Assembly: GCA_000091205.1 (NCBI GenBank)
Contig: AP006501.2
Length of the DNA stretch: 64,000 nucleotides
DNA from: Cyanidioschyzon merolae
Taxonomy: Eukaryota
Strand: one strand, 5' to 3'
Translations under genes and position numbers: made by a program
Shown: one piece after another, positions 1-64,000 of the stretch
Numbering within the stretch: the stretch's first letter is position 1
Layout: each line of letters starts with the position of its first letter
The notes under the pieces: generated by a model
What the model was told of the DNA's origin: nothing
Database searches by the model: none
Seen by the model: only the letters and a program-made list of their open reading frames with translations

Positions 1-1805
1 GTGAAGAGAATGCGTAGGTGCGTGGGATGTGCTGCACGCAACTTGCGCTCATGGAGTACGCATGGATCAGTGGAGATGCACGTCTGTCGGCGCTCTTGTC
101 TCAGGGTTCCGCCTCCAGAGCGCGATGATCGAACGGGATCCCGACGTTTCGACGAATGCGAGCGCCCAGGAGCTGCTATCCAACACGGCCTCGGTAACCG
201 AAATCGCTGCGGTTGTTGTGGAGCAGTCGCTCGGTTCCAAATTGGGAGCAGATGCCGCACGCACTGCAGATCGAAAAGGCTGGTGCCTGCATGATGCATG
301 AACGCCTTCAGCTGTGGCTGGAGAGCGTGGTTGCGTCCCAGTGCACACGAGCGACTCGAGGGGTCGCGTGTATCGACCATCATGAAAACGGGACACATTC
401 GCGAGCGCGCTCTGATGCGCATGGATGGACGTCCGAATTGGTGACTTGCATCGCCTGGTGTCATGCAGTGCACCTCATATGCTGACCCTGTGCTCATGCC
501 GGGATCACGCACATCAATTTCTGGCTTGATAGGAGACCCCGTCGTCGTACGATCTGGCGGCCAAACGGTAAGCGCCGGGCAGCATCATCGGTGGTGCTCG
601 GGTGCACGAGCGGAGATGCTCGGAATCTCTGCACCCGCCAGAACAAACGCCGTGTTGAGGTTCTCGCGGGCGCCATTCCGCCTGTCGCGTGCGTTCGCCA
701 AGAAATCCCACCTCTAAAGTGCTCCCACATTCGACGTTTGTATCCGCGTTGGAGATGCGCTGGCTGCCGAGCGTTCGCGAGTCATCTCGACTGCAAAGGC
801 TCGCATGCACGCTGCCTGATTCCTTAGTTTTTTTGCCCGGTGCCTCCGAGGTGTGGCCGTTCTGCACGGCCTTCGTTCTGGTCTGGCCGCATTCTTTGCA
901 TATTCGCATAGCTGGGCCACCTGGGGGCGCGTCGCGAACTGACCTGCAGGATTTTTCGCAAACGGCAGCAGGCGTAGGCAAAGTCAAACACATGTTTTGT
1001 GAGCTGCAAACGCGCTGTTTCTGTCCTTGAATGCTGGACAACTCAAGAGCGCACTTGAAACTTGTCCCTGAAAACCCGTTCCAGACTGTGATGTGTCAAC
1101 CTCGTATCGATATTTCTTGGAGCTAGAGCGTGTCATACACGATAGAAAGGCGTCCTGTAGAGCCAGAAACGGCTCCAAGGGTTCCGCACCAGCAACCGCC
1201 CAATCCAACGCACCGCGAGCAACCCATTATATGCCGCGCGAGGAGGTGCACGCCTTGTCCGCGTCCGTTTTGAGCTTGCAACGTCTGCGAGGCGGCAGCG
1301 TTCAGATTCGAGACAGGGCACAAGTGCGAGAAGCACGCAGCGCATTCCAATGCAAAAAATTTCCGTTCCGTCGGCACGCCCGCCGGTGTACACGACGGCT
1401 CAACGCGCTCGCCAGGACGGATCTGTTGCCACCAGCGTTCCCGTCACGGGGTCCATGAACTCGAACGGGACCCTGTTGGCACACGCTGGTGTGGATCGAG
1501 TACAAGCGTACCGCTTCGTCAACGAACGAGCGCACGCACTGCACTGCATCGGTCGGAATTTCGCCCCTGGTGCAACGCGCTGTGCAGTGGAGATAATGAG
1601 TGCTCACTGGATGCTTGGAGGCTTGGATGCTTGGCAGGCAGCCAGCGCGCGTCCAGCGCTGGCATCACGCCGGGTTCCGCCGCTCTGGACATGCAGCGGC
1701 TCGAGGCGCACCACCGAAAATTGGCGCGTACCTCGCACGCGCTATCGTGCATCTGGCAGCGAGCGTCAACATCCTGGTAGTCTGCGCCACACACCAGTGA
1801 AGATA

Positions 1806-2243
1806 ATGGTATTCGTTTCGATACCCTCACAACCTGTTACATCAAAAAAGTCGAGGATGTCTCGGCTGGCTTCCGAAAGACCGGTGCTGCGGTGTTCCAA
1901 GGGAACGCGACTGGAGAACAGCGGTGAACCGGCACTGCTTACGCGTCGAGCGTTTCTGGGAGCTGCAGCTGCAGCTGTGTTCGGGCTGGGCAGCGTAGTT
2001 GCACCTTCAGCGTCTGTGGCAGCACCTCTAACGCTGAACCCTTTTGCGCGGAAGAAGGAGGCAAAGTCTTCAAAGGGTAGCAAAACACAAAGTTCGACGG
2101 AAAAGGGTTCGGACACGCAGGCCACTCCGCGGCGGAAGAAAGACGCCCTGGAGACGCTCTCGCCTGAGGACCAGGAGGACATTGATGAGCTCACGAAGCG
2201 CTTAATGTCACGTAAGTCGAGCTCAGAGGAGGCATCGCAGTAA
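1806..2243 (+). CDS. hypothetical small protein with twin-arginine (Tat)-like signal; candidate thylakoid-lumen precursor
   Basis: ORF 1350..2243, real ATG at 1350. The internal Met at 1806 gives an S/T-rich presequence, then the RR motif TRRAFLGAAAAAVFGLG followed by ASVAAP (AxA-like cleavage context), then a ~75-aa K/E/S-rich mature part. I recognise no homolog. Confidence 0.3.
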   Translation: MVFVSIPSQPVTSKKSRMSRLASERPVLRCSKGTRLENSGEPALLTRRAFLGAAAAAVFGLGSVVAPSASVAAPLTLNPFARKKEAKSSKGSKTQSSTEKGSDTQATPRRKKDALETLSPEDQEDIDELTKRLMSRKSSSEEASQ

Positions 2244-2412
2244 CGCATTTGGTGCGTATTTGTAACAGCTGAGTTCGGATATAGCGTGCTTTGCTGGATC
2301 CTTCGAGAGCGCAGCGTATCGCGCCCAGCACGGAATCCAGCGGGTGCGCACTGCGCGACCACTGCAGTCCTGCGCGTCGACACACGTGCAAGCGTTGTCG
2401 ACGAGATGCCTT

Positions 2413-2446
2413 GGCTGCGGCTGCGGCTGCGGCTGCGGCTGCGGCC
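2413..2446. repeat. (GCGGCT)n hexanucleotide microsatellite
   Basis: ggctgcggctgcggctgcggctgcggctgcggc seen directly. It produces spurious poly-Ala and poly-CG ORFs in several frames. Confidence 0.8.
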
Positions 2447-3658
2447 CGGGTACCGCATTCGTCAAGGGAAACGCGAGCGTTACCGATGAGCGGCGCGCAC
2501 CATTGGGCAAGGTGCGGTTCGAGGTGCCGCACCGCAACGCGCCGCAGAAACGCTGCACTTGGAGCGCTAGGGGACCTAAGATACTCGTTTAAACAGGGCA
2601 TAGGGGGATTGATGGATCGACACCGGCCAGGAACGAGTCGCGACAGGCTAGAAATCGGGCGGCATGCCATGCCTCGGCCCGGGATTGAAGCGTAAACGTA
2701 TACAACCGGTTTTCGTGAACGATGACCGAACATGCATTTTGCCGGTGCCAGCCCATGCGTCCGAAAACTTCAATTTCAAAGTCAGCGTAGACGCGTTGAT
2801 CGACGTGCCGGGTATTGCGAGCAGACCGTACGCGAGCCGAGGCGACAGCGGGTCGGCTGCGCAGCGTGTTCACGAACTTGTTCGCGAGGATATCGGCGCT
2901 TTCCAGGCCGGCCCCCGAATCCAACCCGGCGGATATAACTGAGAGATGATCAGACTCTGGAAACAACGGGGACTGGAACGCTGCCAAGACCAACATACCC
3001 TGGTTTGGGTGTCCTTTCGCGGTTGTCGTGATGGCCTCCCTCCGTAGCAACGTGTTCCGCACGGCTTGCTGTCGGCGCAGACGGTCCTCTGTCCAGTCTT
3101 TCGGGCGCCAGAACTGTATGCTGTCGTCACGATAGCAGACCAGGCTATCGTTTGCGGTGCGGGGCAGCGTTTCCGCGCGTGCGTTTGTGCCGCGTCCGCC
3201 GTCGATTGAGAGCAGCAGCAGTAGCGCGGTGCAGAGCTCGCGGCGGGTGTAGAAAACAGCGTTGGTGCTCGTGTTTGGCGTATGTGTACACCGGATGTGG
3301 CTCGTGCCAGTTTGCTTCGTGTGCCGCCCGCGTACTTGTTGATGGTGCAGGGCTGGTGGTGTCAAAAAGGTATACCTCGAGACGATTGTCCGCATACTTG
3401 CGCAGTGCGGAAGCTGATCATCTCAGTTTGTTATCCATGGAATGGACGGCGCGTACCCCTACCGACGATTCGGGCAAATCGCCGATAAAGGCGCACCGCG
3501 TTTACGGCCACAAAAATCCATATATAAAGACTTTGGGATCTCGTATCGGAACTTGTTCCGCTGCGCGCGCACGCCACGCCGGTGGTTATATCTTCTGGGG
3601 CAGCTACGCGAGACGGGGTACAGGGTGTCGCGTCCGCTCCGTTTGACGATTTTTGGGT

Positions 3659-6448
3659 ATGCTCTCGAGCCTGGAAGGTGGCCATTCCCGGGAAGGTGTT
3701 GATGGAGATTACGACGCGATCTTTTTGCGGCTTTTGGAGGACGAGGAGTCCTACACTGGGCGTCAACAGCACCGAGGCACAGTGCTACAGGCACCGCCGG
3801 CGCTCAGAGCGCGCCTTTCACAGGAGGCGCGCACTGGTGCTGCGCCTCAAACCGAGACCGCTAGGGAACGTTCGGCCTTCGACGTCGACCGCTGGGAAAG
3901 TGCATACGCGGACACGAACAGGGGTCTTTCCTGTACGGAGCAGCGCAAGCCTCCCGAGAACGCGTTGGCGCCACGTGAAGTCGCAGCGAGTGCCGGTATC
4001 TCGACCAAGAGTTCAGAAGCAGACCTTCCCGAGTGGATCCGACGTGAAATTTACGTCAGAGATGGGGAGCTTGTTATTCTCCGTGACCGACTGGAACGTC
4101 AGCAGCGGGAACTGATTGCCTTAAGAAACGCGCAGGCCGCAACTACAACAGGTTCGCAGCAGCTTGGGCGAGCGCGCGCCCCCAGCTGGACCGCTGACGC
4201 CCAAAGGCACACCAGACCGAGCCAGGGTCTGCCCAGTGGAAGCGAGCAGGAATTTACGAGTGCTGTCGTCCAAAGACTCGCCACGGAAACTGATCGTTTG
4301 AGAGCGCGATTGGCGTTCCGAGAGCGCGAAATCTCCCAGTTGCGAGAGTTGCTCGCAAAGGTGGTATCCTCGCCAGCACAGGGCGTGGCGGATGGACCAG
4401 TGCATTCGTCGTCGTCGTCGTCGCCGTCGCAAGGGCCACCGCCACCGCCACCGCCACCGTATACATGCAAGAGCGCTGTAAAGCGAACCGCGAACGTATC
4501 CGTGGCCCCAACAACGCATCCGAGTCGGAGTAAGCGGGCTGGTGTCTTTTTCGACGAGAGCCTGCTGTTACTGAACCAACAGTGTGGCGATTCGCTCGCT
4601 TCGCAGCCGCCGAGCCCCAATGCAGCAGCGTCACAGGCCAGGGTCACCGTCGACTGGCGCCAACACGAACCTGGAGAACCCTCTTCCGCTCCTGCATTGC
4701 AGCATTCGCGGCCATGTTCTAGGACAACAAACCTCCAGTACAGTGATCGTACCCAGATCTTCACGATCTTGACGGCTTGCGAGGATTCATGGCGCGAACT
4801 GCTACGCCATGCAGCGCCAACAAATCGCGAGAATCCCCAGGTGAAGCTCGATAACTTTTTCGCTCAGCAGATGCTCGCATTGCTTCGTACCGAAGCAGAC
4901 CTCCGGGAATGTGTGCGGCCGATTCAACAAGCCATGCTCATGAGCTACGCGGCCTGGAAACGCACAGCAGAGCCGTCTCAGGCACTGGACAAGGAAGCAC
5001 GCTTCGCTGCTGCGCTCACTGTTCTGGATGCACTCCTGGAGCACAGCACCGCATTCCGGGATTACTTTATGGATGCGACCAGTCAGGAGCGTGCGGACGG
5101 AGCCTACTCTGCCTCGAATACGAACGGTCTTATGCTCGAGCATCTCATAGAGCTCGTTGTCGATGATTCCTCCTGGGTATTTTGGCAAAATCACCCAGGT
5201 CTGCTGATCGCATGCTTCCGCATCGTGCATAACCTCCTGCGCGGCTGGTGCGTGCGTGTGCGTGAGCGTACCTCACCGCGGGCGCCATCTGCAACATTTC
5301 AGGTTCAAATACGGGTACTCATCGAATCCCCCGTTCTTCGACATATTTTCGCGGAGCTAACCCCTGATCATGCATCGTTACGCGAAACAGCGTGTGCAGC
5401 CTTGGGCTCCGCATTTGCCGTAGAGAATGCGCTGCGCATCTACACCGGAACTGGTTCCGCGGAAGCTCAATGTTGCGGTTGGCAAGCGGCAGCCGTCCAA
5501 AGCGGTAGCATCTGTCGGGTGCTGCGACTCGTCCAGGACGCGCCGCTGCCGCTCACCCTTGACATGCTTGGCCTGGTGGAAGCCGTCTTCCTTGGTCCGT
5601 GTGCCGATACCGCACTCGACGAGTGGATCACACATGTTCGCCCCGAGGATCGATTCGAAGCCCTAGAGGATTTGGTGATCGCCTTGGAGCGGCTCTGGAT
5701 GCCGCTTCAGGAACTGCAGATGTTGTTCCATGAACCATCGGTTGCCGTCCTTGACGAGCGGTATCAAGCGTCGCCTAAACGCAGTGGATCCGCTTTACGA
5801 GGAACGCTTAGAAGCGCGCTGGAACGCTGGCAATGCGTTGCTGCTATGTCCATGCCTCGGAGCGACTCTGGAACAGCAACAACAGCAGTGACAAAGAATA
5901 TGCCGCTGCCAGAGCCATTTCAGTCTGCAACAGTGCAGCAGCTTCAACATGGCATCGTTGGCGTTCTGGCGCTGCTTTATCGCTGGACGCAACCTCTAAC
6001 CGAACGACCATCTGAACCGGATATCCAGCGCCAGTGGACCATTTCGGCAGACAAGGAGAACCGAGAGCGCTCCGAGGGCACCTCAGTGAACGCTTCCCAA
6101 GTCGGAGATCGTCCAGCACACGACTGGCCACATCGACCGGAGCATCTGCGAGCGTCGGTCAGGGCTCGTCTACGCGATCTGCTCCGTAGTTTGCGCCTTG
6201 CCGCTGCTGATCAGCAACGCCAGCGTACACCCGCGGCCGACAACAACTCGTCCGCTGACGCAGCAGACGAGATGGTCGTCCCTTGGATCCACTGGAGCGA
6301 GGCGGCGGACGCCCTCGAGCCCCTGCTCCGGGCGATATGGTGTTGGCTGCACCCCGCAGACGCCAGTTCGGCGACGGTTCACGCAAACGCCAAACCTGCA
6401 GCCGCGATGCCTGCATTGGAATCGACGTCTCTTGCGCCGTTCCGCTGA
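3659..6448 (+). CDS. large hypothetical protein, low-complexity (poly-Ser/poly-Pro) with coiled-coil-like segments
   Basis: ORF 3653..6448 begins with TTG, so the first ATG is at 3659. It is 930 aa with an SSSSSPSQGPPPPPPPP tract. No conserved domain recognised; called only on length and single-frame continuity. Confidence 0.45.
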   Translation: MLSSLEGGHSREGVDGDYDAIFLRLLEDEESYTGRQQHRGTVLQAPPALRARLSQEARTGAAPQTETARERSAFDVDRWESAYADTNRGLSCTEQRKPPENALAPREVAASAGISTKSSEADLPEWIRREIYVRDGELVILRDRLERQQRELIALRNAQAATTTGSQQLGRARAPSWTADAQRHTRPSQGLPSGSEQEFTSAVVQRLATETDRLRARLAFREREISQLRELLAKVVSSPAQGVADGPVHSSSSSSPSQGPPPPPPPPYTCKSAVKRTANVSVAPTTHPSRSKRAGVFFDESLLLLNQQCGDSLASQPPSPNAAASQARVTVDWRQHEPGEPSSAPALQHSRPCSRTTNLQYSDRTQIFTILTACEDSWRELLRHAAPTNRENPQVKLDNFFAQQMLALLRTEADLRECVRPIQQAMLMSYAAWKRTAEPSQALDKEARFAAALTVLDALLEHSTAFRDYFMDATSQERADGAYSASNTNGLMLEHLIELVVDDSSWVFWQNHPGLLIACFRIVHNLLRGWCVRVRERTSPRAPSATFQVQIRVLIESPVLRHIFAELTPDHASLRETACAALGSAFAVENALRIYTGTGSAEAQCCGWQAAAVQSGSICRVLRLVQDAPLPLTLDMLGLVEAVFLGPCADTALDEWITHVRPEDRFEALEDLVIALERLWMPLQELQMLFHEPSVAVLDERYQASPKRSGSALRGTLRSALERWQCVAAMSMPRSDSGTATTAVTKNMPLPEPFQSATVQQLQHGIVGVLALLYRWTQPLTERPSEPDIQRQWTISADKENRERSEGTSVNASQVGDRPAHDWPHRPEHLRASVRARLRDLLRSLRLAAADQQRQRTPAADNNSSADAADEMVVPWIHWSEAADALEPLLRAIWCWLHPADASSATVHANAKPAAAMPALESTSLAPFR

Positions 6449-6555
6449 GTCATCTGTCGGCACCTCGGGTATCACCGGAATGCATCTAGTGACGATGCTC
6501 CATCATTGAGAAATACCCTCTCATTCCTACTTTGAGCGCATCATCCATCAGCGCC

Positions 6556-7965
6556 TCAGCTAGCACCGAAATGCATGCCGAGTTGGAGCTCCATCATGGC
6601 CGAAAGACCGTTTCGTTCAAAAGAGTCGCGTGTAAGCCAAAATCGGTGCGCTGCATGATCAGGAATGTTTCGTACGAGGGTCTGTAGACCAAACCAGCCA
6701 GTGTGCAGGGGATCTGGTGTGTCAGCGTCAGCCTCTGACGTCATCGCATCGATTCGGCGTTCGCCGATCCAAACCTGAACTGGAGTCCAGGCTGGTAAAA
6801 GGCTCCGCAACTCTTGCTGAAAACGCGCCGCAAAGCCCCTGAGACGCACGTTACCTCCGATGAGAACCACATGTTGGAGCAAGGCAGGCCAGAGCGCTTT
6901 GGGTATGCGCTCTAGGCTCTGGAGAACAACCTCTGGAATGCCAGCCTGTGGGATCTGAATGGTGTCTTGTGGTGCGAAGAGCGACTCGGGTGCGAGGAAA
7001 TGCTCGTTGGTCAACGTTAACACCGAACCCAAAGTCGCTGTCTCGTCAGCTCCGTCAGCATCTGCGTCTTCTTTGTCGATTGCGGCTGTCGTGGTGATGC
7101 TGGTATGCTCCGGAGCCAGCACTCGGCCGTAGCGAAACTCGCCGCGGTCCGTCTCGTTTGGTAGCAGGTACCGTATCCGAGTCTCTTCTGAATGCAGGCG
7201 ACTCCGCTGCAGTTCCCGCTCAAGGTCCGCACACACGTAGCACACGCGCTCCTTGAGCCGCTGTACCAGGAAGCTCTCCTTCATCAGGTTCCAGGAACGG
7301 TAACTGATCAGTTCCTTAAGATAGTTATTCAGGAGCCGTCCGCCTACATCGAGGCGACGCACCGCGTAGTTCAGGAGCTGTCCACCAAAGACCGGTACAA
7401 CATGCGTAAAACTATGACCGGAGTCTATGACAAGACCAGTGGCGCGACTCCATGGGCTCGGTGAGGCTGCTGTGCCCGTCACGAGCGTCTCGTGGTGCAT
7501 GAGCGCTGCGTAGGCGGTGCAGGTGACGTAGACCGCGGATACGTCGAAGTAAAAGAATGCGGTTTTCAGCATCCGTTCTAGCGCTGGTAGCGGACAAAGC
7601 GGGGGCACCGTCAATACGAGGCGTTTCCTGGTCAATGATAGTTTCTCCTGGGCGAGCACATCGCTCCAGATCTTGGCTTGCAGCGCCAAGTCGGTAACAA
7701 GTCCGCGATCGATAGGTCGTCGAACCCGCAGACCCAGTGGAGAACACTGCTCCAGTGCTGCCCCGCAAAGCGTCTTGCGCTCTGCAGGCGAGTGCGTTAC
7801 CCCAGAGCGCTTTGCACCAGCGTCAGTGTCAGCACCAGTTGAATGTTTCACACGAGCGAGGCCGTTCACGTGGACTCGCGGTGCGGCGTCGCCAAGCAGA
7901 CCGATTTTCACAGTGTCTGCACCGTTATCCAACAAGATTATGGACGCGTCAATAAAATCGCTCAT
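6556..7965 (-). CDS. ARP6: actin-related protein, ARP6-like (SWR1-complex type)
   Basis: Actin-fold N-terminus (IILLDNGADTVKIG). ARP6-like block NNYLKELISYRSWNLMKESFLVQRLKERVCYV, resembling human ACTR6 [32 protein letters not shown]. The ORF opens with GTG, so the start was moved to the first ATG (MSDFID). Confidence 0.7.
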   Translation of the reverse strand: MSDFIDASIILLDNGADTVKIGLLGDAAPRVHVNGLARVKHSTGADTDAGAKRSGVTHSPAERKTLCGAALEQCSPLGLRVRRPIDRGLVTDLALQAKIWSDVLAQEKLSLTRKRLVLTVPPLCPLPALERMLKTAFFYFDVSAVYVTCTAYAALMHHETLVTGTAASPSPWSRATGLVIDSGHSFTHVVPVFGGQLLNYAVRRLDVGGRLLNNYLKELISYRSWNLMKESFLVQRLKERVCYVCADLERELQRSRLHSEETRIRYLLPNETDRGEFRYGRVLAPEHTSITTTAAIDKEDADADGADETATLGSVLTLTNEHFLAPESLFAPQDTIQIPQAGIPEVVLQSLERIPKALWPALLQHVVLIGGNVRLRGFAARFQQELRSLLPAWTPVQVWIGERRIDAMTSEADADTPDPLHTGWFGLQTLVRNIPDHAAHRFWLTRDSFERNGLSAMMELQLGMHFGAS

Positions 7966-8286
7966 AAGAAGTGCCTTTCTGCGGAACACTGCGAACTGTT
8001 ATGGGTCCATGCGTCCACGCTGCACACGACCGTCGGTAGGACACGTGGCTGCACCGCGTTCCCCGTTCCAGTCCGGTCGATGCGGTACCGTCAACAACCG
8101 CACTGGAGACGTGCTCTTCCAGAGTTCTACCTACGCGTAAACTAAGACCGCGGCGGGTACGTGCGCTTCTTATGGACCCTCTGTGGGTACCCGGCAGAAC
8201 TCGCTAGCGGTCGGGTAACGAGCGCACCACTGCTACGGCTCCTGTACAGGGGCTTCGGCGACGGTGCCTGCGCACTCTCTTTTCTT

Positions 8287-8640
8287 TTCGCTCACCAAAC
8301 GTTTATGTTGTACCTGGATCCCTTATCGCGGGACGAGAACTGGCTATCGGGAAAACGCCCATCGTGATACGCCTCACCCTCAAGTTCCATTCCTTACAAT
8401 TCCTTTCGGATGTACTGGTCGTTTCATAGGTTGTAGCGAGCATCGAGTGCCCGTCGTGCTGCATCCACCTTGGCGCCTAGACAGCTGGTGCAGATGCACC
8501 TTAGAGACAGAACGGCTTTGCCGTACCACTGGGGGCTTCGGCTCGAGATGTGGTGCACCTGACACGGATTCGGAGTCCATCATCATGCTGGGGGCCTGGA
8601 AACTGCGCTGAAAGAGCTACCGTCTGCGGCAGCTCGAAGC
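8287..8640 (+). repeat. conserved ~300-nt structured module (copy 1). Candidate omega-RNA scaffold, element end or MITE
   Basis: Homologous to 38985-39338, 51556-51835, 56320-56620 (reverse complement) and partially to 18700-18790. Conserved core ggtgcagatgcacc ttagagacagaacgg ... gggcttcggctcgag, containing a hairpin GGTGCA-GA-TGCACC and a UUCG-type loop. Confidence 0.6.
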
Positions 8641-11616
8641 GACATGCCGGGAGTCCACTGCGACCAGGGCGACGCCCAGACGCAGCCTAACTGCTGCTCC
8701 TAGTCCCAGAGTCGACTGCGTTGCGGACGAGGTGTTCAGGTCGCACCACTGCACTAGGCACAGGTAAGGGCGTGAAGCACTAGTCTTGCAGACTCGTTCG
8801 GATTGCGGGACGTTTCGCCCTGAAGGCAAACTTTCGAAAGTATGGAAACCTTTTCGCCCTTTTAACGGCTACCGTGGAATGGGACAGGAATCGTTACATC
8901 GTTTCTCGTGAATCGTTCGTCTCTTTCCTTTTTTTCTCCGAATAGCGCGGTCGATAAGCACACCTGCGAGATCACGCAGTCACGAGAGACGACGCGCATG
9001 TCGCCGATGAAGGGAAACGCGTTTCTAACTATGCTCTGACCTATTGCCCTACCGTACATGTTGTATTCGAATTACAGGCGTAGCGGAGTACAGTTTTTTG
9101 AGTTCAATCGCGTTTGAAACGTCAAGTAAGCATATTCAAGTGATGCTGTGCGGTGTATAGGAGAAGCGTTCAATGTGCGTTCTTTCGCAGAAAAAATTCT
9201 AAAAAAGGAAAGTTATGAGAAAGCAAGTCGACGATCGCGGAGGCGCAGTGTCGCCGGCTGCCAGAAAAAGAACGAAAAACGGTGCCGAGCCCAGGAGCAC
9301 AGGCAAAGACGATGAAGCAGAAGCGGGAGGCCCTACGTCAAAGGCCGCGGGAAAGACAACAGTACGACGAGACGGTGGTGAAAGCGTACCTTCGTAAACA
9401 TATCAAGGATGCCTACAAGGAAAAGTTGCGAGAGGCCATCAGAAACCGTGTCGAGTCGTACTCCACGAGTACGAAGAAGGCTTCGTCAGGACTGATGCAT
9501 ATGATGAACGAGATGCACGACAACGCGACGGACACCAGAACAGTCGAGGTTCCGGGGGAATTTTTCAACAAGACCTTTGCTCGTCACCTGATGGTCGGCA
9601 CAGGGGAGCCGTCGACAAACAATGAGCGAGTGCACGCCTTCCACGAAAACTTCGCGGGATTCGGCTTCGAAGGTGCATCGATACAAGGGTTACGGGGATA
9701 TTCACATCTACGGGCCGATCGAGTACCTCGCGAACCTGAGGAACCATTTGACCATGAACCTCGAAGGTTTCATGATAAGCGCCGTGTTTGCGCTCTACCG
9801 GGGCCTCTCTCGCGGGGAAGAGATGGGCCATCTTCGCTGCCATCACCAACGATCGTCAGCATGAACAGGCAATAGAATTTGTCGACAAGATGACATCACG
9901 CAGGAGCATGAATGAAGCATATGTGATCGGTGCAGCTATTCAAGAGCGTCGTGGTGACACGGAGGTAGGGGGTTGGATAGATACTTCACCTCGCACTGAA
10001 AAAATATCACAAAAAGTAAGGAAAGTAAAATGCGCATAATCGGAGAACGCTGGCCCAAGTAAACGTTTTGTCCATGGAAAAAAAGAGCATCGTGAAGTCT
10101 TGGGGCTGGCCAACCCGACAGAAGACGTGTCAGATATGAAAAAAGTGAGAAAAGATGGTACCCCCGCATCCTGCGCTACTTCGTGTGTCTGGACCGAGAA
10201 CTCGAACGCAAGGCGGAGATGGTGCTGGGTGTGTGGAAAAATGAAGAGTCGCGGAGACGGAACGCTTTCCCAATGGGGAAGTGCTTCAACGTGGTTCCAA
10301 TGAGCAACATCAAGTCACATTTTGTGACTATCGACCAAGGCGTCCACTACGGCAACATGAGTGAGATCAGTCCGGTGTTCGGTGTCAGCAGGGAGGAGTT
10401 CACCGGTGAAAATCGGGAGACGTACCGGAAGAGTCTCTTCGGTTTCAAACGTCTCAAAGTGAGCAAGCAGAAGGTATTCACGGGGATGATCGGAACCGAT
10501 GGCGTAGCCACGTGTGTACGCTATCGGAGGTTTGAAGGCGGATTGTCCAGTTCGGCCTTCGATATCGCCCGTGACGAAGCATGAAGAAAACAGGGAGGAG
10601 GATCCTGCCACACAGAAAGTGCAGGATAACGACTTTGTCGTTGACGCGACGAAGCGTGAAGATGAGATGGAGGCGGGTCCTGCTACGCAGAAAGTGCAGG
10701 ATAACGACTTTGTCGTTAGTGCGGATCCCGGGAACACAAATATCATAACCATCGCAGTACCCAAGCGTGCGGAAGATGGTATCAACGGCAACCTACGTCA
10801 GACGGCCCTGCGAGTTTTAAGGTTCTCGTGAGCGGGATGCTATCGAGAATCCGGTATGATCAATGCGAGGAAGAAAATTGAGACACGGAATGCAGGAATG
10901 AAGGATCACCTGGAAGCTTTGCGCGGAGTAACGAGCAGAGGAGCAGGCTTTGAAGCTTTTCCGATATTCATGGAAGGTCGCGTTGCTCATTGGGATGCGC
11001 TGCTGGAGGAGTATACAAAGCCCCGGTGGGCTCGTCTGCGTATGAATCTGTACGGTGGTAAGCAGCGGGCATTCGCCAAATTTTTCAGTCAGTTGAGTGC
11101 CTTGAAGGAGGACGAGAGCCAGAGGCTGGTAGTGGCATACGGAGCAGGGCGTCCACAAAAGGGTGCACACCAGCTCCGTCGACGAGAACGTACAAAGCGT
11201 GTGCACGGCGCTTTGTAATGATACCGATTGATGAGCTCCGAACGTCCTATACACACCACGAACTGGGGTGCACACTTGAGACGGTCGACATGGAAAAGTG
11301 CCAGCGGAGTCCTGAAGATATGAAAAAGTATGGAGCGCTAACGGAGGAGCAAATGGACAGGAGGGCGAAAGTTCGTGGACTACTCGCATTAGTAAGTACA
11401 ATCAATGGCAAGAAACGCATGGAAATTGTTAACCGCGACTTTAACGCGGCTACCAATATAAGGAGGTGCGCGGTGATGGAGAGAAGACCTCCGTACTTGA
11501 CAAGAGGGAATTTTGTAGGGAAACCTCTCGAGGTGGAATTATACGAGAAAAAGTTGAAACCGGTAGTAGGTGGCCGGTCCAAAAACACTGGGATGCGTCG
11601 ACAAGTCTGTAGAAGA
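8287..11616 (+). mobile_element. Fanzor/TnpB-like (OMEGA RuvC nuclease) element, copy 1. Contains a 5' structured ~350-bp module and a frame-disrupted ~800-aa Fanzor-like gene
   Basis: About 99% identical to 38985-42308. Encodes RuvC-I-like [16 protein letters not shown], a TnpB-like DELRTSYTHHELGC (vdp.YTSq.C) and the RuvC-III signature NRDFNAATNIRRCAV. All family copies share a 3' terminus about 20 nt after the GGRSKK codons. Confidence 0.65.
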
Positions 11617-11628
11617 CTTTTCGTCTAG
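9215..11628 (+). pseudogene. Fanzor1-like TnpB-family nuclease gene, copy 1. It is frame-disrupted, with an extra in-frame TGA near 10829 that is absent in copy 2
   Basis: Consecutive ORFs 9215-9397, 9282-9875, 10183-10584, 10514-10831, 10856-11218 and 11218-11628 sit in different frames. N-terminus is K/R-rich and NLS-like (KRTKNGAEPRSTGKDD). RuvC-I is near 10709 and RuvC-III NRDFNAATNI near 11430. Confidence 0.55.
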
Positions 11629-12118
11629 GGCGCCGGTCACCACTACTTTGCACTACCGACCACAGCGTTTTTCTTTAGAAAGGCGTTTTTTGTCGGCGAT
11701 GTGAGGATTCTTTTACATGCTTAAAGTACTGCGTCAACCAGATCGAGTCCGTGTCTCGAGCTGAGCACTTCCGGTAGCGTCTGGTCGTCGGCCATTTGGG
11801 AGCACGCGCCCTAGACGAGCATCGTGTGTGTGGCATTACCTGTGTGGACCAGGTTTGTCAAGGGAAACAATTTCACGCTGAGTTCCAAAAGTTCGGTCCT
11901 TGTGTATTTTTGCTTGCCAGGAGCACAGGTCACCAGCAAGGAAGTTCGTGATCAGATACTGCCAAGATCCGACGAGTCGTGTAGCATCGTCCCGGAGATG
12001 TTAGGGCAGGCCCCCGAGCTACCACTCGCAAGCCACGCATTCGCCTCGCAGGTACGTGAATCATCGACAAGAAGCCGGATTCAATGGCACATCCTGAACA
12101 TCTCAGCAAATCGTGATC

Positions 12119-13669
12119 TCATTCCTGATCGTCGACGGGCTCGGTCTCAGAGGAATCGTGCAGGCGCTCATCCTGATCTGGTGAATGTGCCCTTTCGTGG
12201 CGATCCGTCCATCGACTCCGAGGCGAGGCAGCTCGTCGTGATGCCAAATCAACGCGCTGTCGAGTTGTAGCGTTGCTGTTCTCTGGGCGAGGTCTCAGTG
12301 CTGCCTGGGTGCCTTCCCCGGGGCGTCCTTCGGGCGAGCGGAAGCGCCGCCAATCCTCTTGCTGGAAACGGCCTTCTCGTCCAGCGGACTTGTCCAGGAA
12401 CGGTCGACGGGGGTCTGCTGCATCGCGTTGGACAGTTCCACGAGCGTAACCGATACTGATTTCCTGCCCCATGATGCAGGTGCCTTGGAGTTGATTAAGC
12501 GCTACCCGAGCATCTGCCTTGGAGGTAAAGCGAACGAAACCGTAGCCCAAGGAGTGGCCCCGTTGCCGATCACGTATAATGCGACAGCTCAACAGATCTC
12601 CATAGGGTGAAAACGCCGCAATGAGGTCGCTTTCCGTTACCATCGGAGCGAGATTCCCCACGTACAACATGACATCGATGTACGCATTGCCTGCGGAAAA
12701 GGTATCCGCGTCAGCTTTCGTCGCCCTCGCTGCCTCCGCGGCAAGTGCATCCGCGATCACTTTGCGAACAGGCTTTAGTCGTGCTTCAGCGCGTGCAGTC
12801 GCTTCAATGCGGGGAAGCGGTCTCACTCCCATGGTCGGCCGATCCGATACCAAAGTGTCTGCGGAAATGAGATCCATTGCGGATGCTACGAACTCGTGCA
12901 GGCACTGGGTGCACCGGCAGATGCGTGCGGTCTCAAAGAGAGACGCCTCAACCTGATAGCACATCGCGCACTCTGGGCACTGGAGATACACTGCATCCGG
13001 ATCGAGAAGCGGGCCTACATACTCATCCGCATCTTCGGTCTTAGACTCGGGCGAATCCAGTGACGGATCCGTATTCGATGTAGCAGCAGAAGCAGAAGCA
13101 GAAACCGGCGGCTGTATCGGATCTGTTTCTTGAGCGGGGACCTCTTCGTAAACCGGCTGAGATGCAGATTCGGGCGTACTGCTTTGCTCGGCGTAATGGG
13201 GCGCATCCGGTGGACTGTCCGTAAGCGCTTGGCTCGAATTTGCAGCGGTGGTGGGGAAAGACGCATGCGGCCCAGCAGATCCATGTATAGTTGCGGATTC
13301 GTCTTGCGGAGGGGCATTCGGGTACCGCGCTGGTGCTGCCGAAGGCCTCCATAACTGGTCGAGTTCGCTTCCAATCCATTCGCCGTCATCCTCATCATAA
13401 AAGGCGCGATTTTTGGTGCCTTTCATTCGCATCATCGGCTCAAGAGGAGTGATCCGCGGGAGCGATTTTCGCGCAGCACTCGTCGATCGGTGGCAGTGTA
13501 CAGTTCTGTGGAGCGCTCGCCAGTTAGCGGCTTGTGCGCTCGGTTTCAGAGCGTGCTGCTGCTGCTGCTGCCGCACGAGCAGCGGAAACCCAAAGCCAAG
13601 CATGCGCGAGCTGGCGGCTCCGTGCGAGAACCATACGGGCGTTGGGGCCATGCATTTCACGCGACCCAT
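12119..13669 (-). CDS. RNA-binding protein with a C-terminal RRM plus a CxxC..CxxC zinc-finger-like motif and an RD/RS-rich tail
   Basis: RRM: MLYVGNLAPMVTESDLIAAFSPYGDLLSCRIIRDRQRGHSLGYGFVRFTSKADARVALNQL. Zinc-finger-like: CPECAMCYQ..CRCTQC. The ORF starts with GTG; the first ATG is at 13669, and later Mets are also possible starts. Confidence 0.55.
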   Translation of the reverse strand: MGRVKCMAPTPVWFSHGAASSRMLGFGFPLLVRQQQQQHALKPSAQAANWRALHRTVHCHRSTSAARKSLPRITPLEPMMRMKGTKNRAFYDEDDGEWIGSELDQLWRPSAAPARYPNAPPQDESATIHGSAGPHASFPTTAANSSQALTDSPPDAPHYAEQSSTPESASQPVYEEVPAQETDPIQPPVSASASAATSNTDPSLDSPESKTEDADEYVGPLLDPDAVYLQCPECAMCYQVEASLFETARICRCTQCLHEFVASAMDLISADTLVSDRPTMGVRPLPRIEATARAEARLKPVRKVIADALAAEAARATKADADTFSAGNAYIDVMLYVGNLAPMVTESDLIAAFSPYGDLLSCRIIRDRQRGHSLGYGFVRFTSKADARVALNQLQGTCIMGQEISIGYARGTVQRDAADPRRPFLDKSAGREGRFQQEDWRRFRSPEGRPGEGTQAALRPRPENSNATTRQRVDLASRRAASPRSRWTDRHERAHSPDQDERLHDSSETEPVDDQE

Positions 13670-14323
13670 GGTATATGCTGAAGAGGCAGTACGAAAAGAT
13701 GCTCCTTGCTCTCGCAAAGAATGCTGCTGACGTCGCTGAATACGCTTCCCCACGCTACGGTAACGGCCGTGAAGAGCTCCGGCCGGTGATCGGTCCCGCC
13801 GTCCAAGGAAATGGAGAGACGACGACCTGCAACAACAGGCTCTGTTGAACAGCGTCAGTGTTTGTGTTTGCGGAGGCTCCACTGCGGCCCAAGAGGGGGT
13901 CGTCGTCTCTCTCGCTCGTCGCTCGGAACTACGCCGTCGACTCGCTTGGGTCAGGCAACGGCACCAAACTGTGATTTCGGCACCAGATCCTTACGGGTGC
14001 AAAGTCTCCGTCGACGCCCACGACACCGTTCCACAGCCTGAAGCGTTTGAAACGCTTTGGAGTCCGCCCAACACCAGCTGCGCTAGGAACTGGTGAGACT
14101 CGGCTTCGCGCCCAGTGCAGCGACGCCCTTCGCCCCTCGGTGACACCGTTTGCGCTCAGTAGCGACGGCACAGAGCACCGACTGTTGTTCCAAGCAAGAG
14201 CAGAGCGATACTCGTTGACAGCGGAGACTCCTAGTAGCGCCGGTCGCCTATCGCTCCAAAGTTTCCTCAGGGGCTACCCGAGCAAGGCAACGGGACGGCG
14301 TGCTGACAAAACGCAGATGTTGT

Positions 14324-15675
14324 CCGCGTAGAATGAAACTGGAACAATGTTCCGCTCGCTCTGCACTCGTCTTGCGATTTGATTCGCAAAAGTTCTTGGA
14401 TGCACAGCATCGATACGCCAAGTGCAGCAACAACGGCTTACGGACTCAAACGTAGTTTTCGGGATTCTCGGTCGGGCGTTTTTCTCTCGGAGTGACCTGT
14501 TCGTCGTCCATTCACCGCTGGAATGCGTTCCGTCGCCAGATTCATGTTGAGTCGCGCCACCCTCGAACCAGCGTCCCTGGCATAACCTATTTTATGATCG
14601 AATGCATTGGGGCAAGCATCCATTCTTCTGATTTTTTCAAGTATGGGATGCTCAAATCGCGCATTCCTCAATATGTCGTATCTCTATGTTTCGGGGCCAT
14701 TGGTGGATGCAGCGATTCGCGGCCCCGGATTCACGACGGCTCAAGAGACGCGATGTCGTCTCCTGGACGCTTGTGCACCAGCTGATGCCCAGAGTTCGCC
14801 GCAATGGTCTCAGGTCAAACGATCGCTTCCGTTCGAAGCACGAGTCCGCCGCTCTGCACGGCTATCGACGAAACATCGTCCGGCAGCAACACGAGCCTCT
14901 CACGGGATATGCATTCGAAGGCTCCCATCGCTTTCATTTGCATGAACAGCGGTCTTGGACTCGGAGTCGAGACGTCGCAGGAATCGCGGCCAGTGGAGCG
15001 CTCGGTACCGTACGGCACGAGCGGGACGTTGACGGATCCAAGGCGTTTTGGCCTGCTTGCCGGCCTGGACTTGACGCTTACGGTACTTGTTGCACGGTGG
15101 ACGGCATCGCGTTCCCTAAACCCTCCTTCGGATGGAACGCGCTGCACTTGCGCGTGCAGCGCACACCGTACTCGCCGATGCGATCTGCCCTGACTAGCGC
15201 CCGTGATCGTAGCGTACGGCACCGGGCGCGGAAACGGCGGAGCGCATACAGGGGATCCCGCGGTACCCGTCAAGACCGTGTATCGAGCGATGAAGCGCGC
15301 CTTCAGATGACGCAGTGCAGGGTGTGGCGGAGAACGTGCCGCGCGCACACAGGAACTCGTGATACGAGTCAGGAGTCACGGCTGCACCCCAGGAAGGCTC
15401 GTGAATCGCAACTTGCGCCTGTACATGAAGTGCGTCGACGATACCGGGGAGCTGCGAAATCGGGACGTGCACGTTGGCCTCAACATCGTTCAACAGCTGA
15501 CGTCGGAGCTGGATGTGCGGGAGGTACCGGCGTTTATCACTCTGCAGGGAATTCGGAGAAAAGAAAGAGGCAGGCACAGAAAGCGCACGACGACGACGCA
15601 TGGATACGTAGCAATCGGAAGAATCGGGAAAGATAGGTTGTGGGCGCGAGATTCACCTCGTGGACCTGTCAAGAT
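14324..15675 (+). repeat. 1.35-kb inverted-repeat arm A (partner 19528-20878)
   Basis: Coordinates map as x to 35202-x with near-perfect identity. ORF pairs 14686-15636 and 19566-20516, and 14438-14671 and 20531-20764, are identical. Identity breaks sharply at both ends. Confidence 0.85.
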
Positions 15676-15954
15676 ACATACTAGATTGGGTACTCTTGCA
15701 TGATCCTGAACGCGACAGCGCGGGTGGCGTCGCCGGTGATTGCCCACATCTGGAGGTCGCCGCGGCCGCTGCGGCGGCGTGCAGCCTTCCGCCCGCTTCC
15801 GGGCGAAGCGCGACGACGCCCCGACGTCCAAGAATGATGACGGAACGAGGCATCGCCGCAGTTTCGTGCATAGCGGACAAAAGTTTTCGCCATTGTGCAC
15901 TATTTCGGAACGGGCTGGAGCGCTTACGATAAAAGTATCGATCAGGTGATATCC

Positions 15955-16776
15955 ATGTTCGTTCAGGGTAGCATTCTGCGACACAGTTGCACGCTCGGAA
16001 AACGGAACTCGAGCTTCGCTGGTGGTGTTGCGGTAAGCACGGCGGCGCCAACCGCAGGGCTCGCCGCTGCCCGGACGCTGCGGTTGCGGACGCGTGGCTT
16101 CCGGTCGCTTGTTGCCGTGCATCAAGCAACGAGTGGCACGCACTCTATCAATTCATATACGACGGGCGGCCCAGTCCAGGCGCTCGGGCGATATGTACTT
16201 GTTCGACTGGACCGCAAGGAGACACAAACCGTTGGTGGTATCGTGCTGGCGGAGAGCGCACAGGAGAAGCCTTCTCGGGGCACAGTGGTGTCTGTTGGCG
16301 GTGGTGCTTGGCACCCGAACGCACCAGTCAAAATGCCTATGGCTGTCAAGCCGGGTGATGTTGTGCTCTTTGGAAAATATGGAGGAACCGAGGTAAAAAT
16401 GGACGACGAGGATCACGTCTTTGTCTCGATGGATGACATCCTCGGTGTATATGATGGAGGCAAAGTCGACGACCCGCAGGCTTTGAAACCTGTGTTCGAT
16501 CGCGTGCTCGTTCAAATGGAGAAGAAAACCGAGAGGCGGAGTGCAAGTGGTATTATCGTTGCACCCACAGCGAGCGTTGATGAGGACGCCAAGGCCGGCC
16601 GAGTCGTCGCTGTTGGCCCGGGTCGTTTTATGGTGAACGGCGAGTATGAGCCAGTGCCCGTCCAAGTCGGTGAGTGGGTCATGTTTCGCAAGTACAGCGG
16701 CTCGGAGGTGAAGTTTGGCGACCAGGAATACAACGTTGTGCGGATTGCAGATCTGCTGGCCAAATGGAAAGCGTAG
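15955..16776 (+). CDS. CPN20: plastid co-chaperonin Cpn20 (tandem double GroES/Cpn10 domains) with a transit-peptide-like N-terminus
   Basis: Two GroES domains: YVLVRLDRKETQTVGGIVLAESAQEKPSRGTVVSVG... and FDRVLVQMEKKTERRSASGIIVAPTASVDEDAKAGRVVAVGPG.... The ORF opens with GTG, so the first ATG (MFVQGSILRHS) was used. The N-terminus is S/T/A/R-rich. Confidence 0.8.
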   Translation: MFVQGSILRHSCTLGKRNSSFAGGVAVSTAAPTAGLAAARTLRLRTRGFRSLVAVHQATSGTHSINSYTTGGPVQALGRYVLVRLDRKETQTVGGIVLAESAQEKPSRGTVVSVGGGAWHPNAPVKMPMAVKPGDVVLFGKYGGTEVKMDDEDHVFVSMDDILGVYDGGKVDDPQALKPVFDRVLVQMEKKTERRSASGIIVAPTASVDEDAKAGRVVAVGPGRFMVNGEYEPVPVQVGEWVMFRKYSGSEVKFGDQEYNVVRIADLLAKWKA

Positions 16777-17304
16777 AGCAGGTATTGACTTGCCGATGAA
16801 GAATGCGCCCTTAGGAAATTGAGTGCACGCCCACCTATCCAAGAACTTAGCCGTGACCGATGCGGCCTTTGGAAAATCTCACGTAAAGCTGGATGTCCGG
16901 TTCAGGCTCTACGCAGGAGCGAGCTGCGCATTCCTGTGAGGTGCTGCACGCCCGTACGGAGACTCCGGTCGGCGGACTTGCCGTCGCTGGTGCATACAGG
17001 GAGCCGCTTTATCTGTTTTAAAAATGCGGTGCAGCATGGTCTGGTCCGGTCTAGAGCAGGGCGCTCCTCGGTTAGAAGCGTCTCCTCGTCCGCGCACAGG
17101 ACGGCGCTGGCGAACCGTTACCGTAGCAGCAAGTCGGCCGCAGTGCCTCACCAGACCAGTGTCCCCCACGACTGACCGAGACGCAGTCGGTGCTTTCGTC
17201 AAAAAAGCTGCGGACAGGCATTGCCTATCAAGCAGATAATCCAAAGGTTTCCGCAGCTGCATCGGATGCGCAACTGAATCAGCATACTTTCTCTATCTTA
17301 TGAT

Positions 17305-18114
17305 TCAGATTCCAACAACCGGTGCATCTGCCTGCGCAGTCTCCGCCTGGAGTGAGGCGGCCCCGCTGATCGCCGCGCCCTGCTCGAGACGAACGCCAGT
17401 ATCTTCGGGAGCATCGCCATGCACTTCCATGAGCTTGGTCAGGTCAAACTTCGGAGCTCGAATCAGTTTGCATTTGCGAATGTATACGTTTTGTAAGGGA
17501 TAAATGTTTTTGCATGCCTTTTCGATCTCCTTCCCAATAGCCTCTGGAATGATATTGGCAACGAAATCTCGTAGAGTGCCCTTCGATGTCTCTTGGACCA
17601 TGATATCCACCATCTTCTTCCGGATGGCGCGCTCCTGTGACTTTTTGCAGTAGCTTGTTTTTCGAATCTGCCCCTGCCGCCGCTTTGTGAAACCAATACA
17701 GAACAGACGCAAAACGTAGTCATCCAAGGTCTTCACATCGACATGAGCTTCGATGGTGGTCTGCCACTTTCGCATCATCGAAGACAGCTTATCGCGCGTA
17801 AAGTCGAAACCATAGAACTGTGTCAAGCAGTTCCGTCCCTGAACATCCTCGCAACGAAGCTTGATCTTGCGATATGCGAGGTCTTCATCTTTCTGCAGGT
17901 CCGCCAGTGAGATCTCGAAGACACGTCCTTTGAGTGACTCCGATGCTATTCGAGTGCCAGAGGTTTTCGACACGATTGTCTTTCCCGCCTGTCGGACAGA
18001 AAAGTAGGAGGGCGCCTTCACGTCATACCACTCCTTGCGGGAGTAGGGATCCAATATCTTTTTCTTGCTTCCCTTCTTTCCCTTGGAGAGACGCTTGTTC
18101 TTGCCCTGGGCCAT
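17305..18114 (-). CDS. RPS3A: 40S ribosomal protein S3a (eS1)
   Basis: [38 protein letters not shown]... is the canonical eS1 N-terminus. 269 aa with a real ATG. Confidence 0.9.
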
Positions 18115-18699
18115 GGTGTTCGCTTATTGCCTCTGAGCGAGTAGTGATTCGTTCCGTTAACAACACAGCGTTGCCGCGGACACAACGCTCGATCGTTGGT
18201 CTATCCAGAAAGAGGAGATCCGCCAGCCTGCAGCGAAGCGATGTTTCCTCCTGTCGTGTGCAAACACTCTGAAGCGCAACTCGTGGACGATTGGAGACCG
18301 GCGCGAATGCGACGCTGCGGACGGCACGACGAGGCGGTGTGTCCATTTATTACCATCTCGTACCATCTTTTCCTTTTATGGACTTATTTGGATCAGATGG
18401 AATCGTCCTGCACGACGAGGTGTCGTGTCCTTTGATTGCAAGTTTATCTGATTTGTTTCGTTCATTACAAAGATGTAAAAGATATCTTTCGTAGTCCCTG
18501 CATGTGCGTTCCGCTTATGCGTGTGTGACACCAAATTCATGCCGACCTGTGAGCTCAGATCGCGCACTCGATACCCGTGGTTGGGAAGGTGTCCATGATT
18601 CTAAGCCCCGCCTCCATGTTCGATGACCTACACTTCTCCTCGGCGACACTAACTGTTTCGTATGCTCCATTGTACGCCGGGCCTTCACGAAGCGGTCTC

Positions 18700-18790
18700 A
18701 TGAGCGCCTAACAGCGCCTGTGCGGAGGTTGCTCGGAGACAGAACGGCTCTGCCGCACGACCGGGGAGGCCGGCTCGAGCATACATGTTT
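18700..18790 (+). repeat. partial, diverged copy of the conserved structured module core
   Basis: ggagacagaacggctctgccgcacgaccggggaggccggctcgagcatacatg aligns to the module core ttagagacagaacggctttgccgtaccactgggggcttcggctcgagatgtggtg. Confidence 0.4.
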
Positions 18791-19527
18791 CATGAATGGC
18801 TCATTCGGATCCGCATTCGTCGCTGCGATTGCCCATGAAGAGCTGCGCTGCGCTTGGTGACTGATTTCTATGCACTCTCTCCGCAAACTGAAGAAAACAC
18901 GCCTGCAAGGTTGCAGTGACGGTGTCGCATTGATAAATAGCATACATTCTACTTTGCACCCGTCAAGCCGTCACAACGCAGATGATGCCGTACCGGACAC
19001 CTGAGGTCACTGGCATCAGGACGCATAAGGAGCGTGTAGCTAATCTCAGCGCGCTATGCGCAACCGCGCGGCTCGCCAAGAGAGCACCAACGCTGCACGA
19101 ATCGGGAAGATGCGGCACGCGGGTACACATGCACGTGGCATCGCGATGACTCTGTCCGCGAGTGGACAGATCGAGTATGGGGAGACATGCCCCGCCATCG
19201 CACCTAATGCAAGGCCTGTATTAGGGATCAATACCCATTTCTGCGCCCGTGGAAGCATGTGCATATTGTCCAGGGCGTTTCTGTAAAAGCTCTGAGAGCG
19301 CACAATTGTGCAACCATCCTGTACATGAAGTCACCAGTCAATAAGTCCCAGTACGAAGTATCGACCGAGACTCGAACTGTGCAGGATCGTACATGCTATT
19401 GGCGTGTTCGTCCTCGTTTTTCGTGCGGCAGAGCCGTGGAACTTGCCTCACGAGTATTCACGCTGCCAGGTACATCATATCTGCGAGGGTTCCAGTCAAG
19501 CCCAGCCTACATCTATGCCGGGATCAA

Positions 19528-20878
19528 TCTTGACAGGTCCACGAGGTGAATCTCGCGCCCACAACCTATCTTTCCCGATTCTTCCGATTGCTACGTATCC
19601 ATGCGTCGTCGTCGTGCGCTTTCTGTGCCTGCCTCTTTCTTTTCTCCGAATTCCCTGCAGAGTGATAAACGCCGGTACCTCCCGCACATCCAGCTCCGAC
19701 GTCAGCTGTTGAACGATGTTGAGGCCAACGTGCACGTCCCGATTTCGCAGCTCCCCGGTATCGTCGACGCACTTCATGTGCAGGCGCAAGTTGCGATTCA
19801 CGAGCCTTCCTGGGGTGCAGCCGTGACTCCTGACTCGTATCACGAGTTCCTGTGTGCGCGCGGCACGTTCTCCGCCACACCCTGCACTGCGTCATCTGAA
19901 GGCGCGCTTCATCGCTCGATACACGGTCTTGACGGGTACCGCGGGATCCCCTGTATGCGCTCCGCCGTTTCCGCGCCCGGTGCCGTACGCTACGATCACG
20001 GGCGCTAGTCAGGGCAGATCGCATCGGCGAGTACGGTGTGCGCTGCACGCGCAAGTGCAGCGCGTTCCATCCGAAGGAGGGTTTAGGGAACGCGATGCCG
20101 TCCACCGTGCAACAAGTACCGTAAGCGTCAAGTCCAGGCCGGCAAGCAGGCCAAAACGCCTTGGATCCGTCAACGTCCCGCTCGTGCCGTACGGTACCGA
20201 GCGCTCCACTGGCCGCGATTCCTGCGACGTCTCGACTCCGAGTCCAAGACCGCTGTTCATGCAAATGAAAGCGATGGGAGCCTTCGAATGCATATCCCGT
20301 GAGAGGCTCGTGTTGCTGCCGGACGATGTTTCGTCGATAGCCGTGCAGAGCGGCGGACTCGTGCTTCGAACGGAAGCGATCGTTTGACCTGAGACCATTG
20401 CGGCGAACTCTGGGCATCAGCTGGTGCACAAGCGTCCAGGAGACGACATCGCGTCTCTTGAGCCGTCGTGAATCCGGGGGCGCGAATCGCTGCATCCACC
20501 AATGGCCCCGAAACATAGAGATCCGACATATTGAGGAATGCGCGATTTGAGCATCCCATACTTGAAAAAATCAGAAGAATGGATGCTTGCCCCAATGCAT
20601 TCGATCATAAAATAGGTTATGCCAGGGACGCTGGTTCGAGGGTGGCGCGACTCAACATGAATCTGGCGACGGAACGCATTCCAGCGGTGAATGGACGACG
20701 AACAGGTCACTCCGAGAGAAAAACGCCCGACCGAGAATCCCGAAAACTACGTTTGAGTCCGTAAGTTGTTGTTGCTGCACTTGGCGTATCGATGCTGTGC
20801 ATCCAAGAACTTTTGCGAATCAAATCGCAAGACGAGTGCAGAGCGAGCGGAACATTGTTCCAGTTTCATTCTACGCGG
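19528..20878 (-). repeat. 1.35-kb inverted-repeat arm B (partner 14324-15675)
   Basis: Reverse complement of arm A. The spacer 15676-19527 carries the Cpn20 and RPS3a genes. Confidence 0.85.
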
Positions 20879-22039
20879 GTGTAGACTCTTGATAATGCAA
20901 GGATCGGATTGCGCGCAGATGTGCAACGCGATACAGCTCGAAAGGCGCCGCATGGATACGATGAAGACGAATCATAGCGCAATCCGCTGTTTCATGTAAG
21001 CAGCACTCTGCTTCGACTCCCTCATGACGTCGGGAGGCAGCATTCTGTGCAGAGATGACAGCGGCCTCTGAATCGCATCAATTCCATACGAACGCAGAGC
21101 ACGATTCGCTGTGCAGACAAATGTTATGAAGGGTGTTGAGATGCTTGGAGGCGTGCTGGGCTGCCTTTGCTAGAGTGCTTACTTCCGTGCTGGTATCGAA
21201 AACATCATACACATTGTGTGGTGAAACGCAGTCTTGCAGCACCACTCCCTAGGCGAATACACATTCTGTAAGCGCGAGGCATCGAGTCCGTCTGGTGCAC
21301 CCGTGGATGCACCCGCTCATCACCATAGCGCATCTTGTGTAGGGACACGGTATAGGGGCGGGGGTTCCGAACGCGGTGCTTTTGCTCGATTGCCACCGTT
21401 TCGCGGATACGTGAACGTAAACTGGTCAGATCGACGAATTCGATGTGCCTTGGCGGTCCGGTTCAAAACCAATATTTGCTGATGCACAGCGGAAAGACCT
21501 GTCCACAAGAACCAATCCTAGAAGGTGTTTGAATGAACCCCGAGGCAGACATCCAAGACAGCTCGCAAAAGCCACCACCAAACATCACTAGGCATCTTAT
21601 TTGCAATCTTCATCGCATCTTGCATTCTACATTTGACGCAATTCAGTACCGACGCGCATGTCATCCCGAGAGACATGCAATCGAAGGAGCTGGACCCAGG
21701 TCGTATAGAGACGAGCCACTTCGCCTTTGCCCCATGGGAAGGACTAACGGATGCTTCCGTTTGTTTTCCCGAACTCATGGTTGGACTTCCGATACGCTCG
21801 ATGCCTCCGCATGACACTATAAAAACCAGATCATGACGTCTCCGAGCGCGCACCTCGTACGCAGGGCTCCATACCGACCTCCGGCGCCAAGAGAGAAGCT
21901 CACATCTTCCAGGTCGCTCGACTTGGATCCGATCGTCCTGCTCCAGCCTCCATAGTTTGCATGGCGACACATGGGTGTATCACGATTTTCGTGAGCATTT
22001 GTGGTAAGCTGCGGATCCGCATCCAGATGTCTCTGCTTG

Positions 22040-23233
22040 TCAGACGTTTCGCAGATACTCCATGGCCGCTTCCTGTGAGAGAAACACCGGAATCGATCGA
22101 CTTGCCGAGACGCAGCCAGGCGGTGGTTCTGCTGGGCCTTGAGCCGGCATCCATGACCATTCGACCGTCCATCGGAACGGGACAGCTTCCTCGCGGGTAA
22201 CGCTCGGCTTTACCCAGAGACAGAGAAAACGCACACCACAGCAGGCAGCGTGTCGCATCGCTACCGCAAATGCCGGATCGATCGACTCTGCCGGGCAGAG
22301 CGCTCGCGGCGGATCACTGCGCTGAACCACAAAGATGACCAGAGCCTGCACCGGCATCTCAGGTCGTGCTCTGGGATATTTCGCTGACCCACGGGCAATG
22401 CTCGCAAGTTCCTGCAAATGGCGACTCGCTCTGTCCGATACAGCATCTGGAAAAAGCACTAAACCCTCTGCGGAACCACGCATGGTAACCGATTTGACCT
22501 CGATGAAAATGCGATGATCGAGGCAAAAGTCGCAACGACTTGTTTTCCTTGTTTTCGTTGTGGAAGCTTGCCATGCTCCAGTGTCTGGAGGAGCGTTTTC
22601 GCGTCGTCTGCGTTCAGTATCCGGATCCTGGCGTGGGAGGCTCGTCTCGCGTTCGACCTCATGGAAATGGAAACGTGGAACGGCACGCGGCTCCATGGCG
22701 TTATCTCCCGCCTCAACATCGGACAGCGCTTCACCGATGGCCTCCATGAGGCATGGAGCACGACTTTCGAGCGCCTCCCCAATGAGTCGGTTCGCCGCCA
22801 ATGTGTGGACACAGACCAAGGCCCCTGTGCTCGGCTCGGTGGCGATAATCCAGCGAAATGGATGCTTGGCTTTCGCTCCGCGATCAACTGCCGCCAGATA
22901 GACAGCAGACTCGTTCGGAACAGCGTACCCCTTGGCTGGAGCGCCTTCGTCGCCACCGGTCATGCGACCTGGGTTCAGCACGCTGGCAGTGACCTCCGTC
23001 CCGTCATCGAGGCGCACTCGTGCGAGGAAACGTTTGTAACGTTCGAGAAGAACGCCCCGAAGAAGCGCTGACATTCGCGTGGTCTGCATATTGGAATCAC
23101 TGGAGACTACCGGCGAGAGAGCAGCTGGGCACGAAGCCCCGGCACGCTTGAAACTCGTTTTGGTCAAACGAGGTGGCCCAGTCGAGTTTCGTTCAGGAAT
23201 AGGGTGTTTTCGTATTCCACGACATCTCTGCAT
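22040..23233 (-). CDS. SfsA (sugar fermentation stimulation protein) homolog with an N-terminal extension, possibly organelle-targeted
   Basis: Core ERYKRFLARVRLDDGTEVTASVLNPGRM matches the bacterial SfsA N-terminus (RYKRFLADV...HCPNTGAM). The ORF opens with GTG; the first ATG is at 23233, and the core begins at a later Met (MSALLRG). Confidence 0.6.
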   Translation of the reverse strand: MQRCRGIRKHPIPERNSTGPPRLTKTSFKRAGASCPAALSPVVSSDSNMQTTRMSALLRGVLLERYKRFLARVRLDDGTEVTASVLNPGRMTGGDEGAPAKGYAVPNESAVYLAAVDRGAKAKHPFRWIIATEPSTGALVCVHTLAANRLIGEALESRAPCLMEAIGEALSDVEAGDNAMEPRAVPRFHFHEVERETSLPRQDPDTERRRRENAPPDTGAWQASTTKTRKTSRCDFCLDHRIFIEVKSVTMRGSAEGLVLFPDAVSDRASRHLQELASIARGSAKYPRARPEMPVQALVIFVVQRSDPPRALCPAESIDPAFAVAMRHAACCGVRFLCLWVKPSVTREEAVPFRWTVEWSWMPAQGPAEPPPGCVSASRSIPVFLSQEAAMEYLRNV

Positions 23234-24708
23234 ATAGTTGGTGGTGTTTTCAAGCGACCCTTCTCCTTCACAGGCACGATTTGTGCACTTGTTTGGCTCA
23301 GGTGTTTCAGCGTGCCGCGGCGCCAGCGCCCCGTGGGCACCCAAACAGTGACGCTTGGGTTCTCTGTTTAAACGTTGCCCCGGGTACCAGTCCTGTTTGG
23401 GATATTGTTCCACTCTGCGGAGGCGTTTCCTTCCCAGCCGTTCGGTGTTGCTCCCGAAAAGATTCCCTTGTCAGCGACGTACACCGACTGCATACTCTAA
23501 ACTGCGGCAGCAACAGTCGACTGTACAGAAGTCGCATCAGAGCCGCTGTTCGGTCGTCCCGCGCCAGCCATGAAGTCCGTAATGGTGACAAGAACCCCAT
23601 GGCGCGGCGATATGCCTTTTCATCGTGGAGCATTGATCGTTCGATGGATCTTATCGTCTTTTGCCGAACACGCGACTGCTACCCCAGACCAGTAGGTAAC
23701 CTCGGTTCTTCAACTGACGATTGGGCGTCTTTTCCAGCAGCTATTTCGACTTGAGAGCTGCAGTTTCAACCAACGCTGCTCTAGGCAGCGCAGCATGGGT
23801 CGCGTTTCGCCACTGTAGTCAAGGGCGCCATCGCTAACGTGCTCATATTCGGATGCCACACTTGCTGCGGGGATGCGCCTTGATTCACAGGGTGCGCAAA
23901 ACGACACAGAAACGTTTCGCATCACTGGATGGGCTTCACTTCAGAGATACCGTACGATACTTTCTGGTAGATTCACACAATTCATTCATAGAAACGCACT
24001 GTGCCTAGCAAGTGAGTCATCGTGGGCTTTCAAAGTTTTCATCACGCTGAGGCATGAGGAATCTGAGCATGCCCCTATCCCATTGGCGCTGATACAATCG
24101 AGCACGGCGATGAAGAATCAGCCCTCTGTATTCATGGCGACGGGCATTTAGCGTAGGATTGCCGCCTAGTTCGTGACTTGTTGTTTCACGACTACCTGCG
24201 AATGCAAGCGCAGGACACGGTACCCAAGGATGCGAGCTGCCAGGGCACCAACTCGCACGAGCATCCTCGAGCAGCTACCATTCCTGGTATTGCAAGTGGC
24301 CCTGCGCCTGAAATGCATTCGCTGTAGGCTCAGCAACCGTGCTTCTGCTGGATCGATCAACTCTCTGTTTCTGAGACGAAGACGGTCTCACACTAAACAA
24401 CAAAAATGTACAAGAATCGGGCGACGCAGTTGAGTGCACCTCCCCGTTGACTTGTGGCATGTGCTCATCCGCAGGGGTGCTCAGTTTCCGGATCAATCGT
24501 ACTCCAGAGGAAATGTCGCGTCCACGCGCGCGCCGCATCGACGGTCGACGCCTTCCAGAAGGCGACTCTGGATGAACGTTGCATCACGACCCGCGATATT
24601 GACGGCTTTCGTCCGTTCTATTCTAGGAGTCATTGTTTACTTTCTAAGGTTTGTTCGCTTATTGAGGAACTTAAAAAAGTATTCACTCGTGTGTACCTCG
24701 ACTTGAAA

Positions 24709-25365
24709 ATGACCTGCCGTGACAATAGCGACCTGTCACCTGATCAACCGGTATACTGGCGTGACCGCTGGGAGAAGGGCGTAACACCGTGGGACTGCGG
24801 CTGTGCGCACCCGTTACTCGTTCACTTGGCACCACGCTTGCCGTCCGGACGCGCTCTTGTTCCGGGGTGTGGCTCTGGATACGATGTGATTGCGCTGGCT
24901 AAGCAGGACCCGGCGCGTCAGGTAACCGGCTTGGATCTTTCGGAACTCGCGTGCAAACGTGGTGAGTCGATGCGCGACGAGGCAGGCCTCTCTAGCAAGC
25001 AGGTACAGTTCATCGAAGGTGATTTTTTCAAATTCGATTATGAAGAGCCCTTTGATCTCGTGTACGACTATACCTTCTTCTGCGCGCTGCCTCCGCATCT
25101 GCGCAAGCAATGGGCAGCTCGCATGGCGGAGCTCGTGAAGCCAAGCGGCATCCTGTTCACGCTCATGTTTCCTGTACGGGATTCGGGGACGGGCGCGGAA
25201 GGAGGACCCCCTTTCTCGGTTTCTCATGAGGCGTATGCCTCTGTGCTGGAACCAGCCGGTTTCAAGTTGCTCGAATGTGGCGACGTTCCATCTGCGTATA
25301 GACGTCCGAAGACACCCTCACCGGGTGCTGAGCTCTACGGTCTCTGGCAGCGCGTTGGTGCGTAG
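24709..25365 (+). CDS. thiopurine/thiol/halide S-methyltransferase, TPMT/HOL family (SAM-dependent)
   Basis: WRDRWEKGVTPWDCGCAHPLLVHL...LVPGCGSGYDVIALA is typical of the TPMT family. The ORF opens with GTG; the first ATG at 24709 gives 218 aa, a typical family size. Confidence 0.65.
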   Translation: MTCRDNSDLSPDQPVYWRDRWEKGVTPWDCGCAHPLLVHLAPRLPSGRALVPGCGSGYDVIALAKQDPARQVTGLDLSELACKRGESMRDEAGLSSKQVQFIEGDFFKFDYEEPFDLVYDYTFFCALPPHLRKQWAARMAELVKPSGILFTLMFPVRDSGTGAEGGPPFSVSHEAYASVLEPAGFKLLECGDVPSAYRRPKTPSPGAELYGLWQRVGA

Positions 25366-27864
25366 GCGACGTCTACGTACCTCGCCGGGGAACCAGCAGC
25401 AAGCATCGTTGTGGTGTGCGTCGGACCGAACGCTTCTCGATAGACGGGCTAGATTGGGTCCGCAGCGACGCCTTGCGAGCACCTTCACCAGCGGTATCTG
25501 GACATTAAAGGTTTGTATTCGGGAACGGAATGTTTGGATTGTACAGCATGCGGAGAAACTGCTGCGGCACGTATAGGGCTTTGGGGATAAGCGCAAAGGC
25601 GGGACCTTTGGTGCCGTTGCATTAAGAATGATAGTTTATTTTCTTATTTGCCGCGAAGGATTTGTTCTCCGTGGCCTAGGATGAGATCATACGATCTGTA
25701 AAGCTTCACACATGTTGTGCATGTTTCCAGGGCGACCGTGCTCGAGCGCCGAAGAAGGGTTTCGCAGGGTACTTGCACCGCAGCATGCATGGTCCGCGCT
25801 TGCTGCTCACCAATATTAAAAACCTCATCCATTGCCCATAGTGGCGTTGAAGGATCCAGAAAAAGCAAGTCCTGCTGTGTGCGTCTTGTGCCGATATGCT
25901 GCGGACGCGAACCTCCATGAGGAACGCGCTCAGGGAACGGAGAAAATTGCCCTTGCTCCGCAGTCATTCTAGGAAGGATTTATGGTTTTGGTCTTTCTGG
26001 CCTCTAGGTTGACACCTTTTGAGGATGAAAGACCTCGTACGCACGGGTCGTTCTCGCGGTGGTCCATGTGATTACCATGTCCATAGGTGGGATCGTTCCA
26101 AATCCAGCATCCCTTTCGGATGCGAAACGCTGCGGTTCGGAGCACTGATCTGGTGGTATGCATGTGGATACCGCGTTACCCGGTGACAACCAGGCTGTGA
26201 ATTTTCACTTTATGAAATCTGGCTCAGCATAGCACGCGAGTCGCTCATTGGTGCAGACGCTCACCCACATAGGTTCAAGCCACGTCAGGCAGCAGTGACG
26301 AGAGCGTTGCAGGCTATCGCGGCGGGACGCAGAAGCTGATGTGGCATAAACGTCCGGGAACGGCCTTGATGCACCGATCAAGGCTCCGTAGGTCACGCGT
26401 GGTAGATATGTATATGAAGTTGTAAAAGTTGCGAGTCTGGCGTCCGTGATCCATCTACAGCAGCGCCAGATTTGCATAGAAGACTGCACCGCTAGCGCTT
26501 CTTCTGCTTTTCGATTTTTCCGAACTGATGTTAGATGCAAAGCCTCGATATTTGAAGTGTAGCAATGAGGGCGTACGTTTTCGTGCGTAGTGCTAGAGAT
26601 CTCTGACCCATTCACGGAGAAGCGCGTTCGACGCTTTGCTGGCGGGATTCGTCACGTCACCGCTATCACGAAGATTCGCGATGTTCTCGAGCAAAACATT
26701 CATATCTATGTGGTGCAATTATTCAATGCATACGCACAAGTGTCCACTTGTCTCCCTTGAGTACGTCTAACATGCTCAAAACATGCATTGTTCAAGATTT
26801 GACCTTCTGTTTCAGGGAAACTTGAGGGCGCAACAGTTCGCACCGTTGGATTATCATGGAAAAAATACTCGACGTCGTTTTTTGAGGAATTCCTAAAAAG
26901 CTCATCCCGAAAGCTCACTGAACCCGTCACGTAAACTGCTCGATTCCGTTCGAAAAATGATTCTCTTCCCTTGGTAGTCATCAATGAAACGGCACTCGAC
27001 AGCCGTATGATACCCCTCGCAGGGCATGTTCTCAGAGACTATCTTCTCGACTGTTTCCATGGAAACCAGTCTTGGCACCAGACTTTGATCGCAACGATCG
27101 CTACCAGTGGAGCTATCGTTACTGCATGGCACGAGGAAAGGGTATACGGATCGACACTTTTCGACCTGTTCTCTAGACTGGATTTTGCCTCCGGTACTTG
27201 TTCCATCATGGACAACACCGCGTTCCGAAAAATCCGTCATCGAATGGAACGGCATGCGCTTCCATGTGCAGCGAAGCGTATACTTGTTAGGTGAATCGTC
27301 CAGAAGAAGGCCACGATCGCAGGGCACGGCACCGGATAAGAAAACAGATCAGAGCAATGAGAGCAGCTTTCTGTAACCGTGAACTGTGCGTATCGAGCAA
27401 TGGAGCAAGCGTTCACGCGCTACATTTGGGCCGGTTTGGAGGAAGTTTGACGGATATACTGTAGAGCTTGTCCACATTCAACTGTCACCGCTGTGAACGG
27501 CGCACCGAGGCTATGCATAAAGGAGATCGACCTGACGAACGAAGCATAGACCACAACTACCGCCTATCCGTGGTATGCATCAACAACCTCCGGAATCAGC
27601 GTCATTGAAACCTGAGCGCTACCGTCAACTTCCCTCGACTGCGGGCAACAGATCTGTAGTGGAAGAGGCGACCGGCTGATTGAATGCCGAAGATAGTAGG
27701 GTTGAAGCGCAGGCATTCTTAGAATAAAGCTCTTAAATTCTTATGTTGATGATAGTGGGAAGATAACCACACATTCGTGTGTTCGTCTGGGGAAGAGCCT
27801 ATGTCCTAGTTTAGAGTAACATGGCAGTGAAGCGAAAAATGTACCATGACGATATGGGGTAAAT

Positions 27865-28135
27865 TAATATCCACTCACAGGCACCCCGCAGCCTTTTTCG
27901 ACCAGCCCCCTGTTATCGGCTTCAGCTTCTCTCCGTACACTTCGAGCCCGAGAGGCTACCCCACGGAGTTGGATGGCGCCAGCTCCTCGGATCTCGTCTT
28001 CAGCACTAGACATCATCTCATCTTGATGGCGGCGTTGAAGTCTCGGTTCACAAACTCCTTGCATCCATTGCCGCTGGTGGAACACATTCATGCAAGGATT
28101 CCTTGAACTCGCGCCCTCTATGCCATTACAGTCTC
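27865..28135 (-). pseudogene. degenerate Fanzor/TnpB C-terminal fragment (RuvC-III NRDFNAA retained, then a stop)
   Basis: Reverse-strand translation gives RVQGILA*..NGCKEFVNRDFNAAIKMR*. The sense ORF 27846-28106 matches the antisense of Fanzor copy 1 (HLILMAALKSR vs HLLILVAALKSR). The 3' end ggctggtcgaaaaaggctgcggggtgcc aligns to the family 3' terminus. Confidence 0.55.
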
Positions 28136-28786
28136 GTAATCCTTCTATTGGGCAAACATATTTTTGTTTGCCTATCTCCCCTCCCCCTCTTCCTTTTCGA
28201 TATATGCTCTTCTTCACTCGTTAGTCGGCAAGAACAGAAACGTTTATGTGTTTTTCCTGCAGCCCGTAATGAAGGCCCTCCACCATCCCCGACTTCCATG
28301 TCCATACCTCTCCCTTGTATTTTTCATTTCTTCAAATGAACGTACTTCGAACACATCTGCTATAAACAGCGAATAAGCGTTTGATGATACGCTTCTTGAG
28401 ATGGAACCTAAATGAATCGAAAGAGTAGAGGAGCCAGACGGGTATGAGGTCGAAACTAATCTGAAACAATTTAGTATAAAATTTGCAACTGCGGTACGCT
28501 GGACCCCCGCGATCGCTATGAAGCGTTCCCCGAAATCATTTTCATACCAGTAATTCTCTTACTTTAACCAGAGGCCAGACTTGGCGCGGTACGAGATTCT
28601 CAGGCTCTTCCTCTAAGTTTCTCAGTGGAACAGGGACCGACGGCGTCACTGTTGCTGTTGCGGAAGAGTCCGAGCTCGTGCTTCGTCTGTGGCTTTCGGA
28701 CGCGAAACACTTGTTGCTAACAGGCAGCTCACACACACGCACAGGAGCGTACCAGTGCTCCGCGACGTACGGTGATACTCGACTGC

Positions 28787-31078
28787 ATGGAGCAGCGTGC
28801 AAGGGGACTGGCGGCGCAGCAGCCGTGCATATCGGGCTTTGTTTTGGTAGCACAAAGTCGAATGCCCTTTTTGCGAAGTCTGACGGGTCCGCTGCAGCCC
28901 CGAGGGGCGTTGTTCGCCCGCACTGGGTCGCCAATCGCACGGAGCGTAGCACCACAGGCGGCGCTTCGCTTCGAATCCCTCCGTGGTACTGGTACTCGAG
29001 CAGTAATGGGGTTTGCCCCTGTCTCAAGTGTTGAAGCGGCTCTCCCTAGACCACCTTCAAGGTACGCAGGCAGTATCGCTGGGAGCCGATCATCGTTTAC
29101 AAGTTGCGAAGAGCTTTGCAGGAAACCCGTCTGGACTAGGCTTCCGTCGCCCGCTACTTTAGGCAGGATGCCGCGATATGCATCGATAATAGTGCGTTCC
29201 CGCTCCAGCAATACCAACCGAGCCCTCCGATTCTTGGACATGCATCGCGGCGGTACCGCTAAGGCCAGCCAGGAAGTGACCCCGTGGTATCAGTATGATG
29301 CTCGCTGGTCCCAGGTTTTATCGAACCCTACGAATGTTCTTGAACTTCCGCCGCTGCCGCCGCATCTGGTGCGGGTGCGCTTTGCGCCATCCCCAACAGG
29401 GAACCTGCACGTCGGCGGAGCCCGCACCGCGCTCTTCAATTGGCTCTATGCACGCAATCAAGGAGGTTATTTCATCATACGGATCGAGGACACTGATCAA
29501 GCTCGTTCGAGTCGTGCCTCTGAACTCGCCGTTCTGCGGGACTTGCGATGGCTTGGCCTCGACTGGGACGAGGGTCCAGCTTATCCCGATGAGCCGACCA
29601 CCGAGCCGTACCGCGGGGAACGCGGCCCCTACCGCCAGTCCGAGCGATCTGCCATCTATGAGGCTGCAGCAGCGAAACTCATCGAATCGGGAGCAGTCTA
29701 TCCCTGCTTCTGTACCGAGGAACAACTGGAACGGAAACGTCGTTTGGCTGAGGCAGAACATCGTGCGCCCCAGTACGATGGTACCTGTCGCGATGCAGAT
29801 CCAGCCCTTATCCGCAAACGGCTGCAACGCGGGGACCCGTACACCTTACGGTTCCGAGTACCTGCTGGGACTCGTGTGGAAATCAGGGACGTTATTCGTG
29901 GCGATATTGCCTGGGACGCGAACGCAACGATTGGTGATTTTATTATCGTGCGTTCTTCAGGTCTACCGGTCTATAATTTTTGCGTCGCAGTAGATGATGC
30001 GCTTATGGGTATCACCACGGTCATCCGTGCAGAAGAGCATCTGACGAATACGCTGCGACAGGCTCTTATTCTGGATGCGCTTGGCTATGACCGACCCCAG
30101 TATGCGCATGTTTCGCTGATTCTCGGAGCGGACCGCCAAAAGCTCAGCAAACGGCACGGGGCCACGTCAATCGATCAGTACGCACGTGAAGGATTTCTTC
30201 CAGAAGCCATGATGAATTACTTGGCGCTCCTTGGATGGAATGACGGTACGGAAAGGGAAATCTATTCGGTGGAGGAGCTCATCAAGGCGTTCTCCCTTGA
30301 CCGCATCACCAAGTCGGCGGCTGTTTTTGACGCAAACAAACTTCGATGGATGAATGGACTTCATTTGAGATCCATGCCTCCGGAGAAATTATGCGGTGTC
30401 CTCATTAGATTCTGGTTGGATGCGAACGTCATTCAGCGACCTGCAGAGGAGATTGACGTTGATGTGCCAACACGAGCTGCCGCAGGTGTTGCCCAGTCTG
30501 CGTCTGCGTTGCGGTTCTGGGTTTTCACGAGCAGGGCAACGGAGCTGTTACGTGGTTCCATAGAATTAGCTAAGGATTGTGTGCCCTTGCTACAAGATAT
30601 CCTGGAATATCCACTGGAAGAAACAATTGAAAGTGGCGATTCGGATGAATTGCTCACTCCACAGGGCGGATTCCTTGACATTGCCACCGCGGTGCTGGAG
30701 CGTTACAGAAAGGGCGAAATTCCTTTTGGAGATGAAATTGAGCCTGACCCTGAAATGATGGTTCCAAACGCGCCGTCCCTGACCTCGGAGGATCCCTTTA
30801 TCGAAGACTGGAAAGCGTGGGTCAAAGGTATTGGTACGCAGCTTGGGCGCAAGAGTAAGCGCCTGTTTCATCCTATTCGCTTGGTCATGACGGGCCGCAT
30901 GACTGGCCCGGACGTTGGTGAGATCATGCGCATATTAGGACTTGCGAAAGGGGTTGTCCAAGTGCCATATGTACCACTGTCAGAGCGAATGCGTATTCTG
31001 GAGCGCGTCGTGAAGAAGCTACGGACTGAACGTGAAGCGACTACGTCAAGCCCAAGTTCACCGAACGCCGCGAGGTAG
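28787..31078 (+). CDS. bacterial-type (organellar) glutamyl-tRNA synthetase with N- and C-terminal extensions
   Basis: RVRFAPSPTGNLHVGGARTALFNWLYARNQGGYFIIRIEDTDQARS (HIGH-class motif region) and KLSKRHGATS (KMSKS-class). The ORF opens with GTG. The first ATG is at 28787, but a more plausible transit-peptide start is the ATG near 29168 (MPRYASIIVRSRSS...). Confidence 0.85.
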   Translation: MEQRARGLAAQQPCISGFVLVAQSRMPFLRSLTGPLQPRGALFARTGSPIARSVAPQAALRFESLRGTGTRAVMGFAPVSSVEAALPRPPSRYAGSIAGSRSSFTSCEELCRKPVWTRLPSPATLGRMPRYASIIVRSRSSNTNRALRFLDMHRGGTAKASQEVTPWYQYDARWSQVLSNPTNVLELPPLPPHLVRVRFAPSPTGNLHVGGARTALFNWLYARNQGGYFIIRIEDTDQARSSRASELAVLRDLRWLGLDWDEGPAYPDEPTTEPYRGERGPYRQSERSAIYEAAAAKLIESGAVYPCFCTEEQLERKRRLAEAEHRAPQYDGTCRDADPALIRKRLQRGDPYTLRFRVPAGTRVEIRDVIRGDIAWDANATIGDFIIVRSSGLPVYNFCVAVDDALMGITTVIRAEEHLTNTLRQALILDALGYDRPQYAHVSLILGADRQKLSKRHGATSIDQYAREGFLPEAMMNYLALLGWNDGTEREIYSVEELIKAFSLDRITKSAAVFDANKLRWMNGLHLRSMPPEKLCGVLIRFWLDANVIQRPAEEIDVDVPTRAAAGVAQSASALRFWVFTSRATELLRGSIELAKDCVPLLQDILEYPLEETIESGDSDELLTPQGGFLDIATAVLERYRKGEIPFGDEIEPDPEMMVPNAPSLTSEDPFIEDWKAWVKGIGTQLGRKSKRLFHPIRLVMTGRMTGPDVGEIMRILGLAKGVVQVPYVPLSERMRILERVVKKLRTEREATTSSPSSPNAAR

Positions 31079-31137
31079 GCAGGCAACTTGGCCGTATGCT
31101 TGATCATATAAACGAGTCTCATGGTACCGAATAGCTC

Positions 31138-32327
31138 ATTGTTTGACTCGGAATAATGAATTCTGAAACACCTGCATCAGCACGCCCTGTTTGTTTTTTC
31201 TACGGGTATTCAAGAGGAGTGTATCTTGCACACCGGAGAAAGGTCGCCGAACGACCTTATGTCGTCACTGCTTCCTCATGAGAAAGCCCGCTTTACTAGT
31301 GCACGGCAGACATTCTCCGGACAGCCTCGCTTCACACACGAACAAGGCTCTCTGCAAAAAGAAGCCCTTTACAGCAATACAGACCCGTCCCGGACTCCGA
31401 GCGCCCTCGCGCCCCCATCACTGGCATCGGGGTACGACGGGCACCAGGCGGCACACCGGCATGTAGAGTGACGGTGCAAGGACCGTTCTCACCGGCCTGC
31501 GTAGCGTATCCAGCAGAGGCGCACGCCTTCTCGGCTTTATTCAGAGGTCGTCCGTGAGCGTCCAGACGTCTCATGCGGACGCTCTTCGGCATGTATGCAT
31601 GAGACTGCGCTGGGCGGTCGCCAATGGTTTCGGTTGTACGCAGACAAGACGGGTGCGTTCCCCAAACGGCTCAGTGACGTGGGAAAGGAAACGACTGAGC
31701 AGTCGCGTCGTCCGGTGGGGAGCCCCATCGAGCGGCACCCGACGCGGCGCACGAGGCCTGTGATCCCGCTTCATCGACCGGAGCTTCCCGCGGGAGCAAG
31801 CATCGACGCTGCACTGTGCCCATCGATGCGTTCAGGGCGTTATGCAAGCGGCACCAGCACGGGCACACGCTGAGGCGGGCACAGAAGAAGAGCGCGAAAC
31901 ATGCGCGCTCGGATGCACCGGATGGTAAGCGATAAGCAGCGTGCACGTCAGACGCAGAGCCAATCGCAAGTGAGCGGCTCGATATCGCGTGATCCAGCAA
32001 GCAACCATGCGCGCAAGCACTCTCTGCATCACGACTTTAATGCCTCGGGCGACATCCGGGACTGTCTGATGCATCGAGAGCATCCAGTGAGTATTACGTC
32101 GAGCGAACCTTGCGGCAATCGTTTGGTACCCAGTGGGCGCATTCTGCTGCAATGCTGCGGATATCCGTCAAACAGAATACGAATCCATGGGAGAGCGGCA
32201 TGTTTTGCCTTGGTGGATCACGGCACTGGTGTGGTGCTGCTCAGCAATGCGGAAAGCATTGAGCGCGGTACGGATACTCTGGGGACGATTTGCGTCCGCA
32301 ATATCTGAAAGACAATAATGTTTCAAT
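31138..32327 (+). repeat. 1.19-kb direct repeat, copy A (partner 35204-36393)
   Basis: About 97% identity at a constant offset of 4066 bp. Many ORF pairs are identical (for example 31191-31466 and 35257-35532). No RT/integrase and no TG..CA LTR termini seen. Confidence 0.8.
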
Positions 32328-32458
32328 ACTCTAGAGTGTTGGGTGTATACGATGAAAAGGTGCTCAAACCGGTGCAGGCTTTCTTCATTTCTAGCGGATT
32401 CGATCACAAGACGTTGCCACTCGTTGACATCTTTCAACATTCCGAGAACGTAATCCCA

Positions 32459-33562
32459 CTATGCTGCATGCACGATAGTGCGACATGGTGGCAAGTAGCC
32501 TCTAATACGCAGTCGTTTCTTGCGCTCGCGAGGTCGTGCTAAATCAAGCATTCCTGGAGGCAGGTCAAGCACGGCAAGCTTCGTAAGCGATGGTGGCTGC
32601 GTCTCTGCATCCGCGGCTCCTTCATGAGCAGCGATATCCATTTCCTGTACAAACGCTTCTAGAAAGGGAACCTCGAGACTCCGGTTGCCCTCGAAAAGAA
32701 GCAGCTCCAGTGCGTCATGTGCACCGCCATGCTCATTTCGCAGGATCACACCCGCAACTCGTCCCAGGCAATGCTTAAACACCCACTCTCTGGTCCATAA
32801 GAAATCCGCTTGCGCCTGAAGCTTTTCAAGAGTCTCTCGTAAGATAGCTGGTCGTCCAATCCACTCAGTTATAATATACTCATCGGCGCCCAGTGACTGC
32901 GGTCGTTGCTCGCTTTCATGGACATAGAGACATGCACCGCGAAGTTGGCTTGCCGCATCACGATCTTCGACGCCGCGAACCCGAATAATCCATACGTTTG
33001 CTTGCGATGCCGGGCGACCATCCTGAACCCATACAGGTCGAGGATAGACCCGGTGTGCAAGTTTTATATAACGCTGTGCAGGTTCTTTGGGAAGCCGTTC
33101 CCTCGCAAAGTCAGTATTCAAACGAACCTTGCACTCACCGCGAACCCCGTGAGGCCCAGCAATGGTTCCAATCTCTATAAAACCGAAACGGGAAGGATCA
33201 TAGGCTGCTGCTGCTGCTGTCGCTTCCGATCCGATATCTGCAGCAGCAGCTGCAGTCCCGTCATCGAAGTCCAACTCGTTCGGGGTTCGCGAATGACGCC
33301 CATCGAGCGCGTCTGGATCGCTGTAAATCACCAGTGACACTAGTCTTCGACGTTGCATGGAGCTCAGGCACCTCTTCTGGTTCTCCGATTCCAACACCAC
33401 GGAACCAAATGTCAGTTTTCGGCGCTGTACAAGCTGAGTCAAGTCGCTCCGGCTCTGACACCCGATACGTCCCCCGCTTGAACAGAAGCCGTTGACGTGA
33501 CTCCAGCACACCAGCGTCCGCGCAAGTTTCCTGCTTACCAGCAAGCTATTCACGTCCCGCAT
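32459..33562 (-). CDS. RimM-domain protein (16S rRNA processing / ribosome maturation factor), likely organellar, with N- and C-terminal extensions
   Basis: FGFIEIGTIAGPHGVRGECKVRLNTDFARERL...DEYIITEWIGRPAI resembles the RimM N-terminal beta-barrel and PRC domain. Real ATG start. Confidence 0.6.
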   Translation of the reverse strand: MRDVNSLLVSRKLARTLVCWSHVNGFCSSGGRIGCQSRSDLTQLVQRRKLTFGSVVLESENQKRCLSSMQRRRLVSLVIYSDPDALDGRHSRTPNELDFDDGTAAAAADIGSEATAAAAAYDPSRFGFIEIGTIAGPHGVRGECKVRLNTDFARERLPKEPAQRYIKLAHRVYPRPVWVQDGRPASQANVWIIRVRGVEDRDAASQLRGACLYVHESEQRPQSLGADEYIITEWIGRPAILRETLEKLQAQADFLWTREWVFKHCLGRVAGVILRNEHGGAHDALELLLFEGNRSLEVPFLEAFVQEMDIAAHEGAADAETQPPSLTKLAVLDLPPGMLDLARPRERKKRLRIRGYLPPCRTIVHAA

Positions 33563-33872
33563 GCAGTGTAGGTGCTAAGTCTAATGAGACCCGCCTGGTA
33601 TACGTTTGGGGCTCGCTTGTTCAGTGTTGCACCCAAACCGTTCAGAGAAACTGGGGCTACAGCGACTGGCGCTTCGCAGCAGCAATCTCGGCAAAGCGCC
33701 GCGATGGCGATACCCATCCGGGATGACTGTATACCGGTGGGTAGTGTACACGATCCTGGAACCCAAAACTTTCCTGCAGAGACGTTGCGGGTGTGCTCGA
33801 CTTCTCGCTTGACTGGCTCAGTGCCGAGGCCAGGGTCCACGCACTGCAGAAACGTCGCGGTTTCGAAGTATC

Positions 33873-34868
33873 ATGGTACCGGCGGGCACCCAGCAGGACT
33901 TTGCCGAGCAGGAAAACGTTTTGGTATACCACGGGCCCCTACTCTACGAGGCAAAAGTGCTTGAGGCCCTGGAGAGCCGTACAGAACCTGGAGCTCGTTG
34001 CTACTTGGTTCACTTCATCGGGTGGAATCGCTGCTACGACACCGTCGTCTCTCGAGAGGCAGTGCTTCCACGGACGTCAGCCAATCTGGAACTTGCTGAA
34101 CAACTTTATGTGGACTTTGTGGAAAAGCGCGGACCTGCTGCCACTGCTGCTGTTGAAGCAGCATCGCATACAACGCAGCGAATAGAGCGTGTCGCTCAGG
34201 GTAATACCGAAGCACCCCTGAGCGCGTCTACGACAGGATGTGAGTCGGCTATCTCCGCTGCTCATGTGCGTAACGATGAAGTTGTTATCGATGGTGAAGA
34301 TGATGTTGACGAGCACGTCGCCATCTATAACTGCCGGGGGCTGCGATCGATCCTAGAACACGTGGACCCAGACGATCCCCTGAGATGGTTCGAGTTGCCA
34401 ACGGTGCTGAAACGTACCGTTCTTGACGATTTCGAATACGTTTCCGAAAGTGGACGACTCTATCCTTTGCCAGCCCAAGTGACTGTGGCAGCCATCCTGC
34501 ACGCTTGGGTACGACATCGAAAGAGGACCCAGGATACGGATGCTGGTCAGATCCGAGCTCTTGCAGAGAGTCTCCAGCGCTATTTCAATGAGGCGCTGAG
34601 CAGCATGTTACTCTATGAGGATGAGCGACCGCAGTACGCAATGGTGACGACGTCGCATCCGGGAAAGCGTGCGAGTGAGATCTACGGTGGAGAGCATCTT
34701 CTTCGACTTATGGTGAAGCTGCCGTGGTTCCTCGAACAGTTGCCGATCACCAGAGACGAGGTTCGTCAGTTTGCACGCCTTTTCCAGGACCTCTGTCGCT
34801 TTTTGTTGCGCAATCATTACAGATTCTTTTCCGTTGTCGATGGAAGCGCCCTGGAGGAAAGCAGGTGA
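33873..34868 (+). CDS. MRG15/Eaf3-family chromatin protein (N-terminal chromo-barrel plus C-terminal MRG domain)
   Basis: The chromo-like block VLVYHGPLLYEAKVLEALE...YLVHFIGWNRCYDTVVSREAVL is a chromo-barrel. The C-terminal LPTVLKRTVLDDFEYV...LPAQVTVAAILHAWV is MRG-like. Confidence 0.7.
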   Translation: MVPAGTQQDFAEQENVLVYHGPLLYEAKVLEALESRTEPGARCYLVHFIGWNRCYDTVVSREAVLPRTSANLELAEQLYVDFVEKRGPAATAAVEAASHTTQRIERVAQGNTEAPLSASTTGCESAISAAHVRNDEVVIDGEDDVDEHVAIYNCRGLRSILEHVDPDDPLRWFELPTVLKRTVLDDFEYVSESGRLYPLPAQVTVAAILHAWVRHRKRTQDTDAGQIRALAESLQRYFNEALSSMLLYEDERPQYAMVTTSHPGKRASEIYGGEHLLRLMVKLPWFLEQLPITRDEVRQFARLFQDLCRFLLRNHYRFFSVVDGSALEESR

Positions 34869-35203
34869 AGTTGATTTCGTTCCGATGATGCCCGACGAGG
34901 CAGCATCGGAATCGAAGAGATCAATATGGCTGCAGCACGTGCGCTCTTCCATGCTTGGTGGCCGCATCCAGGGCAAATGCACTTCATGGAATGCAGTAGC
35001 AGCGAATAATACATCATAAAATAGGGGATACAGTATCTTTCATGCTTGACGGGGCACGGTATGCTAAAGTCTCGATTGCAGAATGTTTTCTATTCGACAG
35101 ACGTGCACCGTCAGAGAGATACCCTGAGCAAGCTCACAGTCCGCACCACCTGATCCCTTGGCCTGACTATAGTAGCCATCAGAGATGGTCGGGCAACTTT
35201 GTG

Positions 35204-36393
35204 ATTGTTTGACTCGGAATAATGAATTCTGAAACACCTGCATCAGCACGCCCTGTTTGTTTTTTCTACGGGTATTCAAGAGGAGTGTATCTTGCACACC
35301 GGAGAAAGGTCGCCGAACGACCTTATGTCGTCACTGCTTCCTCATGAGAAAGCCCGCTTTACTAGTGCACGGCAGACATTCTCCGGACAGCCTCGCTTCA
35401 CACACGAACAAGGCTCTCTGCAAAAAGAAGCCCTTTACAGCAATGCAGACCCGTCCCGGACTCCGAGCGCCCTCGCGCCCCCATCACTGGCATCGGGGTA
35501 CGACGGGCACCAGGCGGCACACCGGCATGTAGAGTGACGGTGCAAGGACCGTTCTCACCGGCCTGCGTAGCGTATCCAGCAGAGGCGCACGCCTTCTCGG
35601 CTTTATTCAGAGGTCGTCCGTGAGCGTCCAGACGTCTCATGCGGACGCTCTTCGGCATGTATGCATGAGACTGCGCTGGGCGGTCGCCAATGGTTTCGGT
35701 TGTACGCAGACAAGACGGGTGCGTTCCCCAAACGGCTCAGTGACGTGGGAAAGGAAACGACTGAGCAGTCGCGTCGTCCGGTGGGGAGCCCCATCGAGCG
35801 GCACCCGACGCGGCGCACGAGGCCTGTGATCCCGCTTCATCGACCGGAGCTTCCCGCGGGAGCAAGCATCGACGCTGCACTGTGCCCATCGATGCGTTCA
35901 GGGCGTTATGCAAGCGGCACCAGCACGGGCACACGCTGAGGCGGGCACAGAAGAAGAGCGCGAAACATGCGCGCTCGGATGCACCGGATGGTAAGCGATA
36001 AGCAGCGTGCACGTCAGACGCAGAGCCAATCGCAAGTAAGCGGCTCGATATCGCGTGATCCAGCAAGCAACCATGCGCGCAAGCACTCTCTGCATCACGA
36101 CTTTAATGCCTCGAGCGACATCCGCGAATGTCCGGTACTTCCAGAGCATCCAGTGAGTATTACGTCGAGCGAACCTTGCGGCAATCGTTTGGTACCCAGT
36201 GGGCGCATTCTGCTGCAATGCTGCGGACATCCGCCAAACAGAATACGAATCCATGGGAGAGCGGCATGTTTTGCCTTGGCGGATCACGGCACTGGTGTGG
36301 TGCTGCTCAGCAATGCGGAAAGCATTGAGCGCGGTACGGATACTCTGGGGACGATTTGCGTTGGCAATATCTGAAAGACAATAATGTTTCCAT
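35204..36393 (+). repeat. 1.19-kb direct repeat, copy B (partner 31138-32327)
   Basis: See copy A. The 2.9-kb spacer carries the RimM-like and MRG genes. Confidence 0.8.
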
Positions 36394-37363
36394 GTTCGGT
36401 GTTTCTGCTTGTATACAGGTCACGTCTTTTTCTTTGTTCGCGATTCGCCCAGTATTCATGCGGTATGCCAATGAAAGCAACTGGATCATCGAGTCAGGTA
36501 CTCGCGGAAGCCGGTCCAAGAAAACAGAGACGAGCTGTTCTTCGACATGAACAAGGCTAGGATCTATCACGTCGCTCTGTATGCTCCTACCTGTGCTCTG
36601 CTTGATGACGACACGAATACTGCCAAACATGGTATTCGAATGTTGCTCAACCTGCTAATTGCACTGGAAGTACGCGAACGTTCCCAACAAACCACATGAT
36701 GCCCTGAGGTTTAGCTTGTATATGTTGAACATGATATTTAAGTCGCATTGCTCAGCGTGTTTCGCAAAGATTTGGTGCGCTTTTGTCCGAATCGGCTGAA
36801 GGATCACGTCCCCGAAAACGTCACGAGTGAAAACTCGGTACGGAGGCACGCCCATGCTCGCGCACGGTACGGAGAAGGCGGGGCTCCCGACGCGTGGCGC
36901 CCTCAGGAGCTGCACAGTAGGCTGGCGTCAGTGGAACCTCCTGTTTCGGGCGCAGTCGTCATCGACGTCACCCTCGGTGATATAGCGTATCACTGATGAC
37001 GGCACTAGCTATCTTTGGGGTCGATACGGGCACGAGTGCAGAGCTGGAATCATCAAGACGCCCTTCAACCAGCGCGAAACGATCCCAGCATTCTATCTGT
37101 TGGAGCGCTCCACGCCCAGGGCCAACTGCATCCGGCACGCGCGCCGCTACGCCTACATTGCTAGTGTCCACGAATGCATAGTGCCGCGCTTACCAAGCGA
37201 TGCCTTCATCCAAGCAGAGTATTTATTGGAGTCAATGGTGCCATGAGTCCCTGTCGCGTTTGTACTGTAGTGCTGACACCCCAGATTATCAGTACTCTCG
37301 TAGGTGCTGCTCGACCAGCATCCATGGATGAACAGTGACGCACGAACCAAGTACCGTCTTGAT

Positions 37364-38860
37364 TTAAGCAGAGTATGCATTGGACGTGGTGGTGCCCCCA
37401 GTTCCCGTCCAGTTGGTATGGAAGTACTGATTCTCCGGCTTATCAATTCTCTCGTAAGTGTGCGCACCGAAATAGTCCCGCTGTGCTTGCAACAAGCTCG
37501 CCGGCAGGGTTTCCGCTCGGTATCCATCGTAAAATGCGAGCGCAGTGCTTATTGCCGGACACGTGATGCCGCGACTCACAGCAAACACCACAGCGTCGCG
37601 CCAGCTCTGCTGCGCAGCAAGTAGGGCATCGCGAAAGAAGCGATACAATAGCAAATTTTCCAAATTCGGCTCATCTTGGTAAGCTTCACGAATTTTGCCC
37701 AAAAAGCGACTGCGAATGATGCAACCCCCTCGCCACATGAGGGCAATGCCTCCATAGTTGAGATTCCAGTCTTCGGCTGCGGCGGCCTCTTTCATCAGCA
37801 TATAACCTTGGGCGTAGGAAACGATTTTGCTCGCGTAGAGCGCGAGCCGCAGCTTCTCGATCATGTTCTGGCGATCCTGCTCATTCAGGGGCGGCTGCGC
37901 CGGCGGCCCCTGCAGCACCTTGCTTGCCCGCACGCGTTCTGCCTTACGAGAGGAGAGCATCCGCGAGAATACAGCTTCCGCAATTAGTGTCACAGGAACG
38001 CTGTGCTCCAGGGACGACTCGACTGTCCATCGACCGGTGCCTTTCTGCTCTGCCTTGTCGAGTATAAGCGATACCAGCGGCTTACCGGTTTCATCGTCCT
38101 TGTACTTGAGGATGTTGGCCGTTATCTCGATCAGATACGAACATAGCTCCGTTTCATTCCATGCGGCGAAAATGTCTCCGCACTCCTCGACACTGAGGCC
38201 GAGACCCCGCCGCATGACATCATATACTTCGCTGATCAACTGCATATCGCCGTATTCGATGCCGTTATGGACCATCTTAACAAAGTGACCAGCGCCGCCA
38301 GAGCCGACCCAGTCACAGCATGGCTCGCCATCCGCTCTGGCCGCTATCGCCTGGAGCACCGGGCGCAAGAGCGGCCAGGCCGCTTCCGTTCCGCCAGGCA
38401 TGAGTGACGGACCATAGCGAGCGCCCTCTTCGCCGCCCGATACACCACACCCCACAAATAGCAGCCCGTGTTCGGCGCAGTGCTTCATCCGCCGGGTGCT
38501 ATCCTGGTAGTATGAGTTGCCACCGTCAACGATGACGTCGCCGGGATCCAAGTGTGGCTGGAGCTTCTCGATAAAGTCGTCGACAGCGGGACCTGCTCTG
38601 ACAAGCAAGATCACCTTGCGGGGCTTCTTAATGAGTGCACAAAACTCTTGTATCGTTCGGGCACCAAAAATCGTTTCTCGGTCCTTCGCAACGGTTTCCA
38701 GAAACTCTTGAACCTTGGACACCGTGCGATTGAAAACGGCCACTTTGAACCCGTGATCTGCCATGTTCAGAACAAGGTTCTGACCCATCACAGCAAGACC
38801 GATAAGACCTACATCAGCAACGGCCTGATTAGGGTGATCACTGTCCAACGCTTTGTTCAT
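37364..38860 (-). CDS. 6-phosphogluconate dehydrogenase (decarboxylating)
   Basis: VGLIGLAVMGQNLVLNMADHGFKVAVFNRT... is a Rossmann N-terminus, with a full-length 6PGDH C-terminal domain. The ORF opens with TTG; the first ATG (MNKALDSD) gives about 498 aa. Confidence 0.9.
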   Translation of the reverse strand: MNKALDSDHPNQAVADVGLIGLAVMGQNLVLNMADHGFKVAVFNRTVSKVQEFLETVAKDRETIFGARTIQEFCALIKKPRKVILLVRAGPAVDDFIEKLQPHLDPGDVIVDGGNSYYQDSTRRMKHCAEHGLLFVGCGVSGGEEGARYGPSLMPGGTEAAWPLLRPVLQAIAARADGEPCCDWVGSGGAGHFVKMVHNGIEYGDMQLISEVYDVMRRGLGLSVEECGDIFAAWNETELCSYLIEITANILKYKDDETGKPLVSLILDKAEQKGTGRWTVESSLEHSVPVTLIAEAVFSRMLSSRKAERVRASKVLQGPPAQPPLNEQDRQNMIEKLRLALYASKIVSYAQGYMLMKEAAAAEDWNLNYGGIALMWRGGCIIRSRFLGKIREAYQDEPNLENLLLYRFFRDALLAAQQSWRDAVVFAVSRGITCPAISTALAFYDGYRAETLPASLLQAQRDYFGAHTYERIDKPENQYFHTNWTGTGGTTTSNAYSA

Positions 38861-38984
38861 GGCTTGATCGTCACCAGTTGCTACCAGTACGCACTGTTGT
38901 TCGCCAAACGATCGAGAGGCGACGTCGATGAGCGCGTCAGCATCTGGCAATCGCGCCGACGCGCTCGAGTCGGTGACTTTTTTC

Positions 38985-39338
38985 GCTCACCAAACGTTTA
39001 TGTTGTACCTGGATCCCTTATCGCGGGACGAGAACTGGCTATCGGGAAAGCGCCCATCGTGATACGCCTCACCCTCAAGTTCCATTCCTTACAATTCCTT
39101 TCGGATGTACTGGTCGTTTCATGGGTTGTATCGAGCATCGAGTGCCCGTCGTGCTGCATCCACCTTGGCGCCTAGACAGCTGGTGCAGATGCACCTTAGA
39201 GACAGAACGGCTTTGCTGTACCACTGGGGGCTTCGGCTCGAGATGTGGTGCACCTGACACGGATTCGGAGTCCATCATCATGCTGGGGGCCTGGAAACTG
39301 CGCTGAAAGAGCTACCGTCTGCGGCAGCTCGAAGCGAC
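38985..39338 (+). repeat. conserved structured module, copy 2
   Basis: Near-identical to 8287-8640. Confidence 0.6.
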
Positions 39339-42308
39339 ATGCCGGGAGTCCACTGCGACCAGGGCGACGCCCAGACGCAGCCTAACTGCTGCTCCTAGTC
39401 CCAGAGTCGACTGCGTTGCGGACGAGGTGTTCAGGTCGCACCACTGCACTAGGCACAGGTAAGGGCGTGAAGCACTAGTCTTGCAGACTCGTTCGGATTG
39501 CGGGCCGTTTCGCCCTGAAGGCAAACTTTCGGAAGTATGGAAACCTTTTCGCCCTTTTAACGGCTACCGTGGAATGGGACAGGAATCGTTACATCGTTTC
39601 TCGTGAATCGTTCGTCTCTTTCCTTTTTTTCTCCGAATAGCGCGGTCGATAAGCACACCTGCGAGATCACGCAGTCACGAGAGACGACGCGCATGTCGCC
39701 GATGAAGGGAAACGCGTTTCTAACTATGCTCTGACCTATTGCCCTACCGTACATGTTGTATTCGAATTACAGGCGTAGCGGAGTACAGTTTTTTGAGTTC
39801 AATCGCGTTTGAAACGTCAAGTAAGCATATTCAAGTGATGCTGTGCGGTGTATAGGAGAAGCGTTCAATGTGCGTTCTTTCGCAGAAAAAATTCTAAAAA
39901 AAGGAAAGTTATGAGAAAGCAAGTCGACGATCGCGGAGGCGCAGTGTCGCCGGCTGCCAGAAAAAGAACGAAAAACGGTGCCGAGCCCAGGAGCACAGGC
40001 AAAGACGATGAAGCAGAAGCGGGAGGCCCTACGTCAAAGGCCGCGGGAAAGACAACAGTACGACGAGACGGTGGTGAAAGCGTACCTTCGTAAACATATC
40101 AAGGATGCCTACAAGGAAAAGTTGCGAGAGGCCATCAGAAACCGTGTCGAGTCGTACTCCACGAGTACGAAGAAGGCTTCGTCAGGACTGATGCATATGG
40201 TGAACGAGATGCACGACAACGCGACGGACACCAGAACAGTCGAGGTTCCGGGGGAATTTTTCAACAAGACCTTTGCTCGTCACCTGATGGTCGGCACAGG
40301 GGAGCCGTCGACAAACAATGAGCGAGTGCACGCCTTCCACGAAAACTTCGCGGGATTCGGCTTCGAAGGTGCATCGATACAAGGGTTACGGGGATATTCA
40401 CATCTACGGGCCGATCGAGTACCTCGCGAACCTGAGGAACCATTTGACCATGAACCTCGAACGTTTCATGATACGCGCCGTGTTTGCGCTCTACCGGGGC
40501 ATCTCTCGCGGGGAAGAGATGGGCCATCTTCGCTGCCATCACCAACGATCGTCAGCATGAACAGGCAATAGAATTTGTCGACAAGATGACATCACGCAGG
40601 AGCATGAATGAAGCATATGTGATCGGTGCAGCTATTCAAGAGCGTCGTGGTAACACGGAGGTAGGGGGTTGGATAGATACTTCACCTCGCACTGAAAAAA
40701 TATCACAAAAAGTAAGAAAAGTAAAATGCGCATAATCGGAGAACGCTGGCCCAAGTAAACGTTTTGTCCATGGAAAAAAGAGCATCGTGAAGTCTTGGGG
40801 CTGGCCAACCCGACAGAAGACGTGTCAGATATGAAAAAAGTGAGAAAAGATGGTACCCCCGCATCCTGCGCTACTTCGTGTTTCTGGACCGAGAACTCGA
40901 ACGCAAGGCGGAGATGGTGCTGGGTGTGTGGAAAAATGAAGAGTCGCGGAGACGGAACGCTTTCCCAATGGGGAAGTGCTTCAACGTGGTTCCAATGAGC
41001 AACATCAAGTCACATTTTGTGACTATCGACCAAGGCGTCCACTACGGCAACATGAGTGAGATCAGTCCGGTGTTCGGTGTCAGCAGGGAGGAGTTCACCG
41101 GTGAAAATCGGGAGACGTACCGGAAGAGTCTCTTCGGTTTCAAACGTCTCAAAGTGAGCAAGCAGAAGGTATTCACGGGGATGATCGGAACCGATGGCGT
41201 AGCCACGTGTGTACGCTATCGGAGGTTTGAAGGCGGATTGTCCAGTTCGGCCTTCGATATCGCCCGTAACGAAGCATGAAGAAAACAGGGAGGAGGATCC
41301 TGCCACACAGAAAGTGCAGGATAACGACTTTGTCGTTGACGCGACGAAGCGTGAAGATGAGATGGAGGCGGGTCCTGCTACGCAGAAAGTGCAGGATAAC
41401 GACTTTGTCGTTAGTGCGGATCCCGGGAACACAAATATCATAACCATCGCAGTACCCAAGCGTGCGGAAGATGGTATCAACGGCAACCTACGTCAGACGG
41501 CCCTGCGAGTTTTGAGGTTCTCGAGAGCGGGATGCTATCGAGAATCCGGTATGATCAATGTGAGGAAGAAAATTGAGACACGGAATGCAGGAATGAAGGA
41601 TCTCCTGGAAGCTTTGCGCGGAGTAACGAGCAGAGGAGCAGGCTTTGAAGCTTTTCCGATATTCATGGAAGGTCGCGTTGCTCATTGGGATGCGCTGCTG
41701 GAGGAGTATACAAAGCCCCGGTGGGCTCGTCTGCGTATGAATCTGTACGGTGGTAAGCAGCGGGCATTCGCCAAATTTTTCAGTCAGTTGAGTGCCTTGA
41801 AGGAGGACGAGAGCCAGAGGCTGGTAGTGGCATACGGAGCAGGGCGTCCACAAAAGGGTGCACACCAGCTCCGTCGACGAGAACGTACAAAGCGTGTGCA
41901 CGGCGCTTTGTAATGATACCGATTGATGAGCTCCGAACGTCCTATACACACCACGAACTGGGGTACACACTTGAGACGGTCGACATGGAAAAGTGCCAGC
42001 GGAGTCCTGAAGATATGAAAAAGTATGGAGCGCTAACGGAGGAGCAAATGGACAGGAGGGCGAAAGTTCGTGGACTACTCGCATTAGTAAGTACAATCAA
42101 TGGCAAGAAACGCATGGAAATTGTTAACCGCGACTTTAACGCGGCTACCAATATAAGGAGGTGCGCGGTGATGGAGAGAAGACCTCCGTACTTGACAAGA
42201 GGGAATTTCGTAGGGAAACCTCTCGAGGTGGAATTATACGAGAAAAAGTTGAAACCGGTAGTAGGTGGCCGGTCCAAAAAGAATGTGAGGCATCTGCACG
42301 TCGACTGG
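38985..42308 (+). mobile_element. Fanzor/TnpB-like element, copy 2 (more intact than copy 1)
   Basis: Same structure as copy 1: 5' module, NLS-like N-terminus, Ruv[18 protein letters not shown] near 41404-41451, and NRDFNAATNI near 42126-42155. Its left end is about 125 bp upstream of the 6PGDH ATG, and its right end about 150 bp upstream of the isoamylase ATG. Confidence 0.65.
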
Positions 42309-42344
42309 AGGCGCATTGTCGAAAGCGCGCCGCGCTCCCGTTAA
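39911..42344 (+). pseudogene. Fanzor1-like TnpB-family nuclease gene, copy 2. It has about 3 frame breaks and no internal stop in the 41209-41913 segment; either a recent pseudogene or intron-interrupted
   Basis: ORFs 39848-40093, 39978-40571, 40878-41279, 41209-41913 and 41913-42344. The C-terminal segment reads MIPIDELRTSYTHHELGYTLETVDMEKC...GKKRMEIVNRDFNAATNIRRCAV. HHELGY here versus HHELGC in copy 1. Confidence 0.55.
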
Positions 42345-42455
42345 GCGCCAGTGCGCAGAAGAATTTCCTTCGGTTTCGAGGTATATTGAGAAGGGTCGCG
42401 TTCGTTCTGTGTAGAAAGCTGGACTGTGGCGACTCTCTCGGTCAGTTTTAAAGTT

Positions 42456-45371
42456 ATGCATCGAGTACGCTCCCGTGCGTCGTTCTCTAACCGCTCTAGT
42501 GAAGACCTCGTTCAGGTGCCGCCGGGTCTTGAGTTGGACGAAGAGGAGCTCGCGCTCCTGGAGCAACAGCGCCAGCTCGAGAACGCCTTAGCACGACACG
42601 AGCACGGCAATGTTCCCCGATCTCTTTCTCGACGCATCCTGGACTATATGGTCCAGAGCAGCGACGGCGCTGATCTGAGAACGAATCAGTCAATTCTGGG
42701 CACGGAGTCGAGGGCGTTTCCGGAATGGAGCACGTTTCAGCGCCCGGTAGCACGGAAGGGTCCACGATACGACGAGCTTCGACTGGGCGAGCTACTTGTA
42801 CGACGTGGTCACCCGTTGCCGTACGGCGTGAGCCTGAGCCCGGAGGGCACGAATTTCGCTATTTTCACAGATGAGGAGGAGCATGTGGCCCTGATCCTTT
42901 ATCCGGCCAAGTCGCGGCGTCAGCTAAGGCACGAGCGTTTGCAGTCTGCAGCTGCTGCATCTATCGAAAGCGCCACGCCTGTGACCTCGAATACTGAGAA
43001 GTCCGCACCCAAGACAGACTCTCACAGTGGCGAGCATGTCATGGACAAACAAACCGAAACTGCACCACCCAGCGACGCATCGCAAGAGACGGGTGCGAGA
43101 GAAAGTTCCGAGAGCACGCCCGCTAGGACAGAGTCTGCTGCTTCTGCGCTGTTGCGCAGGAATCGGGCGCCGTTTATCGTTCGCGAGAGCAGCACGGACG
43201 ACGAGGACCGCTTTGAAGACGTCCGTTCGAACGCTGGTAGCACCGGCGGAAGCACACCGCGAGCGATGAGCGAAGGCCTCGAAGATCCCAGTAACAACGA
43301 TGCGGTGATGACCACGAGCGCGCTCCAGAGCAGCACAAGGCAAGCAAAGTCGGTACTGGCTACCGCACAAATTTTACCGCATCAGAGCGGACTGCTCTTC
43401 CCGATGGATTGGTTTTTACCGGTCCCAAGTATTGACGACGCAAAACCTCTAATTATCGAACTTGATCCTGTCATCCATCGAACAGGCCATGTTTGGCACG
43501 TACAGATCGCCCCAAATGTGGAACATTATGCCTATGCATGGCGCATCGGCGATCGACCAACGCGCTGGGGCTCAAACATCGTCCTCGATCCATACGCTAA
43601 ATGCGTTTTCTCTCCACCGAGTGCGGATTTCAACCGCCCACCGGGACCTTATCGGCCGATTTGTGGTGTTCCCGCTATTGGAGAACTCGATTTCGACTGG
43701 GATGGCGTCCTTCCTCCACGGTATCCGTTTAAGGACTTGATCATCTATGAGCTGCATGTGAGAGGTCTCACAAAGCAGACTACTTCGCCCTATGCGGGTA
43801 CCTACCTGGGCGTCATTGAAAAGATACCGTACTTGAAGCAACTCGGTATCAATGCAGTTGAATTGATGCCTTGCGCCGAATTCAACGAGACCGAATGGGA
43901 CATGCGAAATCCGAGCACCGGCGAACGATTGTGTCAGTTCTGGGGCTACTCACCGATCTCTTTTTTTGCGCCCATGAATCGTTATGCGATGCAGGGCTTT
44001 ACCTCGGCTGTGCGGGAATTCAAAACCATGGTTCGCGAGCTGCATCGCCACGGCATCGAGGTCATCCTTGATGTGGTTTTCAACCACACCGGGGAGTTTG
44101 GAGACGACGGACCGCCGCCCCTCTTTTACCACTTCAAAGGCCTCGCGCTGAGTACTTATTATATTCTGGATAGGAAGAATCAGTTTGCAAACTATAGCGG
44201 GTGTGGCAATTCGCTCAGTGCGAATCACGTTGTCACTGCGGAGTTCATCCATGAGTGTGTTCGGTACTGGGCTCTGGAGATGGGTGTCGACGGCTTTCGC
44301 TTTGACTTGGCTGCAGTGATGTGTCGAGACCCGCAAGGTCAGCCCATGGCGAGTCCGCCGGTAATCGAGCGGCTCAGCAAAGATCCCTGCTTACGGCACT
44401 TGAAACTGATCGCAGAACCATGGGATCTGGGTCAGTACCTGGTCGGACATTTTCCACATTACGGGTGCTGGGCGGAGTGGAATGGTCGCTTTCGAGACAC
44501 GGTACGGCGTTTCATTAAGGGAGATCCGCATCTGATCGGTGACTTTGCAACCCGTCTATGCGGCTCAGAGGATCTCTACGCGAACGGACGACGTCCGTGG
44601 CACTCCATCAACTTTGTCACCGCTCATGATGGATTCACCCTCTACGACCTGGTTTCCTACGCCGAAAAACATAACTGGGATAATGGTGAGGAAAACCAGG
44701 ACGGTGAAAGCCACAACAATAGCTGGAACTGCGGCTTCGAAGGCGACGGGACCCCGAATCCGAACATTTTCTTCCTGCGGCAGAAGCAGATGCGCAACTT
44801 TCTGGTAGCGTTGCTGATATCGACGGGTACCCCAATGGTGCTTATGGGTGATGAGTATGGCCATACACGTCGCGGAAATAATAACGCCTGGTGCCAGGAC
44901 AACGAGCTGAACTACATGGATTGGGATAAGGTTGCTCGCGATGAACGGGGTCTGGTTCGGTTCACGCGCCTCATGATCCTGTTCCGGCGGGTGAACACCT
45001 TCCTCTGTCGTCAGAACTTCGTCACCAGACACGACGTGAGCTGGATCCATGCCGACTGGAGTAGTGCCTACAACTTCCTGGTGATGAGAATCATCGATCC
45101 CGGAAACGATGACTTGCTGGTGGGGTTTAATGCCGGTCCCGAGCGGCGCACGGTCACTGTACCACCGCTGTCGAGCGATCGCCAGTGGCTCCGCATCGTG
45201 GACACCAATCTGGCTCCGCCGTTGGATTTCTGTAACGGAGATAATCCAACCAAGATCTACGGCACCTACGTCATGCAACCCTGGAGTTCGATTATTCTCC
45301 AGAGCCACCGCCGCAGCGTGCTCATCCAGAGCTTGGAAGAACACCTTCGCGGACGCGAAGCAGCCTCCTAG
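42456..45371 (+). CDS. isoamylase-type starch/glycogen debranching enzyme (GH13 with N-terminal CBM48)
   Basis: GHPLPYGVSLSPEGTNFAIFT (CBM48), GYSPISFFAP, VILDVVFNHTGE, and VDGFRFDLAAVM (catalytic region). The ORF opens with GTG; first ATG at 42456. Confidence 0.85.
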   Translation: MHRVRSRASFSNRSSEDLVQVPPGLELDEEELALLEQQRQLENALARHEHGNVPRSLSRRILDYMVQSSDGADLRTNQSILGTESRAFPEWSTFQRPVARKGPRYDELRLGELLVRRGHPLPYGVSLSPEGTNFAIFTDEEEHVALILYPAKSRRQLRHERLQSAAAASIESATPVTSNTEKSAPKTDSHSGEHVMDKQTETAPPSDASQETGARESSESTPARTESAASALLRRNRAPFIVRESSTDDEDRFEDVRSNAGSTGGSTPRAMSEGLEDPSNNDAVMTTSALQSSTRQAKSVLATAQILPHQSGLLFPMDWFLPVPSIDDAKPLIIELDPVIHRTGHVWHVQIAPNVEHYAYAWRIGDRPTRWGSNIVLDPYAKCVFSPPSADFNRPPGPYRPICGVPAIGELDFDWDGVLPPRYPFKDLIIYELHVRGLTKQTTSPYAGTYLGVIEKIPYLKQLGINAVELMPCAEFNETEWDMRNPSTGERLCQFWGYSPISFFAPMNRYAMQGFTSAVREFKTMVRELHRHGIEVILDVVFNHTGEFGDDGPPPLFYHFKGLALSTYYILDRKNQFANYSGCGNSLSANHVVTAEFIHECVRYWALEMGVDGFRFDLAAVMCRDPQGQPMASPPVIERLSKDPCLRHLKLIAEPWDLGQYLVGHFPHYGCWAEWNGRFRDTVRRFIKGDPHLIGDFATRLCGSEDLYANGRRPWHSINFVTAHDGFTLYDLVSYAEKHNWDNGEENQDGESHNNSWNCGFEGDGTPNPNIFFLRQKQMRNFLVALLISTGTPMVLMGDEYGHTRRGNNNAWCQDNELNYMDWDKVARDERGLVRFTRLMILFRRVNTFLCRQNFVTRHDVSWIHADWSSAYNFLVMRIIDPGNDDLLVGFNAGPERRTVTVPPLSSDRQWLRIVDTNLAPPLDFCNGDNPTKIYGTYVMQPWSSIILQSHRRSVLIQSLEEHLRGREAAS

Positions 45372-45798
45372 ACACTGTAAAATGTTGATGAAACCTCGCT
45401 GTGAAGTCGGATGGCTTGATTCAGGGAACAAATCCCTTGTACAGCGTCGCTGTCGATATCGAAGTGGTGCCTCATGATCCAGAAGCAGGAATGCAGCATC
45501 AGCGGACCGTTTCACGTGCCACCAACTACACTACGTGCACATGAGGCAGCTTTGTGGCGGGGGTTTTCCAGCGCCGTCCGCGATCGCTACCAACGGTATG
45601 CCTGCTGCGCACCGGTAAATACCAACGCAGTAGGCTCAGCTGTGTTCGCTATAGCAGTGGTACCTTTTTGGGCAGTATCATTGAGAAATTCCTGACCACG
45701 GTGAACGCGACGGCTGCGTGTCGCCGTGAAAGCGTCGTATATTTGGACAGTGCGAGTAGGAAACTCACGTGTGCAAAACGAGGTATATACGTATGGGA

Positions 45799-45907
45799 AT
45801 GCATGCATGCATGCATGCATGCAAAAACACGTGTCTATGCGAATGAAAGCACGCATGGTATCGAAGCTTTTCACGTATGTGAGTGCATGCATGCATGCAT
45901 GCATGCA
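45799..45907. repeat. paired (CATG)n/(TGCA)n microsatellite blocks in the convergent intergenic region
   Basis: gaatgcatgcatgcatgcatgcatgca and, about 60 bp on, gtgcatgcatgcatgcatgcatgcac seen directly between the isoamylase (+) and PWP2 (-) 3' ends. Confidence 0.8.
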
Positions 45908-46090
45908 CTCACAAACGCGTAGCCATAAACATAAAAACCAATAACACTGAGGTCTACATGATTTTACCGCAGCGGCTTCGAGGCTATCGGCAAGCGCAGC
46001 AAGTCGTAGCGGTATGCACATGGTACATAGCCACAAAGCGCGGTATCAGCACCGGCTGAGACGAGAGCTGCTTTCGCATGCCCTTCTCTC

Positions 46091-48994
46091 CTACGTCGAT
46101 GTTACCTGCTCCACTGGGGCACTATCGACACACAATTGGAGAAGGGCGCGATTCTCGTCACAAAGTCGCTCCAGGGTATCCCGATAGTGCAGAAGCGCTC
46201 GATGCAGTGCTAAAAGCGCAGCGTCCAGGCGATAGTTGCGCCCGACACGCAGCTGCCGCCGAGGCACGGGCTCGCCCTTCGTCCCAGTGGCCCGGGTGGC
46301 AGCCTCTCCGTGCCAGACGAGCAATGCACTGCACCAGCGCAGGAGATACTCCCAATGGCGAGAGCGCTTCAGTCGCAACGAACCAACAAGCGCCTCGGCC
46401 AAGAGTGAGATGAGGGTCGGTACGTGGACAGCGGAAAGCGCGCGGACAACGATGTCGACTTGGTCCGCTGGAACATGCCCCAGCATGTCGTAGACGTAGC
46501 CTGGTTCGTTGAGCCGAAGCGCGAGCGAGAGCGCCAGGGCCCAGCGACCCTCGCGAATCGCTTGGAGCATATTCGACGGCGTGACGTCCACGGCCAGATC
46601 CACGGGATCAAAGGCAGCTCCGAGCGAGCCTCGCCAGAGTGGAGCCGCCGTCGCAAAACTTCCCAAGGCGTGTGCAAAGAGAAACAGCCCGTCGGTGGTC
46701 GCAGCCGCCCAGGTTTCCGTTCCGGGTGCAACCTGGATGCTCTGGACACGAAGCATACGCGCAGAACGCTTTCGATCACGATGCTCGTGCAGGATTCGGA
46801 GTGCTAGGCGATGCGTTCGTGTCTCAGATGATGGGGTTTTGGCGGCGAGCGCACGCAGAAGCTTGTTTTCGGAGGCTGGTGCTGCCGAGGTCGCTGGTGC
46901 TGCCTTCGCCGCTGATCGTCGTTCGCATATAAAAGTCGGAAAGAGTTCGATCCGGCGGATGCATTGCAACGTCGCACGGCTGTACACGAGTACACCAGTA
47001 GCATCGCCGCCACTAGCAAGCAAGAACTGCCCATCCGTTGTGTAGCAAAGAGTGGACACGTAGGGCGCGTCTCGGGCTCCGGCTGCCTCACAGTCTCGGC
47101 GCGTTTCAAGAGTTGCTCGCACGGTAGCGAGGCGCGTATCCCACAGGGTGAGCGTCCCATCCGCTGTCGCACTAACCAGCTCACGCCCGTCGGGATGGAA
47201 GGCCATAGTCAGAACCTCCTTCGCGTGACGCAGCACCTGCGCATCAAGACGGCTCCCGGTCGCGAGCAGCGCCCAGAGTCGCACGGTGCCGTCCCAGGAC
47301 GCCGAGGCCAAACGCAAGCCCTCTGCTTCCGCTGTGACGCCGTTGAAAGCGACCGCAGAAATTGGAGCTTCATGCCCAGCAAGCGTCTCCAGGAGCTGCC
47401 CCGTGCGCACATGCCATACGCAGACAACGAACGGCTCTTTGCAACCGGCAGCGACCAGATCTCCGCTCTCATCTGCCGCAAGGCAGGTAAAAGGATAGCT
47501 TACACCGCTGGAGGCGCCAGCTGGTCCACGCAGCGTCCTAAATGCTCGATAGCGCTTCAAGTCGATCGCTCGCACAGTGCCGTCTGTGGAACAGGAAAAA
47601 AGGACGCCGCTCCGTTGGGAAAAAGCAAGCCCCGTTAAGCGTTGCGTGTGCAAATCATCCAGGGTCAATGCACAGAACCCGGTGAACGTTGACCAGAGTT
47701 TCACAAGACCGTCCGCGGCACCAGTAGCGATCACATCTCCTCTCGGTGCGTAGGCGAGGCAGGTTAGGTCCAGCCAGTGCCCCTGCTGTTTCAGCACGTA
47801 CTTTTCACTGGTCCATTCCCAGACAATGAGCGCCGACGTCAAAGCAGAAGCGAGCGCAATCCATTCTCCATCAGGATGAATGGTGATCGCCGATAATGGT
47901 GCTGCCGAAACCGAAAACTGCTGCACAAGCCGCGTCATCACCCCCGGCTCGGGCTGGGGCTCAAGCTCCACCAGCATAAGAACGCCATTCGAAAGACCCA
48001 GGGCAAGGAGCCGACGCTTCATGAGCGCATGCGCACATGTGACGCGCACATGCCGCGGCTGACGACTACCCTCGCTGCCAATGAAGAGGTTCGTCTTGTT
48101 CAAACAACGAACCAGCTCTCGGTGTGCATTCCGGCGGCGACCGGAGCGCGTCCGCGTTCCTGTACCGTTGCTGGCGGTTGCATCGTTTCCACGCTTCTTC
48201 GCCAGTGTTTCGCTGAGACCGTTTAACGCAGGCAATGGAGGTGCATCCTCAAGGATGCCGTCCGGCTCGTGAACGGACTCCATTGCTCGTTCCCGCTCAT
48301 CGATGGATGCTGTGGCCTCGCGAGCGATTCGCCAGGTGATCAGTGTGCCGTCCACGCTCAGAGAGTAGGCTTGGGTATCATCCTGCCCAAAAGCAGTCCA
48401 CAGGATCACGTCTCGATGGCCTCGCAAGGATATCGGTGCGTCAAAGCCACCGTTGGCGTGCACAAGCCGCAGACTGTGGTCTCGCGCACCCGACAACAGC
48501 AGTTGCCCCGAAGGCGACCACGCCAGTGCAGTCACCTGATCAGGGTGTGCAGCTATCGTTTTTACGCGAACGAACGGCGCAAACTCCGGAAGAAACGCTC
48601 GGTCCGTGGGAACCTGCCAGATCTGCAGGCTAGAACCGACGCCTACGGCTAAGCGCTCACCGTCCGGGGCAAAGAGAGCTTGCTGGACGGCCCCACCGCA
48701 GAAGCGAAAGCGGTGCAGGACAGCCCCTGACACAAGACTTATGAAGAGCGCTCGGCCATCTACGTCTACTGCAAGCAGATAATCACCAGATGCTGCTGAA
48801 CTGAGAGCAAGGACTTCGATGTCAGCGCGAGAGATCGCATCAAGTGTCCGACTCCCGGCAGAAACGAGACTGAACGCCACCACACGGTTGCCGACCGGTG
48901 ACAAGATTGTCTCCCCATCAGGTGTAAACACTAGATTCCCACCAGTGAATGACTTGCCTAAAACATTCACCAGTCGATACCCGAACGCAACCAT
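46091..48994 (-). CDS. PWP2: periodic tryptophan protein 2 (PWP2/UTP1), WD40-repeat SSU-processome component
   Basis: MVAFGYRLVNVLGKSFTGGNLVFTPDGETILSPVGNRVVAFSL matches the PWP2 N-terminus. Many WD40 repeats and a C-terminal Utp12-like region. The ORF opens with TTG, so the start was set at the in-frame ATG. Confidence 0.85.
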   Translation of the reverse strand: MVAFGYRLVNVLGKSFTGGNLVFTPDGETILSPVGNRVVAFSLVSAGSRTLDAISRADIEVLALSSAASGDYLLAVDVDGRALFISLVSGAVLHRFRFCGGAVQQALFAPDGERLAVGVGSSLQIWQVPTDRAFLPEFAPFVRVKTIAAHPDQVTALAWSPSGQLLLSGARDHSLRLVHANGGFDAPISLRGHRDVILWTAFGQDDTQAYSLSVDGTLITWRIAREATASIDERERAMESVHEPDGILEDAPPLPALNGLSETLAKKRGNDATASNGTGTRTRSGRRRNAHRELVRCLNKTNLFIGSEGSRQPRHVRVTCAHALMKRRLLALGLSNGVLMLVELEPQPEPGVMTRLVQQFSVSAAPLSAITIHPDGEWIALASALTSALIVWEWTSEKYVLKQQGHWLDLTCLAYAPRGDVIATGAADGLVKLWSTFTGFCALTLDDLHTQRLTGLAFSQRSGVLFSCSTDGTVRAIDLKRYRAFRTLRGPAGASSGVSYPFTCLAADESGDLVAAGCKEPFVVCVWHVRTGQLLETLAGHEAPISAVAFNGVTAEAEGLRLASASWDGTVRLWALLATGSRLDAQVLRHAKEVLTMAFHPDGRELVSATADGTLTLWDTRLATVRATLETRRDCEAAGARDAPYVSTLCYTTDGQFLLASGGDATGVLVYSRATLQCIRRIELFPTFICERRSAAKAAPATSAAPASENKLLRALAAKTPSSETRTHRLALRILHEHRDRKRSARMLRVQSIQVAPGTETWAAATTDGLFLFAHALGSFATAAPLWRGSLGAAFDPVDLAVDVTPSNMLQAIREGRWALALSLALRLNEPGYVYDMLGHVPADQVDIVVRALSAVHVPTLISLLAEALVGSLRLKRSRHWEYLLRWCSALLVWHGEAATRATGTKGEPVPRRQLRVGRNYRLDAALLALHRALLHYRDTLERLCDENRALLQLCVDSAPVEQVTST

Positions 48995-49835
48995 GGAACG
49001 CTCGCGACAAGGCGTTTTCCCGGTGTCTCTGAACGTTCCGTCTAGGCAGCGTCGCCGAACAGCGCTTCGTGCGGATGCCAAGCAGCAAAAAACAGAGCTG
49101 TTCGGTCACTATCCAGTTGCTGAGAGGAAGGTTCTTTCCTTTCGGTATCACTTTGGATATTAGAGCTGTATATGAACGTTTACGTTGATCTAGAGAAGGA
49201 GTACAAGTACAGCACTTTATTGATAGGGTTGTCGGGAGGGTTTGAATCGTCTGAACTTCACAAGTTTACAACGACAAGTACAGCGAGCTTTGTGCAACCT
49301 GTTCACGACCGAGAACAGGACAGAGAAAGAGGGCGTGTGCATGTTGCAGACCTCGGGACACGCCACTGAGGCGTAGAACAATAGCACGTCACTTGGCGGA
49401 GACGTTAGTCCCAAACGAACAAGGCGGGAAAGCGTACAAATGCCAAAGTATGCCGACAGCTCTTGCCGTTCGGTGTGGAGCGCATCGTTGGGGAACGGAC
49501 GAACACGACGGTCAGCGTTTCATGGAGAACGCAACAAAAGAAGCCGCGACTGACGAGTAGTCGCTGCTGTGGCCGCGAGTGCAACTAGAGACGCAGGCTC
49601 TTCAGTAGACGCTCTCGTCTTGGCTCTCAGGTTTCGTTTATTACCGCTGGCTCATTCGGACTTGGCCTCTTACAGGTTGTCTCAGTGTACACACTAATTA
49701 GCCGCACACATGGAAGCCTACACGGATGTACCCAACTACGACTACAATCTAGCTCAGACGACTCGCGGTGCTGCAAGGATCCGCATGAAAACCTGGTACA
49801 CGAGTCATCGCATAAGGTGTTCTATGTACCAAGCT

Positions 49836-51404
49836 TTACTGCGCTGGTGCGGATGCCTCCTGAAAAGGCCAGCCGAATTGCTGGAACACCTGGGAGAAGC
49901 GAGCTCGAGCATCTCCAGATACCGCTATTGAGATATGCCCGTCCAAATTCAGACGCAAATCAACTAGATCAGTGAAGAGGATAGTCGACTGCAGCGGCTC
50001 CGAAATGAGCCCTTCATGTAATCTTGCCGTCTGCACGTTGCAGCGCCTCAACGACGCACACTGCAGCGTGAAACGCGCCGGCGGGGTCAGCTCCCGCGCC
50101 GGTGACGCTGTGCTCAGGTCTATTGCCCGATGCAACGCCTCTGCGGCGTGACGTGGGTTTCCCCAAGTGGAGCCCAGGGGGCACACCAGGAGTCGCAGCC
50201 GACTCGTCTGGTTATCATCATCAGGTGATGCTTGATTCGGTGCACTGCGGATCGCGTCTTCGGCAGGTAATCGTTCACAGGCGAGCGCCTCCACGAGTGC
50301 CCGTAGAAGCTGAACATCGGAACCGGAACCGTCATATGCTACCAAGATCACAGGCAACGTCGGACACTGCGATTCTGCAGATTCACCATGCAGGGAAGTA
50401 GCGAGGGCGAGACGCAATCCCTCGAGCCAGTCTGTCACGACCTGCACAAGTTGCGGTTTCCATGGATACGATTCTAATTCACGCAGAAATCTGCTGACAA
50501 GATTTGCACGAATCATGCCATCGAACCATCGGGAAGCATCCGTACCGAGAAGGAGCAAACGCACTGAAAGCAGTCGCTGCAGAGCAGCCTGTGCGGGATC
50601 TTGGCTCGCATGCCGGTGCTCCACATGCGCTATAGCAAGCTGCTGAACTTGATTCTTCGTCTTCTGCTTTCTACCGCATCGCTCATCCTCATCCCGATCT
50701 AAGTGCGTAAAGTCATCGAAAAGAGCGCTTTCCCGGCGCAGCAGCGGGTTGCGCTCGGTATCGCTCACTCGTCCGATCGAAGTGTAGCCCGCATCGTACA
50801 GACTACAGTACTCCAGGTGGAACGTCCGCAAAAAGCGCCAAACCGCCCGATATGACCAGTGCAGGATCGGATTCACGCGCAGAAACGAGGGCCATTCGGG
50901 GCTCGACGGGCTCAGATGCTCCTGGCTGGGTCCGTCCGGGTCTATCCAGCGCGTTCCCAGAAGAAAACAACGCACACGCGGACGTATCTCTGTTAAATAA
51001 GTCTTAAGACCATGAAAAATTCCCCCGGGTACTCGATCAAAAACCAGCTGGTCGGCGTAGCGGCGGGACCAGTCTGCCACAAACTCGAGCACTTCGGGAA
51101 ACTGCTCCTGAGGATCCGGTTCCTCAAAAAATACTGCTTGAATGTGTGGTGCCGGCTTGCGTTCTTTATATAGAGACTGAAAGGCTGCTCGTGTTAAATG
51201 GAAAACAACAGTGGCGTCCTTGCCTCCATTAAAACTCAAGGCAACCTCCTCCGGTTCAAAAATGCGCAGAACGCCACGCAGCAGTTGGAGCGAGCTGGTA
51301 ACCCCAGGAGCCAGATCGGGTGCGACCTGTTCGATGCACTCTAATTGTTTCCATAGAGGCTCTTCATTTTCTGTTTGACTATCATCTTTACCGACACCAA
51401 GCAT
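49836..51404 (-). CDS. FAD synthetase (FMN adenylyltransferase, PAPS-reductase-like fold) with about 250 extra C-terminal aa
   Basis: LSFNGGKDATVVFHL...LLGTRWIDPDGP...NPILHWSYRAVWRFLR matches the eukaryotic FAD1/PAPS-reductase-like domain. Real ATG start. Confidence 0.65.
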   Translation of the reverse strand: MLGVGKDDSQTENEEPLWKQLECIEQVAPDLAPGVTSSLQLLRGVLRIFEPEEVALSFNGGKDATVVFHLTRAAFQSLYKERKPAPHIQAVFFEEPDPQEQFPEVLEFVADWSRRYADQLVFDRVPGGIFHGLKTYLTEIRPRVRCFLLGTRWIDPDGPSQEHLSPSSPEWPSFLRVNPILHWSYRAVWRFLRTFHLEYCSLYDAGYTSIGRVSDTERNPLLRRESALFDDFTHLDRDEDERCGRKQKTKNQVQQLAIAHVEHRHASQDPAQAALQRLLSVRLLLLGTDASRWFDGMIRANLVSRFLRELESYPWKPQLVQVVTDWLEGLRLALATSLHGESAESQCPTLPVILVAYDGSGSDVQLLRALVEALACERLPAEDAIRSAPNQASPDDDNQTSRLRLLVCPLGSTWGNPRHAAEALHRAIDLSTASPARELTPPARFTLQCASLRRCNVQTARLHEGLISEPLQSTILFTDLVDLRLNLDGHISIAVSGDARARFSQVFQQFGWPFQEASAPAQ

Positions 51405-51555
51405 ACGGCTGTTGCCCTGCGCGTCCTATTGTACGTTCCCAGGGCGACACGTCCCGCGAACCCCGCTGGCTCACAGAAGCAGAAACCGGAGGGGTGCGCT
51501 CCACGCTGCCGGATCCGCCTCCGCGTCGAGCACATCGCTGCGTTTTTGCTCAGTT

Positions 51556-51835
51556 TTACAGAATGTTTCCATGGACTAGGGATACCAGATTGCGGGATGG
51601 ATATTGGCATTCGGGAGTGTGCCCATCATGATGCAACCTATGCTCAAGTTCCATGATGCATACTTTTTCTCGGGGGTGTACTGGTCGATTTGAATGTTGT
51701 ATCATGCGGCGAGTACCTGCCTTGCTGCAGCCGCTATACCGCCTATACCGCTGGTGTGGATGCAACCTAGAGACAGAACAGTTTTGCTGTATCGCAGAGG
51801 GCTTCGACTCGAGAATGTAAACTTAACCTTCTCAA
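51556..51835 (+). repeat. conserved structured module, copy 3, directly abutting the 3' end of a reverse-strand Fanzor fragment
   Basis: Aligns over about 280 bp with 8287-8640 (ctcaagttccat ... ggtgtggatgcaacctagagacagaacag ... ggcttcgactcgag). It lies about 150 bp upstream of the FAD synthetase ATG. Confidence 0.6.
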
Positions 51836-52260
51836 AGGCGCCTCTCGGCCTTTTTCGACCGGCCACCTGCTATCGGATTGAGTTTCTTTCTGTGCATATC
51901 GAGCCTGAGAGGCTGGCCCACAAAGCTGAATCGCATCAGCTCCTGGGGTCTCGTATCCAATACCGCACATGGTCTGATTTTGATGACGACGTTGAAGCCT
52001 CGATGCACAAACTCCATGCGTTTCTTTCCTCTGATGGAACGCAAAAGTGCTAGGATTCCGAGAACTCGCGACCTCTCTCCGATTCCAATCGCGCCATCGT
52101 CCCACAGGGCAAACTCCTTTTCTCGCCCATCTCCCTGTTCTTCTTCTTCTTCGTCACTTGCCCTTCTTCGCTCGATCGTCAGCGATGAGAGGTGTTTTCC
52201 CCTTTTTTCGTCTGCCAGCAATAACCACCAACCAGGATTCCCGACTTTTATGTCCATATC
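51836..52260 (-). pseudogene. degenerate Fanzor/TnpB C-terminal fragment (RuvC-III motif decayed: RDFNAATNI replaced by RGFNVVIKI)
   Basis: ORF 51832-52257 (-): ...LALLRSIRGKKRMEFVHRGFNVVIKIRPCAV...RKKLNPIAGGRSKKAERRL. This aligns with copy 1 LALVSTINGKKRMEIVNRDFNAATNIRRCAV...KKLKPVVGGRSKN. Nucleotide ggtggccggtcgaaaaagg matches ggtggccggtccaaaaa. Confidence 0.6.
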
Positions 52261-52679
52261 CTTCCCTTAGATTGTCACCTTCGTCAAAATGAACGCACTT
52301 TGCGTATATCTGCTATGAGCGGAGAATAGACCTTTGATGACACGCACTTGCAGGTTTTTTCATGGACAAAACGTTTACCTAGGCCAGCGTTCTCCGATTA
52401 TGCGCATTTTTCTTTTCTTACTTTTTTTGTGTTATTTTTCCAGTGCGCGGGAAAGTATCTGTCGAACCGCACGCACTTGCAGGTGGAACGCAATTGAGTT
52501 GAACGGTCATGAGCGCAGCACCTGGACGCCGCTTCCGCTGCGCTCCGCAGCCGCTGGCGATCGACGGCGGCTGCGGCGGCGGCCAAATGGCGAGCACAGC
52601 AGTCTCGTTGGCGTGAAGCGCGAGCATTTCTTCTCTCGAAGAGCTTTTGTTGGGAACGTTGTGCCCTTCCTGGACGGAC

Positions 52680-53858
52680 ATGAAAATGTTGTGTTTCCTA
52701 TATACAACACCGGGAGGCTTTTGCGCAAACACCGCGACTGATCTTTTCGTCTCAAACTGCACCGGACGGAGGCGTCACGCACCGCTTGCGCGTAGGTGCT
52801 GGAACGCGCATCACAGGCAGCCGCAAGCAACGCTGCTGGCGCGGCTGCGTCTTTCAGCAAATGAGGGCGACTTTCGACACGCCGACCAGGCACCGCTGGA
52901 ACAGTCTGTGACTCGCCCAGCGAGGCTGTCCAAGGCCGTTCTGGCCCTTGCGCTTGGTCTGTTCGGCGCTACACTCGGTGCGCTGAGTGCATACTCCGCG
53001 CCTAAGCGCTTGTCCATGGAGGGGTCGAACGCCGCGCTAGCCGTAAATCTTTCGTCGTTCCGGCGACGTCGTTCTGGTGTGGAAACCGTCCGGCTGGTTG
53101 CCGCGAAAAAGTCCGCCCCTGTGGAAAACCTCACACTGTACGACCCGGTCGGCGAGCAGATGGCCAGGAACCGTTTCATAGCCAGTATCGTTGTTGGGGT
53201 GACCGTCGCTGCCCTCTACCTCTACTCTACTGAACGTTGCAAAAGAGATAACGAGGAGGAAGAGAAACGCATTCGGGCTGAGGTGGCTCGTCTGGAGAAA
53301 TGGAAGTCGGAGTTCGTGGACGCACAACAAAGCAACGATGTGAATGACGAGGATCTCTTGGCCGCACTGCGTGAGCGTCTTCAGCAACAGCAGAAGGGAG
53401 GCAGCACCGATATTGCAGATCCTGATCAGCAGAAGCAAAATACGTCCGAGTCCGACGCTGACAACGACGACGACAACGACATCAAACTACGAAGAGGTGA
53501 CGATTCCCCCAGCGAGCATCCTGATTCCGACAAGCGCGGCGGGAAGCATGGACCATCCATGCCGCCTTCGACCGAGCAACCACGTGCTGGCTCCGGCGGA
53601 GCCGCAACACTCGATCGACCTGGAGCTGATCGGGGAAGACGGTCCAGTCGCGGACGCTCCATGGACAGTCGCAGTGGACGGCACAGCTCGAGCGACGATA
53701 AGAACCCCAACGCCAATGACGGTCGTGCGGGTAACGACTCCCAGCGGGACAGCACTGCGAATTGGGACCTCGAACGCGAGCGCCTTCGCAAACTCTTTAA
53801 CCTTGATAGTGGCAGTAGCGGCACCGGAAGCGACGATACTCGCAAAGGCGATCGCTAA
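52680..53858 (+). CDS. hypothetical membrane protein (two predicted TM helices, acidic/coiled C-terminal half)
   Basis: Long single-frame ORF with ALALGLFGATLGALSAY and FIASIVVGVTVAALYLY hydrophobic segments and EEEEKRIRAEVARLEKWK. No homolog recognised; the ORF opens with TTG and the true start is uncertain. Confidence 0.35.
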   Translation: MKMLCFLYTTPGGFCANTATDLFVSNCTGRRRHAPLARRCWNAHHRQPQATLLARLRLSANEGDFRHADQAPLEQSVTRPARLSKAVLALALGLFGATLGALSAYSAPKRLSMEGSNAALAVNLSSFRRRRSGVETVRLVAAKKSAPVENLTLYDPVGEQMARNRFIASIVVGVTVAALYLYSTERCKRDNEEEEKRIRAEVARLEKWKSEFVDAQQSNDVNDEDLLAALRERLQQQQKGGSTDIADPDQQKQNTSESDADNDDDNDIKLRRGDDSPSEHPDSDKRGGKHGPSMPPSTEQPRAGSGGAATLDRPGADRGRRSSRGRSMDSRSGRHSSSDDKNPNANDGRAGNDSQRDSTANWDLERERLRKLFNLDSGSSGTGSDDTRKGDR

Positions 53859-54002
53859 ACAACAGCATTTGGGACGAATTCGCGCTGCTGATCTGGACCG
53901 TTCCTGGGAAGCATACCATGCTCTGGACACGTTCGTGTCTAACACGGCATGAGCGCCTATGAGGCAGCGCATCGGTGTCCGCAGGAGACGTTGCACACAG
54001 TC

Positions 54003-54022
54003 TGTGTGTGTGTGTGTGTGTG
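54003..54022. repeat. (TG)n dinucleotide microsatellite
   Basis: tgtgtgtgtgtgtgtgtgtg seen directly. Confidence 0.8.
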
Positions 54023-54814
54023 CTTGCATATATTCGCCGGGTACCCGTTGACCAGTGCTCCGTTGGCTGCTTCGCTGGCGGGTCACGAAAGCGGGACAAG
54101 TGCTTGCTGCACGGATGCAGCGCCTGATCACCTCAAGAGTTTGACAAGAGATTCGTCGTAAATGTTGCTGCCACTGTATGGAAACAGACAGAGAGAGAGT
54201 TTACCCGCGTGTGCGAACGCGCCTCACGAATTCATGACGCATGATATCCGCTGGATTTTGTCTGGGGCCACAGCCCGTGCATCCTAAACAGGCTCTGATC
54301 GCAAGTGCACCGCAATACCGATTCCGCCAGTGAAACCGAAATGTCTTTTTGCTGGAAGCGGGCCAACGTATCAGCAATAGCAACAGCAGTACCAGTATGA
54401 GCTATTCCTTGACACATTTGACCCGCATGCCCGCGTTATAACAGGTAGCGAACACGGTAGTAAATGCTGCAGCGAGACGCAACTGGTGAACCGTCAGCGG
54501 GTATTGTCTTTCCATCACGGCTGACGAGCTTCCAGTGTCTCGCAATGAAAGCGGTGGTCGGACGCGACCGCGCGGCATCCGCATCGAAGCCTTTGTGGAG
54601 GGCGGCATGTCCGCCGTCACCGATAACCAGAATGATGCATCTACTGCGCCATTTATCGTTCATGTTTTGGAGACGGCAAACCGCCGATCCGCTCATTGGG
54701 TAAATGGACAGAGGAACGTTTTTCAGGGCGCTCGAATCTGCTCGGTCCGAGGCGTTGCTCGTGTAATGTCTCGTACGGCTCTGCGGGCATGTGAAGCGTC
54801 ACCCTGCGCATCCT

Positions 54815-55483
54815 TCAAGAGCGCTTAGAATGCGCATTCGTTACGACTTGAGCCGCCTCCGTAAAACCCTCTTGCGCCAACATGTCGAAGAGTTTGCGCA
54901 TACGGGCGCGGTTCGTGCCCATGTCAGACCGCCCAATGCGCGATGCACTACGAAAGTGGATCACGTGTGTTGCGTCATCCACGAGACATTCCACATCATC
55001 AACGAATCCCCAAAAACGAGTCTGAAACTCGGCATACAGATATTTGCCCGGTTTGTATGTTATGATCTTGCTGGTTTCCGGTCCAGGATATCGTTGAACC
55101 GCTTCGTACACCCGCTGCAGCGCCTGCAAGGCACCCATCGTCGATGGATAGCGCCACGGAGGCTCAAAACAACTCGTGTTCGGCATATCGCGACTAGAGA
55201 CGCAGTTCTGAGCGTTCGGCCGACAACGACTTACCGTGCCATGGCCAACCGTGGACGGGCGTGGCGCTCGCACAGCGAGTCCGTAACGCCGCGGTCCCCA
55301 TGAGTTTTCGCTTTGCTCGGCACCCCGGCTCTCAGGCGGCCAGAAAAGCAGGCCCAAAAGTGTCACGGCGCTAAGGCCAAGAATGTAGAGAAGGAACCGT
55401 CGCTCGCGCGACTTTCGTTGTACACTTCGTAGAACACGGTCTGAGGTGCGCGGCAGCGAGTCCACGCCCGGATGAGGCGCCAT
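54815..55483 (-). CDS. DUF1499-family protein
   Basis: C-terminal LYAEFQTRFWGFVDDVECLVDDATHVIHFRSASRIGRSDMGTNRARMRKL matches the DUF1499 signature (YAEF..FGFVDDVEF...FRSASR.G.SDFGVNR.R). The start was set to the in-frame ATG (MAPHPG), and a TM segment follows. Confidence 0.55.
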   Translation of the reverse strand: MAPHPGVDSLPRTSDRVLRSVQRKSRERRFLLYILGLSAVTLLGLLFWPPESRGAEQSENSWGPRRYGLAVRAPRPSTVGHGTVSRCRPNAQNCVSSRDMPNTSCFEPPWRYPSTMGALQALQRVYEAVQRYPGPETSKIITYKPGKYLYAEFQTRFWGFVDDVECLVDDATHVIHFRSASRIGRSDMGTNRARMRKLFDMLAQEGFTEAAQVVTNAHSKRS

Positions 55484-56319
55484 GAGCGGCTGGTTCTTGC
55501 TATTGGCGCTCGCCGAGAGCTCGGAGACAGCGTTTACCTTCGATTTTAGCGGCCGTACGTGCAACCGCCTTCCATGCTCCCCTGTACGAAAGCGCTGCCT
55601 CCGTAAACGCACACCGCTGCAACGTCTGCGCAGCGTTTGGCGCGAGCCGCTAGGCGAACCGTGCCGGCCCTTCCAGAAAAAACGTCCCGGAATCCCAAAG
55701 AGTATACCAGTCGTTCCAATGACGCTATTTAGAATTCGCTGAGTTGAAACGTTACCCGTGGACACGTCCAGTGTCTCCGTTCCGGAGCGAGTGATAGAAG
55801 CGCGCTTCGAGCAACGCAGTCGCCAGCGGAGGCACTGCATACAAAAGCTGCAATACAAAGGATTGTCTGCGATGCGCAATCGCCATGCGCTGTGGAGTCG
55901 TCACAGAGAAGGACAGGCACTGCCCATTTACTAATTGCGACTGTTCCAAATGAAGACAAGTCGCCAGGAACTAGCAACTAGATAACATTTCGTTCCACCT
56001 TCATGGTAAGCGTTGCAAAAGGGGAACTTTTTCCGTATTTTCGAAAGATTACCTTCGAGGCGGAAAGTCCCTCGCGCCAGACGAGTCTGCAGGGTTGGTG
56101 CTTGAAGCTATTCCCAGCGGCGGGTACAGTGCCGAGACCTCATTAGCTCGTCCACAACGCAGTTATTTTGGGACTTGGGGCGCCAAGGCTGCATCCAGGT
56201 ATTGGCTTGGTCGCAGTGGTCCCCTAACATATCGGTCCGTGCTGTCGCAAGCAGTATTTCTGGCTGCGCAGCTTGCAGGCTCCCAAATTGATGTTGAGTC
56301 CTGATTCTGTGACTTGTGA

Positions 56320-56620
56320 ACCATGACGCGAGTCGAAGCCCTCTGCGATACAGCAAAACTGTTCTGTCTCCATGTTGCATCCACACCAGCGGTATAGGCG
56401 GTATAGCGGCTGCAGCAAGGCAGGTACTCGGCGCATGATACAACATTCAAATCGACCAGTACACCCCCGAGAAAAAGTATGCATCATGGAACTTGAAAGT
56501 AGGTTGCATCATGATGGGCACACTCCCGAATGCCAATATCCATCCCGCAATCTGGTATCCCTACTCCATGGAAACATTCTGTCAACCAAAAGAATCGTCG
56601 TGCGGTCGATTGGCGCGCTG
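56320..56620 (-). repeat. conserved structured module, copy 4 (solo, inverted relative to copy 3, which lies 4.5 kb away)
   Basis: 56320-56620 is the reverse complement of 51556-51835 at about 95% identity. It ends exactly at the ctcgag motif with no adjacent Fanzor sequence. Confidence 0.6.
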
Positions 56621-57258
56621 GGGCGCTACGAAGCACGCATCGCATGTCTTGCGGGATCGAAGCGTCCAGCCAGGAATCCCCTCAGTGCGCACTTGACATC
56701 GGCAGCGGAGGCAAAAACCACCGCTCCATTCAAATCCAAAGCTCCCTGGTTCCATCACTCACCACCAAATAACCCGCCATGAAGCATCCCGATACCTATT
56801 GCGTGCCTCGTGGTCCCGTTGCATCGTTTGCAGATGCAGGATCGAGACATCGACCGAGATTCCCCGGCGGATGCGCGATTGCTCTCAGAAACCACATGAT
56901 AGAGCACCGCTCCATCCGAAACACCTCAAGTTCCGCAAACCCTGGGCCAGTACGCAACAACGGACACTGGGATTCGTTCCGTTCAACAACATGGGTCCTT
57001 CCAGGTATCGCGCACGCCTCAGGCGCTCGCTGTGACACAGTGCATGGGCCTGCACCACGCGGTTGCGCGGCGGTTGCACGCGCACCGAGGCGCCCCGACG
57101 AGCGCCGACTCGGCGATTCTGGATGCGTGCGCTGGTGTCGCATTCTGCAGCGATGCATCCGTGCCCTGGGCCTCGAGACACGTGTCCGGCATACAACATG
57201 CATGCACGCATGCATGTTGCACAGCGCCAAGTTTGGCATAGCGCGGGAGCTGCTCTGA

Positions 57259-58599
57259 ATGGACAGGCACTCGACAACACAACTGCCATACCTCTGCAAC
57301 TGGTGCTTGGGCCAGGTCTCTAATCAGGACCAAGCGGTATTTACTGACTGCGCATGCTTGTTTTGCTCTGGAACGTGTGCTTCCCAGTTGCGTCGGGGTC
57401 CGCTGTGTAGCGTCTGTGCGCAACCCGGTTGCCGCCTCTATCGCGTTGGAAAAGATGGGAGCGGCCTGCCGCTAACCCACCGACGGTGTCTATTCGCCAG
57501 CGCTGCGAGCCTTATCGATGAGATGCAGCGTGCACTCGCTTTTCGTGAAGCACAGCTCCAACGATTGCGGGAGCGCATCCTGGATCGAGGCGTCACCGAA
57601 GGGATGCGCTCGACAGCGCAAGCAGAGAAGCGTGCGCAGCGCTCGAGTCGTGCTCCAGAGGCCAGTGTATTTGCACTGGGGATGCCCGGGCATATCCATC
57701 AAATCCACGCTGCCGTGTCGCAAAACGGATCGAAAGACATCGCCCACTGGGAAGCGCAAGCCTCTACTGCCACGCCTATTTCCAGAGCGCAGCAGCAGCA
57801 GCAGCAGCAGCAGCGTGCAGCCCTGTCATGTGTGAGACGTAATGCAGCTGCGGAAAAAGCGGAAACGCTGCGTTCTGCGGATGTACGTTCCGCCGTGGCA
57901 GCACTCGAGCGAAGCACACAAGCATCCGGCGTATCGTCGTCGGTGCGGACGGTACGTTCGCAGCAAACGGTCCGCTCGTATGGCGACCGTTTGGAGCGTA
58001 TTCGAGAACAGATGCTGTATGGACCCTATCGGCGGCAGCTTCAGTCAGAAAGAACACCTCTGGTGCCGCCCGTGCCTCGTTCAGGAATTTCGTACATCGG
58101 CCGTGCGCGCCTTGGCCTGCCACCGGCTGGCGATCGACGCCAATCCGCTCTTCATCGAGCAAATATCCCTGGACTGGCCACCAAGCGCATATGGAAACAA
58201 CGTTCGGCTTCGGCTTCGAACTGGATGCATGCTCCCGGTTCGGCTGCTGTCCAAGCGTCTTCGTCAGGCGCGGGTTCTATTGTGTCAACGCACTGTCAGG
58301 GGTCCAGAGTTGTATCCTCCGAGGTACAGCGTGTACCGTCGGAGATCTCGACGATTCGCCCGACCGCATTGTCCATGAATCCATTGCACTGGTTGAACTG
58401 GAAGAGCGCTGATCGTCGACCGGCGAATGTGCAGCATCAGGCATACGAAGAAGAACAGCAACAGCAATCGCAACAGCAGGATGCATGTGCACAGTCCGTG
58501 CAGACCCCACGATCCGCCTCGAGCACAATTCGTAGCACCAAGCCATCACCGACATGCGAGCACCCATCTGCAGCGTATACCGCTCATCGTAGTCCGTAA
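57259..58599 (+). CDS. RING/zinc-finger-like protein with poly-Gln tract
   Basis: N-terminal Cys-rich block CNWCLGQ...CACLFCSGTCASQLRRGPLCSVCAQPGC, then QQQQQQQQ and low-complexity sequence. Real ATG start. The domain assignment is tentative. Confidence 0.45.
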   Translation: MDRHSTTQLPYLCNWCLGQVSNQDQAVFTDCACLFCSGTCASQLRRGPLCSVCAQPGCRLYRVGKDGSGLPLTHRRCLFASAASLIDEMQRALAFREAQLQRLRERILDRGVTEGMRSTAQAEKRAQRSSRAPEASVFALGMPGHIHQIHAAVSQNGSKDIAHWEAQASTATPISRAQQQQQQQQRAALSCVRRNAAAEKAETLRSADVRSAVAALERSTQASGVSSSVRTVRSQQTVRSYGDRLERIREQMLYGPYRRQLQSERTPLVPPVPRSGISYIGRARLGLPPAGDRRQSALHRANIPGLATKRIWKQRSASASNWMHAPGSAAVQASSSGAGSIVSTHCQGSRVVSSEVQRVPSEISTIRPTALSMNPLHWLNWKSADRRPANVQHQAYEEEQQQQSQQQDACAQSVQTPRSASSTIRSTKPSPTCEHPSAAYTAHRSP

Positions 58600-59183
58600 A
58601 CTGTAAACCAAAATCGCGCATTACTCGCAAGGAAACAGTAGCGCTGAAAGAGAAACGTTTCAAGGGCCTGCCGCACATCATGACTGCGGTTTGCATCCAG
58701 CCAGATGCAGGAGCCGGCAATAGCCACAGGAATTGTGCGCGTGACGCCTACATCCCGGGTCTCGCGACATCGACTTGTTCATAAAATGAACGAGTTCGCC
58801 AGCTAACCAACCAGCCAGCCAGCCAGCCAGGTTATTGTACCAGGCTTAAGTGCTCTATAGGATCCCGCATTTCTCAGCATGACGATTGTTGGGTGTGGTA
58901 CCAGTCTAGTCACGGTAACAATTCGACCGGAAACAAACAGACACGGAAACCCAAGAACCCAGCATGCTAGCAGCAAGTTGCGTTTCCGGTGCGGACGACA
59001 AACGAAAAGCCCAAGCACACCCATGCATGCCCGTACAGGAACGTTGTGCAAGTGCGATTCGTGTCTGCACGCGTTGCATTGCCACCAGGAATTCCAGCTC
59101 TCACAAGAAACACGATGGCCAATCGAACGTTCTTTCTCAGCGAACCGCGTACATGCCAATACCGCCGATGCCTCTGATTAGCA

Positions 59184-61409
59184 TCAGTCGTCACGGTACC
59201 GCAGCGAGGCGATGCCGAAGGAGCGGTTTGAATCATCAGGTTGCTCTTCTGACAAGCGTGGCGGTACCAGACCACTGCCCAGGGCAGTCTCTCTGATCGT
59301 CACCGCTCGCGTTAAGAGCTTCTCCGGGTCCAAATTATCCGGTAGCTTGCCGAGGTAGGTAACGACCTCGGGCCCGTCCAATTCCGTTATTTCTTCCTGC
59401 AGCAGGTCGAGTACCGCCAGGCAGACATATGGATGCATTTCAAGACCCGATGATAAATAGAAATCCCATATGCGGAGCGTACTCTCTACCGGCATCTCCC
59501 CGCGTGAAAACAGACCTTGCAGCCAGCCGTGTAGCCATCGCTGGTGCTCGATCTCCTCAGACTCAAAAAAGTCCGCCAAGTCCGGCAGCAAGGTCCGAAA
59601 CAGCATCAAGAAATGCGCCGTAGCTCGAGTCAGACCATCACCATGTGTAGTGAACAGCAGCACATGTCCGAATCGATGCATCAATGCGCAAAACCCATAA
59701 TACACATCCATTTCTCGAGCAGATGTGAATACCTGCACGAATACATGCACCAGGGATACCATGGTGGGTGCGTACTCCACCGGCGTGCCGAGGCTCATCA
59801 GCACATCATTCACTTTTTCCAGTTCCGTAGTTGAGCCGTGTTTCGTATCAAGCGGCATGATTAGCGGCAGGGCCACCATATGTCGCACGCTGAGCTCCAC
59901 GACATAGAGATAGGTACAGAGCACGCTAACGTAACATCGAACAAGTGCAGCATGCGGTGTGCGCATGGCGGACGCCAGCCCTCTAGTCGTGCTGATTCCG
60001 GTTGTGATGCTATCACCGCTGGCGCGTTCCAAGCGACTTCCCGAACAAGTTACATCATTCTCAACAAGTACCTCGGTGCCAGCAGGTACCTCCATTCCGT
60101 CCCTCGCTTCCAGAACACTGCCCTCGCCGATCGTTTGGAGTGTTGCAGCTTCAGCAGATCGCATGGAATTGGTGGCAGATGAGGTCGACTCTGGACTGGA
60201 GCATAGGACCGCCTCATCATGATCCAGCTGTTGCGGTAGCGTGTACTCCATAACGCCACTCTGCGTCGGAGCGGAGGGCGGGCGCGAAGGTGCTTTCACT
60301 GATTCGTCACCGTCCGATAGGCCGTGATACGGCCCAGCCGCTCGCACCAGTCGCGGATTCACCAGGTTGGTCTCGCTACCCACATTTCGCAACGAGCGAT
60401 CTTGTTGCTCTCTGGGCTTGTCCACAACCTGCACATCTGGAGCTCGTTTCTGACTCGGAAACATGCGACCGTGTTGGGAGCTCATGGTTAGCCGGCTTCG
60501 ACGCCACCGACTGTGTTCGATTCGAAGGCGCTCTCGTTCGATACGTCGTTTCGCGTCGTTTCGGATTCGACGGGCGAGGCTTCCGTCCCAGTTGGTACTC
60601 TGCTCCAGTGTCAGGGCAACATGCATCTCGCCTGCGTCATTGAGGAGCGCGGGCTCCGGTCCTTGCATTCCCGTATATTCGAGGCTGCCTCTTCCAAATG
60701 CATTGCAATCAGTCTCCAGATCGGAGTGACCAACCGCCCGTCCCGCTCGTGGGGACGAAGCCTGAACACTCAGGTAGTCACGACCTGTATCCTCGGATAC
60801 AGTCTGGGAGCGTGGCAGAGCCGGCAGCGGTGCGCTGGCGGCAGCTCCACCGGCCGAGAGGAACCCGCCTCTTTCCGAGACCTCAGCGCCGTGCAACGTC
60901 TCCGTCAAACCTTGACCGATCTGCCCGAGCGCTGCGAGCGCCGAACGCCGTAACCGCTGGTATGCTGCTGCGAGCTCCTTTTCGTGGGTGAGCTCCTCGG
61001 ACTTGTCCGCCTTGGCGACTCCGAGGAGGTAACGCCAGACATCGCCGCGAAGCGCGGCAGGTAAGCCTCCGCGAGCGATTTCTGCCAACTTAACCAAGTC
61101 TACGTGCGACTCATCCTCTATAAGTTCTCTTATTTCAGAGATCACACTGTCCGCCAGAGGTAGAGGTCGCTCGTCGGGCGCCCTGCCGTAGGCGACTGGC
61201 TCAGGCGAAATCGTAACGTGAACGTCGTTCCGTTCTACTCGAAATCGTTCTTGTTTGCCGTGTTCCGGGAAGTTGTCTCTGGTTTTAAGTCCCCTGTCGA
61301 CATCGCTCTCGGTGAACATGGAAGACGGCGACGTCGTGACGTCCGCTCGCAAGACCCCGCAGGACGGCTTCCGCAGGTGAGCGTCTGCAAGACTGCGCGT
61401 TTGTACCAT
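59184..61409 (-). CDS. TBC-domain Rab GTPase-activating protein
   Basis: LPAALRGDVWRYLLGV (Arg-finger region) and later MDVYYGFCALMHRFGHVL...TLRIWDFYLSSGLEMHPYVCLAVL, typical of the TBC domain. Real ATG start. Confidence 0.75.
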   Translation of the reverse strand: MVQTRSLADAHLRKPSCGVLRADVTTSPSSMFTESDVDRGLKTRDNFPEHGKQERFRVERNDVHVTISPEPVAYGRAPDERPLPLADSVISEIRELIEDESHVDLVKLAEIARGGLPAALRGDVWRYLLGVAKADKSEELTHEKELAAAYQRLRRSALAALGQIGQGLTETLHGAEVSERGGFLSAGGAAASAPLPALPRSQTVSEDTGRDYLSVQASSPRAGRAVGHSDLETDCNAFGRGSLEYTGMQGPEPALLNDAGEMHVALTLEQSTNWDGSLARRIRNDAKRRIERERLRIEHSRWRRSRLTMSSQHGRMFPSQKRAPDVQVVDKPREQQDRSLRNVGSETNLVNPRLVRAAGPYHGLSDGDESVKAPSRPPSAPTQSGVMEYTLPQQLDHDEAVLCSSPESTSSATNSMRSAEAATLQTIGEGSVLEARDGMEVPAGTEVLVENDVTCSGSRLERASGDSITTGISTTRGLASAMRTPHAALVRCYVSVLCTYLYVVELSVRHMVALPLIMPLDTKHGSTTELEKVNDVLMSLGTPVEYAPTMVSLVHVFVQVFTSAREMDVYYGFCALMHRFGHVLLFTTHGDGLTRATAHFLMLFRTLLPDLADFFESEEIEHQRWLHGWLQGLFSRGEMPVESTLRIWDFYLSSGLEMHPYVCLAVLDLLQEEITELDGPEVVTYLGKLPDNLDPEKLLTRAVTIRETALGSGLVPPRLSEEQPDDSNRSFGIASLRYRDD

Positions 61410-63189
61410 TCAGATAAAATGTCTATTTTGTCCAGAGAACGCAGTGAATGCCGGAACATCTGAACATGCACACCCTTTTTGATCGTATTTGCTGTTCTCG
61501 TAGGTATTCAACAGAAGGAATCTATTCTGTGAATTGGAGAAAAGTTGCGAATAGAGTTTATGCAACCGTCGCCAGCCGGCGTGAAAGAAGACTTTTCGAG
61601 TCAGTCATTCGACGGTTAGAAGCTGGTTAGGGCACGATCCTCATCGACCTTTTCCTAAGCGTCATGCACCCTGGGCAGAAGTTATCAAAGTATACGCATA
61701 GAAAAGAATCCTCTTGAATCCGCACGCTCTCTATGAAAAATCAGTAAAGATGCCAGAGGATGTAGAGCTTCTCTGGCTTTCATACAAACCGGAATAGATA
61801 CGGATAGCCGTTGAAAAATGCACGTTTCTGTGGAAGAACGTCGTGCGATATACCACACGCGATCGACGTGGCATCGACACGCGAACGCTTCGTATACCAA
61901 GGACAGGTGTTCGTTTCCATCGATGATATATTGTGTATTATAATTGGTAGATCCGTATATACGTACTCCAAGATAGGCAAGCGATCGTCCGTAAACAAAT
62001 GATCAGCGAGCATTCCAGCAACTTCTGCACCAGCGGCGATCCAGCGGGTACTCGCCTGGAAATCGCAAAAAGGGCAGGGTCGTTCCACACCTCATTCCTC
62101 GTAGAGGCACCCTGCGAGGTTTCTCTTTGTTGCATTCCTCCGTCCTGCTGTTGGACAACAAAGATTTCCACCACTCGTCAGCAGTCAAAGAGTACGCACC
62201 TGGCATTGTAGCTGAGCTGCACTTTATGCAAGCCTATTCTCCATAGTTCTTACCAGTTGAAGGCATCTTCTGTGGTTTCAAACGTCCTTTGTATGTTCAC
62301 AGATCAATAGACGAGCGTTTCGTATCCGCGGCACTGAAGCTCTCCAGTAAGCTAGTATCTGCATTTTGCAGCCCTGAACTTCTGTGTGGCTTGATCGCTC
62401 GTGCGCGCGACGGTACGGAAGCACCATCTCGATACCCTCCTCCGTTTCTGCGCTCAGTGTCGTACCCGACGATCAAGGGCGTTTTCCGGGCGATGACCCT
62501 GGCAAGCGCTCAGTCCAATATAGGTGCAAGCGTACGCTATTTCATTCGATAGAGGATTTGGGGAACGTGATGTTTTCCATGATGAGACAGGCGCCGAAAA
62601 CAAATTCCAGGCTAGAGATCAAGTCAAAAAGCTCGATCCCTCTACGCTTCCTCTACTGGGCGCAACCGCTGCGGTCACTAATGTCCGCGTCCCAGGCTCT
62701 TGTCCATGCAATCCGAAGAGATGAGAGCCCGTCACGGCCTATACTGTGCGAGGTACAATGGTGCTGTCGAAAGCCATGTGTCCTATGCCCCAAAATTAAG
62801 AAGGATTGGTCTATCGAACATAGGGACTAAGTTGACAAGAAAAATTCAGCAATCTTTTGGCATGAGCTTGTGAACCAGCTTTCAAAAGTCCGTATCGCGT
62901 TTTTCGTTCCTTCGTCACTCCAGTGGCAAGAATCGCTGCGCTCACGAGTTGCCTAGAAACAGCAAGATTGGAAACGTGAAGCATGCATCAATTGAGCACA
63001 CCATATGTATGGAATGGGCAAGCATAGAGGCTCTTACATGAGCGTTGGATCATGATATCGGTCATGTTCTGATCCTCTCTTGAGGGCGTCGGGAATCATC
63101 CTGATGCCGCTGACCTACGTCTTCGTGAAACGAGAACGGTTTCACGACCGTGGAGAGCAAATTCGGACTGAATCGTAGGGATGCCTCCC

Positions 63190-63600
63190 AGCCGTTTTTG
63201 ACCGGCTGCCATATTCTCGATCCAGTTTTTGTCCAGGTAAACTTCGAGCCAGGCAGACTGCCCCACAAAGTTACATCGCGTCAGCTACGCGGGTTTCGTC
63301 ATTAGTACCATAAATCGTCTCATGTGGATGATGTTCTTCAAGTCTAGGATCACAAACTCCATGCGTTCGTTGCATCTAGTTGAACTCACTAGTCCAAAGA
63401 TTCCTCGAACTCGAGCGCGCAGTGCCATTTGGTGCTCTGTCAGCTCTGCGCGCTTTTCTGTCGCAGAATCGCTCCGCCGGCTCTTCTCCATTTCGTTCCT
63501 CTGAAGTATACGCCCCAGTTCATCCATTAGATTTTCTCTTTCGTCAAGCGAACATACTTCCTCACGCTCTTAGGTCAGGAGTTTCCCAGAGGATCGAAAG
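63190..63600 (-). pseudogene. degenerate Fanzor/TnpB C-terminal fragment (zinc ligands and RuvC-III decayed)
   Basis: ORF 63285-63527 (-): MDELGRILQRNEMEKSRRSDSATEKRAELTEHQMALRARVRGIFGLVSSTRCNERMEFVILDLKNIIHM. This aligns with copy 1 HELGCTLETVDMEKCQRSPEDMKKYGALTEEQMDRRAKVRGLLALVSTINGKKRMEIVNRDFNAATNI. The 3' nucleotides ggcagccggtcaaaaacggctgggaggcatcc match the family terminus. Confidence 0.55.
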
Positions 63601-64000
63601 TCTTGCAAAAGAAAGACGAAATGTGCCCTGGTGTGTCACCGTGTGCTGAAAGCTTCAGCGATTCGCCCAGTGTAGCGATCATTACGTTTTATGAGAGAAA
63701 ACACTCTTTCGATGGGCTTGAACCACGGGGCGCACGAAAGAATATGAAAAGCAGCTCTATTCCGATAGAATCGGCAAAAACTCGAACGCATGTTTAATGG
63801 CGAAATGCCACGTCGTCCAATAGACGGACGTCGGCAGACATCAGGGGAAAAGTCTTCAATGATCCAATAAAGTGGGTGCTGTTGTGTGAGCTTTCTCTGA
63901 GAGCGAAACTGAGGCCGCGAAATGAATCCCCTGCAGCAAAAAGAGATGATATCCTGGTTGTCTTCGGGTTCCATGGGAGATACAACAGGTACCCTGCTCC

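Follow-up and report, generated by a model that had tools for sequence, protein, structure and literature searches.

The closest described relatives of the repeat considered here are two families from the alga Cyanidioschyzon merolae: CMe-1A, a roughly 3-kb Fanzor1 element present in about 150 copies, and TE-N2_CMe, represented by about 70 copies, the entire length of which is 95% identical to the 5′ 635 bp of CMe-1A. In the published account of both, no terminal inverted repeats were found, it was stated of target-site duplications that they 'could not be determined', and both elements were left in an unknown class (Bao & Jurka 2013, PMC3627910). A survey of the C. merolae genome had previously described 253 transcribed 3.2-kb interspersed repeats, amounting to ~5% of the genome and carrying a truncated ORF that resembles WSV486 (Nozaki et al. 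2007, PMC1955436). Two further systems invite comparison: the CRe-1/2/3 elements of Chlamydomonas reinhardtii, which carry Fanzor1 as a passenger and display one intact end, truncation and 7–19-bp duplications beside TTTT, a signature ascribed to Helitron2 one-ended transposition (PMC3627910), and the omega-RNAs of Fanzor elements, which derive from the 3′/right end (PMC10432273).

The present analysis concerned the window, the whole 64,000-nucleotide stretch of DNA examined, in which the initial annotation had drawn attention to a ~300-nt structured module linked to Fanzor ends and beginning near position 8287. On the basis of published description (host, length, Fanzor1 ORF and common 5′ arm), this module was assigned to the CMe-1A/TE-N2_CMe family, and it almost certainly constitutes the first half of the terminal segment at the fixed end of that repeat. 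The same family appears in Nozaki et al. (2007) as the 3.2-kb 'novel interspersed repeat', and the module as a Fanzor-linked repeat is already known. No structural difference from the published family was apparent: the organism is the same, the element is of ~3 kb with a Fanzor1 ORF and has a 5′ segment of 635–665 bp in common with an ORF-less element, and the copies are old (~64–80% identity), number hundreds, are transcribed, and have no terminal inverted repeats. The published account, which gives neither duplications nor a class, is supplemented here by the detection in this family of target-site duplications of 10–20 bp, an end that is fixed and marked by a T-run, and a series of truncations. 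The overall explanation that best accommodates these data, with an estimated probability of roughly 0.55, is that the module is the fixed-end arm of CMe-1A/TE-N2_CMe, an element which spreads by one-ended insertion, with retroposition as the most likely route.

Host Assignment and Sampling of Copies

The window had a GC content of ~55% and long intron-free eukaryotic ORFs, including actin-like, 6-phosphogluconate dehydrogenase, GluRS and isoamylase sequences. All seven of the seven window ORFs compared were exact matches to C. merolae strain 10D proteins (BAM82805-BAM82820) from a 1.28-Mb chromosome (locus tags CMS206C and CMS509C). Repeat copies in the window were located with blastn, nhmmer and a profile built from three copies.

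When the conceptual Fanzor protein was used as a query, 45 relatives with 50–75% identity were recovered, all from hot-spring metagenomes, and a DNA-pattern scan of metagenome contigs yielded 99 stretches, reduced by dereplication to 51 distinct module copies, some of them identical to window copies. The scan pattern lay at model positions 235–256, as a consequence of which the sampling was biased and shorter copies turned up only by accident. The linkage to Fanzor proposed in the initial annotation held for part of this sample: about 15 of the 51 copies had a Fanzor ORF on the same strand, 360–416 bp downstream of the arm, about 11 were ORF-less full arms, and the remainder were truncated. 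A second 'core' subfamily had model positions 80–549 plus the terminal motif in common with the module family.

Copies of the Element in the Window

Conservation of the module arm began sharply at 8282 and continued for ~665 nt, past which ORF-less copies diverged from Fanzor-linked copies. The results of blastn, nhmmer and family alignment, together with the divergence point of the solo copies, delimited 8282–8943 (+) as the TE-N2_CMe-like 5′ arm of a Fanzor element copy (u1), starting with a T-run followed by CGCTCACCAAACGTTTAT. The module as first described is the first half of this arm, and its length of ~300 nt proved too short: homology among copies 1 and 4 plus 26 copies from related contigs runs for ~620–665 nt, and the ~665 bp over which solo and Fanzor-linked copies match agrees with the 5′ ~635 bp that CMe-1A has in common with its ORF-less counterpart.

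The whole CMe-1A-type element u1 extends over 8282–11687 (+). Its 8285–11607 tract was 99% identical to 38980–42302 in a second copy, u2 (38979–42302, +, with its 5′ arm at 38979–39638), the high identity stopping at 11607, and a diverged Fanzor 3′ tail extended u2 to about 42390. The placing of the module at the 5′ terminus of a duplicated Fanzor unit was confirmed, as was the presence of copies at or near the positions originally given: blastn and nhmmer aligned 8285–8900 with 38980–39595 at 99% identity, and 8282–8848 with 56594–56030 on the minus strand at 69% over 572 bp. The latter match belongs to an ORF-less copy, c4 (55890–56594, −, module-homologous part 55983–56594), flanked by a possible 12-bp target-site duplication (10/12) at about 56595–56606 and 55878–55889. 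Another copy, c3 (51555–51814, +), was truncated at model position 269 just past CTCGAG. Over 51555–51811 it was 97% identical to c4 (56585–56329), and ~71% identical to copy 1; despite their 97% identical bodies, c3 and c4 had different T-rich tails. What had been taken for a core fragment was genuine in its similarity, detected at 18736–18779 (+), and underestimated in its extent: the old diverged copy in question, c5, which corresponds to model positions 21–294, spans 18536–18808 (+), and weaker similarity goes on downstream. Identities among copies were about 60–99%, as opposed to the 70–95% first quoted.

Downstream of the u1 arm lay a degraded TnpB/Fanzor-like gene with three RuvC-type motifs, a frameshifted and interrupted Fanzor1 pseudogene (9282–11631, +) in which the D / E-x-[TS][TS] / RD-x-NAA pattern of the ORF remnant of 8282–11687 was represented by ADPGNTN, DELRTS and NRDFNAATNI. 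Searches with the Fanzor ORF against Pfam, and by phmmer and profile hmmsearch against the PDB, returned no match, and an AlphaFold model generated with 21 close homologues had a pLDDT of 31, leaving the fold not independently confirmed. At the 3′ end of u1, a subterminal hairpin, CGTTTTTC-TTTA-GAAAGGCG, occupied 11666–11685 (+); related elements diverged 2–5 nt past it, and its stem was built from different sequences in different copies. No terminal inverted or direct repeat was found to pair 8282 with the 3′ end near 11687: the module, found at just one of the two ends, can be called a terminal segment, as had been suggested, and not a terminal repeat.

Three short truncated members of the superfamily, absent from the initial annotation, were also located. 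A 131-bp truncated insertion of a related 'core-family' element (9954–10084, −) was nested inside the Fanzor ORF and, when read on the plus strand, ended ...GTAAACGTTTTGTCCATGG(A)7; it was flanked by 10-bp target-site duplications at 9944–9953 and 10085–10094 (9/10 match), and its empty site was represented by a single GAGCACCGTG in three other Fanzor copies. The same nested truncated insertion recurred in u2 (40649–40779, −), copied with the 99%-identical tract. The remaining member, a 115-bp truncated insertion beginning TTTTTTCATGGACAAAACGTTTAC (52355–52469, +), was bracketed by an exact 14-bp target-site duplication, CACGCACTTGCAGG, at 52341–52354 and 52470–52483, and interrupted a B-type Fanzor element. 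That element (B51; 51831–52345, −), a Fanzor 3′ remnant which, as originally observed, adjoins c3 and lies tail to tail with it, had a 3′ terminus ~25–30 nt shorter than that of sister copies. Like two other minus-strand B-type remnants, at 27874–28392 (without an upstream module) and 63183–63560, it was internally deleted, with the 5′ leader and the 3′ end of the ORF retained.

Fixed End, Truncation and Target-Site Duplications

At its start the element had a T-run of variable length, a stretch of 3–9 variable nucleotides and, next, GACAAAACGTTTAC; no motif was more conserved than this last, which both subfamilies possess. Copies ranging from 115 bp to 3.1 kb retained this end, and nearly all truncated copies kept model positions 1–25. 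The opposite end of the truncated copies fell at model positions 159, 179, 269, 273, 276, 294, 314, 341, 423, 524 and 552, and inserts keeping the same end measured 115, 131, 236, about 270, about 280, 550, about 860 and about 3100 bp.

Directly next to the T-run, target-site duplications were recognised at insertions throughout this size range: 11/13 at L004 (about 270 bp), 12/12 at both L045/L097 (236 bp) and L063 (550 bp), about 20 at L084 (about 280 bp), 13/13 at L096 (about 860 bp), and 14/14 and 18/19 at L098 and L093, respectively, each a complete 3.1-kb Fanzor element. In addition, the window itself contributed the duplications at 52355–52469 and 9954–10084, the latter confirmed by the paralogous empty sites. 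The duplication lengths recorded were 10, 12, 12, 13, 13, 14, 14, 19 and about 20 bp, and no target sequence was common to the insertions. Exact adjacent 11-mers, expected at ~0.0035 per copy, were encountered in four distinct cases among 47 copies tested. A search conducted on 'full-length solo' copies with the 3′ end fixed at ~665 gave nothing above the null, and the duplications emerged only after the 3′ end was let vary. One-mismatch matches at long distance (L014, L018 and L056) were at chance level and were discarded.

Duplications that flank truncated copies indicate that these copies arose as such at insertion, and for the solo copies an origin by truncation of the same element is a better reading than membership of a separate family. 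Taken together, the data point very strongly to one-ended truncating insertion of the CMe-1A/TE-N2_CMe family: an obligatory end, a variable other end and 10–20-bp duplications would account for the module being commoner than the Fanzor gene, and for its both heading every Fanzor unit and occurring alone. An apparent common terminus, in which a Fanzor 3′ end was followed in tandem by a module start (L068 and related loci), was rejected: ~45 nt of unrelated DNA intervened, which marks these arrangements as neighbouring insertions.

Of the three readings originally offered, an independent MITE- or SINE-like element came closest. Like MITEs, the module occurs as short copies that are dispersed, lack an ORF and are related to a longer element, but it is not a MITE, as terminal inverted repeats are absent; moreover, the duplications are not of fixed length and only one end is common to the copies. 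No SINE-type pol III head (tRNA, 7SL or 5S) was found, by either tRNA scan or Rfam match.

Coding and RNA-Structure Tests

The module is non-coding DNA, and very unlikely to be a folded RNA gene or an omega-RNA. A coding function was rejected, there being no conserved open frame and no 3-base periodicity of substitutions. Rfam yielded no matches, either for the whole window at the gathering threshold or for 8200–9300 with the cut-off relaxed to E ≤ 1, and a tRNA scan of the sequence detected none.

The conserved core of the initial annotation corresponds to an ancestral imperfect palindrome of 35 pairs (8434–8551, −), the minus strand pairing better via G-U. The perfect hairpin GGTGCA/GA/TGCACC, claimed to be conserved, was found only in two near-identical copies: the relevant 14-mer, GGTGCAGATGCACC, was above chance frequency, but limited to two 99%-identical copies. 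Nor did the example of compensatory substitution withstand inspection, as the G to A difference between GGCTTCGGCT and GGCTTCGACT disrupts a pair and the remaining changes fall outside the stem.

On both strands the 299-nt module folded worse than shuffled sequences (z = +1.57 and +1.01). For 26 full copies, RNAalifold returned −7.6 kcal/mol across 749 columns and a covariation term of +0.06, and it predicted 0 pairs on 37 copies; sliding-window structure conservation indices were 0–0.10 on both strands. The minus strand of the core in a closer 7-copy subset gave an index of 0.83 (z = −4.6). This index depends strongly on identity, as the 7-sequence subset demonstrates, and the Fanzor 3′ region, which folds at least as conservedly (0.55–0.73), accordingly serves as a weak positive control only. 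Across 37 copies, 78.7% of cells in the 35-pair hairpin were paired, compared with 77.5% in shuffles and with 30–42% once the partners were slid, and pairs changed on both sides numbered 13 versus 12.9 in shuffles, 281 of 500 of which reached 13. The consensus thus contains an imperfect palindrome, and nothing indicates selection for pairing: the covariation-supported structure expected from the initial annotation received no compensatory support from 26–37 diverged copies, in a test rendered insensitive for this module by the neutral decay of transposon copies after insertion.

The proposal of an omega-RNA scaffold fared no better. Like the omega-RNAs of Fanzor and TnpB, the module is non-coding, terminal in the element and also present in ORF-less copies. 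However, whereas those RNAs are structured, derive from the 3′/right end and have their guide past the element end, the module sits at the opposite end, 340–1000 nt upstream of the Fanzor ORF start, and has no conserved secondary structure, Rfam match, excess folding energy or covariation. Its copies also differ from the ghost ORF-less Spu-1 elements (Saito et al. 2023), which keep both inverted repeats plus the omega-RNA.

Alternative Explanations

Three observations speak for a structured non-coding RNA under selection for its fold, be it the Fanzor omega-RNA or another element-encoded RNA: the palindrome, with its excess of paired cells over slid partners, the index obtained on the minus strand of the 7-copy subset, and the transcription of the repeats. 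Set against the equality of both-side changes in copies and shuffles, the failure of RNAalifold to predict pairing, single-sequence folding weaker than that of shuffled sequences, the lack of an Rfam family and a location upstream of the ORF, they leave this reading scarcely credible, and it may be regarded as already weakly refuted. Transcription would equally be expected had the arm been conserved as promoter plus 5′ UTR of the Fanzor gene, a proposal compatible with any mobility model and favoured by the constant spacing of 360–416 bp between the arm and the downstream ORF in about 15 distinct elements. It is nonetheless unlikely: the arm was evenly conserved over its length and no more so than other parts of the element, ORF-less copies were conserved equally, and L035 and L043 each had a Fanzor part beside an inverted arm. 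As to the suggestion that Fanzor preferentially inserts into the module or homes to it, with ends piling up at CTCGAG, the cluster of junctions is real, four independent copies (c3, L004, L084_906 and L084_9064) ending at model positions 265–279; Fanzor 3′ ends lie tail to tail with module copies in three places (c3/B51, 21 bp; L053, 74 bp; L101, 157 bp), and the elements are often nested or adjacent. Targeting, by contrast, is highly improbable, in that two of the four CTCGAG-truncated copies (L004 and L084) have their own duplications and no neighbouring Fanzor, and must consequently have been truncated at insertion, not cut by an incoming Fanzor. Furthermore, the rest of the module was not found beyond B51, the terminus of B51 is itself shortened at the junction, the tail-to-tail distances vary, the module break points are as disparate as 269, 617 and 328, and duplications at other insertions have no target sequence in common. 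CTCGAG is a truncation hot spot just past the palindrome, not a Fanzor docking site, and the junction between copy 3 and Fanzor is one of two truncated elements joined.

The main rival to retroposition is that the family is a non-autonomous DNA transposon subject to Helitron2-like rolling-circle 'one-ended' transposition, in which replication from the T-run end would stop either at the 3′ subterminal hairpin or early, thereby generating the truncated series and target-site duplications of variable length. The precedent is that of CRe-1/2/3, with which the present family has in common a Fanzor1 passenger, one intact end, variable duplications and a T-rich junction; in addition, the full C. merolae element has a subterminal hairpin of varying stem sequence 2–5 nt from its 3′ end, DNA transposons are the classical carriers of Fanzor, and the T-run is poorly developed in some insertions whose duplications are clear. 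Yet the CRe ends match those of bona fide Helitrons, and here no 5′-TC or CTRR-3′ termini, asymmetric terminal inverted repeats or 5′ hairpin were seen; moreover, the intact end of CRe is the 3′ end, with TTTT outside the duplication, whereas here a homopolymer run lies upstream of Fanzor, at the fixed end and inside the duplication. No RepHel has been reported for C. merolae, only eight bacterial-like transposase remnants (Nozaki et al. 2007, PMC1955436), and a variable homopolymer tail combined with UAAA at poly(A)-signal distance would be left unexplained. On balance, the rolling-circle route is considered rather unlikely.

Proposed Route of Insertion

Retroposition is the preferred reading, and its most likely form is LINE-type retroposition of an RNA antisense to Fanzor, a route to which about even odds are given. 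A polyadenylated transcript would run antisense to Fanzor, with the module as its 3′ UTR and poly(A) region and a 3′ end of the form ...G-UAAA-(about 13 nt)-poly(A), and would be copied through target-primed reverse transcription, with the alga's own non-LTR retrotransposons supplying the machinery. Every new copy would start at the T-run plus GACAAAACGTTTAC end, synthesis would stop variably after 115 bp to 3.1 kb, and the insert would be bracketed by a 10–20-bp target-site duplication; the 'solo' and short copies would be 5′-truncated retrocopies, and the CTCGAG hot spot may represent a reverse-transcriptase stalling point beside an approximately 75-nt hairpin.

On the opposite strand, the fixed end reads ...GUAAACGUUUUGUC(N)3–9 followed by an A-run, the terminal pattern being GTAAACGTTTTGTC(N)3–9(A)n. 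The C. merolae poly(A) signal is UAAA, located 3–35 nt (mean 17) before the cleavage site (PMC8831791), and in 39 copies UAAA lay a median of 13 nt ahead of the A-run, by itself weak evidence. Roughly 10% of sequences would have a UAAA no more than 35 nt from an end by chance alone. The A-run measured 2–13 nt on the minus strand and abutted the duplication in 8–10 insertions. The corresponding T-run was short, often interrupted, and weak to nearly absent in L098, L096 and L093 despite their clear duplications. The junction of truncated copy L084 exhibited a 7-nt microhomology. The genome of C. merolae contains 26 non-LTR elements, three of them intact (Nozaki et al. 2007, PMC1955436). The UAAA spacing, the variable tails, the difference in tail between c3 and c4, the microhomology and the existence of intact non-LTR elements combine to make target-primed reverse transcription the simplest reading.

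The features observed accord with those of LINE-mobilised poly(A) retroposons (SINEs, processed retrocopies and 5′-truncated L1): a homopolymer tail at the fixed end and next to the duplication, a host poly(A) signal at the appropriate distance, variable 5′ truncation, variable 10–20-bp duplications, junction microhomology and no inverted repeats. They differ in that tails are short, no pol III head or LINE partner was identified, and the carried gene is antisense. The putative RNA runs antisense to the Fanzor ORF, an observation that counts against retroposition. Within the 854 kb examined, no reverse-transcriptase ORF was found, and hence no LINE with a matching 3′ end, and no A/T-rich nick-site signature was discernible in the duplications. 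It is the short tails, the B-type Fanzor remnants that have no T-run end, the CRe precedent and the lack of a LINE partner in those 854 kb that restrict confidence in the RNA route, such that participation of an RNA intermediate in the spread of the family, together with the LINE partner it presupposes, stands evenly balanced. The more specific proposition, that this Fanzor1 family is a LINE-mobilised poly(A) retroposon derived from an antisense transcript, and not a DNA transposon, is advanced tentatively, at slightly under even odds. Other descriptions of Fanzor and TnpB genes place them in DNA transposons.

Significance

No new RNA or Fanzor accessory was revealed by this analysis, which re-discovered a published repeat family. 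It does address a gap that has persisted since 2013, when CMe-1A/TE-N2_CMe was left unclassified with 'TSDs not determined', by providing the first evidence of target-site duplications and one-ended truncating insertion in this Fanzor family. The duplications, the fixed end and the truncation series constrain the means by which a transposase-less Fanzor family has multiplied to ~5% of a very compact genome.

The mechanism is directly testable, C. merolae being amenable to genetic manipulation. Should the RNA route prove true, this family would, to our knowledge, supply the first demonstration of a retroelement carrying an RNA-guided OMEGA/Fanzor nuclease gene; Fanzor genes could then persist on retroelements, and the role proposed for Fanzor in DNA-transposon homing would need rethinking for this lineage.

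Divergence and Possible Conversion of the Two Fanzor Units

The two Fanzor units of the window, u1 and u2, each of which carries the module at its 5' end, were found to be 99% identical from 8285-11607 (u1) and 38980-42302 (u2), a correspondence that stopped abruptly some 80 nt short of the element end. The tails that followed (11608-11687 in u1; 42303-42390 in u2) were Fanzor 3' ends that remained in register and were far more diverged than the tract preceding them. Because the near-identity thus ended abruptly, with diverged in-register 3' ends beyond it, the 99% tract seems to reflect gene conversion, acting on two dispersed copies that are themselves old, and not a fresh transposition. The Fanzor coding region also contained a tandem duplication of ~75 bp (86% identity; 10570-10717 and 41269-41412), which results in a repeated protein segment.

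The Fanzor-like protein homologues (P0001-P0045) were recognised, in precomputed tables, only by the DUF model PF26935, and then weakly. Pfam hmmscan did not recognise the family, searches of the PDB by sequence or profile returned no match to it, and an AlphaFold model built from a shallow alignment (pLDDT 31) likewise led to no recognition. At the level of sequence, the anchoring of the family to characterised Fanzors is poor.

Breakpoints and Deletion Derivatives

At two loci on related hot-spring metagenome contigs (L035:478-1040 and L043:12200-12750), an arm of the core family, the second module subfamily, was located head to head with the 5' boundary of a Fanzor part. Since this break falls at the exact position at which TE-N2-like solo copies, the module arms devoid of a Fanzor ORF, come to an end, the T-rich boundary at ~8943 in u1 is a recurrent breakpoint. 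Internal pieces were tandemly triplicated in some copies (L051:1731-1976, L059:2127-2260, L045 and L097), one such unit being a 112-bp segment that includes the conserved core described in the initial annotation, and the other 65 bp of the terminal motif region (L045, L097).

A recurrent Fanzor internal-deletion derivative of ~520 bp, in which the leader is fused directly to the 3'-most ~330 bp of the ORF, was present in the window at 27874-28392, 51831-52345 and 63183-63560, and also at L083, L060, L063, L049 and other loci. It possessed its own 3' tail, finishing in a GGTA...CATGG...TACC-like palindrome, and was devoid of the T-run end; it does not fit a simple one-ended model, in which every copy keeps the T-run end and is truncated variably at the other on insertion.

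Other Duplications in the Window

Both arms of a 1352-bp inverted duplication (99.6% identity; 14324-15675 and 20878-19527) encode the 316-aa hypothetical protein CMS509C, and between them lie c5, an old diverged module copy, and the ribosomal protein S3A gene. A direct duplication of 1190 bp (98.7% identity; 31138-32327 and 35204-36393) flanks RimM-like and alp13-like genes, and a near-perfect palindrome (95%) of 44 nt occupies 45874-45917, between the isoamylase and WD40 genes.

Hot-Spring Relatives

JGI hot-spring metagenome contigs (Ga0078972, Ga0080006, Ga0123519, JGI24721...; loci L044, L054, L057, L066, L071, L072, L076 and L090) showed near-identity to the C. merolae 10D window, repeat insertions included; those samples therefore contain close relatives of 10D, the laboratory strain. 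Such relatives may serve as a source of both filled and empty insertion sites.

Follow-up and report, generated by a model that had tools for sequence, protein, structure and literature searches.

Near-identical inverted repeats flank the Cpn20-RPS3a gene pair of Cyanidioschyzon merolae 10D at the breakpoints of an apparent inversion

The DNA analysed here is a 64,000-nucleotide window, which exact protein matches place on chromosome 19 of C. merolae 10D. A repeat search and a blastn comparison of the window with itself both identified one long inverted pair, at positions 14324-15675 (left arm, + strand) and 19527-20878 (right arm, - strand). Direct base-by-base comparison showed that the right arm is the reverse complement of the 1352-nt left arm with five mismatches (99.63% identity), located at left/right positions 14435/20767, 14436/20766, 14679/20523, 14722/20480 and 15422/19780. 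Complementarity ends sharply on the outer as well as the inner side of the arms, with matches at 7 of the next 39 outer positions. A match of 1352 nt at 99.6% identity cannot be of chance origin. Independent assemblies break exactly at the arm boundaries: Logan unitigs (k=31) end 30 nt inside the arm and many other contigs end about 127 nt inside. The near-perfect 1.35-kb inverted repeats that a previous sequence-only reading had described around these genes are therefore confirmed, with sharp ends, and the start of the right arm is corrected from 19528, one base too far, to 19527. The VVSLCF versus VGSLCF difference noted in that reading between the arm ORFs corresponds to the mismatch at 14679. 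A second inverted repeat of the window, with 257-nt arms at 51555 and 56329, was tested as another inversion marker and marks no inversion.

The spacer between the arms (15676-19526, 3851 nt) carries two convergent genes. The chloroplast co-chaperonin gene Cpn20/CPN21 (15955-16776, + strand, 273 aa) has its ATG 280 nt away from the inner arm end. Its product contains the Cpn10 domain twice (Pfam, E=7e-52) and is an exact match to BAM82806.1, the chloroplast CPN21 precursor of C. merolae 10D. The RPS3a gene (17305-18114, - strand, 269 aa) encodes ribosomal protein S3A (eS1), with a Ribosomal_S3Ae domain (E=7e-78) and an exact match to BAM82807.1, the 40S S3A protein of the same strain. Pfam and the exact NCBI proteins thus agree with the gene content first proposed for the 3.85-kb spacer. 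The unique flanks are marked by a gene for an RRM-domain protein on the left (12119-13432, - strand) and by an SfsA homologue on the right (22040-23074, - strand), both colinear with the outgroup loci described below. According to Pfam, no recombinase gene lies in or beside the segment, the spacer holding only Cpn20 and RPS3a and the neighbours being RRM and SfsA. A site-specific invertible switch, made of a recombinase and short inverted sites, finds no support in this gene content.

We then considered what the arms contain. The left arm carries an Arg-rich 316-aa ORF (14686-15636, + strand) annotated as the orphan hypothetical protein CMS509C. Its mirror copy in the right arm (19566-20516, - strand) differs by two residues, and the exact mirror sequence is absent from the protein collection. 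No Pfam match was found in the six arm ORFs. Searching the 316-aa ORF against 5.8 billion proteins gave matches confined to its own cluster, which comprises 27 protein variants as compared to 2 for RPS3a. In tblastx comparisons of the arm with its two relatives in the window, the matches jump between frames and occur on both strands. When synonymous and non-synonymous changes were counted in all six frames, none of the frames proved to be constrained; the frame of the 316-aa ORF has 8 synonymous to 16 non-synonymous changes and the other frames are no worse. Because it has no Pfam match, no homologue outside its cluster, frame-hopping tblastx matches and no constrained frame, CMS509C is probably a spurious ORF and not a real gene. 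A literature search on CMS509C returned nothing relevant. Neither the arms nor the window as a whole gave an Rfam match at gathering thresholds, and the RNA-gene search found no tRNAs. A permissive RNA search of positions 14000-21200 returned a single match, sub-threshold and miRNA-like, inside the RPS3a 3′ end. Overall, the arms look non-coding, and the earlier view that they hold no recognisable coding sequence or transposase is borne out by Pfam, the protein search and the frame tests.

About 980 nt of each arm are 59% identical to two other intergenic stretches of the window. The first, at 26461-27415 (+ strand) in the TPMT-GluRS intergenic region, aligns with arm positions 1 to about 982 at 59% identity, and its homology begins at the position matching the outer boundary of the arm. 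The second, at 62389-63104 (- strand), aligns with arm positions of about 145 to 973 at about 60% identity. Arm positions 1 to about 982 make up the family portion, and positions from about 983 to 1352 are not common to the other family members. Because of this similarity, the arms are assigned to an old dispersed non-coding repeat family. The spacer itself contains, upstream of RPS3a, a fragment (18529-18779, + strand) that is 62% identical to a repeated module recurring upstream of other genes of the window, at 8293-8547, 38988-39242 and 51586-51816. A single scan of the JGI metagenome collection with a mid-arm 40-mer gave five matches, all at this locus. All observed junctions between arm and flank involve the RRM or the SfsA flank only, and the scan showed no other near-identical arm copy and no second arm-gene-arm unit elsewhere. 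The suggestion that the arm might be a common dispersed repeat therefore holds for two relatives at 59% identity in the window, but not for near-identical copies. An inverted segmental duplication is a possible origin of the arms.

Hallmarks of transposition were also looked for. There is no target-site duplication at the ends of the unit, where the earlier reading had proposed to seek one: the flanks read ...GATGTTGT|arm and arm|GTGTAGAC..., with no direct repeat, and the swapped configuration of the flanks likewise shows none. TRF detected no tandem subrepeats within the arms, no terminal repeats were found inside either arm, and Pfam revealed no transposase in the arms or in the unit.

Gene order was compared at three outgroup loci: Cyanidiococcus yangmingshanensis (GCA_013995675.1), a JGI metagenome locus (3300041539) that is 70-79% identical to it, and a locus from ENA ERZ1300892. 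The order SfsA(+)-Cpn20(+)-RPS3a(-) was observed at all three, and the first two continue with RRM(+)-actin(+) after RPS3a. The outgroup flanks are colinear with the reverse-complemented window, the reversed part being the two-gene cassette only. Because the three outgroups share the opposite cassette order with colinear flanks, the Cpn20-RPS3a pair of 10D appears to be inverted, with breakpoints where the arms sit, given a correct orientation of the 10D reference. The same synteny indicates that Cpn20 and RPS3a occupy their ancestral locus, as opposed to having been captured. Neither an inverted repeat nor any arm-like sequence was found at the Cyanidiococcus and JGI loci, the outgroup intergenic DNA having diverged too far for an arm homologue to be recognised. 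A literature search on nuclear inversions or inverted repeats of C. merolae returned nothing relevant.

Environmental contigs that are 99.2-99.9% (about 99.5%) identical to 10D carry all four flank/arm/spacer junctions. The SfsA-arm-RPS3a-end junction was seen in L001/L027 and L013, the SfsA-arm-Cpn20-end junction in L003/L016, L004, L006 and L026, and the RRM-arm-RPS3a-end junction in L002. The ancestral orientation is represented in five assemblies and the 10D orientation in one or two, short reads being unable to phase a 1.35-kb repeat; the counts are suggestive of both orientations being present among environmental genomes. These assemblies are probably all built from short reads, such data being described in PMC11662350. 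Both orientations yield an identical de Bruijn graph for an inverted repeat, and contigs that cross an arm may pick an orientation arbitrarily. The SNP haplotypes of the arms are not decisive for orientation, as informative sites are 260-700 nt apart and the haplotypes are shuffled.

Individual arm sites are nevertheless informative on exchange between the arms. An A/T polymorphism at arm position 103 occurs on arms joined to either flank, and a C/G polymorphism at position 1261 on arms joined to either spacer end. Both sites are near enough to unique sequence to allow phasing with k-mers of 127-141. The two 10D arms have T at position 735, where every environmental arm has C. Because polymorphisms are common to both arms, the data point to gene conversion between them, at a few sites. 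The arm-to-arm difference of 0.37% is not clearly below the 10D-to-environmental divergence of about 0.5%, so homogenisation is read from these few shared sites only. Four further contigs (L017, L019, L023 and L024) were rejected as structural variants: each departs from the window at 18240-18258 into a different unrelated sequence, and one of them folds back on itself. They are taken to be chimeric, and probably metatranscriptomic, contigs ending at the 5′ end of the RPS3a mRNA.

Taken together, these results lead us to favour, with a probability of roughly 0.65, an inversion by homologous recombination between inverted copies of a repeat of the C. merolae lineage, the orientation possibly being still polymorphic. 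Copies of this lineage-specific 1.35-kb non-coding repeat lie in inverted orientation, one in each intergenic region bordering Cpn20-RPS3a. Homologous recombination between them would have turned the 3.85-kb cassette at least once, and the 10D orientation would be opposite to that of the three relatives because of this event. Exchange without crossover (gene conversion) would hold the arms at 99.6% identity, whereas exchange with crossover would invert the cassette, whose orientation may still vary in natural populations. Since either orientation would leave the same 1.35 kb of arm sequence beside each gene, turning the cassette is expected to be nearly neutral. Gene targeting in C. merolae relies on the efficient recombination of homologous DNA in this alga. 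We infer that the inversion arose by recombination between the arms and that flipping continues. The flip-flop inversion put forward in the sequence-only reading has gained in substance, in that the repeat is now tied to an inversion of the spacer by three outgroups and by both sets of junctions in environmental contigs.

A rather unlikely alternative is that the inversion and the repeat arose together in one event. Breaks staggered around a 1.35-kb intergenic segment, or template switching during replication, would be followed by fill-in leaving inverted duplicates at both breakpoints, with no later flipping needed. One event would account for the repeat and for the inversion relative to the outgroups, and it would fit the sharp boundaries and the lack of target-site duplications and other transposon hallmarks. 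The arm divergence of 0.37%, close to the strain divergence, is what would be expected if the duplication occurred shortly before the strains split, with no conversion. However, the contigs in ancestral orientation (L002, L003, L004, L006 and L026) have a full arm at both junctions, which this model forbids unless they are misassembled or re-inverted, and the shared polymorphisms at positions 103 and 1261 demand later exchange. In addition, homology to the relative at 26461 ends just where the arm has its outer boundary, which would be a coincidence if the breaks were random.

Still less probable is that the repeat is real but that an assembly choice determined how the spacer points in the 10D reference or in the discordant contigs, so that there was no natural inversion or all C. 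merolae have one orientation. The arms exceed Illumina reads and inserts, are about twice as long as a Sanger read and lie beyond what assemblers can phase. Many contigs end at the arm edges, and the five to one-or-two split of orientations is compatible with arbitrary picks. Against this, the 10D orientation was seen again in an independent assembly (L001/L027), and five assemblies, from at least two assemblers, show the ancestral one. The 10D genome is a finished Sanger/BAC assembly, in which the five arm differences and paired clone ends should have allowed phasing. Finally, although long terminal inverted repeats with sharp ends and an arm related to a dispersed repeat family are what one might see in a foldback-type or composite transposon of 6.55 kb that captured two host genes, as the sequence-only reading had envisaged, such an element is barely credible, because the outgroups have Cpn20 and RPS3a flanked by the same neighbours (SfsA; RRM and actin), so that these genes never moved, because target-site duplications, subrepeats, terminal repeats and transposase are all missing, and because no second unit or arm copy in another context appeared in the 40-mer scan.

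To return to recombination between the arms, a stronger form of this reading can be proposed only tentatively. The nuclear cassette may be flipping actively and reversibly, with both orientations present in hot-spring populations and perhaps in clonal cultures, such flipping being driven by a family of non-coding repeats of about 1 kb that has no transposon hallmarks and has spread through C. merolae intergenic regions. If so, the direction of two very highly expressed genes would change relative to their neighbours, with regard to read-through from SfsA and to the direction of replication, and expression could be affected. More generally, the genome of C. merolae, a model alga, is regarded as completely finished and almost devoid of repeats, and a repeat-bounded micro-inversion may distinguish its reference strain from wild populations. 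This calls for caution with gene-targeting constructs and read mapping at CMS509C, Cpn20 and RPS3a. The locus also offers a small natural test case for the rates of mitotic crossover versus gene conversion in C. merolae, and it suggests that unannotated kilobase-scale non-coding repeats shape the intergenic regions of this alga. It is best read as an ordinary repeat-bounded inversion, not a giant transposon, and it reveals no new mechanism.

Several known systems resemble this locus. The staggered-break model is said to have been proposed by Ranz et al. in 2007 for many Drosophila inversions; there as here, a derived inversion has inverted intergenic copies precisely at its two breakpoints, but in C. 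merolae both arms are also present on contigs in ancestral orientation and have polymorphisms in common, neither of which that model predicts. Ectopic recombination between opposed transposon copies gives rise to inversions, as for yeast Ty and for Galileo in Drosophila buzzatii. Opposed copies of a dispersed repeat occupy both breakpoints in these cases too, whereas the C. merolae arm has no coding capacity, terminal repeats or target-site duplications, and two diverged relatives in the window only. Plastid genomes reportedly exist as flip-flop isomers, with large inverted repeats around a small single-copy region, an observation attributed to Palmer in 1983. An inverted repeat, homologous recombination, two orientation isomers and copy correction between arms would be common to both systems. 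Unlike them, the present case concerns a nuclear chromosome and not a multicopy organelle genome, its arms are non-coding and devoid of rRNA operons, and equimolar isomers per cell are not expected. The human Xq28 FLNA-EMD inversion (non-allelic homologous recombination, or NAHR, between inverted low-copy repeats) is reportedly flanked by repeats of 11.3 kb that are more than 99% identical, in accounts credited to Small et al. in 1997 and Caceres et al. in 2007. The C. merolae structure, with arms of 1.35 kb and a spacer of 3.85 kb, is smaller by a factor of about ten, its host genome is compact, repeat-poor, usually haploid and red-algal, and its polymorphism is putative. Yet in both cases two housekeeping genes lie between near-identical inverted repeats, the orientation varies between lineages and probably within populations, the arms appear to evolve in concert, and the immediate surroundings of each gene would be left unchanged by the flip.

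Repeat finding and self-BLAST of the window both detected the inverted repeat described in the sequence-only reading, and base-by-base comparison bore it out. The arms, each 1352 nt long, occupy 14324-15675 (left) and 19527-20878 (right) and are separated by 3851 nt. Only arm positions 112, 113, 356, 399 and 1099, counted from the outer, flank-side end inward, are mismatched, five in all, and complementarity breaks off sharply at each of the four arm ends. The spacer carries a convergent gene pair, Cpn20 (15955-16776, + strand; 273 aa, two Cpn10 domains in Pfam; BAM82806.1) and RPS3A, encoding ribosomal protein S3Ae and called RPS3a below (17305-18114, - strand; 269 aa; BAM82807.1). Their domains and the exact match of both proteins to these accessions confirmed the identities proposed earlier, and the matches place the window on chromosome 19 of C. 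merolae 10D. The other genes of the window are ordinary housekeeping genes (actin, 6PGD, GluRS, RimM, MRG, TPMT, SfsA, isoamylase, a WD40 protein, PAPS reductase, DUF1499 and RabGAP). Neither transposase nor reverse transcriptase was found in a gene and domain survey of the 64 kb.

Outgroup loci were found by a Cpn20 search and three were retrieved: L045 from Cyanidiococcus yangmingshanensis (GCA_013995675.1), L046 from JGI 3300041539, which represents a separate lineage since its genes are only 70-79% identical to those of L045, and L047 (ENA ERZ1300892) from a more distant relative with a Cpn20 52% identical. All three show the gene order GluRS(-), TPMT(-), SfsA(+), Cpn20(+), RPS3a(-), and L045 and L046 continue after RPS3a with RRM(+), actin(+). 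Taken in reverse complement, the window has the order GluRS(-), TPMT(-), SfsA(+), arm, RPS3a(+), Cpn20(-), arm, RRM(+), actin(+). As judged by BLAST, the flanks are colinear with the outgroups and the reversal is limited to the two-gene cassette. From this colinearity, with the cassette alone reversed, we conclude that Cpn20 and RPS3a sit at their ancestral locus and so were not captured by a mobile element. We also conclude that 10D carries a derived inversion, each of whose two breakpoints falls within one of the arm-bearing intergenic intervals. No inverted repeat and no arm-like sequence were found in L045 and L046, and the SfsA-Cpn20 gap in Cyanidiococcus measures only about 580 nt.

The left arm contains an annotated ORF of 316 aa, CMS509C (14686-15636, +), matched by exact protein look-up to 'hypothetical protein CYME_CMS509C' (BAM82805.1). 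The mirror ORF of the right arm differs from it by two residues and appears not to be annotated, since its exact sequence is absent from the protein collection. None of the six arm ORFs tested matched Pfam, and the arms contain no Rfam family and no tRNA. Against 5.8 billion proteins, the 316-aa ORF matched nothing beyond the C. merolae-like variants of its own cluster, which comprises 27 distinct protein sequences as compared to two for RPS3a, of similar length. None of the six frames showed a synonymous excess at the variable arm sites (22, later 25 with added loci); the CMS509C frame has 8 synonymous changes, 16 non-synonymous changes and 1 stop change. Given the lack of Pfam or Rfam matches and of homologues, the many variants and the missing synonymous excess, CMS509C is probably an ORF that arose by chance in DNA rich in Arg codons. 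The earlier description of the arms as devoid of recognisable coding content or transposase therefore stands, and nothing in these comparisons indicates a function for them.

Two diverged relatives of the arm are present in the window. Arm positions ~1-982 are 59% identical to 26461-27415 (+), and positions ~145-973 about 60% identical to 62389-63104 (-), with local alignment scores of 160 and 132, respectively; scores elsewhere in the window did not exceed 21, and shuffled sequence gave 18.5. The tblastx matches among the arm and these relatives keep to no single frame but switch from one to another on either strand, a pattern expected of non-coding DNA. The homology to the 26461 copy starts at the equivalent of the arm's outer boundary, which suggests that this boundary is the natural end of a repeat unit. 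The check for further arm copies proposed in the sequence-only reading, made on the window and, with an arm 40-mer, on JGI metagenome contigs, yielded these relatives in the window and no other near-identical copy in either, all five 40-mer matches being at this locus. Environmental contigs exiting an arm outward all enter the RRM flank or the SfsA flank. There are no tandem subrepeats inside the arms and no terminal repeats of an arm's own. Target-site duplications, another check proposed earlier, were absent from the flanks in both the present and the swapped configuration. Tested on their defining features, neither a foldback or composite transposon nor a recombinase-driven switch fits the locus.

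Several other repeats lie in the window. An upstream module of 250-630 nt is found at 8282-8909, 38926-39604, 51516-51814 and 18529-18779 (+) and at 55970-56594 (-). Its copies, 62-71% identical to one another, precede actin, 6PGD, PAPS reductase, RPS3a and a 446-aa ORF, ~100-700 nt before the start codon, and all point the same way with respect to the gene that follows. The module could be a repeat associated with promoters, or an element favouring insertion upstream of genes. A further non-coding module (27827-28392, 51817-52345 and 63125-63429, +; 11260-11599 and 41955-42294, -; 62-70% identical) is joined in varied arrangements with the arm-like repeat and the upstream module, so that the intergenic regions form a mosaic of common blocks. 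A 3.35-kb direct repeat (8285-11635 and 38980-42332; 98.7-99.3% identical, copies 30.7 kb apart) has a GC content of about 51%, a + strand strongly enriched in purines, internal 75-nt tandem units at 10570-10717 and 41265-41412, and a 234-aa ORF with no Pfam match. The interval from RRM to actin, which houses one of the copies, measures only about 300 nt in Cyanidiococcus; this copy is also present in environmental contig L036. A 1.2-kb direct repeat (31138-32350 and 35204-36416; 98-98.7% identical) surrounds RimM (32459-33562) and MRG (33873-34868), whose order is the same as in Cyanidiococcus, and could permit deletion or duplication of this cassette. Another inverted repeat, whose 257-nt arms (51555-51811 and 56329-56585) share 97% identity, encloses a 403-aa ORF and the DUF1499 gene; the segment within it shows no inversion relative to Cyanidiococcus (L048). 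Finally, a 44-nt palindrome, 95% self-complementary (45874-45917), between the convergent isoamylase and WD40 3' ends might form a hairpin at a bidirectional terminator.

Exchange between the arms was considered at sites phased by k-mers of 127-141, which are those near unique sequence. At arm position 103, A or T occurs on SfsA-flank arms and likewise on RRM-flank arms; at position 1261, C or G occurs on Cpn20-end arms and likewise on RPS3a-end arms. Position 735 is T in both 10D arms as compared to C in every environmental arm. A variant on the arm of one flank cannot reach the arm of the other flank through a crossover inside the arm. The variants found on both arms, few as the sites are, therefore indicate non-crossover gene conversion.

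Dozens of environmental contigs retrieved via 10D proteins match the window at 99.2-99.9% identity. For Lemonade Creek, Yellowstone, a 'C. merolae 10D-like' alga has been reported from JGI-assembled short-read metagenomes and metatranscriptomes (PMC11662350), and we infer that many of the retrieved samples are of this short-read kind. The 10D orientation, with the SfsA flank joined through an arm to the RPS3a end, is seen in L001/L014/L027 (Ga0080006) and in L013 (Ga0078972), which extends only 11 nt past the arm. The ancestral orientation is seen as SfsA flank-arm-Cpn20 end in L003/L016, L004, L006 and L026, and as RRM flank-arm-RPS3a end in L002/L011. Counted as independent assemblies from at least two assemblers, and with short-read phasing unreliable, this makes five ancestral against one or two 10D-type. 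Because the isomers share an assembly graph and neither short reads nor their inserts span an arm, an arm-crossing contig may reflect an arbitrary choice; many contigs end ~127 nt into the arm (244 nt in k=141 assemblies, 30 nt for Logan unitigs). Of the flip-flop that the sequence-only reading considered possible, the reversal against three outgroups is seen in the 10D reference, and the contigs crossing a whole arm are no more than suggestive of both orientations in natural populations.

In one set of environmental contigs (L017, L019, L022-L025), several stop at 18240-18280 or change there to unrelated sequence, and others begin at 15698-15823. Metatranscriptome contigs bounded by the mRNA 5' ends of RPS3a and Cpn20 would show such a pattern. 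The putative RPS3a 5' end would be located ~130-165 nt upstream of the ATG and that of Cpn20 ~25-150 nt from the arm's inner end, so that the Cpn20 promoter may overlap the arm.

We favour, with a probability of about 0.65, recombination between two oppositely oriented copies of a lineage-specific non-coding repeat, by which the cassette was turned round one or more times. The arms would be kept alike by gene conversion, and events of the same recombination machinery resolved as crossovers would produce inversion. As the arms are identical, each gene would keep the same adjacent 1.35 kb in either orientation, and a flip should be nearly neutral; cassette orientation may remain polymorphic. A single staggered-break or template-switch event, creating inversion and duplication together, is a less probable origin: ancestral-orientation contigs carry two arms, and polymorphisms are common to both arms. 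We regard it as improbable that the orientation, whether of the reference or of the contigs, is a product of assembly choice. The large foldback or composite transposon with captured genes envisaged earlier is very improbable, as the cargo genes have the same neighbours in the three outgroups and every transposon hallmark is absent.

No published account of this locus was found in literature searches. Overall, it displays several defining features of repeat-mediated inversion: inverted and highly similar arms, a segment that is reversed against the ancestral order and whose breakpoints coincide with the arms, and arms that evolve in concert. The locus is a real feature of a kind already well known: it works like the human FLNA-EMD inversion between inverted low-copy repeats and like the flip-flop isomers of plastids.

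What the first reader, a model, noticed from the sequence alone, without database searches (positions are those of the whole stretch)
38985..42308. Two near-identical ~3.3-kb Fanzor/TnpB-like (OMEGA RuvC nuclease) elements in a eukaryotic nuclear locus
Seen in sequence: 8287-11616 and 38985-42308 are about 99% identical. Each encodes an ~800-aa product spread over 4-6 frame-shifted ORFs with the hallmark TnpB/Cas12 RuvC motifs. RuvC-I is [16 protein letters not shown] (D-P-G). The TnpB-like block before the zinc finger is IDELRTSYTHHELGC (compare V.P.YTSQ.C..CG). RuvC-III is NRDFNAATNIRRCAV (compare DxDxNAAxNI). The N-terminus is K/R-rich and NLS-like, as expected for eukaryotic Fanzor1. The canonical RuvC-II EDL is not visible (VVAYGAG instead), consistent with the rearranged RuvC-II reported for Fanzor1. 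The frame breaks fall at the same places in both copies. Copy 1 has one extra TGA (ttctcgTGAgcg versus ttctcgAGAgcg in copy 2). Copy 2 has HHELGY where copy 1 has HHELGC. So the breaks are either shared introns or inherited frameshifts from a very recent duplication or transposition. If expressed, this is a candidate RNA-guided nuclease system in this organism.
Basis: partly seen in the sequence, partly recalled or inferred. Interest (0 to 1): 0.9.

Follow-up and report, generated by a model that had tools for sequence, protein, structure and literature searches.

The report
Two dead copies of known Fanzor transposon

Summary
The window is Cyanidioschyzon merolae 10D chromosome 19. Both repeats align end to end, at 83% identity, with the published CMe-1A consensus (Bao & Jurka 2013), whose single-exon ORF encodes the Fanzor1 protein CMe-1.

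I tested Fanzor1 membership independently. A 55-sequence family profile hits only the three solved Fanzor1 proteins in PDB (E 5.5e-24 to 1.7e-13). A confident AlphaFold model (pLDDT 82.5) matches only Fanzor1 structures at E<=0.001 (best 3e-16). The DPG aspartate, the relocated glutamate and the RuvC-III residues around its aspartate are invariant; that aspartate is conserved in at least 90% of sequences.

The frame breaks are not introns. They are five 1-bp indels, a 7-bp deletion and a 130-bp retroposon insertion with a 10-bp target duplication, and two independent metagenome assemblies share them. Both copies are pseudogenes.

Their near-identity most likely reflects gene conversion between two old insertions. 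Both loci are occupied in other strains. The identical tract stops about 100 bp before the element end, where identity falls to 55%. Informative sites group the copies by strain, not by locus.

Verdict: already known, low interest.

The parts
8289..11685 (+). Copy 1 of the CMe-1A element, full length relative to the 3169-bp published consensus
   Evidence: Aligns to consensus positions 1-3169 at 83.4% nt identity. The orthologous copy is present in metagenome contig L002.
38984..42397 (+). Copy 2 of the CMe-1A element. The 3' boundary is uncertain: clear homology to the consensus runs to about 42329 (consensus 3116), with a weak match to about 42397.
   Evidence: Aligns to consensus 1-3116 at 82.6% nt identity. 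The orthologous copy is present in metagenome contig L003.
38980..42280 (+). The 99.3%-identity tract shared with 8285-11585, interpreted as a gene-conversion tract (consensus 1 to about 3067)
   Evidence: Identity starts at the element's first base and collapses to 55% in the next 49 nt.
38984..39627 (+). 5' module equal to TE-N2_CMe (consensus 1 to about 638), a separate short repeat fused to the Fanzor unit. In copy 1 it is 8289-8932.
   Evidence: Bao & Jurka report that the 5' 635 bp equals TE-N2_CMe. Copies L005, L007 and L012 lack it and start at consensus about 641.
39911..42344 (+). Disrupted Fanzor1 (CMe-1) coding region of copy 2. In copy 1 it is 9215-11628. Frame changes lie at 39966 (+1), 40373 (+1), 40514 (+1), the insert 40650-40779 (140 nt extra in total, counting one 10-bp TSD copy), 40840 (-1), 41223 (+1) and 41847 (-7). 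The stop codon is mutated in copy 2.
   Evidence: Codon-wise projection onto the single-exon consensus ORF gives 555/734 identical residues. tblastn of CMe-1 hits seven to eight pieces per copy across all three frames.
40650..40779 (-). 130-bp retroposon-like mini-element inserted in the ORF, flanked by the 10-bp target duplication GAGCRTCGTG (40640-40649 and 40780-40789). In copy 1 it is 9954-10084.
   Evidence: It is 88.6% identical to the free copy at 52355-52468, which has a perfect 14-bp TSD.
41269..41412 (+). In-frame 75-bp tandem duplication, a 25-aa acidic repeat in the linker just before RuvC-I. In copy 1 it is 10570-10717.
   Evidence: The repeat number varies from none to several among relatives.
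41407..41454 (+). RuvC-I motif [16 protein letters not shown] (catalytic D in DPG)
   Evidence: D484 and G486 are invariant in the 55-sequence family alignment.
41824..41844 (+). VVAYGAG strand: the position of the lost canonical RuvC-II glutamate, replaced by Gly
   Evidence: G623 invariant. Literature.
41922..41963 (+). IDELRTSYTHHELG: the relocated RuvC-II glutamate (Ealt), followed by a degenerate zinc-finger region
   Evidence: E656 is invariant. It aligns to the DEYKTS motif of SpuFz1 and the DEFRTS motif of PpFz1.
42126..42170 (+). RuvC-III motif NRDFNAATNIRRCAV
   Evidence: R724, N727, A729 and N731 are invariant and D725 is conserved in at least 90% of sequences.
11586..11685 (+). Unconverted 3' tail of copy 1, with the family right end ...GAAAGGCG followed by a TTTT/TTTG flank. 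The matching tail of copy 2 is 42281 to about 42397.

Best explanation
Both repeats are copies of CMe-1A, the Fanzor1-carrying transposable element family of the red alga Cyanidioschyzon merolae 10D. Here they lie 30.7 kb apart on chromosome 19.

At family level, by homology to SpuFz1, GtFz1 and PpFz1 and not shown here, the single-exon gene encodes an RNA-guided RuvC endonuclease of about 734 aa. It would use D (DPG), a relocated E (DEFRTS) and D (RDFNAA). It would be guided by an RNA transcribed from the element's 3' end, and by analogy with TnpB it would help the element persist.

The two copies in this window are dead relics. They share five 1-bp indels, a 7-bp deletion and a 130-bp retroposon insertion inside the ORF. 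Copy 1 also has a nonsense codon.

Their 99.3% identity is most likely the product of ectopic gene conversion between two old, independently inserted copies. The conversion homogenised consensus positions 1 to about 3067 and left the last roughly 100 bp at their old divergence. Family identity and pseudogene status are shown. Gene conversion is inferred (about 0.65). Nuclease and guide-RNA function of the family is inferred from homologs.
For: Organism: six window ORFs are exactly identical to annotated C. merolae 10D proteins BAM82805 to BAM82820 on a 1.28-Mb record.

Family: both copies align over the whole 3169-bp CMe-1A consensus at 83% identity, and to the CMe-1 protein at 553-555 of 734 residues after frame correction. 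This matches the published figure of about 150 copies, each about 80% identical to the consensus.

Fanzor1 membership:
- hhalign of the family against Chlamydomonas, Volvox and Chlorella Fanzor1 gives probability 99%, E 2.4e-18.
- The 55-sequence profile hits only PpFz1 (E 5.5e-24), SpuFz1 (E 2e-17) and GtFz1 (E 1.7e-13) in PDB.
- The AF2 model has pLDDT 82.5 and pTM 0.80. Its top seven Foldseek hits are all Fanzor1, with E 3e-16 and TM 0.72-0.73.
- The catalytic columns are invariant, except the RuvC-III aspartate, which is conserved in at least 90% of sequences.

Pseudogenes: the frame changes are 1-bp or 7-bp indels relative to a single-exon consensus. The same indels are present in independent metagenome assemblies L002 and L003, with 3176 of 3177 columns gap-free.

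Gene conversion:
- Both loci are occupied at orthologous positions in other strains.
- The identity tract starts at the element's first base and ends inside the element. In the next 49 nt the copies differ at 22 sites (P=5e-35 at the tract's rate), while each is still 76-78% identical to the consensus.
- Informative sites split 6 (by strain) to 1 (by locus) to 2.
- The paralog distance of 0.60% is below both ortholog distances, 0.69% and 1.16%.
Against: - Pfam and NCBIfam give no significant hit on the window ORFs or on single family members.
- phmmer and the shallow 15-sequence profile found nothing in PDB.
- The canonical CxxC...CxxC zinc finger is absent from CMe-1.
- The gene-conversion inference rests on only 9 informative sites, and L002 and L003 come from different samples.
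- A third, unseen donor copy elsewhere in the genome cannot be excluded.
- A guide RNA was not demonstrated: the 3' region folds with z = -2.4, but the conserved 11-bp stem shows almost no covariation.
Confidence: 0.87

Rival explanations
1. A very recent transposition or copy event. An already frameshifted, non-autonomous CMe-1A copy was mobilised in trans and inserted at the second locus, giving two 99% identical copies.
For: The identity begins exactly at the family's left terminus and the left flanks are unrelated, as expected for an insertion rather than a segmental duplication. The family has about 150 copies, so it has been mobile.
Against: Identity ends about 100 bp before the right end, yet both copies continue to match the consensus there at 76-78% while being only 55% identical to each other. 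A fresh copy should be identical through to its end. Both loci are already occupied in other strains. The informative sites group copies by strain, 6:1:2. No target-site duplication was found for either copy.
Confidence: 0.2
2. The frame breaks are introns, or sequencing errors, and each locus encodes a functional Fanzor1 nuclease.
For: The catalytic motifs D, E and D are all intact in both copies. The 130-bp insert happens to start with GT and end with AG, and its removal would keep the frame.
Against: Six of the seven frame changes are 1-bp or 7-bp indels relative to a single-exon consensus ORF, far too short to be introns. Copy 1 has an in-frame TGA. The same indels occur in two independent environmental assemblies, so they are not errors. 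From general knowledge, the C. merolae nuclear genome has only about 27 introns. Neither locus is in the annotated proteome (protein 8; one search returned no NCBI-sourced hit).
Confidence: 0.02
3. CMe-1A is a non-autonomous derivative of a non-LTR (LINE-type) retrotransposon that carries the Fanzor1 gene antisense at its 5' end and moves by target-primed reverse transcription.
For: - The element's left end (the TE-N2 terminus) is preceded by a T-run, which is poly(A) on the other strand, in copy 1, copy 2 and L001.
- A 115-130-bp element sharing that terminus has T-runs inside perfect or near-perfect TSDs of 14 and 10 bp. This is the signature of retroposition with 5' truncation.
- In L005 a 1270-bp 5'-truncated LINE 3' end, and in L007/L008 a LINE body with RVT_1 ORFs, abut the same Fanzor left boundary head to head.
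- Jiang 2023 reports a Fanzor1c-LINE association.
Against: - L012 has the Fanzor unit with the same left boundary and no retroelement next to it.
- L006 lacks the T-run.
- No TSD was found for any full-length copy.
- All copies share one sharp right end followed by TTTG-like flanks. That fits a defined DNA end better than variable 5' truncation.
- TE-N2 matches the LINE 3' UTR only over about 200 nt at 72%.
Confidence: 0.15

Closest known systems
CMe-1A element / CMe-1 Fanzor1 protein of Cyanidioschyzon merolae (Bao & Jurka 2013, Mob DNA 4:12, PMC3627910)
   Same: Same organism and same family. The match covers the full 3169-bp consensus at 83% identity and includes the TE-N2_CMe 5' module. 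No TIRs and no detectable TSDs were found, and divergence from the consensus is about 80%, as published.
   Different: These two copies carry disabling indels, a nested 130-bp retroposon and a 75-bp internal duplication that are absent from the consensus. They are 99.3% identical to each other, whereas the family is described as old and diverged.
SpuFz1, GtFz1 and PpFz1: structurally and biochemically characterised Fanzor1 RNA-guided endonucleases (PDB 8GKH, 9CER, 9CF0)
   Same: Same fold (Foldseek E about 1e-16, TM 0.72 to SpuFz). The profile match covers the WED/REC and RuvC regions. They share the DPG RuvC-I, a Gly at the canonical RuvC-II position, the relocated glutamate in DE[FY][RK]TS, and RDxNAAxN RuvC-III.
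   Different: Only 12-15% sequence identity. CMe-1 lacks the CxxC...CxxC zinc finger and has a disordered acidic repeat linker before RuvC-I. No guide RNA or activity is shown for CMe-1, and the window copies are pseudogenes.
Prokaryotic TnpB (ISDra2; PDB 8EXA, 8H1J) and Fanzor2 (mimivirus; 9B0L)
   Same: Distant homology of the RuvC/TNB core. The algal Fanzor1 profile reaches TnpB at E 0.004 and Fanzor2 at 8.6e-8. 13 of 55 family members touch Pfam Cas12f1-like_TNB.
   Different: TnpB has the canonical RuvC-II glutamate and a D-hydrophobic-G RuvC-I, is about 400 aa, and sits in IS200/IS605 or IS607 elements with TnpA. CMe-1A has no transposase gene.
Concerted evolution of dispersed repeats by ectopic gene conversion (as in yeast Ty elements or human segmental duplicates)
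   Same: A high-identity tract bounded by the limit of homology on one side and ending inside the repeat on the other. Paralogs within a strain are closer to each other than orthologs between strains.
   Different: Only two loci and nine informative sites are available, and the donor and direction are unknown.

Membership tests
CMe-1A transposable element family (C. merolae) | Full-length nucleotide homology to the published 3169-bp consensus, in the same host genome | tested here: met
   Copy 1 covers consensus 1-3169 and copy 2 covers 1-3116, at 83% identity. The host is identified as C. merolae 10D by six exact protein matches.
CMe-1A transposable element family (C. merolae) | 5' 635 bp equal to TE-N2_CMe; no TIRs; TSDs not detectable | tested here: met
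   The 5' module is present. No inverted termini were reported. No TSD of 9 nt or more abuts the ends.
Fanzor1 | RuvC-I catalytic Asp in a DPG motif | tested here: met
   SADPGNTN is at 10712-10759 / 41407-41454. D484 and G486 are invariant and P485 is conserved in at least 90% of 55 family sequences. The criterion comes from Yoon 2023.
Fanzor1 | Canonical RuvC-II Glu replaced by Gly or Pro, with an alternative conserved Glu about 45 residues downstream, just before the zinc-finger position | tested here: met
   VVAYGAG (G623 invariant) and IDELRTS (E656 invariant) lie 33 residues apart in P0207 numbering. The criterion comes from Jiang 2023 and Yoon 2023.
Fanzor1 | RuvC-III Asp in RDxNAAxNI | tested here: met
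   NRDFNAATNI is at 11431-11475 / 42126-42170. R724, N727, A729 and N731 are invariant and D725 is at least 90% conserved.
Fanzor1 | CxxC...CxxC zinc finger (TNB domain) between RuvC-II and RuvC-III | tested here: not met
   CMe-1 has YTHHELGC...EKC and no CxxC pair. Only 13 of 55 wider family members match Pfam Cas12f1-like_TNB. This clade has a degenerate finger. Bao & Jurka nevertheless file CMe-1 under Fanzor1.
Fanzor1 | Significant sequence-profile homology to experimentally validated Fanzor1 proteins | tested here: met
   The A3 profile hits PpFz1 at 5.5e-24, SpuFz1 at 2e-17 and GtFz1 at 1.7e-13, with no other PDB hit at E<=1. hhalign to algal Fanzor1 gives probability 99%.
Fanzor1 | Fanzor1 three-dimensional fold | tested here: met
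   The AF2 model has pLDDT 82.5. The Foldseek top seven are all Fanzor1 (E 3e-16 to 8e-14, TM 0.72-0.73 to SpuFz). The next hit, Cas12X, is at E 1e-2. The model is of the intact relative P0207, not of the window pseudogene.
Fanzor1 | Intact open reading frame | tested here: not met
   Both window copies have seven frame changes. Copy 1 also has a TGA, and copy 2 has lost the stop codon.
Fanzor1 | Structured guide (omega) RNA encoded at the 3' end of the element | tested here: inconclusive
   The 3' 241 nt of copy 1 fold with z = -2.36. An 11-bp stem between the ORF end and the 3' UTR is conserved in 10 copies, but the covariation term is +0.73. There is no Rfam match.
Fanzor1 | RNA-guided, TAM-dependent double-strand DNA cleavage | not testable with these tools
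   This needs biochemistry with a reconstructed intact protein and its RNA.
Non-LTR retroposon (for the 130-bp insert and the TE-N2 terminus) | Poly(A) tail at one end, variable-length target-site duplications, 5' truncation series, related RT-encoding element | tested here: met
   This is met for the mini-element only. The T-run lies inside TSDs of 14 bp (52355-52468) and 10 bp (40650-40779). A longer version is continuous with a LINE 3' end in L005, and RVT_1 ORFs are present in L001 and L007. It is not met for the full CMe-1A copies.

The most novel reading that the evidence does not exclude
The Fanzor1 unit of C. merolae (consensus about 641-3169) may be coupled to non-LTR retroelements. 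In three different configurations (TE-N2, a 1.27-kb truncated LINE 3' end, and a LINE body with RT ORFs) a retroelement abuts the same Fanzor left boundary head to head, with its poly(A) end pointing away. The composite TE-N2+Fanzor has spread as a unit. Two readings fit this. CMe-1A could be a retrotransposed, antisense-Fanzor derivative of a LINE. Alternatively, retroelement cDNAs could be repeatedly captured at breaks next to the Fanzor left end. Either reading would give the 'unclassified' CMe-1A a mobility mechanism.
Probability: 0.15. Interest if true: 0.5.

Novelty: already known. Interest (0 to 1): 0.18.

Why it matters
It matters little as a discovery. The family, its Fanzor1 protein and its presence in this genome were published in 2013, and Fanzor1 biochemistry was established in 2023.

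The check has three uses. It shows that a reader working from sequence alone recognised a very divergent RuvC nuclease that Pfam and NCBIfam miss. It settles that these two loci are pseudogenes, so they are not editing-tool candidates. It adds two small points to the record: a case of concerted evolution between dispersed Fanzor relics in a very compact genome, and a lead that the unclassified CMe-1A element is physically associated with LINE-type retroelements.

Tried and rejected
- Pfam and NCBIfam scans of the six window ORF pieces found no relevant hit.
- Pfam scans of single intact relatives gave nothing above threshold, only a faint Cas12f1-like_TNB match at E 0.23.
- phmmer of the repaired C-terminal half and the 15-sequence profile found nothing in PDB. 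Only the deeper 55-sequence profile worked.
- The first AlphaFold run, with a 15-sequence alignment, gave pLDDT 56 and was discarded.
- The intron hypothesis was rejected because the breaks are 1-bp and 7-bp indels relative to the single-exon consensus.
- Segmental duplication was rejected because the flanks are unrelated.
- Sequencing error was rejected because independent assemblies share the indels.
- TSD searches for the full-length copies found nothing convincing.
- Rfam found nothing, at gathering thresholds over the whole window and at E<=1 over copy 2.
- RNAalifold on 6 and then 10 copies of the 3' end gave no covariation support.
- L002, which first looked like a third copy of the same sublineage, turned out to be the ortholog of the copy 1 locus.
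- The T-run at the left end as a universal feature was rejected because L006 lacks it.
Full report
OBSERVATION. A self-comparison of the window finds one long direct repeat, 8285-11585 vs 38980-42280. It spans 3302 aligned columns at 99.33% identity, with 20 substitutions and two 1-nt indels. The 3' ends are about 30 nt too far. The coding signal is spread over eight segments in three frames.

ORGANISM. Six long ORFs of the window are letter-for-letter identical to annotated proteins of Cyanidioschyzon merolae strain 10D (BAM82805 to BAM82820, CMS locus tags) on a 1,282,939-bp record. The window is therefore nuclear chromosome 19 of this red alga. The neighbouring genes are ordinary housekeeping genes:
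- actin and an RRM protein around copy 1;
- 6-phosphogluconate dehydrogenase (named from the ORF translation) and an isoamylase-like ORF (named from its sequence only, not profile-tested) around copy 2.

IDENTITY OF THE REPEAT. Bao & Jurka (2013, PMC3627910) described the element CMe-1A in exactly this genome. It has a 3169-bp consensus and about 150 copies, each about 80% identical to the consensus, with no TIRs and undetermined TSDs. Its 5' 635 bp equal another repeat, TE-N2_CMe. It encodes a single-exon 734-aa Fanzor1 protein, CMe-1. I took the consensus DNA and protein from their supplementary files. Copy 1 aligns to consensus positions 1-3169 (window 8289-11685). Copy 2 aligns to positions 1-3116 (38984-42329), with a weak match to about 42397. 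Both are 83% identical in nucleotides. After frame correction they match CMe-1 at 553 and 555 of 734 residues. The finding is thus two members of a published family in the genome where it was described.

INDEPENDENT TEST OF THE FANZOR CALL.
- Direct scans fail. Pfam and NCBIfam give nothing for the window ORFs or for intact relatives. phmmer and a shallow profile find nothing in PDB.
- Homology searches returned more than 200 relatives from JGI and ENA metagenomes. These include near-full-length ORFs (P0207, 752 aa) and distant ones at 31-43% identity.
- An exhaustive profile search found 3497 cluster representatives at E<=1e-3.
- A 55-sequence alignment (A3) has as invariant columns D484 and G486 (DPG), G623 (AYG), E656 (DEFRT), and R724, N727, A729 and N731; D725 (RDxNAAxN) is conserved in at least 90% of sequences.
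- The A3 profile hits exactly three PDB sequences, all Fanzor1: PpFz1 (E 5.5e-24), SpuFz1 (E 2e-17) and GtFz1 (E 1.7e-13). The alignments run from the WED/REC region to the C-terminus.
- A profile-profile comparison with the published Chlamydomonas, Volvox and Chlorella Fanzor1 proteins gives 99% probability, E 2.4e-18. That algal profile itself reaches SpuFz1 (8e-16), Fanzor2 (8.6e-8) and ISDra2 TnpB (0.004).
- With A3 as input, AlphaFold gives a confident model (pLDDT 82.5, pTM 0.80). Its top seven Foldseek matches in PDB are all Fanzor1 (E 3e-16 to 8e-14, TM 0.72-0.73 against SpuFz). Cas12 variants and Fanzor2 follow at E>=1e-2.
- The literature criteria are met: DPG in RuvC-I, loss of the canonical RuvC-II glutamate to Gly or Pro, and a relocated glutamate just before the zinc-finger position (Jiang 2023 and Yoon 2023).
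- The one typical feature not met is the CxxC...CxxC zinc finger, which is degenerate in this clade. 13 of 55 wider family members still touch Pfam Cas12f1-like_TNB.

INTRONS OR FRAMESHIFTS. Relative to the single-exon consensus ORF (consensus 906-3110), both copies carry the same lesions:
- +1 at consensus 960, 1366 and 1506;
- an insertion of 140 nt (copy 2) or 141 nt (copy 1) at 1629;
- -1 at 1693;
- +1 at 2075;
- an in-frame +75 tandem duplication at 2136;
- -7 at 2625;
- -3 at 2884.
One-base and seven-base changes cannot be introns. The 140-nt insertion is a 130-bp element (40650-40779, minus strand) flanked by a 10-bp direct repeat, GAGCGTCGTG / GAGCATCGTG. Copy 1 also has a TGA, and copy 2 has lost the stop codon. 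The same indels are present in two independent environmental assemblies, with 3176 of 3177 columns gap-free, so they are not sequencing errors. Both copies are pseudogenes.

WHY ARE TWO OLD RELICS 99.3% IDENTICAL?
- The flanks are unrelated, and identity begins at the first base of the element. This excludes a segmental duplication.
- Identity stops at consensus about 3067, some 100 bp before the right end. In the next 49 nt the copies differ at 22 positions, where 0.3 would be expected (P=5e-35). Each copy is still 76-78% identical to the family consensus there. That is the pattern of two independently diverged old copies homogenised over part of their length.
- Metagenome contigs give the orthologous loci of other strains. 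L002 covers window 4570-11462 with copy 1 (99.17%). L003 covers window 32456-51811 with copy 2 (99.3%). Both insertions therefore predate the divergence of these strains.
- Among the four sequences, the within-10D paralog distance (0.60%) is below both ortholog distances (0.69% and 1.16%). The nine informative sites split 6 (by strain) to 1 (by locus) to 2.
- I conclude that ectopic gene conversion is the most likely cause (about 0.65). Recent copying of a dead element in trans is the main rival (about 0.2). The data set is small and a third donor copy cannot be excluded.

ANATOMY AND LIKELY MECHANISM OF THE FAMILY.
- Ten further copies from metagenome contigs show that the Fanzor unit proper starts at a sharp common boundary near consensus 641 (...GCATCGCGGTCGATACG). 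It ends at ...GAAAGGCG, usually followed by TTTG/TTTT. The 5' 635 bp of CMe-1A is a separate module.
- The 3' UTR segment CGCCACTACTGTAC is almost invariant and can pair with GCAGTAGTAGGTGG at the end of the ORF. This 11-bp stem is kept in 10 copies, but there is essentially no covariation. The fold z-score is only -2.4.
- A guide RNA overlapping the ORF end, as in TnpB and Fanzor, is therefore plausible but not shown.
- By homology, an intact CMe-1 would form an RNP with that RNA and cut TAM-flanked DNA matching the flank-derived guide, using D484, E656 and D725. This is inference from SpuFz1, GtFz1 and PpFz1 and was not tested here.

SIDE LEAD: RETROELEMENTS.
- The 130-bp insert has a free relative at 52355-52468 with a perfect 14-bp TSD (CACGCACTTGCAGG). 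In both, a T-run lies inside the TSD next to the motif CATGGACAAAACGTTTAC, which is also the CMe-1A/TE-N2 left terminus.
- In L005 the same terminus continues into a 1270-bp 5'-truncated LINE 3' end, 89.7% identical to an element with RVT_1 ORFs in L001. In L007/L008 a LINE body with RT ORFs lies head to head against the same Fanzor left boundary.
- L012 has the Fanzor unit without any retroelement, L006 lacks the T-run, and no TSD flanks the full-length copies. Coupling is therefore unproven.
- Jiang 2023 already notes a Fanzor1c-LINE association.

VERDICT. The elements are already known, both copies are non-functional, and interest is low. The small additions are gene conversion between the relics and the LINE-adjacency lead.

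Noticed in passing
window 52355-52468 (+); also 40650-40779 (-) and 9954-10084 (-): A SINE-like mini-element of about 115-130 bp. It begins with a T-run and the CMe-1A/TE-N2 terminal motif, and is flanked by a perfect 14-bp TSD (CACGCACTTGCAGG) or a 10-bp TSD. It looks like a 5'-truncated retroposed copy of a LINE 3' tail.
   Followed up: partly
L005:2396-3671, L007:1-3350, L008:1-1111, L001:9800-12786: A non-LTR retrotransposon with RVT_1 ORFs, or its truncated 3' end, lies head to head against the left boundary of the Fanzor unit in two independent loci. In CMe-1A the same position is occupied by TE-N2_CMe. L012 has the boundary with no retroelement.
   Followed up: partly
window 14324-15675 and 19527-20878: A 1352-nt inverted repeat, 99.6% identical by BLAST and 100% by the ungapped repeat finder. 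Each arm carries the 316-aa hypothetical protein CMS509C. This is another very recent duplication or conversion in the same 64-kb region.
   Followed up: no
window 31138-32324 and 35204-36390: A 1187-nt direct repeat (98.7%) bracketing the RimM-like and MRG/alp13-like genes. The strain of contig L003 also carries a match to it (L003 2749-3935).
   Followed up: no
window 51555-51811 and 56329-56585: 257-nt inverted arms (97%). Both are TE-N2_CMe-like 5' modules in opposite orientation, enclosing 4.5 kb with a 403-aa ORF and a DUF1499 gene. The copy on the minus strand extends to 55969 (consensus 4-615).
   Followed up: partly
window 27878-28135 (-), 51835-52075 (-), 63180-63523 (-): Three short relics of a more diverged Fanzor1 C-terminus (47-58% aa identity to CMe-1 residues about 612-726). 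They belong to a second repeat family (27874-28392 vs 51831-52345, 71%).
   Followed up: no
window 41269-41412 / 10570-10717; relatives P0003, P0004, P0207, P0213: The 25-aa acidic repeat (..[22 protein letters not shown]..) just before RuvC-I is a variable-number tandem repeat. Relatives carry from none to several copies. It is disordered in the AF2 model (residues 375-469).
   Followed up: partly
right ends of 9 independent copies (window 11685; L005, L006, L007, L009, L011 x2, L012 x2): The published consensus ends at GAAAGGCG, but most copies continue with TTTG(T/G)T or GTGGTGGTG. The true right end may lie a few bases further out, or there may be a T-rich target preference. The left flank is usually a T-run.
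   Followed up: partly
L011:1588-2600 (-) and 2597-3745 (+): Two CMe-1A 3' halves (consensus about 2100-3169) are joined head to head as a palindrome in a metagenome contig.
   Followed up: no
window 45789-45917: A segment of about 119-129 nt downstream of the isoamylase-like gene matches several overlapping positions about 84 nt apart in L003 and L004. This looks like a tandem repeat whose copy number differs between strains.
   Followed up: no
cons 3044-3056 / 3123-3136 (window 11561-11575 / about 11637-11650): An 11-bp pairing between the last codons of the ORF (GCAGTAGTAGGTGG) and the 3' UTR (CGCCACTACTG) is conserved in 10 copies. It has almost no covariation. It is a candidate guide-RNA or right-end structure.
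   Followed up: partly

Follow-up and report, generated by a model that had tools for sequence, protein, structure and literature searches.

In a 64,000-nt stretch of Cyanidioschyzon merolae DNA, here called the window, three minus-strand fragments are probably S-type remnants of the CMe-1A family, that is, relics of a short lineage of Fanzor1 elements. In the reading that we favor, a 20-mer starts the 3' region of the element, which extends for 102-106 nt in the main lineage and for 60-95 nt in the S-type lineage, and the body shared by two long copies (copies 1 and 2) has been recopied. Copy number, decay and both ends of this family have been on record since 2013, and the derivation of the Fanzor guide RNA from the 3' end since 2023. 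To this, the short S-type lineage and the mosaic of body and tail in copies 1 and 2 are minor additions.

CMe-1A and its membership in Fanzor1

CMe-1A is a C. merolae Fanzor1 family of ~150 copies with ~80% identity to a consensus of 3169 bp, whose two ends have both been determined and which carries neither terminal inverted repeats nor a recognisable target duplication; TE-N2_CMe is identical to the 5' 635 bp of CMe-1A (Bao & Jurka 2013, PMC3627910). The published 3' consensus terminates in ...CCAAAAAGACTGGGAGGCGTCTGCACGTCAG...GTTTTTCTTTTGAAAGGCG, 102 nt past the AAAAA run from which distances are counted below (Bao & Jurka 2013, Additional file 2). The window copies share with CMe-1A the organism, the 5' end, the protein, the 3' consensus, the lack of terminal inverted repeats and the presence of many ~80%-identical copies. 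The 5' terminus of the CMe-1A consensus, CGATGACAAAACGTTTACATTGACC, agrees with the left ends of the window copies, the published CMe-1 protein matches the family of an intact relative described below (P0003), and the main-type tail consensus obtained here, GACTGGGAGGCGTCTGCACG TCAGTTGGAGACGTTTTGTCTAGGGCGCGTTTCTCGCCACTACTGTACACCGCTGGCGGCAGCGTTTTTCTTTTGAAAGGCGTTTG, agrees with the published 3' consensus through ...GAAAGGCG. With both ends and the organism matching, the window repeats are identified by sequence as CMe-1A and its 5' relative TE-N2_CMe. As in TE-N2_CMe, the 5' ~630 bp also stands as a separate element, of which the window holds a full-length example at 55967..56594 on the minus strand (left-end profile positions 3-628). 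Unlike published CMe-1A, the full-length window copies are pseudogenes with an extra 135-bp insertion. Three features are absent from the account of CMe-1A by Bao & Jurka (2013), namely the short derivatives of the S-type, whose tail is their own, a ~265-bp left-end-only form and the body/tail mosaic of two young copies. The host ORFs of the window are intron-poor, plastid-type eukaryotic genes with 55% GC, and the ORF at 49836-51404 on the minus strand is residue-for-residue identical to the FAD synthetase BAM82816.1 / XP_005538852.1 of C. merolae 10D.

Profile homology and predicted fold establish that the family belongs to Fanzor1. When 1.8 billion representative proteins were searched with a profile, 1436 relatives were recovered, from which a 62-sequence alignment (A10) was drawn. 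The A10 profile matches the solved Fanzor1 structures of Parasitella PpFz (9cf0, E 1.7e-20), Spizellomyces SpuFz (8gkh, E 3e-12) and Guillardia GtFz (9cer, E 4e-5), and direct Pfam and PDB searches with a single protein or a shallow profile gave no match. The A10 motifs are DPGRxNI, VDEFRTT and NRDLNAAxNI, in which the catalytic residues D484 and E656 never vary and D725 does so only rarely. AlphaFold2 required this deeper alignment: the model of P0003, an intact 752-aa relative, reached a pLDDT of 81 and a pTM of 0.79 with A10, and a run with only 16 close sequences was unusable (pLDDT 32). When the P0003 model was compared with the PDB by Foldseek, the best seven matches were all Fanzor1 (SpuFz, PpFz and GtFz; E 6e-16 to 8e-13), with TM-scores of up to 0.73 as normalised by target length, and Cas12 proteins surfaced weakly. 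The family thus resembles the characterised Fanzor1 proteins SpuFz1, GtFz1 and PpFz (Saito 2023; Jiang 2023; Xu 2024) in fold, in profile homology and in the RuvC motifs of intact relatives (DPG..N, VDEFRTS and RDFNAAxNI). It differs from Fanzor1 systems in that the CMe-1A copies lack both terminal inverted repeats and an associated transposase, and in that the three fragments have lost their catalytic residues: RuvC-I and RuvC-II are wholly absent from all three, and RuvC-III is kept in one alone (fragment A), beside a stop codon. Because the fragments lack catalytic motifs and copies 1 and 2 are frameshifted, the window copies are relics of the Fanzor1 family and not functional members.

The main-lineage right end and the mosaic of copies 1 and 2

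Where does the main-lineage element end? Every member of the family keeps the last ~100 Fanzor codons, the GGNCGGTCNAAAAA motif and a ~20-nt segment, which is conserved as strongly as the coding sequence. A scan of metagenome contigs, which sample Cyanidioschyzon populations in the environment, yielded 438 relatives, and the 80 loci taken from these comprised 44 distinct ones. Across the 44 distinct main-lineage loci, column identity stays at 0.7-0.9 up to ~+106 past AAAAA and lies at a background of ~0.4 beyond. Copy 1, a full-length CMe-1A at 8285..11691 on the plus strand with a TE-N2-like left end and a broken Fanzor1 ORF, matches the main-family profile at positions 1-182, that is, to 11691 (+106), and carries a complete main-type 3' non-coding tail at 11586..11691 with a terminal hairpin at ~11664-11687. 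Copy 2, at 38980..42338 on the plus strand, has a copy-1-like body to 42280 followed by a different, old main-type tail, and matches the profile to 42338, where it is cut (+58); the same locus was recovered from a metagenome (L005). In another metagenome locus (L001), an intact 752-aa ORF stops 75 nt before AAAAA and the downstream sequence is still conserved, under a constraint that thus does not act at the protein level. These 44 loci, together with the published consensus, place the main-lineage right end ~102-106 nt past AAAAA. The 20-mer is the start of the 3' non-coding region and not the end of the element.

This placement modifies the picture given by the first-pass annotation, in which all copies end with GGNCGGTCNAAAAA and ~20 nt followed by unrelated DNA. 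The motif and the 20-mer are indeed shared, but the element continues for 106 nt in copy 1 and for 58 nt in copy 2, and the "20-nt tail" (11586-11605 in copy 1) is merely the first segment of a longer one. Similarly, the family has a defined right end without terminal inverted repeats, as had been proposed by analogy with IS200/605-type TnpB elements, but this end lies ~102-106 nt (main lineage) or ~60-95 nt (S-type) beyond the ORF-end motif and not at ~20 nt. Like IS200/IS605 TnpB elements, CMe-1A has a TnpB-family nuclease gene at its 3' side, lacks terminal inverted repeats and forms a sub-terminal hairpin (terminal hairpin P3) close to its right end, past which its guide would presumably be read, as in those elements. 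In contrast, CMe-1A is a eukaryotic nuclear element in whose copies no TnpA gene is seen, and its non-coding region extends well past the ORF, as has been noted for Fanzors generally (Jiang 2023). No second long ORF with a Pfam match is found inside copies 1 or 2. Because the right end is ~100 nt past the gene, a guide or target-adjacent motif predicted from the "20-nt tail" would be drawn from putative scaffold sequence instead of guide.

Copies 1 and 2 had been taken as intact; in both, however, the Fanzor1 ORF is disrupted by the same frameshifts, of which there are three or more, and by a ~135-bp insertion. Over 8285-11585 of copy 1, the two copies show 22 differences in 3301 nt (99.3% identity). 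From 11586 onward, there are 8 differences in the next 22 nt, and similarity falls further after that. The loss of identity was earlier located inside the 20-nt tail, but the break falls at 11585/11586, at the first tail base. Both tails are recognisable in their first 22 nt, matching the consensus at 17/22 positions in copy 1 and at 19/22 in copy 2. The break is thus a recombination junction, at which a recently copied body meets two different old tails. Ectopic recombination or gene conversion would be the likeliest route by which the body was copied between the two loci, and each locus would have retained its own old tail; the body would already have been dead, given its frameshifts, when it was copied. 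A 3.3-kb gene-conversion tract with its limits precisely at the 5' terminus and at AAAAA is atypical. Young copies in which body and tail have different histories could merit specialist attention, and these mosaics and the S-type copies bear on how transposase-free eukaryotic Fanzor elements propagate.

The exact position of this junction opens another possibility, which we regard as unlikely: the copied unit may end at AAAAA, with the tail resident at the recipient site, as an older element's tail or as a preferred target, and bodies may arrive by break-induced homing or gene conversion, possibly triggered by Fanzor cleavage, with co-conversion of the flanking tail over variable distances. 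Copies 1 and 2 fit this scheme, being 99.3% identical from the very 5' end to 11585 and followed by tails that are only 60-64% identical and yet are genuine family tails. In addition, in every other near-identical pair of metagenome paralogues identity breaks down within the tail (at +47, +65 and +70) and never at the right end, the first 20 nt are retained in both tail lineages, and homologous recombination stimulated by breaks is a known effect of TnpB-family nucleases. However, the metagenome pairs may be chimeric assemblies, and the copied body is a frameshifted pseudogene. Moreover, tails are always attached to bodies: in the ~320 kb searched (the window and 100 loci), there is no convincing solo tail or empty site, the best candidates being weak (16934-17027, E 0.22; L034, E 0.039). 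On the same lack of convincing solo tails, the idea that the tail is a module or target repeat in its own right was rejected. In a Mantel-type comparison of body and tail relatedness, even neighbouring 60-nt segments of the body show correlations of just r 0.02-0.30 with each other.

The minus-strand fragments and the S-type lineage

The three fragments were mapped by self-BLAST, alignment and nhmmer with copy 1 as the query, which matched them at E 1e-21 to 1e-25. The core of fragment A (28134-27877, minus strand) corresponds to copy-1 positions 11345-11602, and a second segment (28399-28239, minus strand) corresponds to 9122-9283; the whole S-type element, at 27808..28443 on the minus strand, comprises this 5' piece, the decayed C-terminus and an S-type tail to ~+68..+86, with the AAAAA finishing at 27894. 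Fragment B (core 52082-51832, minus strand, equivalent to copy-1 11353-11604) lies within a remnant at 51818..52349 on the minus strand that retains the decayed C-terminal coding part (RGFNVVIKI, GGRSKK) and ~33 nt of tail, its AAAAA finishing at 51851; an ORF, P0121, is called at this locus in metagenomes. Fragment C (core 63523-63173, minus strand, equivalent to copy-1 11258-11606) is a remnant at 63124..63523 on the minus strand with a decayed C-terminus (LDLKNIIHM) and an S-type tail to ~+70. These alignments bear out the assignment of the three fragments to the Fanzor C-terminus, and the A10 profile and P0003 model matches support their description as decayed Fanzor 3' portions. The fragments are real but dead remnants of the CMe-1A family.

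The decay of RuvC-III that had been read from the translations was reproduced exactly by tblastn. Fragment A reads EFVNRDFNAAIKMR*, that is, RDFNAAIKMR and then a stop; fragment B reads EFVHRGFNVVIKIR, that is, RGFNVVIKI; and fragment C reads EFVILDLKNIIHMR, with ELGRILQ...EKSRRS and LDLKNIIHM. The reported replacement of the Cys ligands by Arg and Ser was likewise seen in fragment C. The GGNCGGTCNAAAAA motif occurs four times in the window at one mismatch or less, against 0.21 expected, and fragment C carries a version with two mismatches; the ~20 nt that follow are conserved in 5/5 window copies. The fragments had been described as old, 5'-truncated or recombined copies. They do keep 3' portions, but A and B are not simple 5'-truncations: both join copy-1-like 9122-9283 to 11345-11602 through the same internal deletion and are therefore members of a short non-autonomous sub-family.

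The fragments belong to a discrete short (~0.55-0.65 kb) non-autonomous lineage, which we term S-type. Protein searches with the peptide of fragment B and then with a small alignment recovered six further independent S-type loci (L083, L091, L092, L094, L096 and L097, found via P0122, P0123, P0273, P0280, P0300 and P0274), all of which carry QPLRLE...IAGGRSK-type remnants. The S-type relatives also include an annotated C. merolae gene, CML056C. Fragments A, B and C leave the main-family profile at positions 89-93, 15-19 nt past AAAAA, and the six loci leave it at 90-99, except L097, in which the alignment is carried to 164. Beyond this point, the S-type copies have a tail of their own, roughly TGGGTATATATAT..C..ATGGTCGTGAAACCGTTCTCGTTTCAC. 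Pairwise local alignments of the +21..+90 segments give a mean z of 1.99, with p<=0.01 in 9/28 pairs, against a mean z of 0.11 and 1/28 pairs for the +91..+170 flank control. Fragment C against five S-type loci reaches z 3.6-5.1 in the tail, and fragment A against fragment C reaches z 3.4. With fragment A as the query, nhmmer extends homology to +61..+95 in other S-type members and to +68 in fragment C. The S-type tails are ~50-60% alike, their 3' end is fuzzy (+60..+95), and their 5' boundaries are scattered over positions 158-259 of the fragment A query. Beyond +20, pairwise tests detect no significant similarity between S-type and main-type tails; the S-type tail may have replaced the main-type tail or may simply have diverged from it. 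The ~+20 point is the site at which the two tails diverge and not an element end. As a distinct group of short copies that have retained nothing but the 3' module, the S-type could merit specialist attention.

Fragment B is the sole real early stop. Its homology ends at ~+33 (51818). Only 4 nt away, at 51551..51814 on the plus strand (left-end profile positions 3-264, E 1.5e-84), lies a short, inverted left-end (TE-N2_CMe-like) fragment, which abuts and truncates the tail of fragment B. Position 51556, earlier marked as the start of a Fanzor fragment, in fact belongs to the terminus of this left-end fragment. The left-end fragment shares 97% identity with an inverted partner at 56329-56585, the first 257 nt of the 55967..56594 element. 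The 4.5-kb segment between the inverted pair occurs in both orientations in natural populations, and loci with the FAD-synthetase orthologue show the identical junction of fragment B with the left-end fragment and an inversion variant. A second short left-end-only fragment, at 18533..18787 on the plus strand, ends at profile position 271, as the 51551-51814 fragment does. A clean insertion of the left-end fragment into the tail of fragment B is not supported, as its in silico removal fails to restore an S-type tail. The S-type tails are also not inverted left ends in the manner of terminal inverted repeats, since the left-end profile matches only the flank of fragment B and not A, C, D or E. 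On its other side, fragment B adjoins a copy of an unrelated ~135-bp interspersed repeat (52355..52471, minus strand), which is not Fanzor-derived. Insertions of this repeat interrupt the ORF of copies 1 and 2, and it occurs in L001 as well; a 114-bp piece at 52355-52471 was therefore rejected as a part of fragment B.

The S-type tail bears directly on the earlier proposal that the element, as an IS200/605-type unit, ends ~20 nt past the GGRSKK codons and that the fragments are 5'-truncated copies followed by unrelated DNA. All three fragments leave the main profile within 4 nt of one another, and strict scoring among A, B and C alone reveals no significant similarity downstream of their shared stop, as this proposal predicts. 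However, an apparent common terminus at ~+20 arises because the S-type fragments were compared only with main-type copies. With six more S-type loci, fragments A and C are homologous to +61..+95, fragment B stops where the inverted left-end fragment begins, A and B share an internal deletion that is not a simple 5' truncation, and the 44 main-lineage loci and the published consensus run ~102-106 nt past AAAAA. The alignment of copies thus contradicts a consistent 3' boundary at +20, and we consider an end at this point very improbable. Scarcely credible is a reading of the fragments as reverse-transcription-type 5' truncations with a poly(A) remnant at the 3' end, which would suit the preferential retention of 3' portions and the A5 run near the apparent end but is refuted by an A-run that is in frame as the Lys codons of GGRSKK (AAAAA or AGAAA in every copy) and by conserved element sequence 60-106 nt beyond it, and which is further at odds with 5'-only (TE-N2-like) derivatives that are equally common and with elements that contain no reverse-transcriptase ORF.

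The 3' tail as a putative guide-RNA scaffold

In characterised Fanzors, the guide RNA is transcribed from the 3' non-coding sequence next to the right end; sequence conservation runs on into the ORF, and the guide itself is read from DNA past that end. Chlamydomonas has 20 extra stand-alone guide-RNA copies (Jiang 2023; Saito 2023). CMe-1A resembles these systems in its conserved and partly structured non-coding region from the ORF end to the right end and in conservation into the ORF, and its stand-alone 3' copies recall the Chlamydomonas guide RNAs. By this analogy, the main-type tail is a putative guide-RNA scaffold, a proposal in which our confidence is moderate at best. The conserved 3' region, including the 20-mer as the 5' strand of a stem, would be the scaffold of a Fanzor guide RNA (omega RNA or fRNA), and the short copies would persist because they have retained this cis-acting 3' module.

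The predicted pairing is in keeping with such a scaffold. Within the 20-mer, GAGGCGUCU can pair with AGACGUUUY 14 nt downstream; this stem is 84% paired and rich in G-U pairs, and it is therefore strand-specific. On its 3' side, the main-type tail has a GGCG...CGCC hairpin and a terminal 10-bp hairpin, the latter present as two sequence variants in different registers (mean z -1.8). In the named tail structure as a whole, 78.6% of cells pair, against 41-59% with slid partners. Doubly changed cells number 22, against 13.4+-2.8 in shuffles (2/500 shuffles reach 22), which amounts to modest covariation. Stem P1 shows one-sided changes only and weak energy statistics (mean z -0.84). RNAalifold on the tail alone gave no consensus structure, and an Rfam search with the tail gave no match.

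A more ambitious and quite doubtful extension of this proposal makes the body/tail junction itself functional. The 20-mer and the ORF-end motif would form the core of the guide-RNA scaffold, bodies and S-type copies would be spread mainly by break-induced gene conversion into tails already in place and less by classical transposition, and the S-type copies would be stand-alone guide-RNA genes served in trans by the few Fanzor proteins that are still intact. If this were true, break-induced conversion into old tails would explain why identity is lost inside the tail in every young pair.

Left-end fragments and an inversion polymorphism

The left end of the Fanzor1 element CMe-1A, which is its 5' part, occurs by itself at window 18533-18787 (+) and 51551-51814 (+). 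These two left-end-only fragments have a common internal endpoint at left-end profile 265-271, and a conserved hairpin (ACGGC-TTT-GCCGT / ACAG-TTTTG-CTGT) lies immediately before it. The shared endpoint after the hairpin suggests that a discrete short left-end form of ~265 nt exists beside the 630-nt TE-N2_CMe form.

The fragment at 51551-51814 also belongs to an inverted pair. Its inverted partner at 56329-56585 (-) lies 4.5 kb away, and the paired sequences (257 nt each) are 97% identical. Between them are fragB, a decayed remnant of the short, non-autonomous S-type Fanzor1 lineage, a 390-aa ORF and a DUF1499 gene. Contigs from metagenomes carry this 4.5-kb segment either way round with respect to the FAD synthetase gene: locus L099 has the orientation of the window, and L103 is inverted. 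The difference between L099 and L103 is an inversion polymorphism across the left-end repeats.

Repeats within the Fanzor ORF

A ~135-bp interspersed repeat, whose copies are 88% identical to one another, interrupts the Fanzor ORF in full-length pseudogene copies 1 (9954-10094) and 2 (40650-40790). Further copies are located at window 52355-52471 (-) and at 1390-1525 (-) of metagenome locus L001, the intact Fanzor ORF of which is free of the repeat. Because its edges within the ORF resemble GT...AG, the repeat could be an insertion resembling an intron or introner; it could also be a small MITE or SINE.

The ORF additionally contains a coding 75-bp tandem repeat (10570-10717 and 41265-41412). 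The repeat number differs among family proteins, with about two in the window copies and about five in protein P0002, and the repeat region (residues 374-469) is disordered in the structure model (pLDDT <50).

Mosaic 3' ends and a candidate solo tail

Mosaic 3' ends are observed in metagenome loci L020/L021, L035/L036/L077 and L011/L039. L020 and L021 share 96% identity to +65 (counted past the AAAAA of the ORF-end motif) and then carry distinct terminal-hairpin variants. L011 and L039 are 97.7% identical over 1.9 kb, flank included, with many differences inside the proximal tail, and appear to be one genomic locus sampled twice, in two samples. Either genuine recombination or chimeric assembly could account for the mosaic contigs.

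Just one stretch of the window, 16934-17027 (+), is a candidate solo tail: it weakly matches the main-type tail alone (nhmmer E 0.22) with no Fanzor body upstream, and the match is probably due to chance.

Other large repeats in the window

A 1190-bp direct repeat (31138-32327 and 35204-36393, both +; 98.7% identical) has its copies on either side of a RimM-like gene. Both copies contain a far more divergent Fanzor-like C-terminal remnant (tblastn with family protein P0003, residues 541-752, E 1e-4 to 2e-6) that lacks the GGNCGGTCNAAAAA motif.

For the arms of a 1352-bp inverted repeat (14324-15675 and 19527-20878), the repeat finder gives 100% complementarity and BLAST gives 99.6%. Each arm contains an ORF of 316 aa that matches nothing in Pfam. 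The short left-end fragment 18533-18787 sits within the 3851-nt spacer.

Follow-up and report, generated by a model that had tools for sequence, protein, structure and literature searches.

Interspersed repeats that carry a Fanzor1 gene have been catalogued in Cyanidioschyzon merolae. CMe-1A is an element of ~3 kb with a Fanzor1 ORF, and the 635 bp at its 5' end also exist on their own as TE-N2_CMe; neither terminal inverted repeats (TIRs) nor target-site duplications (TSDs) were found (Bao and Jurka, 2013, Mob DNA 4:12). They correspond to the 'WSV486-like interspersed repeat' of Nozaki et al., 2007, and the C. merolae genome paper describes these repeats only as randomly distributed. Here we analyze a window of 64,000 nucleotides from chromosome 19 of C. 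merolae 10D which contains five copies of a non-coding module. By the published description, the module is this same transposon unit, namely the 5' end of the CMe-1A Fanzor1 element or solo TE-N2_CMe. The elements are therefore already catalogued and the finding adds no new kind of system. Considered jointly, the observations are probably best explained by a known module that entered the window through lineage-specific separate insertions with a promoter-proximal preference, two neighbouring copies of which (copies 3 and 4) were homogenised by conversion.

Architecture of the module and its Fanzor1 elements

The module is ~626 bp (up to ~630) in length and consists of an A sub-unit (~265 bp) followed by a B sub-unit (~360 bp). 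At the start of A, a T-rich leader precedes TGACAGAAYGTTT; at its end lies a conserved core, GGAGACAGAACGGCTTTGCCGTACC...CTCGAG. This ~60-nt core is much more conserved than the remainder of A, and the GACAGAAC motif recurs in direct orientation near both A ends. A 20-nt core pattern, GAGACAGAACRGYTYTGCYG, has exactly 5 matches in the window compared to 0.10 expected by chance, located at 8504, 18736, 39199 and 51770 on the plus strand and at 56351 on the minus strand. The copies share no reading frame, their internal ORFs falling in different frames, and an Rfam search of the module returned no match. The module is short and non-coding, but no TIRs were found inside it, and it does not qualify as a MITE, a class characterized by TIRs and TSDs. 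The module copies and associated Fanzor-derived pieces are as follows.

8282..8910, plus strand: module copy 1 (A+B, ~629 bp), 5' end of Fanzor1 element 1
18510..19042, plus strand: module copy 5, diverged (~70% identity) and nearly full length (nhmmer E = 1e-79 and 1.5e-61)
38977..39605, plus strand: module copy 2, 5' end of Fanzor1 element 2 (38980-42302; family homology to ~42385)
51543..51814, plus strand: module copy 3, A only, including ~12 nt of T-rich leader, stopping at the A/B boundary CTCGAG
51831..52345, minus strand: remnant of a short Fanzor 3'-end family, tail-to-tail with copy 3
52357..52483, plus strand: A' fragment, first ~100 nt of A, 88% identity to the reverse complement of an internal Fanzor segment
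55969..56599, minus strand: module copy 4, complete solo A+B of 626 bp plus T-rich leader, between the DUF1499 and RING ATGs

The module thus occurs both solo and as the 5' end of two 3.3-kb (3323 bp) Fanzor1 elements. Solo modules of 626 bp (55969-56594) and 619 bp (locus L008) have a common endpoint, GTTGCTAGTT, and the Fanzor-linked copies run past that point. Fanzor1 elements 1 and 2 share 99% identity over 8285-11607, with weaker family homology extending to ~11690; no TIR was found for either element and no TSD is evident at their flanks. Both Fanzor1 ORFs are pseudogenes with frameshifts, element 1 containing one additional in-frame stop. A Fanzor profile built from distant full-length homologues (A6) matches the solved Fanzor1 structures 9CF0 (Parasitella, E = 7.7e-18) and 9CER (Guillardia, E = 5.4e-6), with alignments spanning DPGR, DEFRT and NRD.NAA, which represent the RuvC D, E and RD motifs. 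Single-sequence and shallow-profile searches found nothing, and the AlphaFold model was unusable (pLDDT 35). In a wider sample, most Fanzor copies are without the module (L045, L046, L050, L055), indicating that it belongs to a subfamily and not to all elements.

Parts of the module are also found in rearranged contexts. At two unlinked loci the Fanzor 3' end is followed by A in inverted orientation, and the Fanzor element itself contains an inverted A', with segments 9961-10084 and 40652-40777 matching the A' fragment as reverse complements. The remnant next to copy 3 comprises the last ~75-80 codons including RuvC-III ('NRDFNAA') plus ~270 nt upstream, and has relatives at 27874-28392 and 63189-63429, both on the minus strand. 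Locus L040 has the composite arrangement seen at copy 3, in which A leads into a Fanzor 3' end in reverse orientation, with 67% identity.

Placement of module copies relative to gene starts

The following genes neighbour the module copies.

6556-7989, minus strand: actin-related protein gene (ARP)
17305-18114, minus strand: RPS3a, ORF 100% identical to the C. merolae 10D protein
37364-38950, minus strand: 6PGDH
42426-45371, plus strand: isoamylase
49836..51404, minus strand: FAD synthetase (FADS), left neighbour of copy 3; Pfam PAPS_reduct, 100% identical to C. merolae 10D FAD synthetase
52680..53858, plus strand: resident gene u403, function not known, 392 aa from the first ATG, coding score 0.09
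54815..55840 (ORF 54815-55879), minus strand: resident DUF1499 gene, Pfam PF07386 (E = 1.4e-27), with a syntenic Cyanidiococcus orthologue
57259..58599, plus strand: resident Cys-rich RING-like ORF, Cyanidiococcus orthologue L051 5852-4707 (33% identity, E = 6e-45)

The identities assigned in a preliminary description of the window hold for ARP, RPS3a, 6PGDH, isoamylase, FADS and DUF1499. The ORF at 52680-53858 and the RING ORF, which it had also treated as genes, both have Cyanidiococcus orthologues; that of u403 lies in the syntenic region (tblastn, 49% identity, E = 2e-73) and is called as a gene of 386 aa, while a Pfam search of the RING-like ORF gave no match. The distances to start codons it had listed were reproduced as well: 317 bp from the A end of copy 1 to the ARP ATG (7965), ~120 bp from copy 2 to the 6PGDH ATG (38860), 151 bp from copy 3 to the FADS ATG (51404) and 154 bp from the 3' end of Fanzor1 element 2 to the isoamylase ATG (42456). 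Copy 4 does lie in the divergent DUF1499/RING region, bracketed by the ATGs at 55840 and 57259, with 128 bp between its B end and the co-oriented DUF1499 ATG downstream, and 660 bp between its A end and the RING-like ATG. Copy 5 was correctly placed upstream of RPS3a, but the reported distance of 590 bp to the ATG (18114) has to be corrected to 396 bp, as the module is nearly full length there and only its conserved core had been recognised.

Each of the five copies in the window has, no more than ~400 bp away, an ATG that faces the insertion with its 5' end. Under a null model of uniform insertion into the intergenic DNA outside TEs in the window, the probability that all five fall within 395 bp of such an ATG is P = 0.004, or P = 0.015 if spacers are weighted by number; the model relies on an ORF-based gene map and TE masks, and large 'TE-free' spacers may conceal genes or old repeats. 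Among independent metagenome loci, 7 of 9 module or Fanzor copies fall within 400 bp of an ATG facing the insertion with its 5' end. Window and metagenome together yield 12/14 compared to 34-43% expected (P = 9e-5 to 1.4e-3), a result based on few copies, all old and fixed, some not fully independent, and on a window pattern spotted post hoc; a conservative count gives 9/11 (P = 0.0014 to 0.011). The promoter-proximal preference proposed earlier is thus supported in part, as a probable bias that recurs in unseen loci, but not as a rule, given that two copies break it: L043 6671-6890 occupies a spacer between convergent genes, and at L046 14312-14553 the next ATG is 1.25 kb away.

A compact, intron-free genome could produce such closeness with no targeting at all, through random intergenic insertion into short spacers, survivorship and chance. 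The TE-free spacers holding modules measure just 186-2040 bp, which places every insertion near some gene end. Avoidance of convergent spacers is not significant in the window (P = 0.18) and borderline overall (1/14, P = 0.05), and no orientation rule holds, tandem spacers showing 4 versus 2 (P = 0.34). Convergent spacers do contain other Fanzor-derived repeats (31138-32327, 35204-36393 and L008 3973-4524). Against an untargeted origin stands the excess over expectation near 5'-facing ATGs. In addition, selection by itself should prefer 3' regions to positions 70-400 bp upstream of start codons, and purifying selection alone would be expected to produce the reverse of the enrichment seen at 5' ends, making an insertion preference the likelier cause. 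We accordingly treat untargeted insertion as a credible but minority reading, and lean towards closeness to start codons resulting from a preference of the transposition machinery for promoter-proximal, probably nucleosome-poor DNA. Promoter-proximal insertion is common among other transposons of compact genomes, and the P element, Mutator, mPing/PIF, hAT and Tf1 of S. pombe insert preferentially close to promoters or into open chromatin. We know of no transposase or tethering factor for the CMe-1A/TE-N2_CMe family.

Copies at these positions could also have been co-opted, now giving promoter or upstream regulatory function to adjacent host genes and being retained for that function. Between Fanzor1 element 2 and the neighbouring ATGs, non-TE DNA amounts to just 116 bp on the 6PGDH side and 70 bp on the isoamylase side, and the corresponding divergent spacer spans 1170 bp in Cyanidiococcus. 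Copy 4 upstream of DUF1499, and likewise L008a upstream of a co-oriented ARMT1-like gene, mirror the module's position relative to the Fanzor ORF; in 8/11 loci a co-oriented host ATG lies no more than 330 bp downstream of the Fanzor 3' end, and the repeats are reported as transcribed. The marked conservation of the A core would fit such a role, but conservation among paralogous copies mirrors constraint on source elements and not on individual inserted copies. Moreover, about half of the C. merolae repeats bear the silencing mark H3K27me3 and are poorly expressed, and the orthologous genes work without the module in two related species, leaving co-option unlikely. A broader version, which we regard as rather unlikely, holds that the family preferentially integrates at most a few hundred bp upstream of start codons, that both ends then become promoters of the flanking genes and that the A core is a recognition or landing site. 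The A module would then drive or flank the divergent or co-oriented neighbour, with the Fanzor 3' end 0-330 bp upstream of a co-oriented gene, and a landing site formed by the conserved A core (the GACAGAAC repeat plus a hairpin) could explain the recurrent junction between Fanzor 3' ends and inverted A. If this were true, a family of ~5% of the genome would have rewired many C. merolae promoters. The same hairpin, ACGGC-TTT-GCCGT, in which one pair covaries from G-C to A-U in 3 copies, could instead be part of a structured non-coding RNA encoded by the module, for example a Fanzor guide (omega) RNA. Omega RNAs are encoded at the right end of the transposon, across or after the stop codon of the nuclease (Saito, 2023), whereas the module occupies the left, 5' end, ~370-1000 bp upstream of the Fanzor ORF, and was rejected as an omega RNA by location. 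RNAalifold found no fold common to the 12 copies analysed (-4.4 kcal/mol, with 10 pairs over 308 columns), the one covarying 4-bp hairpin being the only such element, and we consider an RNA function of this kind very unlikely.

The inverted pair and probable sequence exchange between repeats

Neither the syntenic 21 kb of Cyanidiococcus yangmingshanensis nor the syntenic region of a second relative (GCA_041825655.1) contains the module or a Fanzor, which makes the window insertions specific to the C. merolae lineage. The five copies represent separate, C. merolae-lineage-specific insertions into short gene-upstream spacers. In module-free C. yangmingshanensis the order and strands of FADS, u403, DUF1499, RING and TBC are the same as in the window, so that the block enclosed by copies 3 and 4 consists of ancestral resident genes that have kept their original order and orientation.

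Copies 3 (+) and 4 (-) are, as had been observed before, inverted relative to each other and placed 4.5 kb apart around two genes. Their arms, 51555-51811 and 56329-56585, comprise 257 nt, are 97% complementary and lie 4517 nt apart, in agreement with BLAST. Such arms, together with the transposon-derived pieces directly inside copy 3 and the junctions of Fanzor 3' ends with inverted A at two unlinked loci, could suggest that both copies are the inverted ends of one ~5-kb composite element or invertible cassette carrying two genes. However, u403 and DUF1499 sit between FADS and RING/TBC without any module in Cyanidiococcus, copy 4 is A+B while copy 3 is A only, and the metagenome contigs spanning either copy, which come from at least two samples, all preserve collinearity with the reference. 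A composite transposon or invertible cassette was therefore rejected as extremely improbable, and the same collinearity and conserved gene order speak against the earlier suggestion that the pair mediates inversion.

The identity of copies 3 and 4 is better accounted for by exchange between them. Eight sites separate the two copies in 10D. Copy-3 alleles of other strains carry copy-4 states in nested tracts, and one copy-4 allele bears a copy-3 state; these mosaic alleles come from metagenomes assembled from short reads, a procedure that can merge nearly identical repeats. Because copy-3 alleles elsewhere are copy-3/copy-4 mosaics, the 97% identity is best explained by gene conversion. A pattern scan of the metagenome for further copies of the copy-3/copy-4 subtype found none. 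Between copies 1 and 2, 8 sites are strain-specific yet common to both copies, and locus-specific differences are confined to the last 20 nt, with weak family homology extending ~80 nt beyond. Copies 3 and 4 would thus have arisen as two independent insertions in neighbouring divergent promoter regions, and non-crossover gene conversion, in a genome highly active in homologous recombination, may hold their shared 257 nt at 97%. The same process could account for the 99% identity of the two Fanzor elements, which lie 30 kb from each other. Homogenisation of neighbours would make high identity between copies poor evidence of recent transposition.

A real inversion polymorphism is present at another repeat pair. 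Two 1352-bp repeats (14324-15675 and 19527-20878) surround Cpn10 and RPS3a. In the 10D reference this segment has the derived orientation, produced by repeat-mediated inversion, and the inversion is polymorphic in nature. Module copy 5 lies inside the inverting segment. The pair is located ~35 kb from copies 3 and 4 and realises the general idea of inversion between inverted repeats.

Relation to known transposition systems

A Fanzor1-associated family that makes up ~5% of a model alga's genome appears to favour gene-upstream spacers. If confirmed genome-wide, this bias would bear on target choice of Fanzor-bearing elements and would be relevant to strain engineering that uses C. merolae upstream regions as promoters. 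Similar to composite transposons and invertible segments, copies 3 and 4 are two inverted copies of one element that enclose a gene block; in contrast to those systems, the enclosed genes are ancestral, with synteny conserved in a relative that has no module, and the inverted isomer was not seen. As in promoter-targeting transposons, module copies appear to be concentrated in the few hundred bp ahead of start codons, in a genome densely packed with genes, although here it is old, fixed copies rather than new insertions from which the preference is deduced. The closest correspondence is with CMe-1A and TE-N2_CMe, with which the window elements share the host, a ~3.3-kb element with a Fanzor1 ORF whose 5' ~630 bp also occurs solo, and copies that are ~70-80% alike, without any essential difference. 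No TIR and no evident TSD was seen in the window elements either, though the inverted A after Fanzor 3' ends and the inverted A' inside the element make this point of comparison less clear-cut. To the published descriptions, the present analysis adds the A/B sub-structure, the A-only copies and the inverted A' inside the Fanzor element, together with an apparent bias towards 5' gene flanks and signs of gene conversion between neighbouring copies.

The module and its copies in the window

The window DNA is gene-dense and intron-poor with a G+C content of about 55%, and two of its ORFs, for FAD synthetase and RPS3a, match Cyanidioschyzon merolae 10D proteins with 100% identity. A map of 19 window genes combines ORFs with Pfam matches, a codon-usage score and orthologues, and all neighbour genes named in the preliminary description kept their identities in Pfam and orthologue searches. 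Self-comparison identified two 3323-bp elements (8285-11607 and 38980-42302) that are 99.1% identical. Their 5' ~570 bp are repeated at 56594-56030 on the minus strand with 69% identity and their 5' ~260 bp at 51555-51814. A 20-nt core pattern has five matches in the window with 0.1 expected, and a profile search identified the fifth copy as a diverged yet nearly full-length module. The copies are:

8282-8910, plus strand: copy 1, the 5' end of Fanzor element 1
38977-39605, plus strand: copy 2, the 5' end of Fanzor element 2
51543-51814, plus strand: copy 3, A part only
55969-56599, minus strand: copy 4, complete
18510-19042, plus strand: copy 5

The division of the module into parts A and B was defined from an alignment of 8 to 12 copies. 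The A part (~265 bp) runs from a T-rich leader through TGACAGAAYGTTT to a terminal conserved core, GGAGACAGAACGGCTTTGCCGTACC...CTCGAG. Part B comes next and terminates in ...GTTGCTAGTT. Solo modules measure 626 bp at 55969-56594 and 619 bp at locus L008, outside the window, and in Fanzor-linked copies homology runs on into the ORF region. No target-site duplications are recognisable at the module flanks. Each Fanzor element also contains, in inverted orientation, a copy of the module's first ~100 nt (A'; 9961-10084 and 40652-40777, minus strand), which carries a 28-nt T-rich insertion and is placed in a gap between ORF pieces.

The module is non-coding and forms no structured RNA, since the ORFs inside it differ in frame from copy to copy, neither Rfam at gathering thresholds nor a tRNA search gave a match anywhere in the window, and RNAalifold on 12 A copies found no global structure (-4.4 kcal/mol, with only one small covarying hairpin). 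The scans and the A-copy folding speak against a structured-RNA reading, and omega RNAs are produced at the transposon's right end rather than its left (Saito, 2023).

Closeness to gene starts

The preliminary description placed all copies in 5' intergenic regions close to start codons and proposed a promoter-proximal insertion preference, open-chromatin targeting or possible co-option as a regulatory element. Its distances agree with ours at 317, ~120, 151 and 154 bp, measured to first-ATG positions. The exception is the RPS3a copy, for which 590 bp is corrected to ~396 bp, counted from the end of module 18510-19042. For a null model, all recognised repeats were masked and uniform insertion was simulated over the remaining window intergenic DNA. 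The window spacers comprise 7 divergent, 7 convergent and 4 tandem ones. A random point falls within 400 bp of an ATG with the gene's 5' end facing it with a probability of 0.335, or 0.43 with equal weight for each spacer. The five window copies all lie 70-395 bp from such an ATG (P = 0.004 to 0.015). The lack of window copies in convergent spacers is not significant on its own (P = 0.18).

Replication used loci unseen in the preliminary description, drawn from a metagenome pattern scan and from contigs encoding Fanzor homologues. Most of the 39 scan matches were either chance occurrences in unrelated DNA or repeat hits to the same loci in near-identical strains, and only two new module loci came out of it. 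The resulting set holds nine further independent copies of the module or of module-bearing Fanzor elements, seven of which lie within 400 bp of an ATG with the 5' end toward the insertion. The two exceptions are in locus L043 (6671-6890, in a convergent spacer) and locus L046 (14312-14553, with the next start 1.25 kb away). Window and replication copies together give 12/14 (P = 9e-5 to 1.4e-3), or 9/11 in a conservative count (P = 0.0014 to 0.011). The excess near ATGs thus speaks for the proposed preference, and a promoter-proximal bias is plausibly real; it is a modest new addition that rests on few, old copies and has two exceptions. As its cause, insertion preference is favoured over pure survivorship because an insertion 70-400 bp upstream of an ATG is expected to do more harm than one in a 3' region. 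A stricter rule, with the A end in every case pointing at a diverging gene start, holds for the first nine copies and fails at L046 and at a weak match in locus L045; A-end orientation in the informative tandem spacers is 4 versus 2 (P = 0.34, not significant).

The Fanzor 3' end is the expected position of the guide RNA. At 8 of 11 loci, in a set that covers window 42302-42456 and loci L041, L043, L045, L046, L052 and L058, it lies 0-330 bp upstream of a co-oriented host ATG, strikingly short distances for which some gene starts are automatic calls and may be over-extended. The remaining three point toward a gene's 3' end, and by itself this bias in orientation does not reach significance (P = 0.11). 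Two 1190-bp direct repeats (31138-32327 and 35204-36393, 98.7% identical) flank the RimM and MRG genes, each within a convergent (3'-3') spacer. They may represent a family derived from Fanzor that is very old or only distantly related, since the second weakly resembles the Fanzor C-terminus at 35876-36182. The convergent isoamylase/WD40 spacer contains two (GCAT)n microsatellite blocks 84 bp apart (45788-45916), where metagenome contig L001 differs.

The inverted pair, insertion age and probable exchange between repeats

Self-comparison confirms copies 3 and 4 as an inverted pair with 257-nt arms (51555-51811 and 56329-56585) that are 97% complementary and 4517 nt apart. Copy 4, a complete solo module, shares the orientation of the DUF1499 gene and lies 128 bp upstream of it. 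Copy 3 stands tail to tail with a Fanzor 3'-end remnant (51831-52345) and is accompanied by an A' fragment (52357-52483). The unlinked locus L040 has the same arrangement, A and then a Fanzor 3' end in reverse, at 67% identity, and inverted A follows only 2 of ~15 Fanzor 3' ends.

A syntenic 21 kb of Cyanidiococcus yangmingshanensis (FAD synthetase 54% identical) has the same gene order and strands as the window: TBC, RING-like, DUF1499, u386 (the 386-aa orthologue of window gene 52680-53858), FAD synthetase, WD40, isoamylase and 6PGDH. Neither module nor Fanzor is present in these 21 kb, or around the ARP (actin-related protein), RRM, RPS3a, Cpn10 and SfsA genes in a second relative, GCA_041825655.1 (RPS3a 89% identical). 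Insertion of the five window copies is thus specific to the C. merolae lineage. Copies 3 and 4 enclose ancestral resident genes that keep their original orientation, which means that the block is not inverted relative to the ancestor, and the arms are spanned collinearly by contigs from two or more further samples; the earlier suggestion that the pair could mediate inversion is not supported. For this block, synteny likewise rejects a composite transposon and an ancestral element with A as a long terminal inverted repeat. The non-repeat DNA between the divergent 6PGDH and isoamylase genes amounts to 186 bp (38861-38976 plus 42386-42455); the Cyanidiococcus spacer is 1170 bp (L051 18469-19639).

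Copies 3 and 4 are 97% alike versus ~70% among other copies, and the metagenome scan yielded no other member of their subtype. Eight sites distinguish them in 10D. At these sites, copy-3 alleles of other strains have nested tracts in the copy-4 state, and one copy-4 allele has the copy-3 state at a distinguishing site. Divergence here exceeds the 0.4-0.7% background several-fold, always toward the partner's state. Gene conversion between the two copies is the simplest reading of these alleles, bearing in mind that short-read assemblies can blend repeats. Fanzor elements 1 and 2, 30 kb apart, have eight strain-specific sites common to both, and locus-specific differences only within their last 20 nt. 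Weak family homology runs on for ~80 nt after the 99%-identical tract ends. The two elements thus appear to undergo the same process, concerted evolution.

An inversion polymorphism is present nearby. Inverted repeats of 1352 bp (14324-15675 and 19527-20878, 99.6% identical) flank Cpn10, RPS3a and module copy 5. Their interior (15676-19526) is inverted relative to the reference in contigs from four samples (L063, L064, L065 and L067), and one sample shares the reference orientation. The relative GCA_041825655.1, which is without the 1352-bp repeats, has the gene order of the four samples. The 10D reference therefore carries a derived, repeat-mediated inversion of the Cpn10-RPS3a segment, and both orientations occur in nature. 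Contig L066 (1-2277, sample 3300050376) leaves the reference 126 bp before the RPS3a ATG, has no module copy 5 and continues into an amidohydrolase-like ORF of 786 aa, reflecting either a strain rearrangement or a chimeric assembly.

Fanzor assignment and known repeat families

Pfam assigned no family to the Fanzor ORF pieces or to full-length homologues, and PDB searches with the ORF as single sequence or shallow profile found nothing. An AlphaFold model of the protein has a pLDDT of 35 and was left out of the fold search. Homology to Fanzor1 was detected only by a profile made from distant full-length representatives, which matches the solved Fanzor1 structures 9CF0 (E = 7.7e-18) and 9CER (E = 5e-6) across the DPGR, DEFRT and NRD.NAA motifs. 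Both window copies are pseudogenes, with frameshifts in each and an in-frame stop in copy 1. A 75-bp unit is tandemly duplicated within the ORF (10570-10717 and 41265-41412); its number varies among homologues, stretching their alignment to 879 columns.

Many Fanzor copies in the wider set of loci have no module. A short repeat of ~520 bp, comprising the last ~75-80 Fanzor codons, the 3' tail and ~270 nt of unrelated upstream sequence, occurs on the window minus strand (27874-28392, 51831-52345 and 63189-63429) and in L040 (2480-2832) and L046 (3514-3756). It forms a separate repeat family, in effect stand-alone Fanzor right ends.

The element itself is already known. CMe-1A is ~3 kb long, encodes a Fanzor1 ORF and has ~150 copies, and TE-N2_CMe is a solo element of ~70 copies equal to the 5' 635 bp of CMe-1A; no terminal inverted repeats or target-site duplications were found for either, and their class was left unknown (Bao and Jurka, 2013). 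The window module and Fanzor elements match these two families, which are the same as the 'WSV486-like' elements, 253 of 3.2 kb each, making up ~5% of the genome (Nozaki, 2007).
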